Part shown: positions 1-64,000 of the stretch, piece after piece
Layout: each line of letters opens with the position of its first letter
How positions within the stretch are numbered: the stretch's first letter is position 1
Assembly (NCBI GenBank): GCA_011109175.1
Contig: RDEW01000012.1
Location: 1,215,220 to 1,279,219, forward strand
From: Dicyema japonicum
Lineage: Eukaryota > Animalia > Dicyemida
Direction of reading: 5' to 3'
DNA: 64,000 nucleotides
Position numbers and translations under genes: made by a program
The notes under the pieces: model-generated
Told to the model about the DNA's origin: nothing
The model's database searches: none
The model's input: the letters and a program-made list of their open reading frames with translations, nothing else

Positions 1-99
1 AAAATTATAAACAATAATACTAAATGACAATTTATACTTTTATATTTTATATTTCTTTTTTTATTTATTTTATTTAAATAAATAAACTAGTCAGTTTTT

Positions 100-1900
100 T
101 GGTTGTGTTATATCAGCTGAAATGAAAAATTACACAGATCACGATAGCACCAAACTAACTACAGTCAGACCCCGAATTGGGGCAGACCCCAGGGGTGGGG
201 CACCCTCGGATTTTGGGCATTTTTTTATTGGCCAACATTTGGCAGAGTAAATGGAAAATCGATAAAAAATATGGAAATTTTGGGCACTATAAAATTGTGG
301 GGAATGAAATTATAAGTAAAAAATTATATTTTATTAATAAATATATAATTTTAATTTACACGTTCATTTACATTTCTGTTGTGAATGGTTATCAACTACG
401 AAACAAAATTAACGATTGCTAAATTGATATTGAAGAACAAATCATCTGAAAGACAGATAATTAAAAAATACAAAATTAGTAAAGGCATGATTTCGCGAAT
501 AAAAAAAAACAATTGTACCTTTTCTTGAACAAGTACTATAAACACGGATGAGGAAACTATGCTTATTGTGAGAAATCTAAATTCAATAATCAAGTTTTTG
601 AAATATTTCATAACTACGCGAAGATAAGGTTCCAATATCAGGTCCTTTCATAAAGAAAATTGCTTTATATACGGCTTCAAAAATTGGATTTGATACTTTC
701 AAAGCTTCAAACGGCTGGCTTGACAGATTTAAAATGCTGGATGACTGGAAATATTTTTATGAGCTGGTTGACTCGGATAAATGAAAGATTTTATACAATC
801 AACAGAAAAGTATTAATATTGCTTGATAATGCGAGATGTCATAAAACTATTGAATGCTCTATATTGAGTTTTTATTTTTGCCAAAAAATACAAAACGTAT
901 TTGCAACGATTGGATATGGGAATTATCAAGACTTTAAAGATTATTACTCAAATTATCTGATTCAGTATTTGTGTTTTGAGGAGGATGATGATGAATTCAA
1001 ACGGTTGATAAACAAAATAAACTTCGTCATGTAATGCTGCTAATTTCTAAAAGCTGGGAAAAACTTGATCCAAGTTTAATATTTAATTGTCGGAATCAAA
1101 TTGAAAAGATTTGTGATTCTCTAAAAATTGAAGATACCATTACAGAAGAAATGATCAACAATGCCGTAGACGAAACATTGAATGGGAAAGTGACGAATTC
1201 GTTGATAATATTTACAACGAAAGTTTAGAAAAATAACATGGAAACAATTCTAAGAGAAACGCAAGATTCTCTTGATCAGTTAGAGAAGAAAATTTTTTAC
1301 ATATCTCCTGAAATGCTCAAAGAATTTTTCGATTTTCGACTTAATTTTATAAAAAATGTAAGAAGTAAAAGGATAACTGGGGATAAATTAACTGATTATT
1401 TTTCTAAAATTGATTTTTGATGTTTAAAATCTCTGTTTTATTAAACCCCTGTTTTTGGGGCACTTGGTGCCCAATTCGGGGTCGGACTGTACTCACGTGA
1501 TCCCTGCACGCTCTAACAGAGACTTCAACTTAGCAACGATGTTCTTCCTCGAACTCACACAAGCATGTATCACTCATACAACCGGATGCTCGTAGTCATA
1601 CTGGCTCGTTTCATGAGGATTAGGAAAATCTACAGGAAATGGAGAGGGGACCTTTCCAGAAGTCCTTTTCAATTTATATCAGCAAGCTCTATCTTCCAGT
1701 TATGCACTGAAAATAGCATATGCTTTTTTTCTCTCTCTCTAGATTTGCACTTTCCTTTTAAGAGGATCGAGCGTATAAACTTTCTCAAACAGAAAACCAT
1801 CGTGTGTGATTGGCTTGAGTACGATTCTCACATTTCTACCTATAAATTGACCCGCAGCTGGTTGAAGGCCGTCGGTCTCATACTGCTAACGAGAGGAGGA
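100..1900 (-). mobile_element. 5'-truncated I/Jockey-group LINE 3' end, interrupted by the pogo element
   Basis: The minus strand ends LKSLLERAGIT*, matching the C-terminus of the LINE at 42190 (RILVERIGIT*). The 3' UTR motif is split by the TA-flanked pogo insertion. Confidence 0.6.
162..1489 (+). mobile_element. pogo/Tigger-like DNA transposon, degraded transposase (CENP-B HTH + DDE_1)
   Basis: TIRs CAGTCAGACCCCGAATTGGG (162) and reverse complement CAGTCCGACCCCGAATTGGG (ending 1489), both flanked by TA. Internal remnants include KKYKISKGMISRIKK, FKASNGWLDRFK and KVLILLDNARCHK, with stops and frameshifts. Confidence 0.85.
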
Positions 1901-1989
1901 GAACTACCGGGAAAAATTTGGCACGATTTTTTTTGAATTAAATTTTATAAATTAAATTTAATTATTCATTTAATCACAGAACGCTGGAT

Positions 1990-2530
1990 TTCTGGAGAGT
2001 TCCAGCCACCATTGCCACTTGAAGCCTTATACGAATGAACCATGGAACGCATCGTCGTGACTGCGAATACCCAGTCACTCGACCGATGGAAATTCCATGA
2101 CGTTTGCGGAACCAATGATCTCATAAGCCTTGAGGATTTGCGTTTTCCAATCTCTCGGAGAACACCTCCAGTGACAAGCCAGCCAAACACGAAGTTTCAA
2201 ATGTATTGGGACGAAACTGAAATGGTCTCAAGCGCAGAATATCTACCAAGCTCGGCAAGTCAGCATTAGGGCAGTCTGAGGTTGTCATCCCGTCTGGTCT
2301 TCTCTCATCTCCTCGATCGAGTAACAGACTCGATGATTGAAGGGAAATCAGCGTCTTCAAGACCAAATTTAATAATATCATTTAAGTTCGCTTTGCCTGG
2401 GAAATCTTCCAGGCTCTTCTTTCAGAAGAGAGGGTGGATTCCCTTCCGATCAATCATCATTCCACATCGACATCGGTGAGCCTCACAGACATCTGAACCA
2501 AGGAGATATGAGATGCAATACGAAAACTCT
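1990..2530 (-). mobile_element. nested CRE-clade (zinc knuckle + RLE) fragment and probable RTE 3' fragment
   Basis: Minus strand gives CEAHRCRCG..GIHPLF..NLNDIIKFGLEDADFPSIIE and GDERRPDGMT (CRE-type PD-D/E nuclease). An RTE-like C-terminal remnant follows. Confidence 0.55.
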
Positions 2531-3633
2531 CATTTTCTAACAAAATCCATACTCCAGGGAATGAGTAGGCATTTGTCCGAAAACCACCGTCATAGCCAGA
2601 ATGAAAAAAGTAAGGTGATACCAGCCTCCCTCAGAAGTCTTCACATGTTCGGATTTGACCGAAGTTTCGTCGGGGAAAACTCCTCTGGATCGTTGTTGAC
2701 TAATGGTCATTTTTGGGTAATTTTGGATCTGATGCCACCATAGACGGTGAAACACATGCTGCATACTATTAATTCAACCTCCCTGGAGCCAAAAAGGAAG
2801 AGGGGTAAGAGAAGAAACAAGCAAATCTTCAACTCAAGTAGCTACACCAAATTTGGTACCACGGGCCGACTCTTCCATTTAAAGAAGTAGTAATTTAGAC
2901 TCATTTTAAGAACCCACAAGAATATTAAGTCAACGTGAAGTTTTTTTAAATTAAAATAAAATAAACAATTAAATAAGTCATAATTAATTAATTTTTTTCC
3001 ACATCAAAGTTTTCACATGAAAGTGTCCTTTTCATTTCTACGTCAATCCTACAAATTGCTCAAAAATCTGAGGGTGTTCCAAAAACCGAGGTGTGGTTTT
3101 CTCCGAATCGAGTCGGATTGTACTAGTAATTGTGTTAAAAATAACCTTACATTGTCAGTCCCTTAATTTACACAATCAACTGTTCAAGAGGCAATGAGAA
3201 GGATTAGACAGAAAATATTAGACATCAATTAGAAGTACTTTTAGTTTTCAAGATTAAGTCCCTTATGAGATTAAATTTATTAGACAAGGAAGGAGTAAAT
3301 AATGTAAAAGAGATCGTTGAAATTCTAAAAATTAAAAAACTCTGATATACAGAAAATGGTAGAGTTAATGCCTAATTAATGTATATCCAGTCCCCACGGA
3401 CCAATAAGGCGCGGCCTTTCAAGCATTACGTCCTCAATGCGAAACCCGTAAGTGGAAGAGGTAACAGAGTGATCTTCTTAGGATGCCGTCCAGGGACTGT
3501 GGGTCTCTGAGAAAGGATGATAGTTCTAATAGTATTTAAAGTCATCATAAGCCTCAGATTTATCAGCCGATTATCTATAATAAAACTTGAGAATGAAGCG
3601 CTATGATACCACGAATTGCCATCCTTGGGAACT

Positions 3634-3647
3634 GTTTCCATGACAAC
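3634..3647 (+). promoter_or_regulatory. RFX X-box upstream of the axonemal dynein gene
   Basis: GTTTCCATGACAAC fits the RTHNYY-WT-RRNRAC X-box consensus exactly and lies about 260 bp upstream of the dynein ATG. Confidence 0.6.
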
Positions 3648-3907
3648 TCTGCTTCTGATTCCATGGAGATTAACGAACAAATAAAACCCATTATATTTCC
3701 TTTACTAATAGTTTTGACAATTTTCTGCTGTGTTCGGTATTATAAAAACCAAATTATTGAATATTACTCCACTTCCTAGACAGTTGTTATCAATATTTAG
3801 AACGAATGGAAGACACAAGACCTTCTGACGAGGTATCCCCTCCGTTGATCAACTCTGGTGAAAAAAACAGAACCAAAAGAGTAAAAAATTAATAAATTTT
3901 AACAAAA

Positions 3908-6900
3908 ATGAGCGATGTGTTACTTTTAGCCATTTAAGAGCATTACTTCATTGGACGGTAACAAAGACTTTATTCGCAACTTCAAGCAAATCAAGGACGA
4001 CCGAAGATCCTCGGTTAGCATTTGGGTGACTTTAATAGATGGACGAGAGACACAAATACATGCTAAACCAAGTAACCACTAGTTTCTAACAAACAAGCTC
4101 GTATTATGCTCCGGACTCGACTATAATACAGTTGAAGATTGTTTAGTGGGAGATTCTGAATTTGAGATTTTTTCTGAATTCTTTTCCAAAGGGGGACCAC
4201 TTAAAATGACATTTATCCACAATGATACAGCCGAGAAGGGGAAACAAATAAGGATTTTCAGAGACGCCATTGACGTAGGGTCATAAAGCTATCTTAGACG
4301 ATCGAAGGCTTCTGCTACGTCTTTATAAAGGACAGGAAGGACATCACCAATTCTAACATTGCCCAGGAAGTGATGTTTACCATGTTTGAAAGCAGTCCCG
4401 AAGAGTTCCTCACTAGTGTAACCACCTTGCTTACTGAGCTTTACATTCCCGTAGTGAAATGCAACGAAGTAACCGTTTTCTATAATTTCAGGACTTGAAA
4501 AAAATAACCTCCTGTCCAGGGATTGCAGACGAGTTGGTAGAAAACCTCGAAGACTTTGTAAAGAACCTATCCTCTGTTGGGAGGCCATCGTCTAAGAAGG
4601 AAATTCTTAACATGGACAAAGTTAACGAAGCACTCGGGCAGTATACGACGCCTAAAACATATTCCAGTGCTGGTAGTGATTTAAAAATCATTATATAGCC
4701 GCAAAGAGTGACCTTGTTGAACTCGTAGAAAAAGAGGTCGGAATTTGGATGAAAAGGATCGAACAGACTTTGGCGGAGAACGAACAGATGAGACAAGAGA
4801 CTGACGACGTTGGGCCCACAGCTGAACTGAATTATTGGAAGGGAAGAATGACTATCTTTAGTGGGTTAACTTGGGGTTTCTATATTACTAGATTACTCGA
4901 ACAAATCACAACGTTTGAGTGTGTCAGAGCCTTGCTGGTTTTGAAGCTTGCAAAATCGAAATTTTTGCCAAAATGGCATAAACTGGTAGAAATATATTTG
5001 ACTTTACAGGAACTCAAAATAATCACGTCTTCCAACGAAGCGAAGAGCAACGTAAAGTTTCTTTATACTTTGGAAAAATACTTTGGTCCCCTTGGGAGAG
5101 CCAATCCAGTTTGATATTACTTACCCTATAAATAGGCAAAACTGGTGGAGATTATTCCCGGAGTGATAAATTCAGTCAAAATGATATACTCCGTTTCTCA
5201 ATATTACAACACGGCAGAACGGATTACATCGTTGTTTGTGAAGATTACGAATCAAATGATCGCTTGCTGTAAATGCTACCTCAGGGGAGATGATACTAAA
5301 ATATGGGATCAGCCAAAGTGGGGGAAAGATGTATAGCTTTAGGGATGAGCTGATCAAAAAAATTAACGAATGCATCCACCTGAAGGATTCCTATCATAAA
5401 TACTACCAAAGAACAAAGGAGGCTCTTAAGGCTGACGAAAGTGAGAAGCAGTTTGAGTTTAGGTAAAAATATTAAAAACTAAAAATAGTGAAAACTACAT
5501 TTTCGGAAAGATTGACGCCTTCTGTAAAAGACTGACGATGATTGTCGAGGTGATTGAAACAATCCATGCCTACTCGGGGATCAATTCTATAAAGGCTGAC
5601 GGATTCGATTCAATCGTCGTCAGATTTAAGGCAGTTACGGACATTATCTATAAAAAGTCCTATGACATTTTGGATCAGAGAAAAAATGAGGTAAAAAATA
5701 ATCGCCAACTTAGTTTAAAATTGACTTTGCAGAATTTCAGGCGAATATAAACCAGATAAAGCAAAATATCGAGAATTTCCTAAGTGGGTGGATATCTCGT
5801 CCTTTATCTGTGATAAATGTATTAATTTCCAAGGTCGACAAATCATTGGAATTGGTGGGTAAATTTGTTGGCTTGAAGGAGCTTGATCTTCACAGACTTT
5901 ATTCAGAGATATTCTCGAACTATGAGAGGGAGTTGGAGCAAACGAGAAGAATATATGAAAAGAATTGCCGAGATCCTCCACTTTTGCGATTCCACCCTCC
6001 GACCGTTAGTCGGATCCTTTGGGCGAGACAACTCTTCAGAAGAATAGAAGGGCCAATGAACGCATTTAAGGGAATTCCTAAATTTTTGGAAGTTTGATAA
6101 AAATACTATTTAGAACCCCGAATACCGTGAAAGTATTATTATGTACAACAAAATCGCTTCAGTTTTGATAGAATACGAGGTTTCCATTTCCAAAATATTC
6201 AAAGATTCAAAGCTTCAATAAATGGCACGAGAATGTGGCGAAACTGAAAGATACTCTTTATTCGAGTTTGTTGATGAAGACTGGCAAGACATATTCTGTG
6301 AACTTCAACTACCGGATTCTTGAGTTGCTTCACGAGGGAAGTTACATGGTGGACATTGGACTCGACATTCCGAAGGAAATCGAAACAATCTGTGCAAGAA
6401 AAATTCAAATAAAAAACACTCTGTCAAAGTTTACTCCACCAAATTATTTCAGGCTTCAGGATATGCTGACGTCCTATAAAAACGTAATAAATTCGGTACC
6501 CCGACTTTTGATGGAGCCAGTGAAGCCTTTTATCGAAAAAATTCGTGGACTGATGGATTTCGGGACCACGTCACTAAATTGGCAATCACTAAACGTCGAC
6601 TCTTGTAAATTTGAAATTTGAATATTTTTAGATAGAACCAAAGTTATGGATATGATATCGAACTTTCAACAGCTGATAAAGGAAGCCGACGACATTCTCA
6701 TCTACAGAATCGAAAAAGTATTCGAAGACATTGGGGGGACTAAATTATTCGAGACTAACCTATCCGAGCCAATCAACGTGGACAGCTTCCTAGAAAACAG
6801 TAGAACCAGTTGCAGCAAAATTTCCAAAGAACTTAAAAAGTCGACCCTTATGTCATGTTAGGAAAACTTTGATGGTCGAGGAAGCCGTGAAAGAGCTGGT

Positions 6901-9900
6901 CGCCTTGCTGATTGATAAAATGGATTTGAAAGATAAGGTCGACCTCTCTTCGGATGGAATATGTCAAAAATCTGACATGACCGAACACCTGAGTCGAGTT
7001 TACTACAATCTTTTGAATTACTTCGTCCAAAAAAATACAGACATGTTCATAAAATGTTCAATTTCCGTTATATTTATTCAGGCACAAAGTCATCATTAGA
7101 TTGCCTGCGGAAGAAGTTACAGACTACAAGCGGAAGCTATCATCGATCCGAGTGATAGTTCCCCCTTTTTCATCGCTGATATTGTCTTTGCCTTGCCTCA
7201 GATTGTTGTGAGTCCGACCGTCGAGGAAACCCAATCTCACATTCAAAAAATCGTCCAAAGTATATTTGACGGGATCAACTCCCTCCCAACGTGGAGTCAC
7301 TTTTATTTACAGCAAGAAATCCAAAGAAGAGTACTTCATATGGCTAATGAATAGGATCATGAATCTCAAATGAATGAAGAGACCGAAGAGCAGGTGATCT
7401 CTCAATACACCGGGAAAACAATCCACAAACAAATCATCGAAAATAAGGAAATTAGTAAAACAATCAATCTCCTAAACTCCACAATATCCCTATACAAGCC
7501 ATTTATTGAGGACACCTTAAGCAGTCTTGAAAAATACTCCCATCTCTGGAATCAGGTGTTGTCACATGGTAATCAAGTAGGAGATATCCACGGTGGTTGG
7601 TGAGTTCAGTGGTAGCAACAAATCAACATCAGACTTTGGATATCAAATATCGTACTATGAAGTAAATCAGTGGGTTATTGGTAGGCCTTGGAAAAAGAAA
7701 TCGAGGAGATGAAACCAACTATACACGTGGGACCTTTGATATTAAAGACTGAGAAACTGAAACAAGGCTTAATCAGTGAATGTTCGCGTTGGAAATTTGA
7801 ATATGCCAAAAGTTTGAATGATCGATGTGCAAAGAAAATGACCGAGCTGTTCGATTACTTCACAAATACGTCTAAGCATTTATCAAGACCCATTAAAGTT
7901 CAACTTTGTACGACTTTTACAGGATCTTGACGACATTCGAAGCCATATGGGGACTTTAATAGAACTCAGGGAATCTGAAATTGACATCGAGTTTAGCATG
8001 ACTCCAATCGAAGAGGCCTACGCCATCCTCCATAAACATCAAATCAGTTTCAACGATGGAAATGCCGAGAAAATAGATTCATTGAGCTACAACTGGAAGA
8101 AACTGATTTCCCAAGTAAAAATGGCTTGACCATGAATAGTCTAAAGAAGTGAATGAAACGCTGTTGGAACTGCAGCCAAAATTCAGGGAAGAGCTGATCA
8201 ATGGCTCTGAAATTTTTCGGAAGGACGAGTCCGAATATATTGATTTTTACGACAACAAGTTGATTTTAGGTAATTTGTGTTAGAGGACCAATGGAGAAAG
8301 GGATCACTCCGAGGGAAGCAAGTGACCGGCTTACAGTTTTCCAAGCACGTTTTGATGAACTCTGGAATAAATATATTACATATAATGGAGGAGAGGAGCT
8401 TTTTGGAATGGCAATAACTGAGTACCCTGAACTCCAAAGAGTCAAAAGGGAGTTGAATCTGCTGCAAAAGCTATACGGACTTTACAATTCTGTTCTCGAG
8501 ACTGTCAACGGCTATTATGACATAGCCTGGACTGATATTGACATTGAAAAAATCAACACTGAACTGATTGAGTTCCAAAACAAGTAATCTTTGATCAAGT
8601 GACCTCAGATGTCGCAAACTCCCAAGGGTTTGAAGGAATGGGAGGCGTACGAAGAACTTAGAAAAACGATCGACGATTTTAATGAGACATGTCCCCTGTT
8701 GGAAATGATGAGCAATAAAGCAATGGTTTCTCGGCATTGGGAGAGACTGGATAACCTTACAGGGCATAAATTTGACGTTGAAGGAGACAACTTCATGCTG
8801 CGTGATTTGATGAAGGCCCCACTATTAAAGTATAAAGAAGACATTGAAGTTTGAATTCTAGCTGACTTGTAGGATATATGCATTTCCGCAGTCAAAGAAA
8901 AAGAAATCGAAGCCAAGCTGAAACAGGTCATTAACGACTGGAGCGTTCAATCTTTTTCTTTTGGAACTTTCAAGTCACGTGGAGAACTACTTTTAAAGGG
9001 TTTGAGTGTCAGAATTAGTTTAGGTGATACAACAGGCGAGTCGATCTCTTTTATGGAGGACAGCCTTATGGTGTTGAGTTCTCTACTAGGAAACAGGTAA
9101 TGTCCCCGCTATATGGTAGATACAATGCGCCCTTTAAACCCAAGATCAGCGAATGGGTCCAAAAATTAACCTCCACCACAGAAATTATAGAGAATTGGTT
9201 GATCGTGCAAAACTTGTGGGTTTACTTGGAAGCAGTGTTTGTCGGTGGAGATATAGCAAAACAACTCCCGCAGGCATAATTTTTTTGTATTTACTAAAAT
9301 AGGAAGCAAAAATGTTTTCGAATATCGACAAATCATGGCAAAAAATCATGCAGAGAGCTCACGAGGAAAGTAACATTGTTCAATGCTGTGTTGGGGACGA
9401 CACAATGATGCAGCTCCTCCCCCATCTTCTTGAACAATTAGAGATGTGCCAAAAATCTCTGACCGGATATTTAGAGAAAAAGAGACTTATTTTTTCAAGA
9501 TTTTTTTTCGTCTCGGATCCAGCGCTTCTTGAAATTCTTGGACAGGCAAGTGACCCCCACACAATTCAAGTTAATTTAAGAGCCATATTTTAGAATCATC
9601 TACTGAGTGTCTTTGATAACACAAAGGCAGTGACATTCGACCATAAAGTGTATGAAAAAATCACCCAGCTGCAATCACAGGAAGGTGAGATCATTGACCT
9701 CGAAAAACCCGTTATGGCGCAAGTTTTCAACATTTTTCCATTTCTAAGGGAAATGTGGAGATTTGGCTCGGAGATTTATTACGCGCTACTCGGTTGACGA
9801 TTCACTCAATAATTCGAACGGCAAATATTTCGATCCAAGACTCAAACTTCAACTTAATAGAATTCGAAAATAACTTTCCCGCCCAAGTATTACAAAGGGT

Positions 9901-12900
9901 TAACCCAATAGACCGGATTATTGGGACTTCAACTGATATGGACTAAGGGATCGGAAGAAGCCATAACAAACTCCCGAAATGACAAGAAGACAATGTCACA
10001 AACCGCCCAGAGATGGAACGATGTGTTGAATCAACTAATCAAAATAACGACTACTGATCTGACCAAGTTTGAGAGGACTAAATTCGAAACCCTCATCACA
10101 ATACACGTCCACCAAAAAGACATCTTCGACATTCTTGTATAATCCCTTCTTTATCAGGTCAAAATGCACGTTCGCTCAATAAACGACTTTGAATGGCTCA
10201 AACAGTCCCGATTTTATTTCCACGAAGATGACGATAAATGCGTAATTTCCATTACTGATGTCGATTTCTCCTACCAAAACGAATATTTAGGATGCACTGA
10301 TAGACTTGTCATTACTCCGTTAACGGATAGGTTGGTCGGTGTCTATATTTAAAGATGCTACATAACATTGGCTCAGGCTTTGGGAATGTCTTTGGGGGGT
10401 GCTCCAGCTGGACCCGCTGGAACCGGAAAAACTGAAACTACTAAAGACATGGGGAGATGTCTTGGAAAATATGTCGTTGTCTTTAATTGCTCTGATCAAA
10501 TGGACTTCCGTGGACTTGGAAGGATATATAAAGGATTGGCACAGTCAGGATCCTGGGGATGTTTTGATGAGTTCAATCGAATCGAATTACCGGTTTTATC
10601 GGTCGCAGCTCAACAAATCGCGATTGTCTTATCGGCAAAAAAAGAGAGAAAACACCAATTCATCTTCACCGACGGAGATCTTGTTGACTTGGATCCCGAA
10701 TTCGGTCTCTTTTTAACGATGGTATTATTACACTTAATTTGAGAACCCCGGATACGCTGGACGACAGGAATTACCAGAAAATTTGAAAATAAACTTCAGA
10801 ACTGTCGCAATGATGGTCCCCGACAGAGGAATCATTATGCGAGTCAAACTAGCCAGTGCTGGATTTGTTCAGAATGTGGTCCTCTCTAAAAAATTCTTCA
10901 CATTATACAAGTTATGTGAGGAACAGTTGAGTAAACAGGTAATTTTGGTTTCGAAAAAATTAGGTTCACTACGATTTTGGATTGCGGAATATTCTGTCAG
11001 TTTTGAGAACTCTGGGGGCGTTCAAACGAGGAAATCCTCAAGATTCTGAGCCAACAATTGTTATGAGAGTTCTTAGAGATATGAATGTCTCCAAACTGGT
11101 GGACGAGGATGAACCTCTTTTCATGTCTCTTATTGACGACCTTTTCCCAGGAATGCAACTGGACAAGGCTGGGTACCCAGAGATAGAGAGTGCAATTGCA
11201 GATCAAGTACTCGCCCGATCAAATTTGTAGGTTGAAAAGGAAGGGCTCATAAATCATGCTCCGTGGACTCTTAAGCTGATTCAATTGTATGAGACACAAC
11301 GTGTTCGCCACGGAATGATGGCACTTGGTCCTTCTGGGGCGGGGAAGTCAAAATGCATAAAAATCCTAATGAAAGCGATGACTCAGTGTGGAGTTGTTCA
11401 TAAGGAAATGAGAATGAATCCAAAAGCGATTACAGCTCCACAAATGTTCGGGAGACTCGACGTGGCTACGAACGACTGGACTGACGGAATATTTAGCACA
11501 TTGTGGAGAAAGACGCTTAAAGCCAAAAAAGTTTATTTCACTGTAAGTGTGCAGGGAGATCACATTTGGCTTATTTTGGACGGACCCGTTGACGCAATTT
11601 GGATTGAAAATCTCAATTCTGTCCTCGATGACAACAAAACCTTGACTTTGGCTAATGGAGACAGAATAACAATGTCCCCCACCTGCAAGATAATATTCGA
11701 AGTGCACAATATCGACAATGCGTCCCCTGCCACTGTCTCAAGGAATGGAATGGTTTACATGAGCTCATCAATCATGGATTGGGAGCCAATTTTGAAAGGT
11801 AAATCCAAATTGTCATTCAAACAGCCTGGTTATTAACACGACCAGCAGCCCAATCAGAAATAATATTTCAGTCCTTGAAAAATGTTTGGTCGGAATGTCT
11901 CTGCTATGTAAAACAAAATTTAGTCTCAAAGATGGAGGTTGTCCACTTCACTAACCTAGATTTTGGATTGCAACTACATCAATCAGTTTATCAATATTCT
12001 TAACGGAATGCTGCCGACAAGCGAAGAAGCCAAATCTGTCACTCAAAAGCAAATTGAGTCATCTATCTTTTTCTCGATTATGTGGTCTTTGGGGTCACTT
12101 CTTGAAATCCCTGATCGTTATAAAGTTCATTGGAGTGCATATTTTTAGTTGGAAGAGTACATCAAAGAAAATCACACGTCACTGTCAATTCCCACGTGTG
12201 ATAAGGAATCTACAATTTTTGAGTATGTCCCCGACAACGAAGGGAATTGGATTCACTGGGAATCGAGAGTTCGTTCAATTTGGTAATATTAGGTAAATGC
12301 GTACAACTACCCCAAGGATTCAGTGCCTGAATACGTTTCGATTTTGATCCCCAACGTTGACAATACGCGGACTGATTTTTTGATAAATATAATTTCCAAA
12401 CAAGCAAAGTCCGTGCTTCTAATAGGAGAACAAGTAAATAGATAGGCTCATAATTAGGGGACTGCCAAGACAGTGATGGTGCAAGGATATTGCAACAAAT
12501 TTGATCCCGAACAGCACATGTTCAAGAGCATGAATTTTTCTAACGCTACAACCCCGCTAATGTTCCAGGTTTGAATGTGATCCTTATTATTCAGAGAAAC
12601 GTCGAAAGTTACGTTGAGAAAAGAATGGGAACCACGTATGGTCCCCCTGCTGGAAGAAAAATGACAGTTTTCATTGACGACATTAATATGCCAATAATTA
12701 ATGAGTGGGGAGATCAGGTTCACTTTTCTTGAGGATTTAAGATTACCAATGAAATAACGCGGCAAACTATGGAACAGAATGGGTTTTATAATCTCGAAAA
12801 GCCCGGGGAATTTACGACCATTTTGGACGTTCAGTTTATTGCTGCAATGATTCATCCCGGAGGAGGTCGAAATGACATTCCACAGCGATTAAAGAGACAA

Positions 12901-15900
12901 TTCAGTATCTTTAACTGCACTCTACCTTCCAATGCTTCAATCGACAAAATATTTAGGACCATTGGAGTGGGATATTTCGACAAGGTCATTTTTCTCGTTA
13001 AAATAGTGCCGTGATTTTACCGACGAAATCATTAATTTTGTTCCAAAGCTTATTCCGGCCACTAGAATTTTGTGGCAAAGAGTTAAGATCAAAATGTTAC
13101 CAACTCCCGCAAAGTTCCATTACGTCTTCAACCTTCGAGATCTTTCGAGAATTTGGCAGGTTGTACTTCACTTTATGTTTAGGGAATGCTAAACGTGCAA
13201 AGTGATGCTATAGCCAAAGAAAGCGATCTTCTGTCATTATGGAAGCACGAGTGCACACGTGTCATCGCGGATAGATTCATCGAATTTCAAGACTTGGAAT
13301 GGTTCAACAGAGCTCTTAAAAATGTGTTCTTTAATTTTATGCGAGATTTGTGACGAAGAATTCAGCGGTGAGCTCACGGAGCAAATTGACGAAGAACCAT
13401 ATTTCGTAGACTTCTTGCGAGATGCCCCGGAGATGACTGGTTGAATTAAATAATTTGAAAATTAGGAGAGGAAGAAGAGGCTGACGTTGAAGAACCAAAG
13501 ATTTACGAGGCAATTCCATCATACGACAAGCTACTCCAGCGTCTTTCCTATTATCAAAGTAACTATAACGAATCAGTTCGATCCGGGAAGATGGACTTGG
13601 TCTTTTTCAAAGTAAGTCTGCATTTCACAAAATAGGATGCAATGACTCACTTAGTCAAGGTTTCTCGCATCATCAGAACGATTAAAGGACATGCCCTACT
13701 TGTGGGTGTTGGAGGATCAGGAAAACAGAGTATCACTAAATTAGCGTCATACATCGCCGGATACGAAACTTTCCAAATCACACTTACAAGGTTGTGACCC
13801 TTAAACACTGAAGGGCTTACAACGTGTCAAATCTGATGGATGATCTGAAATATTTATTCAAAACAGCTGGACACAGGGGAAAGGGAATCACGTTTATTTT
13901 CACCGATAATGAAATAAAAGACGAGGCTTTCCTGGAATATATCAACAACATGTTATCTTCGGGGGAGGTAATGCACTGGTTATGACTCGAGATTGCTAAT
14001 TTGTTCCCCAGAGATGAGATGGACGAGATCCACCAAGAACTGATTCCCATAATGAAACGTGAATTTCCCAGAGTTCCCCCAACTTCCGAAAATTTGCACA
14101 ATTTTTACATGACACGAGTGCGGAAGAACTTGCACGTTGTTCTTTGCTTTTCTCCCGTTTTCTAAATAATTTAACTTTAGGTTGGGGAAAAGTTCCAAAA
14201 CCGAAGCCTTAAATTTCCAAGTCTGATTACAGGGACTACAATGGATTGGTACCAGCGTTGGCCAAAGGAAGCGTTGATCGCGGTCTCAGAATATTACCTT
14301 GAGTCATTCTACATTGAATGCACAGAACAAGTAAAGAAGAGTGTCGTCAAAGTAATGGGGGAATTTCAAGTAATTTACTGAGGTTACTTTAGGATTTTGT
14401 CGCTGTTTCATGCAGTGATTACTTCCAAAGATTCCGGAGACAAACTCATGTTACTCCAAAGTCATATCTGTCGTTCATTAACGGATACAAAATTATTTAC
14501 GCGGAAAAAAAAGAGAAAATAGATGAATTGGCAAGGAGAATGAATACTGGTATGATTACTTGCTTAGGTGTAGGCCTTGACAAGTTGCTGGAGGCGACGG
14601 AATCTGTGAATATCTTATCCGTCGAATTGGTAGACAAAGAGAAGGAACTAGAAGTTGCCAATAGGGAGGCAGATGAAGTCCTGAAAGAAGTCACGATTAT
14701 GGCCACTGCTGCCGAAAAGGTCAAGGCACAAGTTGCTGTTGTCAAAGATAAGGCCCAAGCCATTGTCGACGCAATCTCTGTATACTTTTAAAGTCATCAT
14801 TAGGTTGACAAAGCCGTAGCTATAGAAAAACTAAAAGAAGCTGAACCGGCACTTTTAAAGGCAGAACAGGCCTTGCAGACTATAAAACCATCTCACATTG
14901 CGACAGGTTTACACATTTTTGCTTAAAAAACAGTAAGAAAACTAGGGAAGCCACCTCATTTGATAATGAGAATCATGGATGCTGTCCTGATATTATTCCA
15001 GCGTAGACTAGACCCGGTTCAACAGGACCCTGAAAAGCCAACAGTGAAACCGTCATGGTCAGAGGCACTCAAATTAATGTCAAGTGGAAACTTTTTGCAG
15101 AATCTTCTGAACTTTCCGAAGGTTTATATCAAAATGAACAAATAGGACAACATCAACGCTGAAATGGTTGAGTTGATGGAGCCAACGCTAAACCAAGAGG
15201 ACTACACTCTGGAAAATGCAAAGAAAGTCTCAGGCGACGTGGCTGGTCTCCTATCCTGGACTGAAGCCATGAGTTTATTCTACTTGATCAACAGAGAAGT
15301 ACTGCCTTTAAAAGTTTTGACTTGCAAACAAATTTAAAGGCCAATCTAAAAATACAAGAGGCAAAGTTAGCCGTTGCTATGGGAGATCTGAAGGTCGCAC
15401 AGGATCAGTTGGATGAGAAACAGAGGGAACTGGACAAAGCCCAGGCGATATATGACAATGCAATGGCAAAGAAACAGGCATAACTCGTTGTGGTTATTTA
15501 GGCGCTGCTTGATGATGCCGAAGCCTGTCGTAAAAAAATGAGCAATGCGAAACAGCTCATCGATGGACTATCCGGTGAGAAGATCCGTTGGACTGCAGCT
15601 AGCAAACAATTTTCTTTACAGATCTACAAACTTGTGGGGGACATATTGCTTTGTACTGGATTTCTGTCCTACGGAGGGCCGTTCAACCAACAATTCCGAA
15701 ACATTCTGATACAAAATTGGAAGAAAATGATGGTCAAGCATGGAATCCCATTCGATGATGTTAGAGTTAGGAGATATCCCTAGGAATTGAACATAATAAA
15801 TATGCTCGTTGATAATACCACCATAAGTGAGTGGAATTTGCAAGGATTGCCGAATGATGAACTATCCACCCAGAATGGTCTCATTGCTACAAAGGCTGCT

Positions 15901-18900
15901 CGATATCCCCTTTTGATTGATCCACAAATGCAGGGGAAGACTTGGATCAAAAATAGGGAGGTTCAAGGATTGATTGTATTCTAAATGATCACATTTAGGT
16001 GACCAAACTAAGTCATAAATATTTCAGGACTCATCTGGAGACGCCCTTTCACAAGGACGACCTCTTTTGATTGAGGATATTGACGAAGAGTTAGACCCCG
16101 CTTTGGATAATATTTTGGAGAAGAATTTCATTAAAACTGGCTCAACCTATAAGGTATCCCCCAATCAAGTATTTAAAGGTCATTGTCGGGGATAAGGAGG
16201 TTGATGTGATGAATGGATTTATGCTATATATTACCACAAAATTGTCAAATCCTGCCTTTACTCCAGAAGTGAGCGCCCGAACCTCCATTAATTGATTTCA
16301 CTGTAACAATGAAGGGACTCGAAGACCAGCTACTCGGGATCACAATCCTGAAAGAGAAAAATGTCTGCCATTTTGTTATTGAAAGGAATTGGAAGCGGAA
16401 AGAACTAAATTATTCGAAGAAGTTACCGCAAACAAACGTCGAATGAAAGAATTGGAAGATAACTTGCTTTACAGGCTAACCACAACTGAGGGATCTTTGG
16501 TCGAGGACGACTCCCTCATTGAAGTCCTTCAGGTAACTAAAGCGACCGCCCACGAAGTTAGTGAAAAATTGCAAATTGCCGCTGACACTGAAATCAAGAT
16601 TAATACAGCTCGAGAAGAATTCCGTCCAGGTAGACGAAATCAAACAAACTTTAGTGGCTTCAAGGGGGAGTATTATGTACTTTCTGATCGTGGAAATGAG
16701 CATGGTGAACGTTATGTACCAAACGTCCTTGAAACAATTCCTCCAACTTTTCGACAAATCAATGAATGACTCCCCAAAGTCACCCATTACGCAAAAACGG
16801 ATTGCTAATATCATCGACTACTTAACTTATCAAGTATTCTGCTACACCCAACGGGGGTTCTACGAAGTCGACAAATTTTTATTTACAATTCTCATGACTT
16901 TGAAGATACAACTGAGTTTCGGAAATTTGAGACACGAGGAATTCCAAATTTTCATCAAAGGTTTGAATTTCAAGTTAGACAAGGTGGTGCTGCTTTGGAT
17001 TTAAATGCCGTCGAGCCGAAACCTAAAAAGTGGATACAAGATATCACGTGGCTTAATCTCGTTGAATTGAGTCGACTAAGCCAATTTTCACAGATTTTAA
17101 GTCAAGTAGCTCGTAATGACAAAGTTGACTGATATTTAATCTGCAGGTATGGAAAGAGTGGTTCGACAAGGACAGTCCTGAAGATAGTATTTTGCCGGAC
17201 GGGTATGACACGACTCTAGACATATTTAAAAAACTTCTTTTGGTGAGATGTTGGTGTCCTGACCGGTGTATTCCAATGGCCAAAAGATACGTTTCTGAAA
17301 TAATGGGACGTGAGGTAGAATTCGACGTTACTGTAGTACGCGGAAGGAGCTGTCCTTAATTTGGAAAGTATTTCGTCTGAGGGGGACGAAAGGACGCCTA
17401 TTATTTGTTTCCTTTCCATGGGATCAGACCCGACAGACAACATTGAAAAATATGCCAAAAAGATTGGTCTCCGTATACTTTGGTGAGAATGCTTTAGAGT
17501 GCAATGCGATATCAATGGGACAAGGTCAGGAGATTCACGCTCGGAAACTCCTTCAAATGGCAATGCAGGAAGGAAATTGGGTTATACTCCAAAACTGTCA
17601 TTTGGGGTTGAATTTTATGGACGAGCTACTTGAGATGGTTTTGCAAAAATTAAGCATTATTAGCTTCAAAATACAGAAAACATTGATTCTAAATTCCGGG
17701 GGTGGATTACTACAGAAGTACACCCGAAATTCTCCATCAACTTACTCCAGTCGTCGATAAAATTCACATTCGAACCCCCACAGGGCATCAAAGCTGGCAT
17801 AAAGCGAACATATGCCGGGGTTACTCAAGTAGACTTTTTTTTTACGAATCAGGAACAACTGGACTATACAAACATCCCTTGGTGGAGACCACTTCTCTAC
17901 GCTGTGGCCTTCCTCCATACAACTGTTCAGGAAAGAAGAAAATTTGGTCCAATCGGGTGGAATATTCCGTATGAGTTTAACCAATCAGACTTCAACGCCA
18001 CAGTTCAGTTTATAAGCAATTACCTGGATGAAGTTGACGTCAAAAAAGTTCGCAATCGAGATATTTCAGGGAATATCGTGGGTTACTATCCGCTATATGA
18101 TCAGTGAAGTACAGTATGGGGGAAGAGTCACTGATGACTTTGATAAAATTCTGCTGAATACTTATGCAAGGGTCTGGTTCAGTGACCAAATCTTTACCCC
18201 CTCATTTCAGTTTTATACCAGTAAATTCGGCCATTTTGACATTTAGACTATGTGATTCCAAACCATAAGAATATTGAGGACTATAGAACATATATTGAGT
18301 CTCTCCCACTCGTGGACACTCCGGAATGTTTTGGTCTCCACCCCAATGCAGACATCACGTAATATTATAAGCTATTTAGATACTCCACAACGATGGGTAA
18401 CCAAATGCTGAGCACAATCGTGAGCATTCAACCCAAAGACGCCAGTGGAACTGGTGGAGAAACCCGAGAGAGTGCTGTTTATAGGATAGCCGAGGATATG
18501 CTTAGTAAACTCCCACAAAACTACGTCGACTTTGAAGTATGCATGAATGCTTATTCCACAGGTCAAAAATGCCTTGAAAAAGATGGGTCACTTGCAGCCA
18601 CTGAACATATTCCTACGTCAAGAAATCGACAGGATTAAACGTGTGATAGGACTCGTGTATGCCACACTAAACGATTTGAAACTGGCCATCGACGGGACTA
18701 TAATCATGAGCGAGAACCTCAGAGATGCGCTTGATAGTTTATATGATGCTAGAATCCCAAGCACGTGGGCAAAGGTGAAATACGATCTTTCATTTAAAGA
18801 TCTCATGGGAATCGGCAACCATTGGATTTTGGTTTACCAATCTATTAGAACGAATGTGCAGTTGAACACGTGGCTCTTTGGAGGAAGACCAAAATCCTTT

Positions 18901-19361
18901 TGGATGACTGGATTCTTCAATCCACAGGTAAAATCTAAATTCAGAAAATAAGGGATTTTTGACCGCAATGAGGCAGGAAATTACACGTGCCCATAAAGGG
19001 TGGGCCTTGGATTGTGTTTCACTGTCCAACGAAGTCCTAAACAATCGAAGGAGGAGATCACTAAATCCCCCGAAGAAGGAGTATACGTTTACGGACTTTA
19101 TTTGGACGGAGCTGACTGGGATAAGAAAAATGGGAGATTAGTTGAGCCTCAGCCAAAAGTTTTGAACACAATTCTGCCGGTTGTGCATATTTTTGCCACA
19201 AACTCTGAACGTCCATCTGGCAAAACCTTATACGAATGTCCCGTGTATAAAAAACCACGGAGAACTGATTTAAATTACATATTTAACCTCCTACTTAAAA
19301 CACGAAAGAACCCGAACATTGGACTCTTAGAGGAGTGGCCGTCCTTTGTGACACCAAGTAG
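3908..19361 (+). CDS. DNAH5: Axonemal outer-arm dynein heavy chain (gamma/DNAH5-DNAH8 type), about 78 micro-introns
   Basis: Spliced translation gives AAA1 [35 protein letters not shown]2 [44 protein letters not shown]3 GEQ|GTAKT, AAA4 GVGGSGKQS, the stalk, and a C-terminus (HW)[12 protein letters not shown] ending at TAG 19359-19361. The start MSD|SITSLDG at 3908 is inferred. About 7 small indels break the frame. DNAH5 versus DNAH8 cannot be separated by eye. Confidence 0.95.
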
Positions 19362-19539
19362 ACCTAACTGATTAATCAAACTAATTAACAATTATTAACT
19401 TAAATAATAAATTTTAACAAAAAATTTAAATAATTATTAATATCCCATTTACTATATTGGGTCAAAAAATTCTTATTTATTTACCCCCGGATCCTTCAAG
19501 TGAAAGAAACCATTTGCTGACAAAAACGTCACAGCCAAG

Positions 19540-19960
19540 AGCTGACGCTAGATCTGACAGGTATATTTGGTTCTGTGAGAACTAGAAGGTGGATCCGAAC
19601 AAGAAAAGAGGTGACCTTCGGTCGTCAAGAAAGCATGATGTGGATAGTGGAGAGGACGATTATCCAATCCTTTACAGATATGTACATCTCTGAACTAATG
19701 CTCAAAAATCGCGGTTACAGAAAAAGGGCTTTTGGAGTGACAGAGAAGAGATCTACTGACAAAAAGAACATGATGCCGACATCCTTGGAGATCCTAATCA
19801 GGAGGAATAATGGAGGAGGCCTGGTCCAACGTGATCAGGAGACAACCCGACCCCAACGAGTTTGCGTAGGATCGAGGGAGTAGGATAAAGCCAAGCTGAG
19901 ATCCTGAATTAAATTTTTCGGGATCACTTGTTTGTTTTTCTGTTAGCGGTAGTCTTGGAA
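19540..19960 (+). mobile_element. I/Jockey-group LINE 3' fragment
   Basis: ORF2 C-terminal-like translation (IIQSF...KRAFGVTE) followed by the family 3' motif GGATCACTTGTTTG...GTCTTGGAA. Confidence 0.5.
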
Positions 19961-20256
19961 TGAAAATTTAATTTTACCCATAAGATGTGAGAAGGGAGAT
20001 GATTGATTCTGGCGCTGAGAGAGGGAATAATGATATGTTGTAAGTTCTCCAAGAGAAAGATAATTTTTAACGATTTAGATGATTGCTTACAATAAATTTG
20101 GCAGTCTTAATGGAATCCTAATACAAATGTGACTATAAGTAGCATATACAGTCAAATCTCTCGAATCCACTGCTTCTTGAATACGCTCTTTATTAATATA
20201 GAAATTTTTTTATTTAATTGTGAGTTAAATCATTAATTTTTTTATTTCTAACAATA

Positions 20257-21707
20257 CAGGGTTTTCCTTATTTATTTAATAACTTTGTCATAAAATTTAA
20301 TAATTTTGTCAAAATATTTAATAACTTTGTCAAAATATTTAATAACTTTGTCAAAATATTAATAACTTTGTCAAAGTGTTTAATAACTTTGTCAAGGGTA
20401 AGATTAAAAAAAACAATTTTAATAATTAATTAAAAAAACAACTGTAAATTAAAACTCTTCATTAGCCAATGCTTTAACTAAATAGCTCCGAATGTGGCTA
20501 TACAAATTATTGCACATATCTGATGGAATTTCTCCGATGTTTTGGATTGCGTTTATTAATTCTTCAGAGTTCCTACAATTTTTCTTTTTGATGTTATTTT
20601 TCCAAACAAAAAAGTACTCTTCAATTAGATTAAGTTGAGGAGTTTAAGAAGGCAAAAAATACAATTCATTCCCTATAAACGTTAAAAATTAATTGGATAC
20701 CAATTTCCGAATACAACATTTTTTAATTGCTCGCTATTGTGAATTGATGCATTGTCACATATCAATACCATGTCTTAAATATAACATATAACCATACTTT
20801 TTTCCCTGCTTGTTCAAGCTTTATAATTAAGCTGTATTACAAAATCACTGAACGTCTCCGCGCGATAAGGAGAGGAATTGATTTCGTAATATAAAAGGGC
20901 GTCCACTAAAATAGCAGCAAAAATAGAGAAAATTTTCTTTCTTATGTTTCTAATACATTTTTCGGAGTAACTCCTTTTATAGATCTCCCAAATTTAGATC
21001 TCATCGAACAATTGACTCCCATCTCGTCTATAAAAATAAGCCGTTGATTATCAATTACAATTATTTTTCTGGCATATCTATATCTTTCTTCCATATTTAT
21101 TGTAGAATTTCTCGCCATAGGTACAAATTGAATTTTCTTAAAACTATATCCAAATGTCTCTTGCGTCATATTTATTGTCGATAGAGACATTTTTCTTTGC
21201 ACATCAAATAAAAAATTTTGTAAATTCTTCAGCGTAAATGAAGCATCTTCTTCAATTCTTTATGTCAAAAATAAGATGTCCGATGAATTAAGTTTTTTTA
21301 TTCGTCCACAATTATTTCTTGTTGAAGCAAAACTTCTTGTATTTTTGTATTTTTTGGCGATATAAACAACTGTCTGGTAGTTAATACAGATGTCTTCGCT
21401 TATTTTTGAATAAGCCAACCCTGCTTCATATTTATTTATAATAAGTTTTCGGTTATCCTCGGATACAGTAGTATTTTTGTTTTTGTAACTATTCATTTAA
21501 TTCATTTTGCGCTAAAATTTGTTTTTATAGGGACTTAATAATCCAATAAATATAAATAATGATCCAAAAAATATAATAATGATCCAAAAAATATAAATAA
21601 TGATCCCTAAAATATAAATAATAATCCAAAAAATATGAATAATAATCCCATAAATATTTGACAGTTATTAACATTTTGACAAAGTTATTAAATAAATAGA
21701 AATCCTG
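20257..21707 (-). mobile_element. Tc1/IS630-like DNA transposon with subterminal repeat arrays, degraded transposase
   Basis: TIRs CAGGGTTTTCCTTATTTATTTAATAACTTTGTCA and CAGGATTTCTATTTATTTAATAACTTTGTCA, with TA flanks. Minus strand shows an HTH (SEDNRKLIINKYEAG...), RLIFIDEMG, ICDNASIH and LPS*TPQLNLIEE. Confidence 0.85.
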
Positions 21708-22279
21708 TAATTATTTTTGAGATGGGTCGTTGTGTTAGGCTTTCTATTAACCAGTTGAGGTATACCATCCAGGCATACGAGAAGTCTAGATGGGAAGGAG
21801 AAAATTGTTATTTTTGGTGTTATTCGACACTGAGTGCACCATAAAAGGTGAACTACATGACGACACGCTAACATTTTACCAATTTTTTCATCGGTCTGTG
21901 TGGTCACGAAACAAGTCGTTTTTTCCACTCAATACTAAAAGCCTCAAATACACGTAAATTGGGGAAAAACCCACCTCTTTTCAAATCTTAATGAAAGGTG
22001 ATCGTCGTCGATACAGGAAAGCCGTGGGTACTCAGGAGGAACATAAGAAAAACTTCTCGATCCTTTTGAGGTGTACAGGGATCACTTAATTAGTTGGTTT
22101 AATCTTTTCTTGGTGTTCCTTTCTCGAAGTTATAAAATAAATAAAAATTAACATAAAATTTAAATTCTTCGCTATGTATATGAAAACCCATCAGTGTGTG
22201 GCGCACACAAATTTTCAGGATTTTTTTCCAGATTGAAAAAAGACGATTTCTCCCAGAGCTATAAACAACGACCTTAAAT

Positions 22280-24880
22280 AAAAATCCGCCTTTTGAATAG
22301 AACTGATATAAAAAACACAACAAGAATTCCAAAATTAATTAGGAAAAAATGATCCGTCATTAAACATAAACGGATCAGAGGAAAGATTGCCGAACTTTCC
22401 TTATTCTTGGAGAGGAACAGAGTAGACATCTGCCTTCTCCAGGTTACGAAGCGTTCAAATAACATTCCTACTCCTCACTTTAACATACAACACAATAAGA
22501 TCCAACCGCCCATCTGGCCAAGGAGTGGGTCTACTGACTCTTGTGAGAAAAGGAATAAAATACCTCTAGAACCTTTCTCCTTACAGGAGCCTAATGGAAG
22601 ACTCGAACACGGAGATAATTGGAATCTCTGTTATAACTTCCATTGGAAAAATTGAATTTGCGAATGTTTATGTTCCTCCTTTTGGCTCCTGCAAAAAAAT
22701 TTATCCTTTGACCTATTGACCTTGGACAAACTGGAGAACTTGCTTTTATGTGGAGACCTGAATGCGAAGCACCCTTCTTGGTTCCGCTACCAGTCCGCTG
22801 ATAACAGAGGAAACCTGCTATTATCCCAAATGCAAAACTTAATAATCATCAACAACCCGAAAAGAACACTAGGACACCATACAACACGAAGGACATGGTG
22901 ACATCTCCGGACTTGTCAATCTGCTCACCTCGTCTTTCCCGATCATTAATTGGACGGTCCGTTATGACCTCCAGAGTGACCACCATTCAATGATAATGAA
23001 GCTGAACTGCGAGCCACGCTTTGTACCGAAGCCTATTCATTTCTAAAAAAAATTGGACTGGTTTTACAAATTTCGTTGATTCAAAACTGCAACATTTCTA
23101 CCCTGAAAATTTCTCCTCCATAGACAAAGCTGTATATACTATTTCAACAAAAATCATTGACGGAGAAAATTTTTATTAGAAAAGCATATATAAAAAACGA
23201 AAAATTAAAATACGACTCAAAAACAAGAAAATAATTATGGAAAGAAACAACCTTGAGAGAAATGACACATCGTTCACAAGGGTTATTTATTCAATCAGGT
23301 CACTAAACATTCTTATAACGAAAAGCACAAACAACACCCGAAGGAGGAAACTCATGCGAATCTCTGTGACCATGAATAATCAATTTCCAACATGTGGAAG
23401 ATGTTGAGGCGTCCGAAGAACCCAGAATACAAAGATAACAAAGAACAATGCCAGCTCAATCTGAATAAATTTATAAAACATTGTATCAGAATCAGTCACA
23501 TTCATTATAAAAATATTAACACACAACCGAAAATAAAGAAAGCCATCCAAAATGGCCCCGCAGATTTATTTTCTCCTAAAGATGTATCCAAAGTAATATC
23601 AAATCAGAAAAAAACAAACTCATGTGGCCCAGACGGAATTCTTCTTATTCTGCTAAAACACTTGGGCCCAGCATCAATAAATACATTAACAATCATTTAC
23701 AACACATCGCTAAACATAAATACCATACCAAATTATGGAAATTATCAAAAATTCGTCCAATATTGAAACCGGGAAGACCAAAGAACGATCCCGGATCTTA
23801 CAGACCAGTTTTCCATATATGCGTTTTATCGAGGATCCTGGAGAAACTGGTCCTAGAACTTATTCGCTTTTTTCTTTCACAACCTACATTCCAACATGGC
23901 TTTTAGGAAGGATTATCAACAACCTCCTTCCTAACGACATTAATGAAGCTCATAACTGAAGGACACAAAAACAAGCAAAAACAGGAAAAATCGGTCATAT
24001 GTACGATCGACATTCAAAAAGCTTTCGACTCTGTCCCAAGGAAGATCCTCATACGAAAAATATTTTTGACAAAAATTGATGCACCATTAAAGTTATAGTT
24101 AGCAAATTTCGTAAGTGGACGCCGAGGGAAAGTGTCCGTCGGAAACAAGAGTTCCAGATCGGATTATTACCCAATGGTGTACCCCAGGGATCTCCTTTGT
24201 CACCAATCCTCTTTAATTTGCTTCTGAATGATCTCCCCGTACCTATGAATAATAATGACATGCTACTTTCCTATGCCGATGACATAGTTGTCGCATCTAG
24301 GGACGTAAATGTCGAACATGCTAAGGAAAGACTACAAGGAATATTAAATAGCATAAATGGATGGTTGTGCGAAATCGATTAAATGCATGTTCCGAAAAGT
24401 CAGCAGTCACTCTATTTACTAAGAATAGAAAGATGGGAACGCAAATAATTGATGTCTCGTTAAATGGAGTACAAATACCACAAAAGAAATCGCAGAAGAT
24501 ACTGGGAGTAACTTTTGATACTTTCCTCTTCAGCCCATGTGGAATCCATCATATTAACCTGTGCAAAAAAGATCGATTTTGTAAAAGCCTTCCTTTGGAA
24601 CTGTGGAGGAATTTATCCGCCAGGTATCGGGACCCTCTACAAGCAGTATGTCGAGCCAACAAAAGGCTATGCATGTGCTACATGGGCCCAGAGCACTCGA
24701 GTCTATCATAGAGGCAATTTCAGAAGAGAAGGGAAAAGACTCCCGTCCGTATAGAAAATGTGTGGGATCACGGTCGGAGCATCGAGAAAAAATGGCCCGA
24801 TTATTGAGAGATGTCGAAATCACCTGAATATTAGTTAGTTGGTTAAGACGTTGTTTCTTTGGCTTAAATAATAATAATGG
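22280..24880 (+). mobile_element. Near full-length ORF2 of an I/Jockey-group non-LTR retrotransposon (APE + RT), degraded
   Basis: APE motifs RVDICLLQ and CGDLNAKHPSW. RT motifs SCGPDGI, KIRPILKPG..PGSYRPV, IDIQKAFDSVP, GVPQGSPLSPILFN and SYADD. Ends RLLRDVEIT* plus a TAA-repeat tail. Many stops and frameshifts. Confidence 0.9.
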
Positions 24881-25534
24881 TTTAAGTTAAGAAAATTTCA
24901 CGGAGACATGAGATCAGTAAATGAAAAATCTATTGCTGATCTTAACGACACAATCAATTTCTAGGAACTATGATGATAATTATGAAGAAGTAATTAAAAA
25001 ATTTGAAATTAATGATCCACTGTCTTTTGGAAAATTTCTTGATTTTGTTCTCTTTCCACTAATTCTAGCTGAACTTGTCTGAGATTGCAAGGTCTCTCGG
25101 TTTCTGCGACCGTGGGATTTAAAATATTTTATTAGTCGTTAACTATAAACTTTTTTCTCGGAGTGCACCCAAAAACCTCTGGGATTCTTGAATCTATCTC
25201 CATATCCTTCCTACGCCCCATCGAAGTGTTGATAGCAAAAAGGAGAGTCGAGAAAAAGACGGCTGATTGAGAGTTCCCATGCAAATCGTAAGAGGAAATG
25301 CGTTGAGAACTGCTACCGGGAAATTATAGTTTTTATTTTATTTTTTTAATTTATTAATTTTAATTTTTTTTTAATTTATTAATAGTTTTTATTAATTACA
25401 TTAATAAATTTGATTATTTATTTTTACTAAATATAGTAGCTTAATTATAGATTTATTATATTTTTTATTATTTCTTTCTCTTGACCAGTGATCCTGGAGG
25501 TAATAATAATAATAATATTTTTTACAATAAATTT

Positions 25535-25723
25535 ACTTCCTACCTAAGTGTCATTGGAACCACATGCCTCATGAGACGCCAAATGCCTGGCGGACATCCA
25601 AAAATGATCCATCTCTTCCCTATCTAGTGAAGGGATTACCACTATGCTGGGAAAGGATACGTCCACTAAAATGGATTAACCTATCTCAGGTATCTCCCGG
25701 GTCACCACAAAAACTTCCTACCT
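25535..25723. mobile_element. 167-bp insertion flanked by an 11-bp direct repeat (candidate target-site duplication)
   Basis: ACTTCCTACCT occurs at 25535-25545 and 25713-25723. The interior weakly resembles an RTE C-terminus. Confidence 0.4.
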
Positions 25724-25818
25724 ATTTTTGATTCACCGTCTGTTAGTCGGACAAAAATTAGTTTTTTTGCTATGAAAAAATATATTTTCTGCTAATTCAC
25801 TTCGCCAACGAATAATCA

Positions 25819-27123
25819 ATGTCAACTCGTTTATTTTCTACGTAAAAGGTAGAATCAGCGCGTTTACTAGAAATGAAGGAAAGAACGGAATATTCCGATG
25901 AATCGTCAGATTCAACGAGTGATGGAAATAATCTAATTTTAGTCCTCGAAGTCATCGTCAAAAGAGGAAAGAAACGGAAAAAAGTTAACAATCATCAGAG
26001 TACTCGATTCTATCATTTAAGGTAAAGAGGTAGTCTCACAGGAGATAATACAATCTGTAAAAGGCAATGATGACGAAGAAATCGAAAATTTGGCGGATGT
26101 AGAAGGGGGAGAAGTACAAAATATAGAAGCTGAAGAGATGGAAGAACAAAATATGGACGATTTTGAAGAGAGAAGAGCACAAAATATGGAAGACAACGAG
26201 GAAACAGAAATGCAAAATATGGAAGACATTGATGAGAGGGAAGAACAAAATACAGAAAATGTTGAAGATAAAGAACCACCTAACGTAGAAGATATTGAGG
26301 GAGGAGAATCACAAAATATGGGGGATATTAATGAAAGTCTAGTAATCGACTCGACTATGGCCGATGATATTGTACAAGAAACACCCCCCAAAGACAATGG
26401 AATGGAGTCTATAAAAGTCGAACCAGACGACTCCGACAGTGATAGAGCACAAGTTCCCCATATTGGTTATTCCTCCGCTGAAGACACGTCATCGAATTCG
26501 AGTTGTGATGAGTTCTCGGAAGGTCAAAACGGTAGCATGCATATAAATAATACAGAATCCCGCACACGTGTTGATTGGAAACTTGCCCGAGAATTCGACT
26601 GCAGAACAGATCAGGGAGTTCTTCAAAGCTAATAAAATCCTATTGAGCTACGTCAAACTGAAAAAAGAGTAAGAATATCTCCCATAACGTACAGATTCGC
26701 GGAGGCAGTGGTCCCTCCAGGAAGTCTAATAGAGTGCTACAAACTGATTGGAAAACTATTCAATAAGAAGAGGATATCCATAGTGGCCATTAACAGAGAG
26801 GACGAACCAGAGATTCCAGAACATGTCTCAATCATCGTAAAGTACTTGTCGTCAACAACGACAGAGGATACCCTCAAAGAGGCCTATCCCACAGCCACAT
26901 CAGCAATACTAATACTCGACAATGGCCAGTCAAAAGGGTAAGTCCACATCACAACAGCTTAGATACGGATTCGTCAATTTCAAAACACGAAGGGAGGCCT
27001 ACGAAGCCATCAAATCAGTGCAACAGGTCGAAGGGCGAACTATCCACAGTTCCCTAGCAAGTAGTATTAATATTACCACCAGAATCATCAAAACCAACAA
27101 ATGACAATTTTATTAAAAATTAA
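25819..27123 (+). CDS. Acidic N-terminal repeat plus two-RRM RNA-binding protein (nucleolin-like architecture)
   Basis: Micro-introns at 25829-25852 and onward. Acidic 11-aa repeats (xQNMED...). RRM1 (RT)[20 protein letters not shown] needs one indel near 26565. RRM2 is [20 protein letters not shown]...GQSKG|YGFVNF. The stop is either 27104 or 27123, depending on a last 22-nt intron. Confidence 0.7.
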
Positions 27124-27870
27124 TTGTGATTGTATACTCTCTCAGATAGTCTTCATATTCCCCATTAATAATAGTGTCATCGGACACGCCAAAGACATTC
27201 CACTCTTTGCTTTGCTGCTGTAGTTCCTCCTCGTATGTGTCATATACACGTAGAATGGATTTCTTAGACCTCTTAGTAACAACCTCCAAATCCACTGACC
27301 GATCGATTGGGAACAAACAGCACAGTCCAATCGCCACTGACGGTTCTACTTCTTGTCCGTCACGTGCGTATTTGACTGGCCTATTTTCATTCCAAGGATT
27401 CCGCAAATGATGGTTTCTTGGAATGAGAGTTCATGTCGGCAAATCCAGTCGATTTCAAATACTCCATTAAGCGACCGGGCTGATATGTTCGACGGAAGAA
27501 CCCAGTCCACCGGGGGAACATCGAACCGTGCCATAGAAGCCAATCTAGCAAATCCGGCAAACTTTCCACTCTCTGATACTGAAAATATCAGTATTACATT
27601 CGCACATTCCTAAGCATAAAAACACTAGTTACAGCATAGGCGTTGTTCAGTCGAACTTGGTTTGCTGGCATTGTCGACACCATACTTTTTGGATATTTCC
27701 ACATTCTCGTTGTTACAGCTCTTTATTATAAAAAATCTGGCCCCTGTGAACACAAACTTGGCATATTCCAGGTAATCTATTTATATTTACGAATTACTTT
27801 GGGCTTTATCGTCCATTGAGTAGTCTACAATCTCATAATCTAATTTATCACGACAATCCCAACCTGACAT
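27113..27870 (-). CDS. YTHDC1: YTH domain-containing protein 1 (nuclear m6A reader), minimal form
   Basis: Spliced translation gives [76 protein letters not shown] and the YTHDC1-type tail [11 protein letters not shown]. Introns at 27777-27797 (21 nt) and 27610-27632 (23 nt). Frameshifts near 27680 and 27410. Confidence 0.88.
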
Positions 27871-28179
27871 TACTATTCAAATATTATCATTAAAATATTA
27901 ATATATCGTTGATTTTTAAATTTAATATCTTATCAATATATTTATTACTATATTGTCGCGTGGTGCCATGTTCTTCTCCTTACTCAGGAGAACCTTGAAA
28001 TACTGGAAATTTGAAGAATTTTATTTTAATCACTCAGACTCGTCATGTCAGGAGATGCAGACGCAGTCGGAACACTGAGAAAAGATGCGGAGACTGTTGA
28101 GGGACGCTGGATCACCTGAAATTTTGTTTATTTGATATGACGGTGTTTTGGTTCAATAATTAAATTTTAAAAATACCGA

Positions 28180-28860
28180 ATACAGTAAAACCTCTCCATC
28201 CTCTCCTAGTTTCTCCCACCCTTTCTCGATGCCAAGCTCCGCAGACTGCTGAGGTCCTAACCGTCTCCTATTGTTCTGTATACTGGTCTCAAGTCTCCAT
28301 TAAGTACTTCGGAAGCGCTATATGAGGAGGCCTCAGAACTTTTTACCAGATATTCGAAAAATTATGTTTGCTGACGTATCGCTCCATTCTTAGAATGTGA
28401 CCAAACAGTTTAAAACGCATCTTCATTATCAGGGTACTCAGAGGTTCAGAGGAGCATCTTTCGTACAATGCTCTTTACACGAATTAGCCACTTTAATTCC
28501 AAAAGAGACCGAAGTAAATTTCTATGAAAGGAGTCGAGCCTTTGTCAGTCGATTTTCGAGATTTCCTCATACAATCTAAGTCCTGATCCAGGAAATTTTC
28601 TAGCACTTCAATGAGTTCTCCTCGAGGGAGTGTCGAAAGCTCTGGTGAGATCAATTCCAAGAATAGTCCTTGAACTTTGGAATCTGTTCCGATTAGCAAA
28701 TGACACCATACTACATCAGCTGTCGATCTCCCAGTCCTGAACCCACTTTGGCTTTGAGCCAATTAGCCGTCCACTGTTTCTTGGATCCGATTAAGTACGA
28801 TCAGGAAAAGGATATTCCGCAGCGTAGTTAGAAAGATGACAGGACGCAAGTTTTCAACAG
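28180..28860 (-). mobile_element. RTE-clade LINE fragments
   Basis: QSGFRTGRSTADVVW...GELIEVL (RT) and an LRSLA..KGW-like C-terminal end. Confidence 0.65.
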
Positions 28861-29579
28861 CTCCAATTTATAGCTTATAATGAAAAATTTAATTTAGTGT
28901 AGTATAAAATAAAAATTATTATTAAAAATTAGGGAAGCCGAAAAAAGGTTGAGAAACGCTGAATTAAATAATAATAATTTTTTAGTTAAATTTTATTAAG
29001 GAAAAAATATAGTAACGGTCATATAGAGGCTGCCCTGACTGCGTGGCTATTCCCTCTCAGGATAGTGAGCGAGATTCGCTCAAATAACAAGCAGCACTCA
29101 CGAGGGTCTCCTTAATCATAATCATAAATTCCACCCACAAAAATTGAAATTACATCGCCCAGAGTAAGAAACACTGACTTAATTGGAAAATGTGTTATAA
29201 ACAGAGATTCCTAGCGAATTGAAATTGAAATTATTCCAAAGATCAAGAGTAAAAACAAATTAGCTAATCCCCTGATCCTGACGCATTCCGATGGAGACTT
29301 CATCCATATGAAGAAATGGATATTTTGAATGCAGGATCCAGTGACACCACTTACTCTCCTGAGTAAGGTGGATCCGATGACGTCACTAGAATGAAGGCTT
29401 CAATAAAATGGAAGTATGGCACCACAAGCACCACGCTGACAAGTTCATGACAACTACAGGCCAATTGTCCCCGAATTGACCATAAAAATAGATATCTCGC
29501 CTACTGGGAAAAATATGAATTTTAAATCCGAAATATCATAAAAATTCTTTTAACCACGCGAACGCGGCTTAGGGAAAAC

Positions 29580-30600
29580 TCGCTTACAGAAAATTATGAG
29601 GTATGATTTGCTTGCGACGATATGGGCAGATGCTTGGTTGCAAGGTCCTCGGTATTCAAATATTAATGACGTGGGAAGGCAACAAAATATCACAAGGGGT
29701 TTCTAAGACAGTTAAAAGTAAAAACTCCAGGCATACAATCCACTGTTTTAAAGCGAACCCTAGAGGGCCTTACACTGGTGTATAAAAGTCAAAACCCGGA
29801 AATGCCATATGGACAGAGGGCTCAATCAGAAAATACGCTCTCAGAGCTGTTCCAGCCACCAGAAATTAATTATTTATTATTTTGCTAATAGTTATTAGAA
29901 AAAAGAGAGATTCGCTCAAATAACCAGCAGATTGTAAAATAGTTTAGTTGTTTAACTTTGTTAATCAGGTTAAAAATCTAGAACAGTCAAATATGGCCGC
30001 TAATCAATCATAAGGTTTCAATAAGAGTTTGCCATTGTGAAATCACGAAGACGATACATTCAACCTATATTAAAAATTCTCACTCAGCAATTATTTCCAT
30101 GTCAATATTGACGAATCAAAATGTCGAAATTAGAATTGACACGTCGATTTTGACAGAAACAAAAGTCCAATACAATAAACCTGATATTTTTGTGTATGAC
30201 AAAACAAAGAAAGAAATAACTTTAATTGAAGTGGGGATTACCTCACAAGACCGACTAAATCAAGTTGAAGTTGAGAAACTTCACAAATATGACTTGCTAG
30301 CAAATGAACTTTCGCTGCTCTATGAATGTCAAGCGAAGAATATTCCAGTGGTTTTGACATGGGATGGAGTTGTCTCAAGATGCTTCAAGAATCATATGGA
30401 TAAATTATCTATTGAAGAATCAACGAGGACTTGCATCCAATCGGTTGTGCTGAAGAGAACGCTCGAAAGTATGCTCATTGAACATAAGCATGGGATGAAG
30501 GTATACGATGAAGAGTACGCCTCTGCTACCTCCCAACTTGTGGAACTGACATGCCGTGAAGACAGCCCACTGGACTCTAACTGAGATATTTTGACTGAAT
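29580..30600 (+). mobile_element. RLE-type (restriction-like endonuclease) non-LTR retrotransposon 3' fragments, two copies
   Basis: ORF 30099-30584 contains VEIRIDT...NKPDIFVYDK...ITLIEVGITS...EKLHKYDLLANEL...VLTWDGVV...IQSVVLKRTLES. A related QSTVLKRTLEG lies at 29740, and a third copy at 38920-39110. Confidence 0.8.
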
Positions 30601-31099
30601 CTGATGTGAGGTTATGGCACATTCTTCTTCTAAGAGAAGAAGAGGGATTACCAACAATCTGGATCAAAATACGCTTAATTAGTTAATTTACTCGTTATTA
30701 TTATTTTATTTTGGTTTAATAATTTAATTAGAAATAAAAAAAATTAATTTATCAACAACCATTTTTGGCTGAGGTGGTGACGTACCTCAATTGCACGAAT
30801 ATCTAAAACAAACCCTAGAGAAATCGTACTTATCAAAAACCAAGACCTATAAACAGTTTGTAATTCAAAGTACTTGGATACAATTATTACCAATACCCGA
30901 TGGGGATTATCTGTGCACATATTAAGGATGAATCATGCCGTTCCGGCTTAGGATTTTATGGCTCATACTTCCTCTGCTCAGGGACTTTTACAAGGAAGTC
31001 ACGACCAACTTTGCCATCAATAATAAACATCGATCTAAAACTTGTTAAAATGGCATAGAAGACAAAGATGATCTAGACAGCTTTCTAAACATCGCAATC

Positions 31100-31510
31100 T
31101 AGAGAAAATTGCGGAGGGGACTAACAGACGGGATAATCCGAATGGCACAAGCGACGGGAAGCATATAACTTTCCTATTGCGAATGTGAATACCTTACACA
31201 AGAAATTGAAATTATTGGAGATCATTTTCGACATACACATGTATTTTTCCTCTCATGTCGAAGGCATCTCTGGAGGCTGCTCAAGAAAGCTAGAGATGAT
31301 AAATATATTTTTGGTAGCAGCAAGATCACTAACCCAGCTTTGAAATTACTCTACAAACAATTAATTGAACTATCTGTCAGCTACGCCTGTGCGTCCTGGA
31401 AAATCAATCTGTCCTGGACGAACAAACAGAAAATCACCGACATTCAGTTCCTGACACCACTACTATTAGGAATCTTGGTAGACTAGAAAAAGTGCCCCCT
31501 TCATCAAGAA
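31100..31510 (+). mobile_element. I/Jockey-group LINE RT C-terminal fragment
   Basis: ILEIIFDIH..., LKLLYKQLIELSVSYACASW and PLHQEAL, across frames. Confidence 0.55.
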
Positions 31511-32754
31511 GCCCTTATCCGACAAAATGGTAAATGGAAATACGATGAAGATGTCTTAAAAACTGGCAGTATGGTAATACTAAGGTATCTTATAATTATT
31601 AAAAATTATTTAGACAGGATAATGATGCCAATACAAGACAATTCCCGATATATGATGGAGATGCACTATAGTCGATAAGAAGTTCGGAATCTGTATATTG
31701 GAAAGTGAGTCGGGTGAACGTTTAGAAGATACATCATTCGCGACCTAGCTTCTATAGTTTCAACACTGTTTCGCCTCTCAGGTACAACAGTCTCTGTATT
31801 TAATGCATAATGAAAATTCTTTATTTAATGGCGGGCGGTCAACGGTTATGGAAAACCTTTTTGAACTATTCTTATCAATTTGAGTGATTATTGCATCCTA
31901 CCAACAATTTACGCGTTGTTTCTGTTTGTACTAAGTTTTGTTTTACTATCACTACCAAGAGAATTATTGCGAGAACACCTTGTTTCAAAAATTTAGAAAC
32001 TTTAATAAAACAGTGATTCGTGGAAATGCTAAAGGTGACTATTAAATGTAGGGGACTTTAATAATTTTTTTCACACTTCATATAGGATTTACTAAGAGTA
32101 TTAGTGAAAAGTATAGGAACGTGCGTACATACGACGATAATTTCAAAATAAAAGAATTTTCAACAAATTTTATTGTTTTAAAAACCAATTTACTTTTTAC
32201 TACATACATTTAGCGCATTTTTTTAATTTTAATTTTAGATTTAAATTTTATATCAATTTGTTTGTTTCTTTTGTTCCCCTTTTAACTCCAAGGCACTTGA
32301 ATTGTTATTGTGCATCATGTGGCTCACCATCCTTGGTGGCCCCAGATATAATACTAAATTATATCCAAAAAGGACCATTAGTCAAAAACTAGCAGAGGAG
32401 TTCCCCCTGGACGGCACTTACTTCAAGCCCAAGTTTGCGTAGTCTGCTGAGGGAGGCCAGGGGAACGTGAATTTTTGTTATTCTGGATGTGAAGGTGTTT
32501 TTCTGGTTTAATTTATTGTTTTTTTCGTAGGTGATTGTCCCTAGCTACCGTCACCACCAAGAGAATTGATGTGAGACCACCTTGTTTCAAAAATGTAGAA
32601 TCAATTCCTGAAACAGTGGTTAGAAATATTCATCATTCGAGCAATAGTTGATTTGTCACAACCACCTATGGATTCGATTATTAAACTTTTTCAACTTTTC
32701 AGAAATGCTACTTCTCTGTTTTTTCTGATTTTTTTTCATTTTGATCATAATTTA

Positions 32755-34100
32755 TTAAATTATTCCAAAGACCAAGGGTAAAACCAAACTAATTCTTTGA
32801 TCCTGACGCGTTCTAGCAGAACCCTTACCCAAGCACATTGATCCAGAGGTTGTTTGTCGGGAATCTGAGATTGAATCCATAACTTGTCGCCAGGGGGCAA
32901 AATTATTTCCCGGTTGAATGAACAGGTGGATTCTTTTGAACGCTGGGCTGGCATTGGGCGTTTCCTGAGTAAGGTGGATCGATGACGCAACGAAGGAGAT
33001 AAAAGAAGTCTTCAATCAAGTTGGCACATGGCAACATGCTGCTACAGTAATTTACTTACCATAAAATTGTTTTTCAAGATATTCTTTTTAATTTTAAGTT
33101 TTTAAATGCTTTTAATTCAAAAAATATATTTACCCTTATCCAACGTTAATGATTGGAAAAGTGACCCTATAATAGTGTCATCAGACACACCAATGACATT
33201 CATTCTTTACTGTGCTGCTTTACTTTATTTAACAAAGCGTTTCAAAGGGTTAGTAAAGGGAGATGAGTTATTTACCATAAGTCCTAGTTGGTTTGGCCCA
33301 ACTGAGCGCCGAACCATGAGGGACTCCTCTATCCGGTTCTGATATAAATCCACATATTAATGGATAAGTTCCGTCCCGAAAAGAAGTGCTTCACCCATTA
33401 TTTCCAACGGGGATTTTGTCTCATATAGACGGCATAGTAGTGCTTAGTGCCACACATTATCGAATCCTTTTAATATATCCGGTGACTTTTGAAATCTTTC
33501 ACTCGGGTTATTTCAGAGTTTAGAAGAATGAGACAGTCACCAACGGAATTGCCAACCGGAAGTCGCCATCTTATTTATACGGATGACGTAATTGTGATGG
33601 ACGCTGATGACGGCATCAGTCGTCAAGCCAAAACATCATAGATGCGTGGAACCTTCAGCCGGAATGTACAGCAACGAGATCTGAACTAGGGCGATAAGGC
33701 CTTTTGTCCGGCACTCGTTACACTGCACCAAAGGCTGTCTCCAAATTTAATACTGGCATCAAAAATAACTCTTCAAAAAAGTTATTGGGTATTTTTTAAA
33801 TAGCTTTATTTTTATTTAGTCAAAGCCATGAGAGTTATTGCGGCATTCCTTTATCGCCAAGTCAACCTCCGATCTCTGCGTGGTGTAGGTACTCAGTATT
33901 ACAGTTGGGTACTGCCCAATCATCAGTCTTATCCGGGTTTTGTGTATCAACTCCTAGCATTCGTTGTAGCTGGTCCCTAAAAATCAAAACAACTTTTTCT
34001 TGGGTTGACTCCTTGCCATCGAGATTTTGGAGTACAATCAGGACCGTTTCAGCCCTTGCGGTATATCCTCCAGTAATTTCCCCTTTTTAGATCAACATAT
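32755..34100. mobile_element. Cluster of LINE fragments (3' end -, RT -, RT +, RT C-terminus -)
   Basis: WVRVLLERVRIK plus the 3' motif (32755-33020, -). KGFDNVWH..GVPHGS (33280-33480, -). HLIYTDDVIV (33560-33600, +). A further RT remnant at 33830-34100 (-). Confidence 0.55.
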
Positions 34101-34399
34101 GATTGAAATTCAACATGGATACTTTAATTATTATTATTATTAACCCCAGGCTTACCATTGTAAGCCCAGCAAAAATAGTCATAACTAACTAATCCAAGGA
34201 AGGAACCAAAGGGAGAACATCTGCATTGTGCCGACCAAATCCATCTTCCAATACTTCATTACATGCTTCCGCTTCCGAAGAGAGGTGGAGAAGTAGGTCC
34301 GCCCTTTTTCATTTTTGTCCCACGTCCTACCGTCGCGGACATCACTTCATTCTTTAGCGGAATAGTTTTCATAATGCAATCTTCATTAGAGGGTTTGGT

Positions 34400-34600
34400 C
34401 AGGGAGAAAGGTAGGAAGATCCCTTTTTAACAACTGTGTCGTGTCAGAAGGACTCGTCGCCTCACGGGTGGGATCTGTTGACAAGAATTGACCTTCGCTG
34501 AAAACTCCATCTTTCGGATTTGAACCCACGACCTTCAGATCTGATGTCATCAGACGTTACATAACCAGAAGGCTTTCTAGTCTTGCCATAGTCTTGCCAT
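34400..34600 (-). mobile_element. tRNA-derived SINE head or tRNA pseudogene
   Basis: Minus strand reads CGTCTGATGACATCAGATCTGAAGGTCGTGGGTTCAAATCC: an anticodon-like stem TCTGA/TCAGA followed by a canonical B-box GGTTCAAATCC. No clean acceptor stem. Confidence 0.5.
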
Positions 34601-36114
34601 ACTTCTAATGGATAATTTAAAGACTTAATTTATTTTATTTAATCAATAAAGTAATATGACATTTTTAACCGCAAACTTAACAATAAAAATGTTGAATTTT
34701 CACCACAAATATTTGATAAATACGCCCTTTAAACTGGAGAATTTGATTTACTACATTTTTATGGTAACGATAACTAAGCTTTATTGGCTGAAATATATTA
34801 TAATTTATAAAAATCAGTTTAGTAATGCCTATAAAGACAGTTCAATATGTTTAATCTCGTTTCATTGGAAACAATGGGGATTTTCGATCTAATTTGCTAG
34901 CGCCGGATCGTTGAGGCAAAAAAGAAAAGGAACAACAGAGAAGAGGAATGCCTAATTGAGCGGATTTCTATACAAATCGTAGTAGATAATATCACGAGAG
35001 TTGCTGCTTGTTTTAGTAAAAAATTGTAATAAAAAATAAATTGATCTCAACGATGAGTCAAGCTCGTAAACATTCATAGCGGAAAATTGTCAAATTTAAC
35101 TAAATTTGTAAGTGGAAAATGTGTCAATTCAGAATAGAATAACCACAATGATATTTTTTTATTTACAAGTCAAATATTTAATAATTTTTAATTGACACTT
35201 AAAAAATTGAAGGCCACTTCAGAAACCATGACTTTCGTAAAACCCGTGGTTCCTCCTGTCGATCTTTACTGCTATCATGAGAAGCAGCACCGAGTAAATT
35301 ATGTAAGAAGGAAATAGTCAGAACTTTGTGAGTGTTCAATAGCGTAGTTGATTTAAGAATCAAAATTACTAAAAGATGCAAATCCAATAATGTTATCATC
35401 AATTCATATGTTATGTTTTAATGTACTTTTAAAACTTGTAAAATCACGCATTTTTAATGACAGTTGATTGACTCTTAATCTCATCACTTATGTTTGATTA
35501 CTGGTACGGTCCAAACAATTTACTACAAAGAGTCTGCAAGCGTGGTTGAGTCTGGCTCGAAAAGGAGACAAATTATTGAGACAAACTCTACCTATTTATT
35601 TTGTAGAGAACAGTGGTCTTATGGTTTTCGATTGAGATTTCATATCTGCATCAACAAACTCGTGGAAGTGGCATGCGTCAATTATGTGGATGCACCGTTC
35701 AACGATGGAAGAGAAGAGGTTGCTGACTCCAGTATGGAGAAAGAGGATGAAGATCTGTTGGCGGTAAATTCCTCAAAGAATAGGAGAGCGATTGCCAATG
35801 TTATTTTTGATAAAAATATTTATTTTTGTTAAAATTAAAGATAAATATTATATTTCTTTGATTACTTAAATTTGATATTATTTTTAAATTTTGAGCGAAA
35901 TTAAATTTCCAAACGCTTCCTGATTCGTATTACTTGAAATTTACTAGTAAATTATTTTTTCCGATGTCTGTGGTGGAATATGTTATAAAAGTACTGAGTT
36001 TCCAAGCAAATCATAATATCTAAACCACAACATATTTAAAGTGCTTTGATAATGAAATTTTTGCTATTTATATTATTTTTGCGTTGATTTTTCATTAATT
36101 GGAGTATTAGAAGA

Positions 36115-36802
36115 ATGGAGTCCAAAAAACGACTAATTCCCGAGGTCATATCTAATCAAGCAAAACTTGCGCGTAACAAAAATTCAGAAGAATTTGGCAG
36201 CGAAAATCCCGGAAAACCTAATGAAGAGGAACTTTCGAAGAATAAAAAAACTTACTTATGCTCTTTGTGCACTTACAGGACGGCTCATTACAGCAATATG
36301 TTTGTCCACGTAAGAGTTCATACAAGTTTTGGCTGATTTTCAGTTTTAGAGGAAAAACCCTACTTTTGTGGCACGTGTGGACACAGAGCAAGCCAAGGAA
36401 GTACTCTGAAAATGCATATAAAGACAAGACATGCTGGAGATATGAACGATCATTATAATGTCGAAAATGAAAGAAAAGTAAAACTCAAAGTCATAAAAAA
36501 TAAAAATAATATTCTGGTTTGCTATTTTTAATAAAACAGACAATCGCCCCGGTTTACATTGAAGATCAACTTCGAATCCCCCAGTATTGAAGACACCGCC
36601 TAATGAGACTGCTCCAAACAACGGAACTTGCAATAGACAATTTTCTGTACGTGAACTTACAAAATCAGACTTTCCTAAAACTCAACAAACGATTAATCCA
36701 TTTATTCAATACCAAAATTATATCAACTTGATGTTATACCCCAACAATCGAATCCAAAAATTTTTGAGTCTGTTACTCCAACTGTTAACAATTTTTGTAT
36801 AA
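36115..36802 (+). CDS. C2H2 zinc-finger protein (two fingers)
   Basis: YLCSLCTYRTAHYSNMFVHVRVHT, then a 24-nt intron (36326-36349), then KEKPYFCGTCGHRASQGSTLKMHIKTRH. The canonical HT-EKPY linker is restored by splicing. The 3' end is uncertain. Confidence 0.8.
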
Positions 36803-39269
36803 ATAATAACTGCCATTGTAATGCAAGAAAAGAACTCAACTATATTCGAGCAATAGTATTTAGAATAAACACATATTTAAATCAGAAGAAAAATGCTCTC
36901 CAAAATCTTACAATCGTCGATTTGACTATGATACTTAGATTATTGAAAGAAATTTCCGGCTAGTAGTTAGTTATCTGATCACTTATTTTTTGGAAACTAT
37001 AATCTTTTATTTTAAATGATATGCATAAACATGTCACGTTCCATGTGATTGCTAAAGTCTTAGTCGTTCTTCAAGACCTCTTCTCCAGTTGTCTCGATAG
37101 TTTTTGTCTGTCCATAAGGAGTTGGGACGTCTCGCCACACTCAGAAACCACGTGCCTGTGAAACTCAATGGTTCCTCCACTTGATCTCTATTGCCACAAC
37201 ACCCGTCAATTATGCCGATAGAAATAAATAGTTAGAACTTATTAAATATTCTTAAGAAAATAAGAGTCAATACTAAGACAATTCCGATCGAGATTCGCTC
37301 AAATAACGAGCAGAAGCAGCGCTCACAGGGATCTCCTATTCTTGCAGAAATCTAACCGCGTGGCCGATCACTGTTCTTGGGTGAAGGTTCTGTTGGAACG
37401 CGTCAGGATCAGGAATTAAATAGTTTGGCTTTACCCTTGGTCTATGTAAGCAACTTGTGATGGCTAGAATGCTAGCTGTCGCACGTAGAGAAGATTTTGT
37501 TTGCATTAAAAACTCAAAAATACTAATTAAAGTCGAAGAAGCCAAATGGCCTCTATCTTGCTGTAGTAAGCATAGTTCGTGCTAGCAGAAAAGATTTGTT
37601 CTGTCCATGAAATATTGTTTACTATTATATTCTATGGTTATTATAGGAAAGATTCGAAGTTACAGAAAATATTGCATCTTAAAATTAATAACATTAATAA
37701 AATAATTTTGATGTAAAAAATTTCACTTTTCCGTCGATTCTGTTATCGAATCAGTCAATTACCATATACAAGATAACAAATAATTTGAATTATTGTGGTT
37801 TCGCTTAAGTAAGCTTCAACTTACCTTGTTTATAATTTTCTAGTAATTCAAGAAAACCAATGCTATTTGATAATTTACCCAATTATTTATTCGTGTTTAT
37901 TTTTTCAACCCCAAGTTTACAATATTTGGTAATCTCAGGACATAAGTCACAACTAATCAATCTAAGGAAGGAACCGAAGTGAGAAAGTCTGCTTGTGCCA
38001 ACCAAAACTATCTTCCAATAGTCCATTACAGGGTTCCACTTCTGAAGAGAGATGAAGAAGTAGGTAAGCCCTATTCTATTTTCATCACATGTCCTATCGT
38101 CCGGGGATCACTTCATTCTTAGGCGGAAGAGTTTTCATAATGGAAATCTTCAGTTGTGATCAGGGTCTCTAACCGACCACACATTATAGAAAATCAAAAA
38201 ATTAAAAAAATAACAAAAAATTTATTCATCATTATTATTAGTCAAAACACCAAATATTAATTATGAAAAAAGTAGCTATCACGTGATTGCAGTCTATATC
38301 AATACTAAGATTTAAGTGCCTCATAGTACCAGAGTCGTTTGACAAGTTTGAACTACATCTACTCGCATGTACTAGGTCCACATCATAGAGTCTTAAACAA
38401 AGTCTTTACGGACGCGTCTGGTTTCCCCTTTGTACTCAAATCAGATAAAAAAATTTTTTCAACAAGCTCGATTAACAACTGATATGATTTCTGATAAATG
38501 TAATGAATTTTAAAATCAATTCTTTTTAACGAAAATAAAGGCAGTAATAAAAATAAGAAAAATCATTTGTCATAAGTAGTTAGTCGAAAACTGTAATCCA
38601 CCCCAAGACCACAAAAGTTAATACATAACCTTAGTAAGTACGACCAGAAATGTGGCAAAAATTCCTCAATTTTAAGGTTTTCCTAAAAATGGGTCATTTT
38701 AAAAAGCTAAATAAAAAATATAGAAAAATTAAATTTTTATTTTTTGATTAATAAATCTGTCATTTTCATGTTATTTTGTTATTTTATTCGTAGTTAGTTT
38801 GAGAATATCTTGGTGAGTACAATATAATGCATTGTAATGACTTCCTTACAAACGAGAAAGGGCACATGTTGACGCATGGTTTTCGTTATTCCAATAGTAA
38901 TGACTTGGGAAGAAATTGCAATTAGTACCACAAGGCTATCTAAACAGTTAGGGTAGATAGAAAGGTCTATCTACAGTCCATTGTTTTAAAACGGACCCTA
39001 GAGAGTATGACACTGGAGTATAGGAAGCAAAGCCAGGAGATATCATATGGGCAGGGAGTTTAATTGAACAAGGCGCACTCGGAGCTGTTTAAGCAACCAG
39101 AATAGAATCTGGTTATGAGGCTGGCGAAAATATAGGTGAGGAAGTTGTTGATTATTAAATATTAATTTTTCGTTGTTTAAACAAAGCTGGGTTTAAATTT
39201 CGTTACTTATTTTCCCAATTTTGGGTTTTATTACTAAAAGAAATTTAATTATTACTATAATTTATTACT

Positions 39270-39610
39270 GGGAAGAGAAGACCTGGGCGACCAAGGACTC
39301 GGTGGCTATCCACGGTGGAAGACGTCACGAGAATGCCTATATCAAGGCTACTCCAAATTGCAACGGATCGGGGAGAGTGGAGGAAACTCGTTCATGAGAT
39401 CTCCAAGGGTCGGACGCGACTAAATTGGACAACATAACATAATTTATTAACACAGCCATCCATAGTGGATGTCACTATTGTAACAGAGATCAACTGGAGA
39501 AGCCACCGAATCTCACGTGCATCGTGGCTTTTTAGTGTAGCTAGGCGCCCAAGTCTCTTTAGAAAGCGAAGCAATTTTCCACTTATTACTCCAGACGTCT
39601 CGACCACAAT
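39270..39610. mobile_element. RTE-1/BovB-like 3' end (+) abutting a CRE 3' end (-)
   Basis: Plus strand: GKRRPGRPRTRWLSTVED...WRKLVHEISKGRTRL. Minus strand: VETSGVISG...FLKRLG...REIRWLLQLISV. Confidence 0.65.
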
Positions 39611-40929
39611 TGGATAGAACGCGAATCGGTCGCGTAGCGCTTATTACTATAAAAATGATAAATTCTCCCAAAAATCGAGGTTCCCCAAAACGAGGTGGGA
39701 CTGTATATATCTATACCCAAAATATTCCCCGATACACAGCTATAATTGATACTCTTATAGGTAATTCAGTCTGGCTGGCAAAAGTATTTTTTGCAATAAA
39801 ATCTATAATTTGAAGAATAATGTTAGGAAAAATTATCGTAATTACGTCTCTGATGTTAAATTTACATTTTTCTCCCACATTGAGGCCATTTGGCAGTTAT
39901 TAATTTTATTAAACCAAAAAAGTAAAATTAACTACATCTTCTAGGGAGTTATTCTCACTAGCCTACTTTATGTGTTTATTTTATTGTGTGCAAGGTGGTT
40001 TTTCTCCCCGAAGAGGGAGAAGATCTTATCTCTCCTAGAGAAGACTAGGAGAGCTGCAATTAAGCTCTCCTTAAAAAGAAACTGAAAGACTGTCTAAGCG
40101 AGTACGAAAACAAGCTATTAGAACCGATAAGCATGATTGTGGAAGATCGGATCAATGGTTTCAGGAGGAGATCAAAGTCCAGGATACGTATATAAAGCTG
40201 GGAGAAATGTCCTGAAAAAAAATTTTTAAAAGAAGAAAGGGTCCAGATGTGGAGTCCATGCCCATAAAAAGAAACGGGTTTATTTTTTAAAAAGTTTATG
40301 ATGTCATTAATTCTAATATATTATATTTTCGTCGAAATCAAATCTAATCTCTTTTTCTATTTGAAAAAATTTTTGATATAATTTATTGCTTTGAAAGAGC
40401 CAGGGATAAATTATCGGTTTCTAAAAGTATTTAGACATTTGTTTTAGAGTGAAAACTCTGATGTCTTTTATATCTTCGTTCGGAAAATTAGTCTACACAA
40501 GCAAAAAACTGGATAGTCTATTTAAAAATATCAAGAAATCAAAATTCTATACCATTTCTCATTCAATATTCGAATAGTGTCATTCTAAGTGGGACACTGC
40601 CTTTCAAAATGAAATAGTGTCATTCAAAAAGAGTAAATGATGTCGATTAGCAAATAGTGATTAGTGTGCTTTATTGGAGATGAGATTTTCGATTATAAAC
40701 TCAAATTGAGATTTTGTATAATAATGCATGTTGTACTGATTAAAGATATTAAAGTTGACTTGTAATTAACTTGTTTTTTTTCGAACTTGAATTGTTTTTT
40801 GTTGTGCTTAAAGTAAACTTTTAGGAACTTCATTATCTTAGAAGTCTGGCGTCAAATAAAGAAGGGTGGAAGTCATTAATTAACAGTATCATCCAAACGC
40901 GGCTAGTATAAAATTATAACTTAGATGAC

Positions 40930-42190
40930 TATGCCTGCTTGATAAGTAAGCCAAAATCCGCCTTATACTGAATGAAACCTGGATAACCTAAGGAAGATCC
41001 GGCATCATTTAGATCTGTGTCATTGTTATGTTCCGTATCGAAAATCCTGGAGAAGCTAGTGCTTGAGAATCAAGGCTTTATTACCAGAAAAATTTTCAAC
41101 ACGGAGTCAAGAGCGTTTGTTCTACATCAACATACCTACAAAAATTAACCAACTTCATTATAGATGGATTTTCTAACAAACCAAGGCATTTGAAAAGTCT
41201 TATGTTCCATTGATATTAACAAGGCCTTTGATTCTATTTCGGGAAAAATATTATCAAAAAAAATTTTTCAGTCCGAGATCTAAGGTAAGCTAAAACTTTG
41301 GATAACAAAATTCTTAAATGAACGAAGGGACGTGTATGCTTTGGAGGACTGAAATCAGTCTCGCGTCTTCTCCCAAACGGTGTCCCCAAAGATCTCCTTT
41401 ATCCCCGCCTTATTCAAGTTTTACCTGGCCTACCTCCTGAAACCGGAATCCAATAACGATGTTCTACTCTCATATGCGGACGACATTGTTTTGGCTTCGT
41501 GTGATCGGGATATCCAAAATGCTACAGAAAGATTACAAATTAACCTGGACCGACTCAACGCCTGCGTAATAAAGAACCGACTCACGGTAACTTCCAGAAA
41601 GTCGATCATGTCTATGTTTACTTTGGACGAAAGGTTGGGGAACAAGAATGTCACCTTAATATTGGACAACGTTGAAATCCCTTTAAGCAAATGTCAGAAG
41701 ATCCTGGGCGTGATACTTGATACGCACTTATGTTTGTCACCACACGTGGCAAACATTGTTCTGAAGTGCGAAAAGATCAATGATTTGAAATGTTTATCTG
41801 GAATATGGAAGACCTGTACCCACCCGGTTTTGATAGAAATCTACAAACAATACATTGAACCATGCTTCTCGTACGCGTGTGCTTCGTGGATCTTCATTTC
41901 CATAAACGAATACCAAGAAAATCGAGGACGTACAAAAGAAGGCTTTCAGAATCACGGAGCAGTAGACTTGTGGGAGACACAGAACCGGACCGACTACTCT
42001 AGAGGCCAAACTAACTTTCGGCATGGGGAAAAGTAGCCTACAAATACAGTCATACAGTCAGCCGCCAGTACGAGCTTGTCTGAGCACGAGAGAGTAGCAC
42101 CGGGAAAGGATGAGGATTTTGGTGGAACGCATCGGAATCACGTGATAGTTAATTTGGTTTTACCGTGGTCTTGGGTGTTAAATAAACTAA
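40930..42190 (+). mobile_element. 5'-truncated I/Jockey-group LINE (RT to 3' end)
   Basis: PASFRSVSLLCSVSKILEKLV, DINKAFDSI, LLSYADDIV, KILGVILD, YKQYIEPCFSYACASW, RILVERIGIT* and the family 3' motif. Confidence 0.85.
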
Positions 42191-44000
42191 AAAAAATAAC
42201 AAATATAATAGTATAAATAAGACATACTCCAATTATTTCCACTTGATGACCACTAATATAAGTCTTCCATAGCAACGTTAAGTTCTTGATGGAGCCATAG
42301 AACAAAACCCCAGGCATAAGTAAAACTGTAAATTTTCGAACATCATTCACCTCAGCATAAAAGGCCTTATTATTATAAAAGGCATTACAAAAAAATCCAC
42401 TGAAATTATTTTTATTTTTTAAATATTAAAAATTAAAATTAAACAGTTAAAAGAGCGTTTGATTTGAAAGCTTGAATGGCCATTCTGTTTGCTATGAGAA
42501 TGGCCATCGAGATGCGCTCTGGAAACATTGAGCCAATCCGACGGACTAGATCTAATTAATTAGTTTTAAATAAAATTAATTTATTTTGGATTACTGATGG
42601 CTCATTGGCCTTTCTTGCCATCCACAAAATTGATATTGCAATTTTACAAGAAACAAATCTCTTCAAAAAATCAACCCTTCCAAAATTCAACATAAGTAGA
42701 TGGATTTGATAGGCACAAGTAGACGTTTTCCTTGGATTTCTCCTTGGATTAATTAGTTTTTGTACTGAGCATACAAAATGATTGTAAGCTAGGGGTAATT
42801 AATAAATAAATAGATTGTTTCCAGTTTTCACGATCGGAATAAGACTTAAATGCAATCTCATATGTTTTTCTGGCCATAGGGCTTCATTGGAAGAACATTG
42901 GTTTCCACGAGTAAGAACATTAGTTCCATTTGCATTTTAAATATAAAAAACGGAGAAACAAAAAGCAGTTTGTTTGAAATATGGATATATCAGCCATTTT
43001 CTCTGCAATGCTCGCTGTTGCTTAAAAAAGTTTCGAACCAATGCTTAGAAAGTGATATACCTTTTTTTAGTGAGGACCTGCCTAGTGTTGAAACTCTCAG
43101 GTCATTGCTGAACTAAGCTAAACAGTGTCTCATGGCATACTACCTCTTCTTCCACTTATATAAACACCTTCTATGGCATTATCTCCTTATCTCTTAGCTT
43201 TTTCATGGGGCGATTTTCAGCACCACTGGGTTGTATCGCTTCATTTGTCGGATCAAATCAGAGAAAATCAATACACGAGGGAAATAAATACAGAAGACTG
43301 TAGAAAGGAAAAACATCCGTCCCCCCGCACGCAATCGGCGCAAGCGCTACATCGTCGTCATAACATAAATGCGGTATAGGAATTCACAGCGAACCCGCAT
43401 CTGCCATCGATTAAATCCATGAGTTCGAAGTCTCCAACACTGTCAATTAAACACAGTGATCACTGGAGAACCCCGCAAATCGTTCTGGCTAAGGCAACGA
43501 ATCGAGATTGCCATATTCCGTGAAAACATATACACGATCCTATCTGCAAAAGCTTAATTATTTAAATTTTTTTTGTTAATAAATTATTCCCTCCCCCCAA
43601 AAAAAATCAATATTTTAAGTTAAATTATTATTAATCAATATTTGATTAAAATGTTAATTTACATTTGGCCAGCTGGTTGTGGTTAGTTGGCTAAACAAAG
43701 AATGACGTTGGGCCACTAAAGTGGTTCATAACCATAAAAGGAAAACGGTTAATTTTAATAAAATACTCGTCGAGTTATTTTTTTATTCATTAGCAAGTTC
43801 TTCCATTTCTTTCACTAGCAAGTTCTCCAATCAAAATGTACAGCAGCTAGATTCTATGACTTCGAAACGCAATACTCTGTCTTGCAAGAATACCAAATTC
43901 AACGTTATCGTTACTTCGCTTCATCGCTCATAGTGACAGCACTCTTCTCAGTATTATAATTAAACTCATCATTATCACGTGGAATCTAATTTTGCGACTA

Positions 44001-45234
44001 CAGTGGTGACACATTTATATGGGACAAAAAATTATATGGGACGGGACAAAATGTATAAATGGGACACTATAACCAATGTATTAACAATTGTCAATATTTG
44101 CATTTTTTGTAGTAAATTTATATAAATTATTTAACAATTTTAAATATATCGCTAATATATATGGACAATTTTTAAAGAATTAAATCAATATTTTTTGTTA
44201 TTAACCTTATGACGTCAAACAAGAGAAATGAACTTGATTTTAATACCAGAAACAAGATTGCTGAAAAAATCATAGAACAAAAAAGTTCTTATAGAGTAAT
44301 TGCCCAAGGATATGGAACTAACAAAACAGTCGTGGGAAGAATAGCTAAGAATTTAGACAAATATACAAATTTCGATAACAGGGACGTTATCCGAACAAAA
44401 TATATTCCAAGATTTGGTTCTTTGAACGAGTATTTGATTGGGGCCATTTCAAAATTAAGATCGCTGATGTGGCTCTCAGTTATTTTAACATTAAAGTTCT
44501 CGCACTTAAAAATAATGATAATTCACTCAAGGGTTGAAAACAGTGGTTTTCATCATTCAAATGTCATTATAATATGAAATATAAACGGTTATCTGGAGAA
44601 GCTGCAAGTACTGATCATGAATCTGCATTCATATTTGCAGAATCATTTTGTCTAAATCGTGCTTATTCTCCAGAAAATATTTATAACTGTGATGATACAT
44701 GCATTTATTTGAGAGGGCAACATAGCTATTCGTATGTACTACAGTCATCAAATGCAATGAAAAAAGACAATGAAAAAATTACAGCATTGTTTTGTTGTTC
44801 AATGAATGGAGAAATTTGCAATCCATTATTTATTGGTAAAAGTAAAATCTTCGGTGCTTTAAGCAATATGATCTTAAAGCGAACAATATTAAATATGTAG
44901 CAATTAAGACTGCTTGGTTAACGAAAGACATTTTCTCACTATATATTAATGAACTGAATAATAATTTTATTAAAGAAAATCGACACATTCTTTTGTTAAT
45001 GGACAATTTTAGCGGTCATAATATTGAAGAGCCAAGTAATATCAAATTTAATACCACTCCTCCAAATACCAGTTCGATAATTCAACTTTTAGATATGGGA
45101 ATTATTAAAGTAATTAAAAGTAAATACAAAGTTCAACTTTGAAATAAATTTGTTGATTAAAAAGAATTAAAATATTATATGGGACGATTTTTTAAAAATA
45201 CCTTTTTTTGTCCCATATAAACGTGTCACTACTG
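44001..45234 (+). mobile_element. pogo/Tigger-like DNA transposon, degraded transposase
   Basis: TIRs CAGTGGTGACACATTTATATGGGACAAAAAA and CAGTAGTGACACGTTTATATGGGACAAAAAA, with TA flanks. Motifs include an HTH (RNELDFNTRNKIA), LSGEAAS, IYNCDDT, KITALFCCSMNGE, LLMDNFSGH and PPNTSSIIQL. Confidence 0.9.
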
Positions 45235-46699
45235 TAGTTGCATCCTATTATCACCAACAGTGTAGAGTTCCACGTACTCTGGATTTCTGATGCTCCTAAA
45301 CAACTTTTCATCTTCTCTTTTCTGAGCTTTTTCTTGCAACGATTTTGACCACTGGATTGCATTCGCTTCATTTGTCGAATCAAATTAATGGAAATCAATA
45401 CACGATGGAGATCAAAACAGAAGACTTCAAAGAAAGACATCCGTCGCCTCGCACGCGATCGACGCAAGCATAGCATCGTCGTCATAACAACGAGAACGTC
45501 ACTGACTGCCCTTATGAAGAGCGGTATGAAAATTCACAGAGAACACGCACCTGTCATCAATTAAATCCGTGCAATCCAAATTATCAGCGCTGTCACGATG
45601 TGGGAGATATCGAAGATATTATCATTTTAGATCACTAGCAGTCGATCTTGTCTATGATGAAAAACATAGAGAGAAAAGTGAGTATAACTTAAAAACGTGA
45701 ACTCTATGACTTGGATCTGCTTCCCCTTACAGCGTGCTGCTCTTATGGCCCCCTCTTGGTAAGTCTCTTGATCTACATGAAGTTGGATGGTTTTTAGAGG
45801 GTATATGGATAGCTATTGTAAAAAGAAACAGTCTGCCGATTCAAGCTCTATAGATTCTAATATTTGGTTTTATTCGTCAACCTATTAGTTAAGTAATCCA
45901 GATGTTCTTATGTTTCAATTGTAACAAATATAACTCTAATAAAAAAGAAAAATTAGATTATACTTAAAAAAGTAAAATTAGTAACAATGGGAGTTAAATT
46001 CACCCGACAATACACGAAATAAAAGTAACATAAAAGTTAAGTCAGACAATGCAAACAATGATATCAAATAAATTAGCTTTCAGTGTTTTGCATTATTATT
46101 TTTTTATCTTATTTCTTGAATGAAACTGACTGTCGATGACAAGCAATGAATTAAACATATAATACGTCAACATGTGGTAACTCACCTGCTTGCTTACTCT
46201 TCAGGTAATTTATTCTAAAATTAACTGAGTCGACAATCGCTAGAATTAATAAATTTTGTCTTATTCAATACTTCAACCATTTTTAGATTAAATTAAAAAA
46301 ATAATCAATATTTTAAATTATATTATTATTAATTAAAATGTTGATGTGCTAATTGGCCAAAAATGATGAGATATTGTGACCCATTAATGTGGTTCATAGC
46401 CATAAAAGGAAAAAGGTTAATTTTTAATAATATTCCTCATATGTTTTTTTTCAAAAAATGTATTTTCTTGCGTGTCAATAAGCTCTAATTGTAGTTCTTG
46501 GCTAAAGGGATTTTCAGAATGCAGTTTTATTCTTAATTTTTCCTGATTCAAAAATCTGCCGGAAAACTTTAGAACAAAATATATCTCAAGTGATCCTATT
46601 TCTTGTAGTTTTAAGCAAAAATTAATACATGTTTGTTTTCGCTGAAAAAGATGAAATATTAGCTAAGTACAAAATATTCCATGTTTTTTTACTGTAGTT

Positions 46700-47200
46700 T
46701 GAAGCTTAATTATGTGTCAAGAATATCAACTGAGAAAGAAAATTTTGCGAATTCTTCAAGAATTGACAAATGTGGTGATGAAAGAAGGTTCATTTTCAAC
46801 AAGGAAACAAAGCTTTCAGCATTAAATACTTTCCTAACTGCCTTTTGTTAATTTGTGGGCATAAAAATCAGGTTAAATTGCCTTTATTTGCCGAGTATAT
46901 GGTTCCCAACAAGCAAACTTGAAAGAAAAAAAACCGATTACTCTGGAACTGGTGACGCCAGAGGAGAGCACTCTTCTCTATCTGGTCTACATATCAAATT
47001 TTGATGAGTGTCACCGTTTTAACGAACTCGTGTTCGAGAGGGTTACCCAACTTGGATCCCTAGATCAGCTAGACTTGTCGCGGCCCATTGTTTTTCGAGG
47101 CTGATCATTAAGTTGATCGAGGACGGACTCGTGATGCTTGCATCAACTTCCTCTGTTTTGCCTCCTGTTCTGAGCGCACCCGACTGATCTGCAGGAAGTG
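46700..47200 (+). mobile_element. Probable L1/Tx1-like ORF2 C-terminal remnant, duplicated at 57000-57450 (-)
   Basis: PEESTL..FDECHRFNEL resembles a degenerate zinc knuckle, followed by LVAAHCFSRLIIK. The resemblance is weak. Confidence 0.35.
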
Positions 47201-48269
47201 AATCTTAACTCAGTCATAAAACTACGAAAACGTTATTCAGTGACTCGAATCGTGTCAGAGTAAAGACCCTGATAATTCATTGGAATAGCTTCCTTGATTG
47301 CTTAGATATAAAAATAATTTTATCCGATTTTTACAAGTTTTTTTTATGTTTAGAGAAAATTTTAATTTGTTAAATTTAATGATTCCGGGGTTATAATCAA
47401 CGGTTAAATATCATTAAATCGCGTGAACTGATCAATTTTTAGAATAAATACATATTTAGACATCACTACATAATTAATAGACAATACTGGCATTGAGTTG
47501 ACATTACAAAGTGCACGCTAACAATATCTTCAACAATAACTCTATCCGAGACACTCAACCTTCCGATTAATCAAATCCACTAACTACAAGAACATCTGTA
47601 CGTCTCTTACTACCTCAAAGAACACTCTTGAAATTCCTTATCAGAAACACGAACTTAGAAATAAATTTAAAACTTTGTGTACACACATACAATACCAGGC
47701 AAATAGAGACAAAAATAGGGAGCACAAACCAGGACATAGAATCTTTATTCCACCAACTTAAAAAAAATCTATAGCTTATTGCTTTCGCTGATTTTAAAAA
47801 GCTTATGTGCGCGTGCAATCATGTAAAATACCGAACCTTCTACTAGTTTGCTATAACAACGAATTGGTTATCTTCCAAATATAGATATTTATTGCATCAC
47901 ATATGAGTGATTTAATTAATAAATAAAACATCGAAAACCAATGAAATAAACAATTTTAATACCAACTCTCTACGCGCGACCAGTCAATCAATGTCAAATT
48001 AACTTAAAAATTAAAAATCATTATTCAAATGTTTTTCACATACTTTTTTATATAAATTAAATTATTCCGAAGACCAAGGGTAACCAACTAACTCCTTGAT
48101 CCTGAATCGTTCCAGAACTTGTATTCTGTAAAGTTTTACTCATTAGCGGAAAGAAATGAGAGCAAATGGTTGAAATGAATATGCAAATTCGGAAAACAAT
48201 CTATTAAATCAAATTTCTTTTATTTTCAAACGAAAAAATTAATTTAGACAATAATTAGGACGACAGAAT

Positions 48270-49250
48270 GGCGATGGCGTTACCTCTGATAATCGCCATT
48301 TCGAGCCTCTGCCTCAACCAGAGTCCCTCCCGTGGCTCGCATTTTTTTGAGGCGAGTTTGCTCCAATGCTGTGGAGAAGGGCGTCTGTCTTCGCGCCTAC
48401 AGTTCTAGTGTCTCGACAGCAATAAGGGCGAAATGGTAGTGGCCTTCGAGGGATTCGTACTTATGGATCTACTTGACCTCCGCCTGGTCGGCTGCGTCTC
48501 CAGTAGAGTGCGTCGCCGTCAGTAATCTGGATCCTGAGAAGGTGTCCACACACGTTGAGTCCCAGACGAGTGATTTTTCGTAGGAGTATGGGAATAACGT
48601 CATTCCATCCGGCCTTTCCTGTCGCCTCTGTCTAAGCCCAATGTTTCCAATTGAGCCGGAAATTTCGCAGCCTTGAGGGCTCAAAATATGATGTCACTGA
48701 AAGGTGCGTGGCGCGGGGCTCGACCAGTATTTAGTCGGCAAAAGAGTAAATGTAAGACTTTCGTATTAACGTCCCAGCCGCAACGGCATTTGTGTCTCTG
48801 GAATATGTCCAATCCTCGGCGCAGTGCGACCCCGATCCTCATGCTGTTTTCGTCAAGGAGGGTCCCCAGCACGGTAGGGCCTCGAGCCAGATTCCATTTC
48901 CGCGATGTGCAACCGACTTAATGCTTGCTAGTGAGTGTTGGTTGGCTTTTTTCTTAGCGGCATCCAGAGTGCTCATACATGAAGTTGAGTCCCAACTCTT
49001 CTGGGAAGCGAAGTTCGACGGGAATTCCAAGTCCAACTCACCCCGCAACTTGCAATATCTGTCAAGCTCCAAGTCCAAGGTATGTCCGATTACGTTACAT
49101 AGGACTGCTTGGACCAAGCGACATCCGTCGCATAGGATAAAAAGTAGGCAGGGTTCAAGATAGGATCTCAACCCAATGCCCCCATCTATTAAATTAAGAG
49201 CCCATTTATATTCTTTATTATGGGAAGAATCTCCGTAGGTGTATACAATC
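48270..49250 (-). mobile_element. CRE-clade non-LTR retrotransposon 3' half
   Basis: GGIGLR, QKSWD, GIWLEALP, LDENSMRIGVALRRG...HKCRCG, RPDGMTLFPYSYEKSLVWDSTCVDT and an end ..QRLEMAIIRGNA. Confidence 0.85.
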
Positions 49251-49289
49251 AATATAAAACTTTCGAAGTCTTTAATCTCATCGTAAACA

Positions 49290-49830
49290 AATTAGCACAC
49301 AATTACGTGTGAGACTATACAATGCCTTCGTGAAACCAGTTTTAATGTACAACGCTGCAACCTGGGGTGTCTCAGAAGCGGTAATGGACAAACTAGATGC
49401 CTTCAATCGTAAGCAACTCCGATGTTGCTTGGCATCAACTGGCAAAAAAAATTACAAACAAGAATCTATACAAAGTATGCAATACAAGATCATTGAGTCT
49501 GGATATCCAGGAATCAAGATGGCGTCTGTTTGGTCACATCCTTCGAATGAGCCAGATGACGCCTGCTAAAATAGCAATGGAGAACTATTTCTGCCCAGAA
49601 GTGAATACCTCGTTCCGTGGAAGACCTCGCATAACTTTACCAGAGGTTCTACACAAGGACCTGACCAATGTAGGACGAAAGCTGAAAACTGGAGATGATC
49701 TGGATACGCTCGGAATAACTGCCTGTAACCGCAGAGCATGGAAGAAGTTAGTCAAGAGAATTGTGGAAGAAAAAATAACCTGAAGAAAAATACGGCACAA
49801 GCGGAACCTTAATTAAATAAATTACAAAGT
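49290..49830 (+). mobile_element. RTE-clade LINE 3' fragment
   Basis: RLYNAFVKPVLMYNAATWG, RWRLFGHILRM, RGRPRITLP and NRRAWKKLV, followed by a TAA-rich tail. Confidence 0.85.
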
Positions 49831-50829
49831 GCTATTAATAATAATAAAGTCTTTAGACAAAAATGGTTGCAAGAGTCACAAGTAGATATCAAGAATAACA
49901 TTTTGTTTAATACCATGGTATTTTTCGTAAATTAATTTGCACATTTTGGAAACACCAGGATGTCTGATAGAATGTTCCTTAGCTAAAATTGAGTTTATTC
50001 TAGTTTCTTGAAAGGAGGTACAAAAGTTTCCATTAAGTAAAAAAGTAATTCTCAATTTAATAGTTTTAAATTATGACATTTCTGTAATTTATAATTTTCA
50101 TTATTTCAAACAGTGTATATTGTATGAAGAAACCATAGCAAAATGAAACGTGCAATAATATATTTTTTAAAAAGAAATGAAAAATATTAAAAAATTATAA
50201 AATATTCAAAATATTATTTCAAAATTGTATTCAACGTTTATTTCATTTAAATAAGGAGAAAGGGACCAATCGCTCGACCGTAGCAAAACTTAAATATTGT
50301 TAATGATTACAAGTGATGAACTGGTCATGTCAACCTATACAGTATCGAAAGTCCAAACGATATACGACAATTCTTGAGAATTTTTTTATAACGACATCAA
50401 CGGTAAACATTTTTTCATTTATAGATTTCTGTCTTTTAATTTTATAAAAAAATTACAATTTAGTGTTTAAATCATTCCGTCTTATTTATCATTAGATACA
50501 AATTAAGAAACATCAGTTTTATTGAGTTTTTTAAGTATTATATCTCTTTTTTGTAACTCTTTTATTTATTCATACTATAAATACAAAAATTAAAAATTTT
50601 CGATTTTATATATAAAATTTCTTTTGTTTAGGAACGATTACTTATTTTAAGTTTAGTATTCAGCTCTGGACAGTTCGAATTACTGAGTTGTTCTCATGTG
50701 TTTTATTTATTGTAGCACTTTAATGATCATTAAAATTAGTTCACGTAAAGTATCAGATCAGGGATGATAAGTCAAACTTATCATTGCAAGACAAATGGTT
50801 ACCGCCCTAATTTCGGAGGAAAGATGATT

Positions 50830-51060
50830 TTTTTAATTTTGTCTAGAAACATGTTCGACGTTGTATGGACAAAAATGAGAGACCTGAAATCGGTCTCATA
50901 TTTTTGAAAAAAAAATAATTTTTTAATTTTTTCTAGAAACATGTTCGACGTTGTATGGATAAAAAATGAGAGACCTGAAATCGGTCTCATATTTTTGAAA
51001 AAAAAATAATTTTTTAATTTTTTCTAAAAACATGTTCGACTTAGTATGGAGATATATTGG
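50830..51060. repeat. About 90-bp tandem repeat, 2.6 copies
   Basis: CTAGAAACATGTTCGAC recurs at 50843 and 50933, with a variant at 51024. The two full units contain the hairpin GAGACC-TGAAATC-GGTCTC. Confidence 0.8.
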
Positions 51061-51079
51061 AGACATTGACATCGGTCCC

Positions 51080-52632
51080 TGTCGGGAGCCACAGCAGTTA
51101 ACGAGCCGCAGAGGTTACCTTTGAATGCTGAAATCAATGTCAATCATTGTCAAAAAAATAAAATAATCAATTAATTCAAAGCAAACATTAACTAATTTTT
51201 CACAATTATCATTTTAAGACGTTTAAAATGCACCTTGTTCACAATTCCCTCACTATCTTTAACATTGACAAAATTGTGGAACAATTTTGCATCAATAGTA
51301 ACAGCATCTGCGTAGGAATGCTCAAATTTCTGCTGACGTAGTGAATGATTAGTTCCATAGACCTTCTGAATAAGAACCTTTTAAGTAATTATAAATTGAA
51401 TACACTATCTGCAATGTTAAATTCATATTTCGATCGATGCACGCCCATTTTTTTATTCATCTTTTTATAATAAAGAGAATTCAAGTCTACCTTTACTATA
51501 TGTTTCGGGGCTGTCTTTATTGTCTGGTTCTGTTAATTCAGCAATATTATCCACACTTTGCAGGTTGTCTGAGGTACGCATTTGATTGTATAAAAAAACA
51601 CAGCCTTTCGAATGTGCCTTTTCCACTTTTTCTTGTCATCCGAACCATCATTTTCGATAAACTCCCTGAGATCGTCTGATAGCAGTGTTTCAACAATCCC
51701 TTGAATCTAGGGATTGTAGGGTCTTCCATGAATTTGAATTATTTTGTACTCTTGACGGAGTTTTTGATATTGTAATTCCTGAACTGCGTGCCATTGTCTG
51801 ATTGCAAGTATTTACCAAGCCTGTGATCCATTATTTGTCAGCTATTTTTGTTCAGTAGGTTCCAATTGAATGCATATTTTGAATATATGTCTAATAACTA
51901 ATAAAGTTTAAATTTTTTATTCGGTACCTCATTTGTTTCGCAATATTTACATCCTCATCATTAAGGATAGACTCTTCATTATCTTTGACATCAGTGTTGC
52001 TACTAGGCATCAGGTCAAAGTGACGAAATTTTCTAGCGTGCATTATTATTTATTATTATTAAAGCACTCCGAGAAGTCATAAAATTAATCAAGCCTCCCT
52101 TGTGCCGTATTTCTAGCCATCCTCTCTATCAGCCTTTTCCAGGACCCTCTACTTCGTGCCAGTTCCCTTAAGGTATCTAGGTCGTCTGCGGAAGTGAGCT
52201 TCAGTCCCACAGCCGACAGGTCTCCATTCAAAATAGTTGGAGTGTGACTCTTGGTCTTCCACGGAAACCGGCTCCCGTATGCATTAAGTAGTTTTCCATG
52301 GCGATATTCGCGGGTACTTGAGCATTTAGACGTAAGATATGTCCAAAGAGACTCCATCTTGATCTGAAGATCTCCTCGGATAGTATCCCAGATTATTATT
52401 TTATATTCAATGAATAGTTAGCCAGACTAAATTACAGTAAATTTTTGATAAAATAATTTAATAATTATTATATTATTATCGTAAAATAATCTTTATATCG
52501 GAATATAATAATTTATAAAAATAGAAAAAATTTTAGTATTGATTAAGTTTTAATTAAAATGACAGCTATGACGACAGATGCCAGCTGTCAAAGGTAACGT
52601 ATGTGGTTCGGTAACTGCTGTGGCTCGCGATA
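51080..52632 (-). mobile_element. Ginger-like (retroviral integrase-type DDE) DNA transposon, degraded
   Basis: About 50-bp TIRs, TGTCGGGAGCCACAGCAGTTAAC..GTTACCTTTGA and TATCGCGAGCCACAGCAGTTACC..GTTACCTTTGA. The minus strand shows an integrase core: LLDIYSKYAF, YLQSDNGTQF, IHGRPYNP*IQGIVE and WKRHIRKAVFFY. Confidence 0.75.
52045..52380 (-). mobile_element. RTE 3' fragment inserted in the Ginger-like element
   Basis: LNGDLSAVGLKLTSADDLDTLRELARSRGSWKRLIERM followed by a (TAA)n tail. Confidence 0.75.
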
Positions 52633-52770
52633 ATATAAATTGATTATAATTATTCTAATATTTAACAATTAATTTGTTACTCTGAAATGGTTAACCTTAA
52701 TCATTCTAAAAAAGTAATTAGGTAATAAATAGTTTTTATTTGCGAAGAAATAAAGAAATCAAATTTGAAA

Positions 52771-54026
52771 ATGATAGGGATTCGACAAATAAGGTTAACT
52801 TTTTACATCTGTTTGGTTAATAATAAAAGGTATAAGATATATTAGTAACTATCATTTTGATATTTTTGATTCACAAACTGACTAAGACGAATGTGTCTTT
52901 TAATATCAATTATACGACTTGTCAATTACTATTGAAAGGAAATCATGAAGTGATTTCAAAGTTGAAGGATGAATAGACAAACACGTTCGAGTATTATTCG
53001 AATCAGAAACTGTAAAAAACACGCAAAATCAAGTGGATATTTTTCATATCCGATATCTCAAGAGGAGCAAGCTAATCCACTAGCCTACTTGTTGATTGTT
53101 TACAGAAACTCTAAACAAGTTGAACAACTGCTCAGAACAATTTATAGAACAAATAACCATTATTGTATCCACGTGGACAGAAAATCCGATTCAGAATTTC
53201 TACAGAGTATTAAAAATTTCACAAGCTGTCTCCCAAATGTGATTGTAAGTAATACATATGGCGTCAAATGGGGGACAATCACTACATTGCTCGCAGAAAT
53301 AAAATGCATGGAATTACTATACAAAAGTTTGACTGATTGGAAATACATAATAAATTTAACAGGAGAAGAATTCCCATTGAAATCAAATAAGGAAATTGTA
53401 AGAATAACGAAAGCTCTCAACGGGTCTAATTGGATGGAGATTCCTATAATATTACCGTATATTTTGCTTTGGGATTATTTTAGAAAATACAGATATGAAA
53501 AAAAGGCCGATAATTTTAGAAATGGAATTAAACTATACAAGGCAGGTTTACACGGTGTTTTCTGTCGGGGATTTGTCGACTTTATATTGAAAAATGAAAC
53601 TTCCTCTGAATTACTTAAATGGTTGGAAGACACACATTGTCCTGATGAAACATTTTATCCAACATTAAACTATAATTCCAAAATTTTGAAAGTTCCAGGA
53701 TCATTGTCAGGTATATATATTATTATTTGAGCCAACATCGATCCTTAAAGCTTGAACCACAAATAAGAAATCGCTACAAACAATGGTTTACAGGGTGCTA
53801 TGGCTTCTTTGCTCGTGGTGTATGTATTTTGGGAGCACAGGATTTACAATATGCTGTTAATAGTAAAGCTATTATCGCCAACAAATTTCATGCAGATTAT
53901 AATCCGTCTACTCTAGATTGTTTAGAAAATTGGATTCGAATGAAGTCAATGAATCTTAATGATGAGTTTGACAACGACTACTTGGACATTTATAGAAAAC
54001 AGATTTTTGTTAAGAATCATGTATGA
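52771..54026 (+). CDS. Core-2/I-branching beta-1,6-N-acetylglucosaminyltransferase (GT14/GCNT family)
   Basis: Inferred type II TM segment (FYICLVTIILIFLIH). Motifs LAYLLIVY, IYRTNNHYCIHVDRKS, WKYIINLTGEEFPLKSNKEIV, CPDETFYPTLNY, GVCILG and IANKFH. Introns near 52816 and 53706-53731. Indels near 52816 and 52970-52985. Confidence 0.88.
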
Positions 54027-54369
54027 CTAACAATTCAAGTAAACCTTTATTTCAGTTCAATTTTGTTAAGGTAAATCAAATGATTTTACTGTTACATATT
54101 ATTCATTATTGGTAAGTATGAAATTGTTACTTTACTTTATTTTCCCATGTTTCTTTTATTTACTATTTGCTCCAATTATTTTGTTCCAACTAAAAAGAAT
54201 TGTACAAACTGATAATATAGTTATTTAGAACCCGACCTCCCTACTTTATATGAGACCGAATTTTCTCAGGCATCCACAGCTAGTGATGGACGCTTCCATA
54301 AGTCTTTGATGTTTACAGAGGTCACAGGTAGGAGAAAACATCTTAAAGAATTATTGATAACTGGTACGG

Positions 54370-54950
54370 ACTTTTTTTCATATCTGTATCTTCTGAAATA
54401 ATCCCAAATCAAAATATATGGTAATATTTTAGGATACTCCATTCAATTAGACTCGTTGAGAGCTTTCGTTATTCTTACAATTTCCTTATTTGATTTCAAT
54501 GGGAATTCTTTTCCTGATAGATTTAATATGTATTTCCAATCAGTCGAACCTCCGTAAAGTAATTCCATGCATTTTATTTCTGCGAGCAATGTAGTGATTG
54601 TCCCTTATTTGACGTCATATGCAATAATTACAATAACATTTTGGAGACAGCTTGGGAAATTTATTTTACTTTGTAGATATTCTGAACTGGATTTTCTGTC
54701 CACGTAAATACAATAACGGTTATTTGTCTATAAATTGTTCTGAGCAGTTGTTCAACTTGTTTCGAGCTTCTGTAAACAATCAACAAGTAGGCCAGTAGAT
54801 TAACTTGCTCTTCTTGAGATATTTGGTATGAAAAAATATTTACTTGATTTTTCGTGTTCAGCACAGTTTGTTTCCCAAATGTTACTCAAACGTTATTTGT
54901 CTAATTCATCCTTCAACTTAAAATTACTTCATGACGCTCTTGATGCGCTT
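54370..54950 (-). pseudogene. Inverted, 3'-truncated pseudogene copy of the adjacent GCNT gene
   Basis: Its reverse complement matches 52930-53510 at roughly 90 percent in the best stretch, judged by eye. It has in-frame stops (DK*RL, SN*M) and a frameshift. Confidence 0.85.
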
Positions 54951-57849
54951 TTATCGTAGGAGATTTTACGGTATCAAAAGATAATTTTTTCATTTCTTTT
55001 AAAAATACATAATATTTTTTTTATTTCTTTTTAAAAATACATTATTGCACTTTTCGTTGCTATGGTTTTTTCATTCAATGTGCACAGTATGAAATAATGA
55101 AAATTATAAATTAGAGAAATGTCATAATTTAAAACTAATAAATTGAGAATTACTTTTTCACTTAATGGATACTTTTGTATTTCCTCTCAAAAAACTAGAA
55201 TAGCTCAATTTTAGCTAAGGAACATTCTATCAGACATCCTGGTGTTTCTAAGATGTGCAAATTAATTTGCGGATAATACCATGGTATTATTAATTTGCAC
55301 ATCTTAGAACAAAATGTTATTTTTCCTGATATTTACTTGTCATTTTTGCAACCATTCCACTCTAAAGACTTTGAAGATATTCGACTTAATTTAATAGATT
55401 GTTACTTAGAATATGCATATTTATTTCCACCATATAATCTGTTTTTTTGACTAATGAGTAAAACTTCACAGAATATAGGAAATTTTTTAAAGACATGTAC
55501 AACTCAGTTGGCCAACCTGCAACCTTTCATTCGGATAATTGAAAAAATGTTTTGTAAATCTCTGGAGTTTCAAGATTATTTCGTGATTGGGGGATAATGA
55601 AGATTGATGGTAGACTATGACACCCTTTATAACAATTACAAGTTAACAGCTATAATCAAACAATGAAGGGAAGGTTAGCAAAACTCTATTTTTTGTGAGG
55701 AAAGAACATTTACATTTGTTGTTTTCACACATGAAACGAAAAAGTTTCAAAAATAAAGAATTAATAATTACTTAGGCGTTATTAATTTTTAAATCGTTTT
55801 TATGGTTAATTTTTATATGTTCATTCAAACTTAAGGTTTCTATTAGTCTCATAACATCAATTATACTTTTCGTGAGACTAAGAATGTTTCGATAGCCATA
55901 TGAGAGATAGAAAATAGATCTATCTTACTGGGAAAACGGCCAATGCCTTGCCGGCATCAAGAGGATCCAGCTATTTTTTCAACAGGGGACGATGTCGTTA
56001 CCTGAATACAAGTTCTGGAACGAGTCAGGATCAAAGAGTATGGTTTCCATTGGTTTTTGAAATAATTTATCTAAAAAAGTATGTGTAAAACAGTGAATAG
56101 TTGATATTTGATTGAATGATTTTTAATTTTTAGAATCCCTCGGAGACCATTACCATTTCGCCCCCATTGCTGTGGAGACAACTGGAACTGTAGGCGCGAA
56201 GACAGACGCCTTTCTCCACAGCATTGGAAGCATACTCGCCTCAAAAAGGTGCGAGCCACAAGAGGGACTCTGGTTGATGCAGAGGCTCGAAATGGCGATT
56301 ATCAGAGGTAACGCCTTCGCCATTCTGTTGTCCTATTATTGTCTAAATTAATTTATTTGTTTAAAAATAAAAGAAATTTGATTTAATAGATTGTTCTCCG
56401 AATTTGCACATTCATTTCAACCATTTGCTCTCTTTTCTTTCCGCTAATGAGTAAAACTTTACAGAATACAAGTTCTGGAACGATTCAGGATCAAGGAGTT
56501 AGTTTGGTTACCCTTAGTCTTCGGATTAATTTAATTTATCTAAAAAAGTATGTGAAAAACATTTGAATGAATGATTTTTAATTTTTAAGTTAATTTGACA
56601 TTGATTGACTGGTCGCGCGTAGCGAGTTGGTATTAAAATTGTTTATTTCATTGGTTTTCGATGTTTTATTTATTAATTAAATCACTCAAATGTGATGCAT
56701 TAAATATCTATATTTGAGGTTAACCAAATTGTTGATTATCGCAAGCTAGTAGAATGTTCTGTATCTTACTTGATTCCACGAGCACATAAACTCTTTAAAA
56801 TGAGCGAAAGCAATAAGCTAGGAATCATTAAATTTAACAAATTGAAATTTTCTCTAAACATAAAAAAACTTATAAAAAATCGGATAAAATTATTTTTATA
56901 TCTAAGCAATCAAGGAAGCCTTTCCAATGAATTTATAAGGGACTTTCTTTGCTCTTACTCGATTCGAGTCACTGAATAACGTTTTCGTATTTTTATGAAT
57001 GAGTTAAGAATCTTTTCTTCAGATCAGTCGGGTGCGCTCAGAATAAAAGGCAAAACAGAGGAGATAGATGCAACTATCTCGAGTCCGTCCCATATCAACT
57101 TAATGAGCAGCCTCAAAAAACAATGAGCCCATCAAGTCTAGCTGATCTAAGGATCTCGAACACGATTTTGTTAAAACGTTGACACTCATCATATTTGATA
57201 TGTAGAAGCCAGATAGAGAAGAATGCTCTTTCCTCTGGAGTCACCAGTTCCTGAGTAATCGGCTTTTTTTTCTTTCGAGTTAGCTTGTTGTGAATCAGAT
57301 ACTCGGAAAATAGAGGCAATTTAACTTGATTTTTATGGCCATAAATTGAAAAAAATAGCATTTAGGAAAGTATTTAATGCTGAAAGCTTTGTTTTCTTGT
57401 GGAAAATGAACTTTCTTTCATCACCACATTTTTTCAATTCTTGAGGAATTCGCATTTCTCAAATTTTTTTCTCAGTTAATATTTTTGACGCATAATTAAG
57501 CTAATAACTACAGTGAAAAAACATAAAGATATTTTGTGCTTAGCTAATTTTTCATCTTGTTCAGCGAAAACAACCATGTACGTCGCCAAAGAAATTAATT
57601 TATGCTAAAAACTATAAGAAATAGGATCACTTGAGATATATTTTGTTCTAAAGTTTCTAAATCATGAAAAATTAAAAATAAAACTTTGCATTCTGAAAAT
57701 CCTTTTAGCCAAGAACTAGAATTAGAGCTAATTGACACGCAAGAAAATACATTTTTTGAAATGAAAAACATATGAGAGATATTATTAAAAAAACATTTTT
57801 CCTTTTATGGCTATGAACCATATTAATGGGACACAATATTTATTATTTA

Positions 57850-58460
57850 TTTATTTTATTTAATAACCCCAAAAAGGGAACACCGAGAAAGATAGAGTAA
57901 ACCAACTAATTAAATGATCCCGGTACGCCTCAGCAGGTTCGAGACGTTTTTCCTATATTCCTCAAGAGAACCCACGGATTTCCTGTATAAACGACGATCG
58001 TTTTTTACTAGAGTTTGAAGACGGGTGGGTTTTTTTTCCAAAATACGTGTATTTGAGGCTTCTAGGATTAAACGGAGGAAACGACTTGTTTCGTGACCAC
58101 ACAGACCGAAGAAGCAGGAGTCGTTATTTTTGATAGCGGCGTGGTCAAACAATGGGGGTAAGGTCGAGTAGATATGTTAGACGTGCAAGTTTGTCTGTTA
58201 GGGAGTTGATCTTGTATGATTGGATATTGAAGATCCATAGGTCCATGTGGCACAAGCATACTCTACCGTTGGTTTTAGAATTTGATTATACATGACGATA
58301 ACGCATATCTTGGACGGCCTGGACTTTAAAAGGGATTTCATTATATTCAGTTTCCTGAGAACCTTTGTCATAACGTTCTTCACATGTTGAGAAACTGTCG
58401 TCAAAGTATCAATGTCACTCAAGGATAGTTGGTCGAATCTGTAGTGGTAAGGAGTCTCCA
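57850..58460 (-). mobile_element. I/Jockey-group LINE 3' fragment
   Basis: VMYNQILKPTVEYACATW...NLLRRTGII* followed by the family 3' motif. Confidence 0.75.
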
Positions 58461-58639
58461 TAAATGTTCAAATCCAGTGTATTTTTTTTCTTTCCCTGGT
58501 AAAGATTGTAAACTTTGATTAATCCATGGATATAGAAAGAGGATTCAACTTCAACCAGGCTACAGTCGTCAAATATGTGATTGAAGCTCTGAATTTTAAT
58601 TGTTAATGAAATTGAATGGGGTTTAATTTTCCAGAGACC

Positions 58640-59455
58640 GCAAGTATAAAATCTCATTATCGATCTTATAGCCTGTGTGACCAGGGCATGAGTAAATAAA
58701 TTGATCCATGAAGTTGGTTTTGGCATTAAATTCCGAAGATGACAAGATAGGGATTTCGAGAAGTCCTCGTGACTTATGAATGCATAATTTTTCATTAGGT
58801 TGTTAGCTCGCACAGTATTTGGAGCAGAAAATGACATTGATTCATCTGATAAGTTTATCTTGATTCTACGAATAGTTTTCTATAAAAACTCATGGATTTC
58901 ATATGTCTAATAGGCTCTTTTACGCCATATCTTTTTTGTTTGTGAGCTATGTATTTATCTGATTTAAGCATTTTATGTTTTCCAAATCAGAAGAAGTTTG
59001 CATATGATTCATCTTCAGGGAGTTTCTTTGTTTGACGAGAGGACGAGTCTCCGAGAGGAAAGATTTAATTGATGACAGGTGCGTGTTCTCTGTGAATTTT
59101 CATACCGCTCTTCATAAGGGCAGTCAGTGACGTTCTCGTTATTATGACGACGATGCTATGCTTGCGTCTATCGCGTGCTAGGCGACGGATGAAATCCATG
59201 AGTCTTTTATGGAAAACTATTCTTCGAATCAAGCTAAACTTATCAGATGAATCAAAATCTATCTGCTCAAAATTCTGTGCGAGCTAACAACCTAATGAAA
59301 TATTACGCATTCATAAGTCACAAGGACTTCTCGAAATCCCATTCTTGTCATCTTCGGAATTTAATGCAAAAACTAACTTCATGGATCAATTTATTTACAT
59401 ATGCCCTGGTCACACAAGCTATAAGATCTATGAAGAGATCTTATACGTGTGGTCC
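58640..59455. repeat. Fold-back: inverted pair of about 265 bp with a spacer of about 285 bp
   Basis: 58640-58905 is the reverse complement of 59190-59455. The inner ends match exactly (CTCATGGATTTCAT and ATGAAATCCATGAG). Confidence 0.8.
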
Positions 59456-59574
59456 TGAAGGCATTCCTGAAATTTTGAAAACACCTTTGTAATGTTGCAA
59501 TCAATTCGATTACGTCAATTTTTAATTTGTCTTCTGACAAATTTTGAGGCTACGTACGAAAAATATCTTATCTT

Positions 59575-62500
59575 TTGAGGCTACGTACGAAAAATATCTT
59601 ATCTTCGATATGGTACAATTCATAGGAGCATCACTCGTGCTTCGGTAGGGCATATACATTTATAATACACTGAGTTGATTTTATTTCCGCATTTGATTTG
59701 CAGCTCGGGACACGGTAAGATACTGCCCACATTCTTATAAGACATTTAACTGGTCCTGATAGATCGCAAATCTGAGACTACAATATCGGCAGGCCTATGA
59801 GTGTGTAAAAAGGCGGAATTTGAGAAACAGTTATGTACATTGTACAGTCGCTTTTGGCTCATTTAGACAGCATAAAGAGATGTTGTATTTTGTTAGATGC
59901 ATGACAGTTGATGCTTCTTGTAAGGTTGTTTAAGTCCTCTGCAATAAAAAGTTCCAACAATGAACGGAGAAATAGGTAAGGAAAACGAAAAAGATATAAT
60001 GCAATAGAGACGTTTGTCACCCAAATAAGATAAATATTTTAAAGTAGAGTTTTGAATCTTTTACATTTTTCCAACGTTTGTTATTGATAAGAAGAACACC
60101 AGATCGGAAAATCATAGTTCATGGTTTTTCTGATAAATTGTATGTCGATAATCATCGAGCCCTGTTTGTTATGGCCAAAAGAAGTAGCTGGAATGGTCAA
60201 GAGATTTTAACCTTCTGAGATTCTTATTGTTCTATGGAGCATACCTAACATAAAATCAGCAAAATCTCGGAATAGGCATCATAGTATGATTCCCAGTGGT
60301 TATGTAATATTTTTTATAATATAAATGTTGATTAAATCTACACTTATGGTGCTATAGGATCATATGAAAAAGTTGCGATTTCGTAAATATAACGTTATTA
60401 ATATGTTCAATTAATGGGATATATTTATTAAAACACATATTTTTTTGAAAAAATTACTTTATAAAATAATTAACTTCTTAAAATTTACATTAGTTAAACA
60501 AAAAACCAATTACAGTTACAAACAAAAAACTATTAAAAAAACTATTTGAATTAAAACAGTTTTCGCCCTACAACAGGAAGCATTTGACATGAAGATTTTT
60601 AAATACAATTATTTCCTATCTTATAAAGTTGTAACTTACTTTCCTGGCTTTTATGACGGTCATGAAAACTGATTCTCATTATCAACTACATACAATCAGG
60701 ATTACTTAAAAAGAAAAAGTGCTTTACACAATCTATAGAAAATTTATCACAACGACAATCACCAACACTTTTCCTGCACGGGGTCCATGTTTATCAATAA
60801 CGAACCTCAAAAAATTACAAGATTCGAGCTTTTTTTGGAAGACAATAAACAAATCATGGGATTTAAAGGTTGAATCTCAATGTTGTGCATTCTTGTTGAA
60901 GGTTTCACATATTTACGATATTGTGGGTTTTAACGAGTGACAGCGTAATCAATTAATACATCACTTGCAAAATATATTTTTCTACGGTGAATCAAATGCT
61001 AAATATAGATTAAATAAAAGTAAAAAGTTAAGAACATACGCTAATAACTGTTTTTACTCTAATAATATGTGTGTTCTCGATGAGTGAAGTTATAAATATT
61101 ATGCCTTTATCAGAAAACGCGTTGATTTTTATTTGATGCAGGAAAGCAAAACAAATACTAACGATTTCACAAACAAACTCTCATTTCAGAGAATTCAAGA
61201 AAGCAATAAGATCACATGAAAATTGGAAAAATTGTTAATAATTTTCCAATGTTAGGACTTTTTTAAGCTTCAAATATGGATTAACGAAATCATTGAATAA
61301 AAAATCACAACAAATTAAAAAAGTAATAACAACCGACTTAAATAGATCAATCTACTTTCGAAAGTAGATAATCAATTAACTCTTGGGGCCATTTTTCTCT
61401 CACGAAATCAAGCGTAAACTTCTCTGCATTTCTTGAATTTTGTCTTTAATTTATTTTTTTAAAATTACAATTTAATGTTAAAATAAAGCATTCCATCTGT
61501 TTTATCAAAAGATAAAATTGAAGAAATATCAGTTTTATTGCGTTTTTTAAGTATAGTATCCTTCTTTTTGTAATTCATCGATTTATTCGTATTATGACTA
61601 GAAAATTATTATTTTAAACTTAGTATGCAAATTGTCTTTAGTTTTAGATCGTGAAATATTCTTTTTTTCTTCAAATTTAGTAACCAGGCGGATACAGTTC
61701 AAATTACAGAGTGGTTCCCATGTGTTTTCTTTGCTTTGATAAATGTATGTTAAATACACTACCTTGAATAGCCGACCCATTTAACAAGATATCTCTTCTC
61801 TCCGTTTTTACTAATTTTTGAATCAATTATATCCTCGACCTCGAATTCATCTTCTTTAGAACTCTTTTTAGATTTAAATGGCATGATAACAACAACAGAC
61901 TTTACGCTTTAATTGATTTATTTTATTTCAGCATTAAATAATTTTTATTATAAATATTATAATTTTTAAATTAATGTTAACTACCATAGAATAATTTTAT
62001 GTTTCTTAAAAAATGATTTACTTTTTTATTAACCTCATGTATTATTCTATGCCTGGTCAAGCGAACGTTATTGTTCTGACATATGCGTATTTTATTTAGA
62101 ATTTCGGTTTCTTTCGTATTTTTGTCCTCTTCCTTTTTCTACTATAGTTGCTTCATGTGATTCAGCTGTCTAGTTTTCGTCCAATGTCAGAATGGAAAGA
62201 AAAAAAAAGAATTGCTCTCACACATTCGATTCGAGGAATTTTCATAACAACAAAGAATGTAATTATTCAATAGTAGAGTTTTGAATCTATTGTATTTTTC
62301 TACGTTGGTTATTGATAAGAAAGACACAAGGCAACACAGCTTATTTCATAGTTGTTGTGATAAATTACCTGTAGATAATTTTCAAGCTTTCTTTGTTATG
62401 ACCAAATGACGTACATGAAATGACCTAAAGAAAATTAAGTTTCTGAGATTTTTCGCATTTATACATGTTTTAAAAATAATGATGAAATATCAAACCTGAT

Positions 62501-64000
62501 TCCTAGTATTTTATAATGGTTAATTCCAAGAACAACACCGTTATTTAGAAACAACGTTGATTTCATTTAAATTGAATATTATTACTAGTTAAACCGTTAT
62601 TGAATAATTTTTTTCATTTTGGTCAATGAAAGTAGATATTTTGTCAATATGTTTTTGCTGGAACATATAAGGAAATAACAATATCGTTTGATGTCTTAAC
62701 TGATAAATAAAAAGTCCGACACAAGCTGTAATAACTGAGTTATTGTTGTGTTATTTGACGTTCCTGATTTCTGATCTCATTAGAACCGCTCCGAGGTCCT
62801 CATGCAGATTTCGCGGTATATGTCTGACTTGAAACTAGCATCGATAACAAACTTGTTCTTGCTAGCTAATAATAGACAGAATTCATGGAATAAAGTGGAG
62901 ACATATAGCTATCGCCTCATAAGATACGACATTTTGAGGCTACGTACGAAAAATATCTTATCTTCGATATGGTACAATTCATAGGAGCATCATAAACTCT
63001 ATTAACGAAATCAAACAGAAAATAATTTATGGGAAGAAATAGTCGTTGCTTTTTCTACAGAGCTCAGCTCAAATCGGTAATTAAATCAAGATAGAGACTC
63101 TTTGGCCACGTGTTACGTCTAAATTACAAGGTCCATGCAAATTCAAGTATCCAAATCTTTGTTGTATGTTAGATTTGTGTTGCCAGATTTTTATTTTATG
63201 GTCTTGACCCAAGTGGTCTTGTTTCATGTGAATGCTTAGACAAGTGTTGTATAACAGTAAGTTGAAAGCATTGCAAAATTGTATCAGTGACTCTCCATGA
63301 AGGATATGACAATTTCTTCCGTGTGCTCCAATGCACGTTTCCCCTAGTTTGGCTTTTGCAGGCCTGGCGTTCCAGTCCCCGGATACAATAAGAAAGTAAG
63401 AAGATGAGTTGAGTAAAATGCATCCATCTTATCGAGATTTGTTAAGACTCGTGCTCCGGTAGGGAATATAACATTTATAATACACTGAGTTGATTTTATT
63501 TCCGCATTTGATTTGCAGCTCGGGACACGGTAAGATACTGCCCACATTCTTATAAGACATTTAACTGGTCCTGATAGATCGCAAATCTGAGACTACAATA
63601 TCGGCAGGCCTATGAGTGTGTAAAAAGGCGAATTTGCGAAACATTTATGTACATTGTACAGTCGCTTTGGCTCATTTAGACAGCATAAAGAGATGTTGTA
63701 TTTTGTTAGATGCATGACAGTTGATGCTTCTTGTAAGGTTGTTTAAGTCCTCTGCAATAAAAAGTTCCAACAATGAACGGAGAAATAAATAACGAAAAAG
63801 AAATAGATATAATGCAATAGAGACGTTTGTCACCCAAATAAGATAATTATTTTAAGTAGAATTTTGACTCTTTTAAATTTTTCCAATGTTTGTTATTGAT
63901 AAGAAAACCAACAGAGCGGAAAATCATAGTTCATGTATTTCTGATAAATTGTATGTCGATAATTAGCGAGCTCTGTTGTTAAGCCCAAATGAAGTAGCTG
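59575..64000 (-). repeat. Direct segmental duplication (59575-60190 versus 62930-64000) carrying an RTE APE fragment and a LINE RT remnant
   Basis: Near-identical blocks. The second copy keeps 62992-63446, which is absent from the first. The minus strand translates as APE: IVGTFYCRGL, IINVIFPT..MDAFY, IVSGDWNAR and GESLIQFC. Confidence 0.75.

What the first reader, a model, noticed from the sequence alone, without database searches (positions are those of the whole stretch)
3908..19361. Animal-type gene with about 78 introns, almost all 21-30 nt: a length-constrained micro-splicing system
Seen: the frame is restored only by removing tiny GT/GC..AG segments, e.g. 10137-10157 and 18359-18379 (21 nt), 3917-3938 and 10722-10743 (22 nt), 9274-9302 (29 nt). 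The same size class occurs in the four other host genes. The introns have no polypyrimidine tract, no visible branch-point consensus and no U1 complement beyond GT. Established: typical animal introns are much longer, and introns this short are known from dicyemids, some ciliates, nucleomorphs and microsporidia. Inference: splice-site choice here is set mainly by a length ruler, implying a remodelled spliceosome.
Basis: partly seen in the sequence, partly recalled or inferred. Interest (0 to 1): 0.85.

Follow-up and report, generated by a model that had tools for sequence, protein, structure and literature searches.

The report
Dynein gene with 77 micro-introns
A 15-kb gene for a ciliary motor protein (DNAH5-type dynein heavy chain) is interrupted by about 77 real introns of only 21-29 bases; this is true and striking, but it is the already published hallmark of dicyemid parasite genomes, not a new kind of splicing.

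Summary
Observation confirmed. My own protein-to-genome alignment priced every GT/GC..AG segment of 10-600 nt equally. Run against five dynein heavy chains, it placed 74-79 introns in 3908-19361. Sixty were identical for at least 4 of 5 references. The curated model has 77 introns: mean 24.2 nt, SD 1.5, range 21-29, 75 GT-AG and 2 GC-AG. It gives a 4,530-aa DNAH5-type protein, 50.7% identical to P0003. Decoy dinucleotides scored 600-1,000 units lower and needed 6-17 frameshifts.

Two of four intron positions tested coincide exactly with 901-nt and 5,117-nt introns of a bird orthologue, so at least these introns shrank in place.

- A length window leaves a footprint. Rival GT or AG sites that would give 21-30 nt are about 10-fold depleted around real introns.
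- Length alone is insufficient. The exons hold about 300 unused GT..AG pairs at that spacing.
- Exon -2 A, +3 A/T, -3 T and a U-rich, G-poor interior separate real introns from decoys (AUC 0.96).
- A remodelled spliceosome could not be tested.

Micro-introns of this size are published for dicyemids (2007, 2010, 2019, 2026). The organism is inferred, not proven. The scan's first-stage readers also noted the class on other pieces of this genome.

No RNA evidence was obtainable. Six single-base frameshifts look like assembly errors.

The parts
3908..19361 (+). DNAH5-type outer-arm axonemal dynein heavy chain gene; 78 exons, 77 introns; 4,530-aa product after six single-base patches
   Evidence: Pfam DHC_N1, AAA_6, AAA_5, AAA_8, Dynein_heavy, Dynein_C on exon pieces; best solved relative is human DNAH5, 8j07; model 50.7% identical to P0003 over 4,426 columns
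   Evidence: frame logic only; 3 of 5 references in the length-restricted run; N-terminus not conserved; alternative start ATG at 4039
4014..4038 (+). intron 25 nt
   Evidence: manual: joins the frame to MDERHKYML..., which matches the N-termini of P0018 and P0022
4072..4097 (+). intron 26 nt
   Evidence: 3 of 5 references, restricted run; manual check
4275..4297 (+). intron 23 nt
   Evidence: 3 of 5, restricted run
4469..4491 (+). intron 23 nt
   Evidence: 5 of 5 restricted; 2 of 5 unrestricted
4676..4698 (+). intron 23 nt (alternative donor at 4673)
   Evidence: 2 of 5; 4673-4698 also 2 of 5 in the restricted run (1 of 5 unrestricted)
4865..4891 (+). intron 27 nt, 3n, no in-frame stop
   Evidence: 4 of 5
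4986..5009 (+). intron 24 nt, 3n, no in-frame stop
   Evidence: 4 of 5
5109..5135 (+). intron 27 nt
   Evidence: 5 of 5
5318..5342 (+). intron 25 nt
   Evidence: 3 of 5
5463..5488 (+). intron 26 nt
   Evidence: 5 of 5
5691..5713 (+). intron 23 nt
   Evidence: 5 of 5
6092..6113 (+). intron 22 nt
   Evidence: 5 of 5
6180..6204 (+). intron 25 nt
   Evidence: 5 of 5
6605..6631 (+). intron 27 nt
   Evidence: 3 of 5 unrestricted, 5 of 5 restricted
6840..6861 (+). intron 22 nt
   Evidence: 5 of 5
7056..7081 (+). intron 26 nt
   Evidence: 5 of 5 restricted
7089..7113 (+). uncertain intron 25 nt; would leave a 7-nt micro-exon at 7082-7088
   Evidence: 1 of 5; alternatives are one intron of 69-78 nt or a frameshift at 7153
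7331..7354 (+). intron 24 nt
   Evidence: 5 of 5 restricted
7556..7580 (+). intron 25 nt
   Evidence: 4 of 5
7662..7684 (+). intron 23 nt
   Evidence: 4 of 5
7898..7922 (+). intron 25 nt
   Evidence: 5 of 5
8115..8139 (+). intron 25 nt
   Evidence: 5 of 5
8259..8283 (+). intron 25 nt
   Evidence: 4 of 5
8584..8608 (+). intron 25 nt; one base appears to be missing at its 5' edge (AAG|GT read as AAGT)
   Evidence: 4 of 5; frame analysis
8849..8872 (+). intron 24 nt
   Evidence: 5 of 5
9000..9023 (+). intron 24 nt, 3n, no in-frame stop
   Evidence: 3 of 5
9097..9119 (+). intron 23 nt
   Evidence: 5 of 5
   Evidence: 5 of 5
9570..9593 (+). intron 24 nt
   Evidence: 5 of 5
9723..9748 (+). intron 26 nt
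   Evidence: 5 of 5
9887..9911 (+). intron 25 nt
   Evidence: 5 of 5
   Evidence: 5 of 5
10331..10354 (+). intron 24 nt
   Evidence: 5 of 5
   Evidence: 5 of 5
10939..10963 (+). intron 25 nt; same residue and phase as a 5,117-nt intron of a bird DNAH5-like gene
   Evidence: 5 of 5; L002 comparison
11207..11230 (+). intron 24 nt
   Evidence: 5 of 5
11531..11554 (+). hidden intron 24 nt, no in-frame stop, inside a 201-codon open frame; same residue and phase as a 901-nt bird intron
   Evidence: its 8 codons are exactly absent from P0152 at 83% identity; 3 of 5
11799..11824 (+). intron 26 nt
   Evidence: 4 of 5
11938..11959 (+). intron 22 nt (alternative donor at 11941)
   Evidence: 2 of 5; 11941-11959 also 2 of 5
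12125..12148 (+). intron 24 nt
   Evidence: 5 of 5
12269..12292 (+). intron 24 nt
   Evidence: 5 of 5
12434..12457 (+). intron 24 nt
   Evidence: 5 of 5
12569..12594 (+). intron 26 nt
   Evidence: 5 of 5
12718..12741 (+). intron 24 nt
   Evidence: 5 of 5
12985..13006 (+). intron 22 nt
   Evidence: 5 of 5
13160..13182 (+). intron 23 nt
   Evidence: 5 of 5
13324..13345 (+). intron 22 nt, GAG acceptor
   Evidence: 4 of 5
13440..13465 (+). intron 26 nt (acceptor ambiguous: 13465, 13468 or 13474)
   Evidence: 2 + 2 + 1 of 5
13612..13635 (+). intron 24 nt
   Evidence: 5 of 5
13791..13813 (+). intron 23 nt
   Evidence: 5 of 5
13968..13991 (+). intron 24 nt, GAG acceptor
   Evidence: 5 of 5
14157..14180 (+). 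intron 24 nt
   Evidence: 5 of 5
14370..14392 (+). intron 23 nt
   Evidence: 5 of 5
14550..14573 (+). intron 24 nt, 3n, no in-frame stop
   Evidence: 5 of 5
14780..14803 (+). intron 24 nt
   Evidence: 5 of 5
14907..14933 (+). intron 27 nt
   Evidence: 5 of 5
15122..15145 (+). intron 24 nt
   Evidence: 5 of 5
15314..15339 (+). intron 26 nt
   Evidence: 5 of 5
15478..15501 (+). intron 24 nt, GC-AG
   Evidence: 5 of 5
15760..15783 (+). intron 24 nt
   Evidence: 5 of 5
   Evidence: 4 of 5 with frameshift option; frame analysis
16154..16178 (+). intron 25 nt
   Evidence: 4 of 5
16363..16385 (+). intron 23 nt
   Evidence: 5 of 5
16630..16654 (+). intron 25 nt
   Evidence: 5 of 5
16961..16983 (+). 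intron 23 nt
   Evidence: 4 of 5
17124..17146 (+). intron 23 nt
   Evidence: 5 of 5
17315..17336 (+). intron 22 nt
   Evidence: 5 of 5
17473..17497 (+). intron 25 nt
   Evidence: 5 of 5
17638..17663 (+). intron 26 nt
   Evidence: 4 of 5
17829..17852 (+). intron 24 nt, 3n, no in-frame stop
   Evidence: 3 of 5
18048..18069 (+). intron 22 nt
   Evidence: 4 of 5
18221..18246 (+). intron 26 nt
   Evidence: 5 of 5
   Evidence: 5 of 5
18537..18561 (+). intron 25 nt
   Evidence: 3 of 5
18775..18799 (+). intron 25 nt
   Evidence: 4 of 5
18928..18952 (+). intron 25 nt
   Evidence: 5 of 5
16038..16042 (+). apparent 1-nt deletion in an exon (GAG GAC read as GAGAC)
   Evidence: homology continues in the next frame with no gap
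16281..16294 (+). apparent 1-nt insertion in an exon (modelled as the extra A at 16287)
18848..18861 (+). apparent 1-nt deletion in an exon (CGAAATG read as CGAATG)
19037..19051 (+). apparent 1-nt deletion in an exon (A-rich run)
   Evidence: otherwise bridged by false 11-, 17- or 23-nt introns
19300..19314 (+). apparent 1-nt deletion in an exon (CGAAAGAA)
19359..19361 (+). stop codon TAG after ...[14 protein letters not shown], the conserved dynein C-terminus
19406..19411 (+). AATAAA, a likely polyadenylation signal 45 nt after the stop
   Evidence: read from the sequence printed
53706..53731 (+). 26-nt intron (GAG acceptor) in a second host gene, a GCNT-like glycosyltransferase at 52966-54026
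   Evidence: 4 of 4 references; Pfam Branch

Best explanation
This is an orthologue of the outer-arm axonemal dynein heavy chain DNAH5, in a genome whose ordinary (U2-type, GT/GC-AG) spliceosomal introns have shrunk to about the smallest size its spliceosome can still remove.

At least part of the ancestral intron set was kept. The count is 77 here against 78 in human DNAH5, and some positions are identical. Each intron is reduced to 21-29 nt.

Recognition is by intron definition across a very short distance, and uses several weak cues together:
- a donor in the context A(A/G)|GT(A/T);
- a U-rich, G-poor interior;
- an A about 16-17 nt from the 5' end, which is 7-8 nt before the 3' end and the likely branch point;
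- the first AG that lies at least 21 nt from the donor, preferably TAG followed by G.

Pairs closer than 21 nt are invisible to the machinery. Pairs 21-30 nt apart are competent, so selection has removed rival GT and AG sites from that window around every real intron.

Introns whose length is a multiple of three tend to carry an in-frame stop, so that retention is caught by mRNA surveillance.

Shown here: the intron coordinates, sizes, boundaries and signals; the exclusion zone; the shared positions.
Inferred: removal at the RNA level, the branch point, the role of surveillance, and the organism (a dicyemid, most likely Dicyema japonicum).
For: - Homology-guided alignment with a flat price for 10-600 nt finds 74-79 introns, nearly all 21-29 nt. 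Sixty are identical for at least 4 of 5 references.
- GT/GC..AG is specific: score 5793 and no frameshift, against 4795-5184 and 6-17 frameshifts for seven decoy pairs.
- The model gives one open frame of 4,530 aa, 50.7% identical to P0003, ending at the conserved C-terminus.
- Signals and sizes.
- First-AG rule: 44 internal AG ending at positions 4-19, only one from position 20 on.
- Exclusion zone at 21-30 nt: AG 9 against 30.9 expected, GT 3 against 22.5. It holds when sites within 3-4 nt are left out. It is absent around 286 exonic decoy pairs, where the zone/control ratios are 0.82 and 1.03, against 0.06 and 0.09 for real introns.
- Context plus composition separate real introns from decoys, AUC 0.96.
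- In-frame stops occur in 21/27 introns of 3n length against 23/50 of the others (Fisher p = 0.0085).
- Two of four bird DNAH5-like intron positions match exactly in residue and phase: 901 nt against 24 nt, and 5,117 nt against 25 nt. Human DNAH5 has 79 exons.
- A second gene has a 26-nt intron, and its best relatives are molluscs and a brachiopod.
- Literature: dicyemid introns measure 26.2 +/- 1.9 nt (PMC2222250) or a median of 27 bp (PMC6543705). D. japonicum is the only non-myxozoan animal with introns under 30 bp; its splice signals are reduced to GTa and AG, with a weak A run (PMC13644364).
- GC content, exon size and the dates of the sequencing runs fit D. japonicum (PMC6736024).
Against: - Removal therefore rests on homology and on published cDNA work in dicyemids.
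- The organism's name is hidden and is only inferred.
- Seventeen of the 77 introns, mostly in the poorly conserved N-terminal third, have fewer than 4 of 5 references. One spot (7082-7113) is unresolved.
- Six single-base frameshifts mean either assembly errors or a damaged copy.
- The branch-point A is a weak signal (36/77 and 31/77 against a 31% background). Anchoring to the 5' end and to the 3' end cannot be told apart with 77 introns.
- The excess of stops in 3n introns is partly open to ascertainment bias. Two stop-free 3n candidates were left out. Against shuffled interiors P is only 0.05.
Confidence: 0.8

Rival explanations
1. A true two-sided molecular ruler. The spliceosome of this animal pairs a donor with an AG only if the two are 21-30 nt apart. 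A fixed-span bridge between the 5' splice site and the 3' end replaces recognition of the branch point and pyrimidine tract, as in U2AF-independent splicing. The machinery is therefore remodelled.
For: - Sharp floor: 8 internal GT at a would-be length of 20, none at 21-22.
- The exclusion zone ends at about 30 nt for both GT and AG.
- No pyrimidine tract and no branch consensus.
- Unchecked first-stage notes report divergent, shortened U1 snRNA genes elsewhere in this genome.
Against: - 313 exonic GT..AG pairs at the same spacing are not used and are not depleted, so distance is not the main discriminator.
- The ceiling can equally come from ordinary first-AG scanning, plus the weakness of distant cryptic donors.
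- Myxozoans and Stentor, whose introns are as short or shorter, keep a conserved U2 and U2AF and most of the spliceosome (PMC13644364, PMC9505925).
- Annotated dicyemid genomes report a minority of longer introns: mean 38 bp, and about one third over 30 bp (PMC6736024, PMC6543705).
Confidence: 0.15
2. The locus is a decaying pseudogene or a mis-assembled stretch. On this view the frame breaks are random lesions, not introns.
For: Six single-base frameshifts in coding exons.
Against: - The 77 interruptions all carry GT/GC..AG, and all are 21-29 nt.
- Decoy boundaries fail.
- No exon has an in-frame stop in 4,530 codons.
- Identity to orthologues reaches 83% in the motor domain.
- The frameshifts are single bases, four of the six in or next to short runs of one base (GG, AA, AAA). 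Five are deletions and one is an insertion, which suggests consensus errors.
- The D. japonicum assembly merged a PacBio RS II/Falcon assembly with an Illumina one, and the passages I read describe no polishing step (PMC6736024).
Confidence: 0.04
3. The short segments are removed from DNA, not from RNA. This would be programmed elimination of short internal sequences, as in ciliates.
For: Sizes resemble the shortest Paramecium eliminated sequences (my own knowledge). DNA elimination has been described in dicyemids (my own recollection, not checked here).
Against: - Boundaries are GT..AG, not TA..TA.
- Positions coincide with spliceosomal introns of a bird orthologue.
- Runs that appear to be DNA hold 91-93% of the words of the unspliced sequence.
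- Published cDNA-versus-genome comparisons in Dicyema treat these segments as spliceosomal introns (PMC2222250).
Confidence: 0.01

Closest known systems
Dicyemid micro-introns (Aruga et al. 2007, PMC2222250; Ogino et al. 2010, Gene 449:70; Zverkov et al. 2019, PMC6543705; Lu et al. 2019, PMC6736024; Hadjez et al. 2026, PMC13644364)
   Same: - An animal genome with a narrow intron size class. Published values are 26.2 +/- 1.9 nt and a median of 27 bp; here 24.2 +/- 1.5 nt.
- Intron positions conserved with other animals.
- 5' signal reduced to GTa, 3' signal reduced to AG, and a weak A run before the AG.
- GC of about 36%, exons of about 170-200 nt, and a ciliated organism.
   Different: Nothing essential. 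This gene's introns are about 2 nt shorter than the published means and none exceeds 29 nt.

Not found in the papers I read: the exclusion zone for rival sites, the first-AG rule, the stop bias of 3n introns, and the exon -2 A signal. I did not have access to Ogino 2010 or to the supplements of the 2026 paper.
Myxobolid myxozoan ultra-short introns (Hadjez et al. 2026, PMC13644364)
   Same: Median 22-27 bp, reduced splice signals, parasitic animals.
   Different: These are cnidarians with lower GC (29% in Henneguya). To my knowledge they have no cilia, so an intact axonemal dynein would be unexpected. The second gene in this window has mollusc and brachiopod best relatives.
Ciliate tiny introns: Paramecium (20-35 nt, mean about 25) and Stentor (15-16 nt; PMC9505925)
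   Same: - The size class.
- AT-rich introns with weak signals.
- In Paramecium, introns of 3n length tend to carry stops so that retention is caught by surveillance (Jaillon et al. 2008, my own knowledge). The same tendency is seen here: 21/27 against 23/50.
   Different: Introns of 3n length are not depleted here (27/77 = 35%). The organism is an animal and the introns sit at animal-conserved positions.
Bigelowiella natans nucleomorph introns (18-21 nt; cited in PMC2222250)
   Same: Extreme, uniform shortening with retained intron density.
   Different: Those are shorter still and lie in a relict nucleus of an alga.
Human ultra-short introns spliced without U2AF (SPF45/RBM17-dependent; Fukumura et al. 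2021; my own knowledge, not checked here)
   Same: Short introns with a truncated pyrimidine tract that need an alternative 3' splice-site factor. This is a possible model for how tract-less micro-introns are recognised.
   Different: The human cases are 40-60 nt and a small minority of introns. No factor was examined here.

Membership tests
U2-type (major) GT-AG spliceosomal introns | GT (rarely GC) at the 5' end and AG at the 3' end | tested here: met
   75 GT-AG and 2 GC-AG of 77. Seven decoy dinucleotide pairs fail.
U2-type (major) GT-AG spliceosomal introns | Removal restores one open frame collinear with orthologues | tested here: met
   4,530-aa product, 50.7% identical to P0003 over 4,426 columns, after six single-base patches. 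The junction at 11531-11554 matches a homologue exactly.
U2-type (major) GT-AG spliceosomal introns | Positions homologous to introns of orthologous genes in other species | tested here: met
   2 of 4 bird DNAH5-like introns are at the identical residue and phase. Only a 350-aa span was tested.
U2-type (major) GT-AG spliceosomal introns | Absent from mature mRNA | not testable with these tools
No transcript-derived protein of the same organism was found.
U2-type (major) GT-AG spliceosomal introns | Branch-point adenosine and lariat formation | tested here: inconclusive
   Only a weak A peak at -8/-7 (36/77 and 31/77). No CTRAY enrichment: 5 against 5.8 expected. Lariats are not testable here.
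Dicyemid micro-intron class | Narrow length distribution centred below 30 nt | tested here: met
   Mean 24.2, SD 1.5, range 21-29, n = 77. A second gene has a 26-nt intron.
Dicyemid micro-intron class | Splice signals reduced to GTa and AG | tested here: met
   +3 is A or T in 67/77. Positions +4 to +6 carry 0.25 bit or less. Position -3 is T in 46/77, and 14 AAG and 3 GAG acceptors occur.
Dicyemid micro-intron class | The organism is a dicyemid | tested here: inconclusive
   Organism names are coded. Indirect support:
- an animal DNAH5 orthologue, implying cilia;
- mollusc and brachiopod best relatives for the second gene;
- GC and exon size as published for D. japonicum (PMC6736024);
- runs dated 2017 and 2019.
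Paramecium-type surveillance-constrained tiny introns | Introns of 3n length are under-represented | tested here: not met
   27 of 77 are 3n (35%).
Paramecium-type surveillance-constrained tiny introns | Introns of 3n length carry in-frame stops more often than expected | tested here: met
   21/27 against 23/50 for the others (p = 0.0085). Against shuffled interiors, 16.5 expected, P = 0.05. Six exceptions, and some ascertainment bias.
U12-type (minor) introns | AT-AC or GT-AG ends with a /RTATCCTT donor and a TCCTTAAC branch site | tested here: not met
   No AT-AC intron was needed. Only 16154-16178 starts with GTATCC, and it has no TCCTTAAC. No minor snRNA is in the window.

The most novel reading that the evidence does not exclude
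The exclusion-zone footprint may reflect a real two-sided distance gate. In this animal any competent GT would be paired with the first AG 21-30 nt downstream and with nothing nearer or farther. A fixed-span cross-intron bridge would then replace pyrimidine-tract and branch-site recognition. Together with the unchecked notes of divergent U1 snRNAs in this genome, that would be a mechanistically altered spliceosome, which has not been demonstrated in any animal.
Probability: 0.15. Interest if true: 0.7.

Novelty: already known. Interest (0 to 1): 0.3.

Why it matters
The phenomenon itself is published: animal introns under 30 nt, kept at ancestral positions, with almost no splice consensus. It remains mechanistically unexplained. 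The 2026 paper ends by saying that how these introns are recognised is unknown.

This window supplies a large, homology-anchored test set from a single gene: 60 introns placed independently of any length assumption. From it come three quantitative constraints that any mechanism must satisfy:
- a hard floor at 21 nt;
- the first AG at least 21 nt from the donor is the one used;
- rival sites are purged from the 21-30-nt window.

It also shows that length alone cannot define these introns.

Practical consequences for annotation:
- Stop-free 24-nt introns hide inside open reading frames (11531-11554).
- Single-base assembly errors are easily mistaken for odd introns of 11, 17, 40 or 52 nt.
- Spliced aligners with a minimum intron length above 20 nt will miss the whole class.

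Tried and rejected
1. Shortest-path models that minimise the number of introns or the number of bases removed. They pick 240-300-nt or 7-12-nt false introns. Frame restoration alone is not evidence.

2. A window-wide count of frame-rescuing GT..AG segments by length. There was no peak, and control dinucleotides behaved alike. The statistic is too permissive.

3. An ab initio Viterbi pass with codon usage, splice-site weights and composition under a flat length prior. It over-predicts, at 149 introns. The sequence signals are too weak without homology.

4. Read mapping.

5. Sequencing-run search for RNA. It returned only the same four runs of unknown kind, with 0.91-0.93 of the words, which probably means DNA.

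6. Looking for transcript-derived proteins of the same organism. None was above 83% identity.

7. Intron-position comparison with P0003 (gene range 478 kb, no DNA returned), P0018 (an intron-less transcript contig) and an Echinostoma fragment (my aligner failed on that locus).

8. Pfam on 30 long open frames gave only transposon relics and one glycosyltransferase. A codon-score-plus-classifier scan recovered only 22 of the 77 known introns and nothing credible elsewhere.

9. Rfam scan of the window for snRNAs: nothing.

10. Anchoring the A peak to the 5' or the 3' end: undecidable with 77 introns.

Full report
**What is there.** Open-frame pieces between 3908 and 19361 on the + strand carry, in order, the Pfam domains of a dynein heavy chain: DHC_N1, AAA_6, AAA_5, AAA_8, Dynein_heavy and Dynein_C. 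The best solved relative of a 201-residue exon piece is human DNAH5 (8j07, E = 1e-102), ahead of other outer-arm heavy chains. The gene is therefore a DNAH5-type outer-arm axonemal dynein, which implies a ciliated organism.

**Checking the introns without assuming their size.** Frame restoration alone proved worthless as evidence. Models that minimise the number of introns choose 240-300-nt segments. Models that minimise removed bases choose 7-12-nt segments. A window-wide count of frame-rescuing GT..AG segments shows no length peak.

I therefore fetched full-length dynein heavy chains and wrote a protein-to-genome aligner. In it, any GT/GC..AG segment of 10-600 nt costs the same. Results:
- With five references of 40-51% identity it places 74-79 introns.
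- Apart from a few artefacts in unconserved or frameshifted places, they are 21-29 nt long.
- Sixty are identical for at least four of the five references.
- In the well-conserved stretch 9303-15975 the real dinucleotides give 32 introns, all 21-27 nt, no frameshift, and a score of 5793.
- Seven decoy dinucleotide pairs give 4795-5184, need 6-17 frameshifts, and produce scattered lengths.

**Curated model.**
- 77 introns. Mean length 24.2 nt, SD 1.5, range 21-29, mode 24.
- 75 are GT-AG and 2 are GC-AG (9274-9302 and 15478-15501).
- Phases 0/1/2 number 55/12/10.
- 78 exons with a mean of 174 nt.
- The product is 4,530 aa, 50.7% identical to P0003 over 4,426 columns. It ends in the conserved ...[14 protein letters not shown] before TAG at 19359-19361.
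- AATAAA follows at 19406-19411 (read).

Six places cannot be bridged by introns, because the homology runs on without a gap in another frame. They behave as five single-base deletions (at 8584, 16040, about 18854, about 19046, about 19307) and one single-base insertion (about 16287). Four of the six lie in or next to short runs of one base.

No exon has an in-frame stop in 4,530 codons. The published D. japonicum assembly merged a PacBio RS II/Falcon assembly with an Illumina one. I therefore rate these six sites as assembly errors (about 75%) rather than a damaged gene.

Uncertain spots:
- 7082-7113: a 7-nt micro-exon between two introns, one longer intron, or a seventh frameshift.
- The first two exons: an alternative start is the ATG at 4039, directly before the conserved MDERHKYML.
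- Two stop-free 24-nt candidates, 5810-5833 and 6429-6452.

**Signals.**
- The exon side of the donor carries the strongest signal beyond GT: A at -2 in 58/77, and A or G at -1 in 64/77.
- Position +3 is A or T in 67/77. Positions +4 to +6 are nearly uninformative.
- At the acceptor, -3 is T in 46, A in 14, C in 14 and G in 3 of the 77. The next exon starts with G in 41/77.
- Interiors are 40% T and 13% G, against 25% and 23% in exonic decoys.
- There is no pyrimidine tract in the usual sense: C is 12.5% of intron bases.
- There is no enrichment of branch-site motifs: CTRAY is in 5 introns against 5.8 expected.
- A frequency peaks weakly at positions +16/+17, which equal -8/-7 (35, 34 and 36, 31 of 77). 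With 77 introns the two anchorings cannot be separated.

These figures match the reduced GTa and AG logos and the weak A run reported for D. japonicum in 2026 (PMC13644364).

**Does length choose the sites?** There are two results, pulling in opposite directions.

First, around real introns there is a sharp exclusion zone.
- With the true donor fixed, AG dinucleotides that would give 21-30 nt number 9 against 30.9 expected.
- With the true acceptor fixed, rival GT number 3 against 22.5 expected.
- Leaving out sites within 3 nt of the true one gives 1 against 16.5, and 1 against 10.7.
- Sites giving 20 nt or less are common: 44 internal AG ending at positions 4-19, and 8 internal GT at exactly 20 nt.
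- Sites giving 31 nt or more are at normal frequency.
- The same measurement around 286 exonic decoy pairs shows no dip. Zone/control ratios are 0.82 and 1.03, against 0.06 and 0.09 for real introns.

So the acceptor is essentially the first AG at least 21 nt from the donor. Each intron is also the innermost competent GT-AG pair.

Second, the spliced exons of this one gene hold 313 GT..AG pairs at 21-30-nt spacing, no fewer than at other spacings. By homology these are not removed. Length is therefore necessary but not sufficient. A logistic model on donor context, acceptor context and interior composition separates real introns from exonic decoys with a cross-validated AUC of 0.96 (donor context alone 0.91, composition alone 0.87). 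An ab initio pass with these signals and a flat length prior still over-predicts two-fold. So either some information is still missing, or mis-splicing is tolerated and cleaned up afterwards.

**Surveillance signature.** Introns whose length is a multiple of three are not rare (27/77). They do carry an in-frame stop more often than the others: 21/27 against 23/50 (p = 0.0085). Against shuffled interiors the expectation is 16.5 and P = 0.05. The clearest exception is 11531-11554, which sits inside a 201-codon open frame. Its eight codons are exactly missing from a bird DNAH5-like protein that is 83% identical, with perfect flanks.

**Origin of the introns.** I aligned that bird protein to its own genomic locus (L002). 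It has four introns in the 350-residue span.
- Two fall at the identical residue and phase as introns here: 5,117 nt against 25 nt at 10939-10963, and 901 nt against 24 nt at 11531-11554.
- Two bird introns have no partner here, and two of the four here in that span have none in the bird.
- The chance of two exact matches is about 1e-4 (my estimate).

Human DNAH5 has 79 exons, against 78 here. At least part of the intron set is therefore ancestral and has shrunk in place, as Ogino et al. (2010) concluded for 40 D. japonicum genes (cited in PMC6543705).

**Rest of the window.** Most long open frames are transposon relics: DDE_1 at 654-1031, and RVT_1 at 24080-24379 and 41353-42033. One further host gene was identified, a core-2/I-branching glycosyltransferase (Pfam Branch) at 52966-54026. 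Its best relatives are from molluscs and a brachiopod. All four references place one 26-nt intron in it, at 53706-53731, with a GAG acceptor. No Rfam family reaches threshold in the window.

**Which organism.** Names are coded. The combination points to a dicyemid, most likely D. japonicum:
- animal-type DNAH5;
- spiralian-like best relatives for the second gene;
- GC of about 36%;
- exons of about 174 nt;
- introns of about 24-26 nt;
- runs dated 2017 and 2019 (PMC6736024, PMC6543705).

The only other animals known to have such introns, myxobolid myxozoans, have lower GC (PMC13644364) and, to my knowledge, lack cilia. I put the dicyemid reading at about 90%.

**Verdict.** The phenomenon is already known: 2007 (26.2 +/- 1.9 nt, n = 16, PMC2222250), 2010, 2019 and 2026. 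The first-stage readers of this scan also noted the micro-intron class on other pieces of the same genome.

The 'length ruler' idea is partly supported by the exclusion zone and the first-AG rule, but length is not the main discriminator. The 'remodelled spliceosome' remains untested and is not required, to judge from myxozoans and Stentor (PMC13644364, PMC9505925).

- a homology-anchored set of 60-77 introns;
- the 21-nt floor and the 21-30-nt exclusion zone;
- the exon -2 A signal;
- the stop bias of 3n introns, with clear exceptions;
- two exactly conserved intron positions;
- six probable assembly indels.

Noticed in passing
window 8584, 16040, 16287, 18854, 19046, 19307: Six single-base frameshifts in otherwise intact dynein exons: five apparent deletions and one insertion, four of them in or next to short runs of one base. 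They are probably assembly consensus errors.
   Followed up: partly
window 11531-11554: A 24-nt intron without an in-frame stop, hidden inside a 201-codon open reading frame. It is invisible to any ORF-based reading. It shows only as an exact 8-residue gap against orthologues, and as a 901-nt intron at the same site in a bird.
   Followed up: yes
window 7082-7088: A possible 7-nt micro-exon between introns 7056-7081 and 7089-7113. Alternatives are one intron of 69-78 nt or another frameshift at 7153.
   Followed up: partly
window 5810-5833 and 6429-6452: Two intron-like 24-nt GT..AG segments without in-frame stops, in the weakly conserved tail. Two of five references prefer to remove each. They may be optional or retained introns.
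   Followed up: partly
window 52966-54026 (+): A second host gene: a GCNT-like core-2/I-branching glycosyltransferase. It has one 26-nt intron (53706-53731, GAG acceptor). Its best relatives are from molluscs and a brachiopod.
   Followed up: yes
window 654-1031, 24080-24379, 41353-42033: Transposon relics: a DDE_1 transposase piece and two reverse-transcriptase pieces. Much of the window outside the dynein gene looks repeat-derived, in line with the roughly 49% repeats published for D. japonicum.
   Followed up: no
window 3908-4038: The first two exons (MSD / SITSL...RRSS) have no homology. The conserved N-terminus starts at the ATG at 4039 (MDERHKYML...), so the true start codon may be 4039, and 3908-4038 may be 5' UTR with two introns.
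   Followed up: partly
window 3908-19361: Phase 0 holds 55 of the 77 introns (71%). The last two exon bases are A(A/G) in most cases. That is a stronger phase bias than I would expect for an animal gene.
   Followed up: no
window 16154-16178: This 25-nt intron starts with GTATCC, the first six bases of the minor-spliceosome donor consensus. It has no matching branch-site motif, so this is probably coincidence.
   Followed up: no
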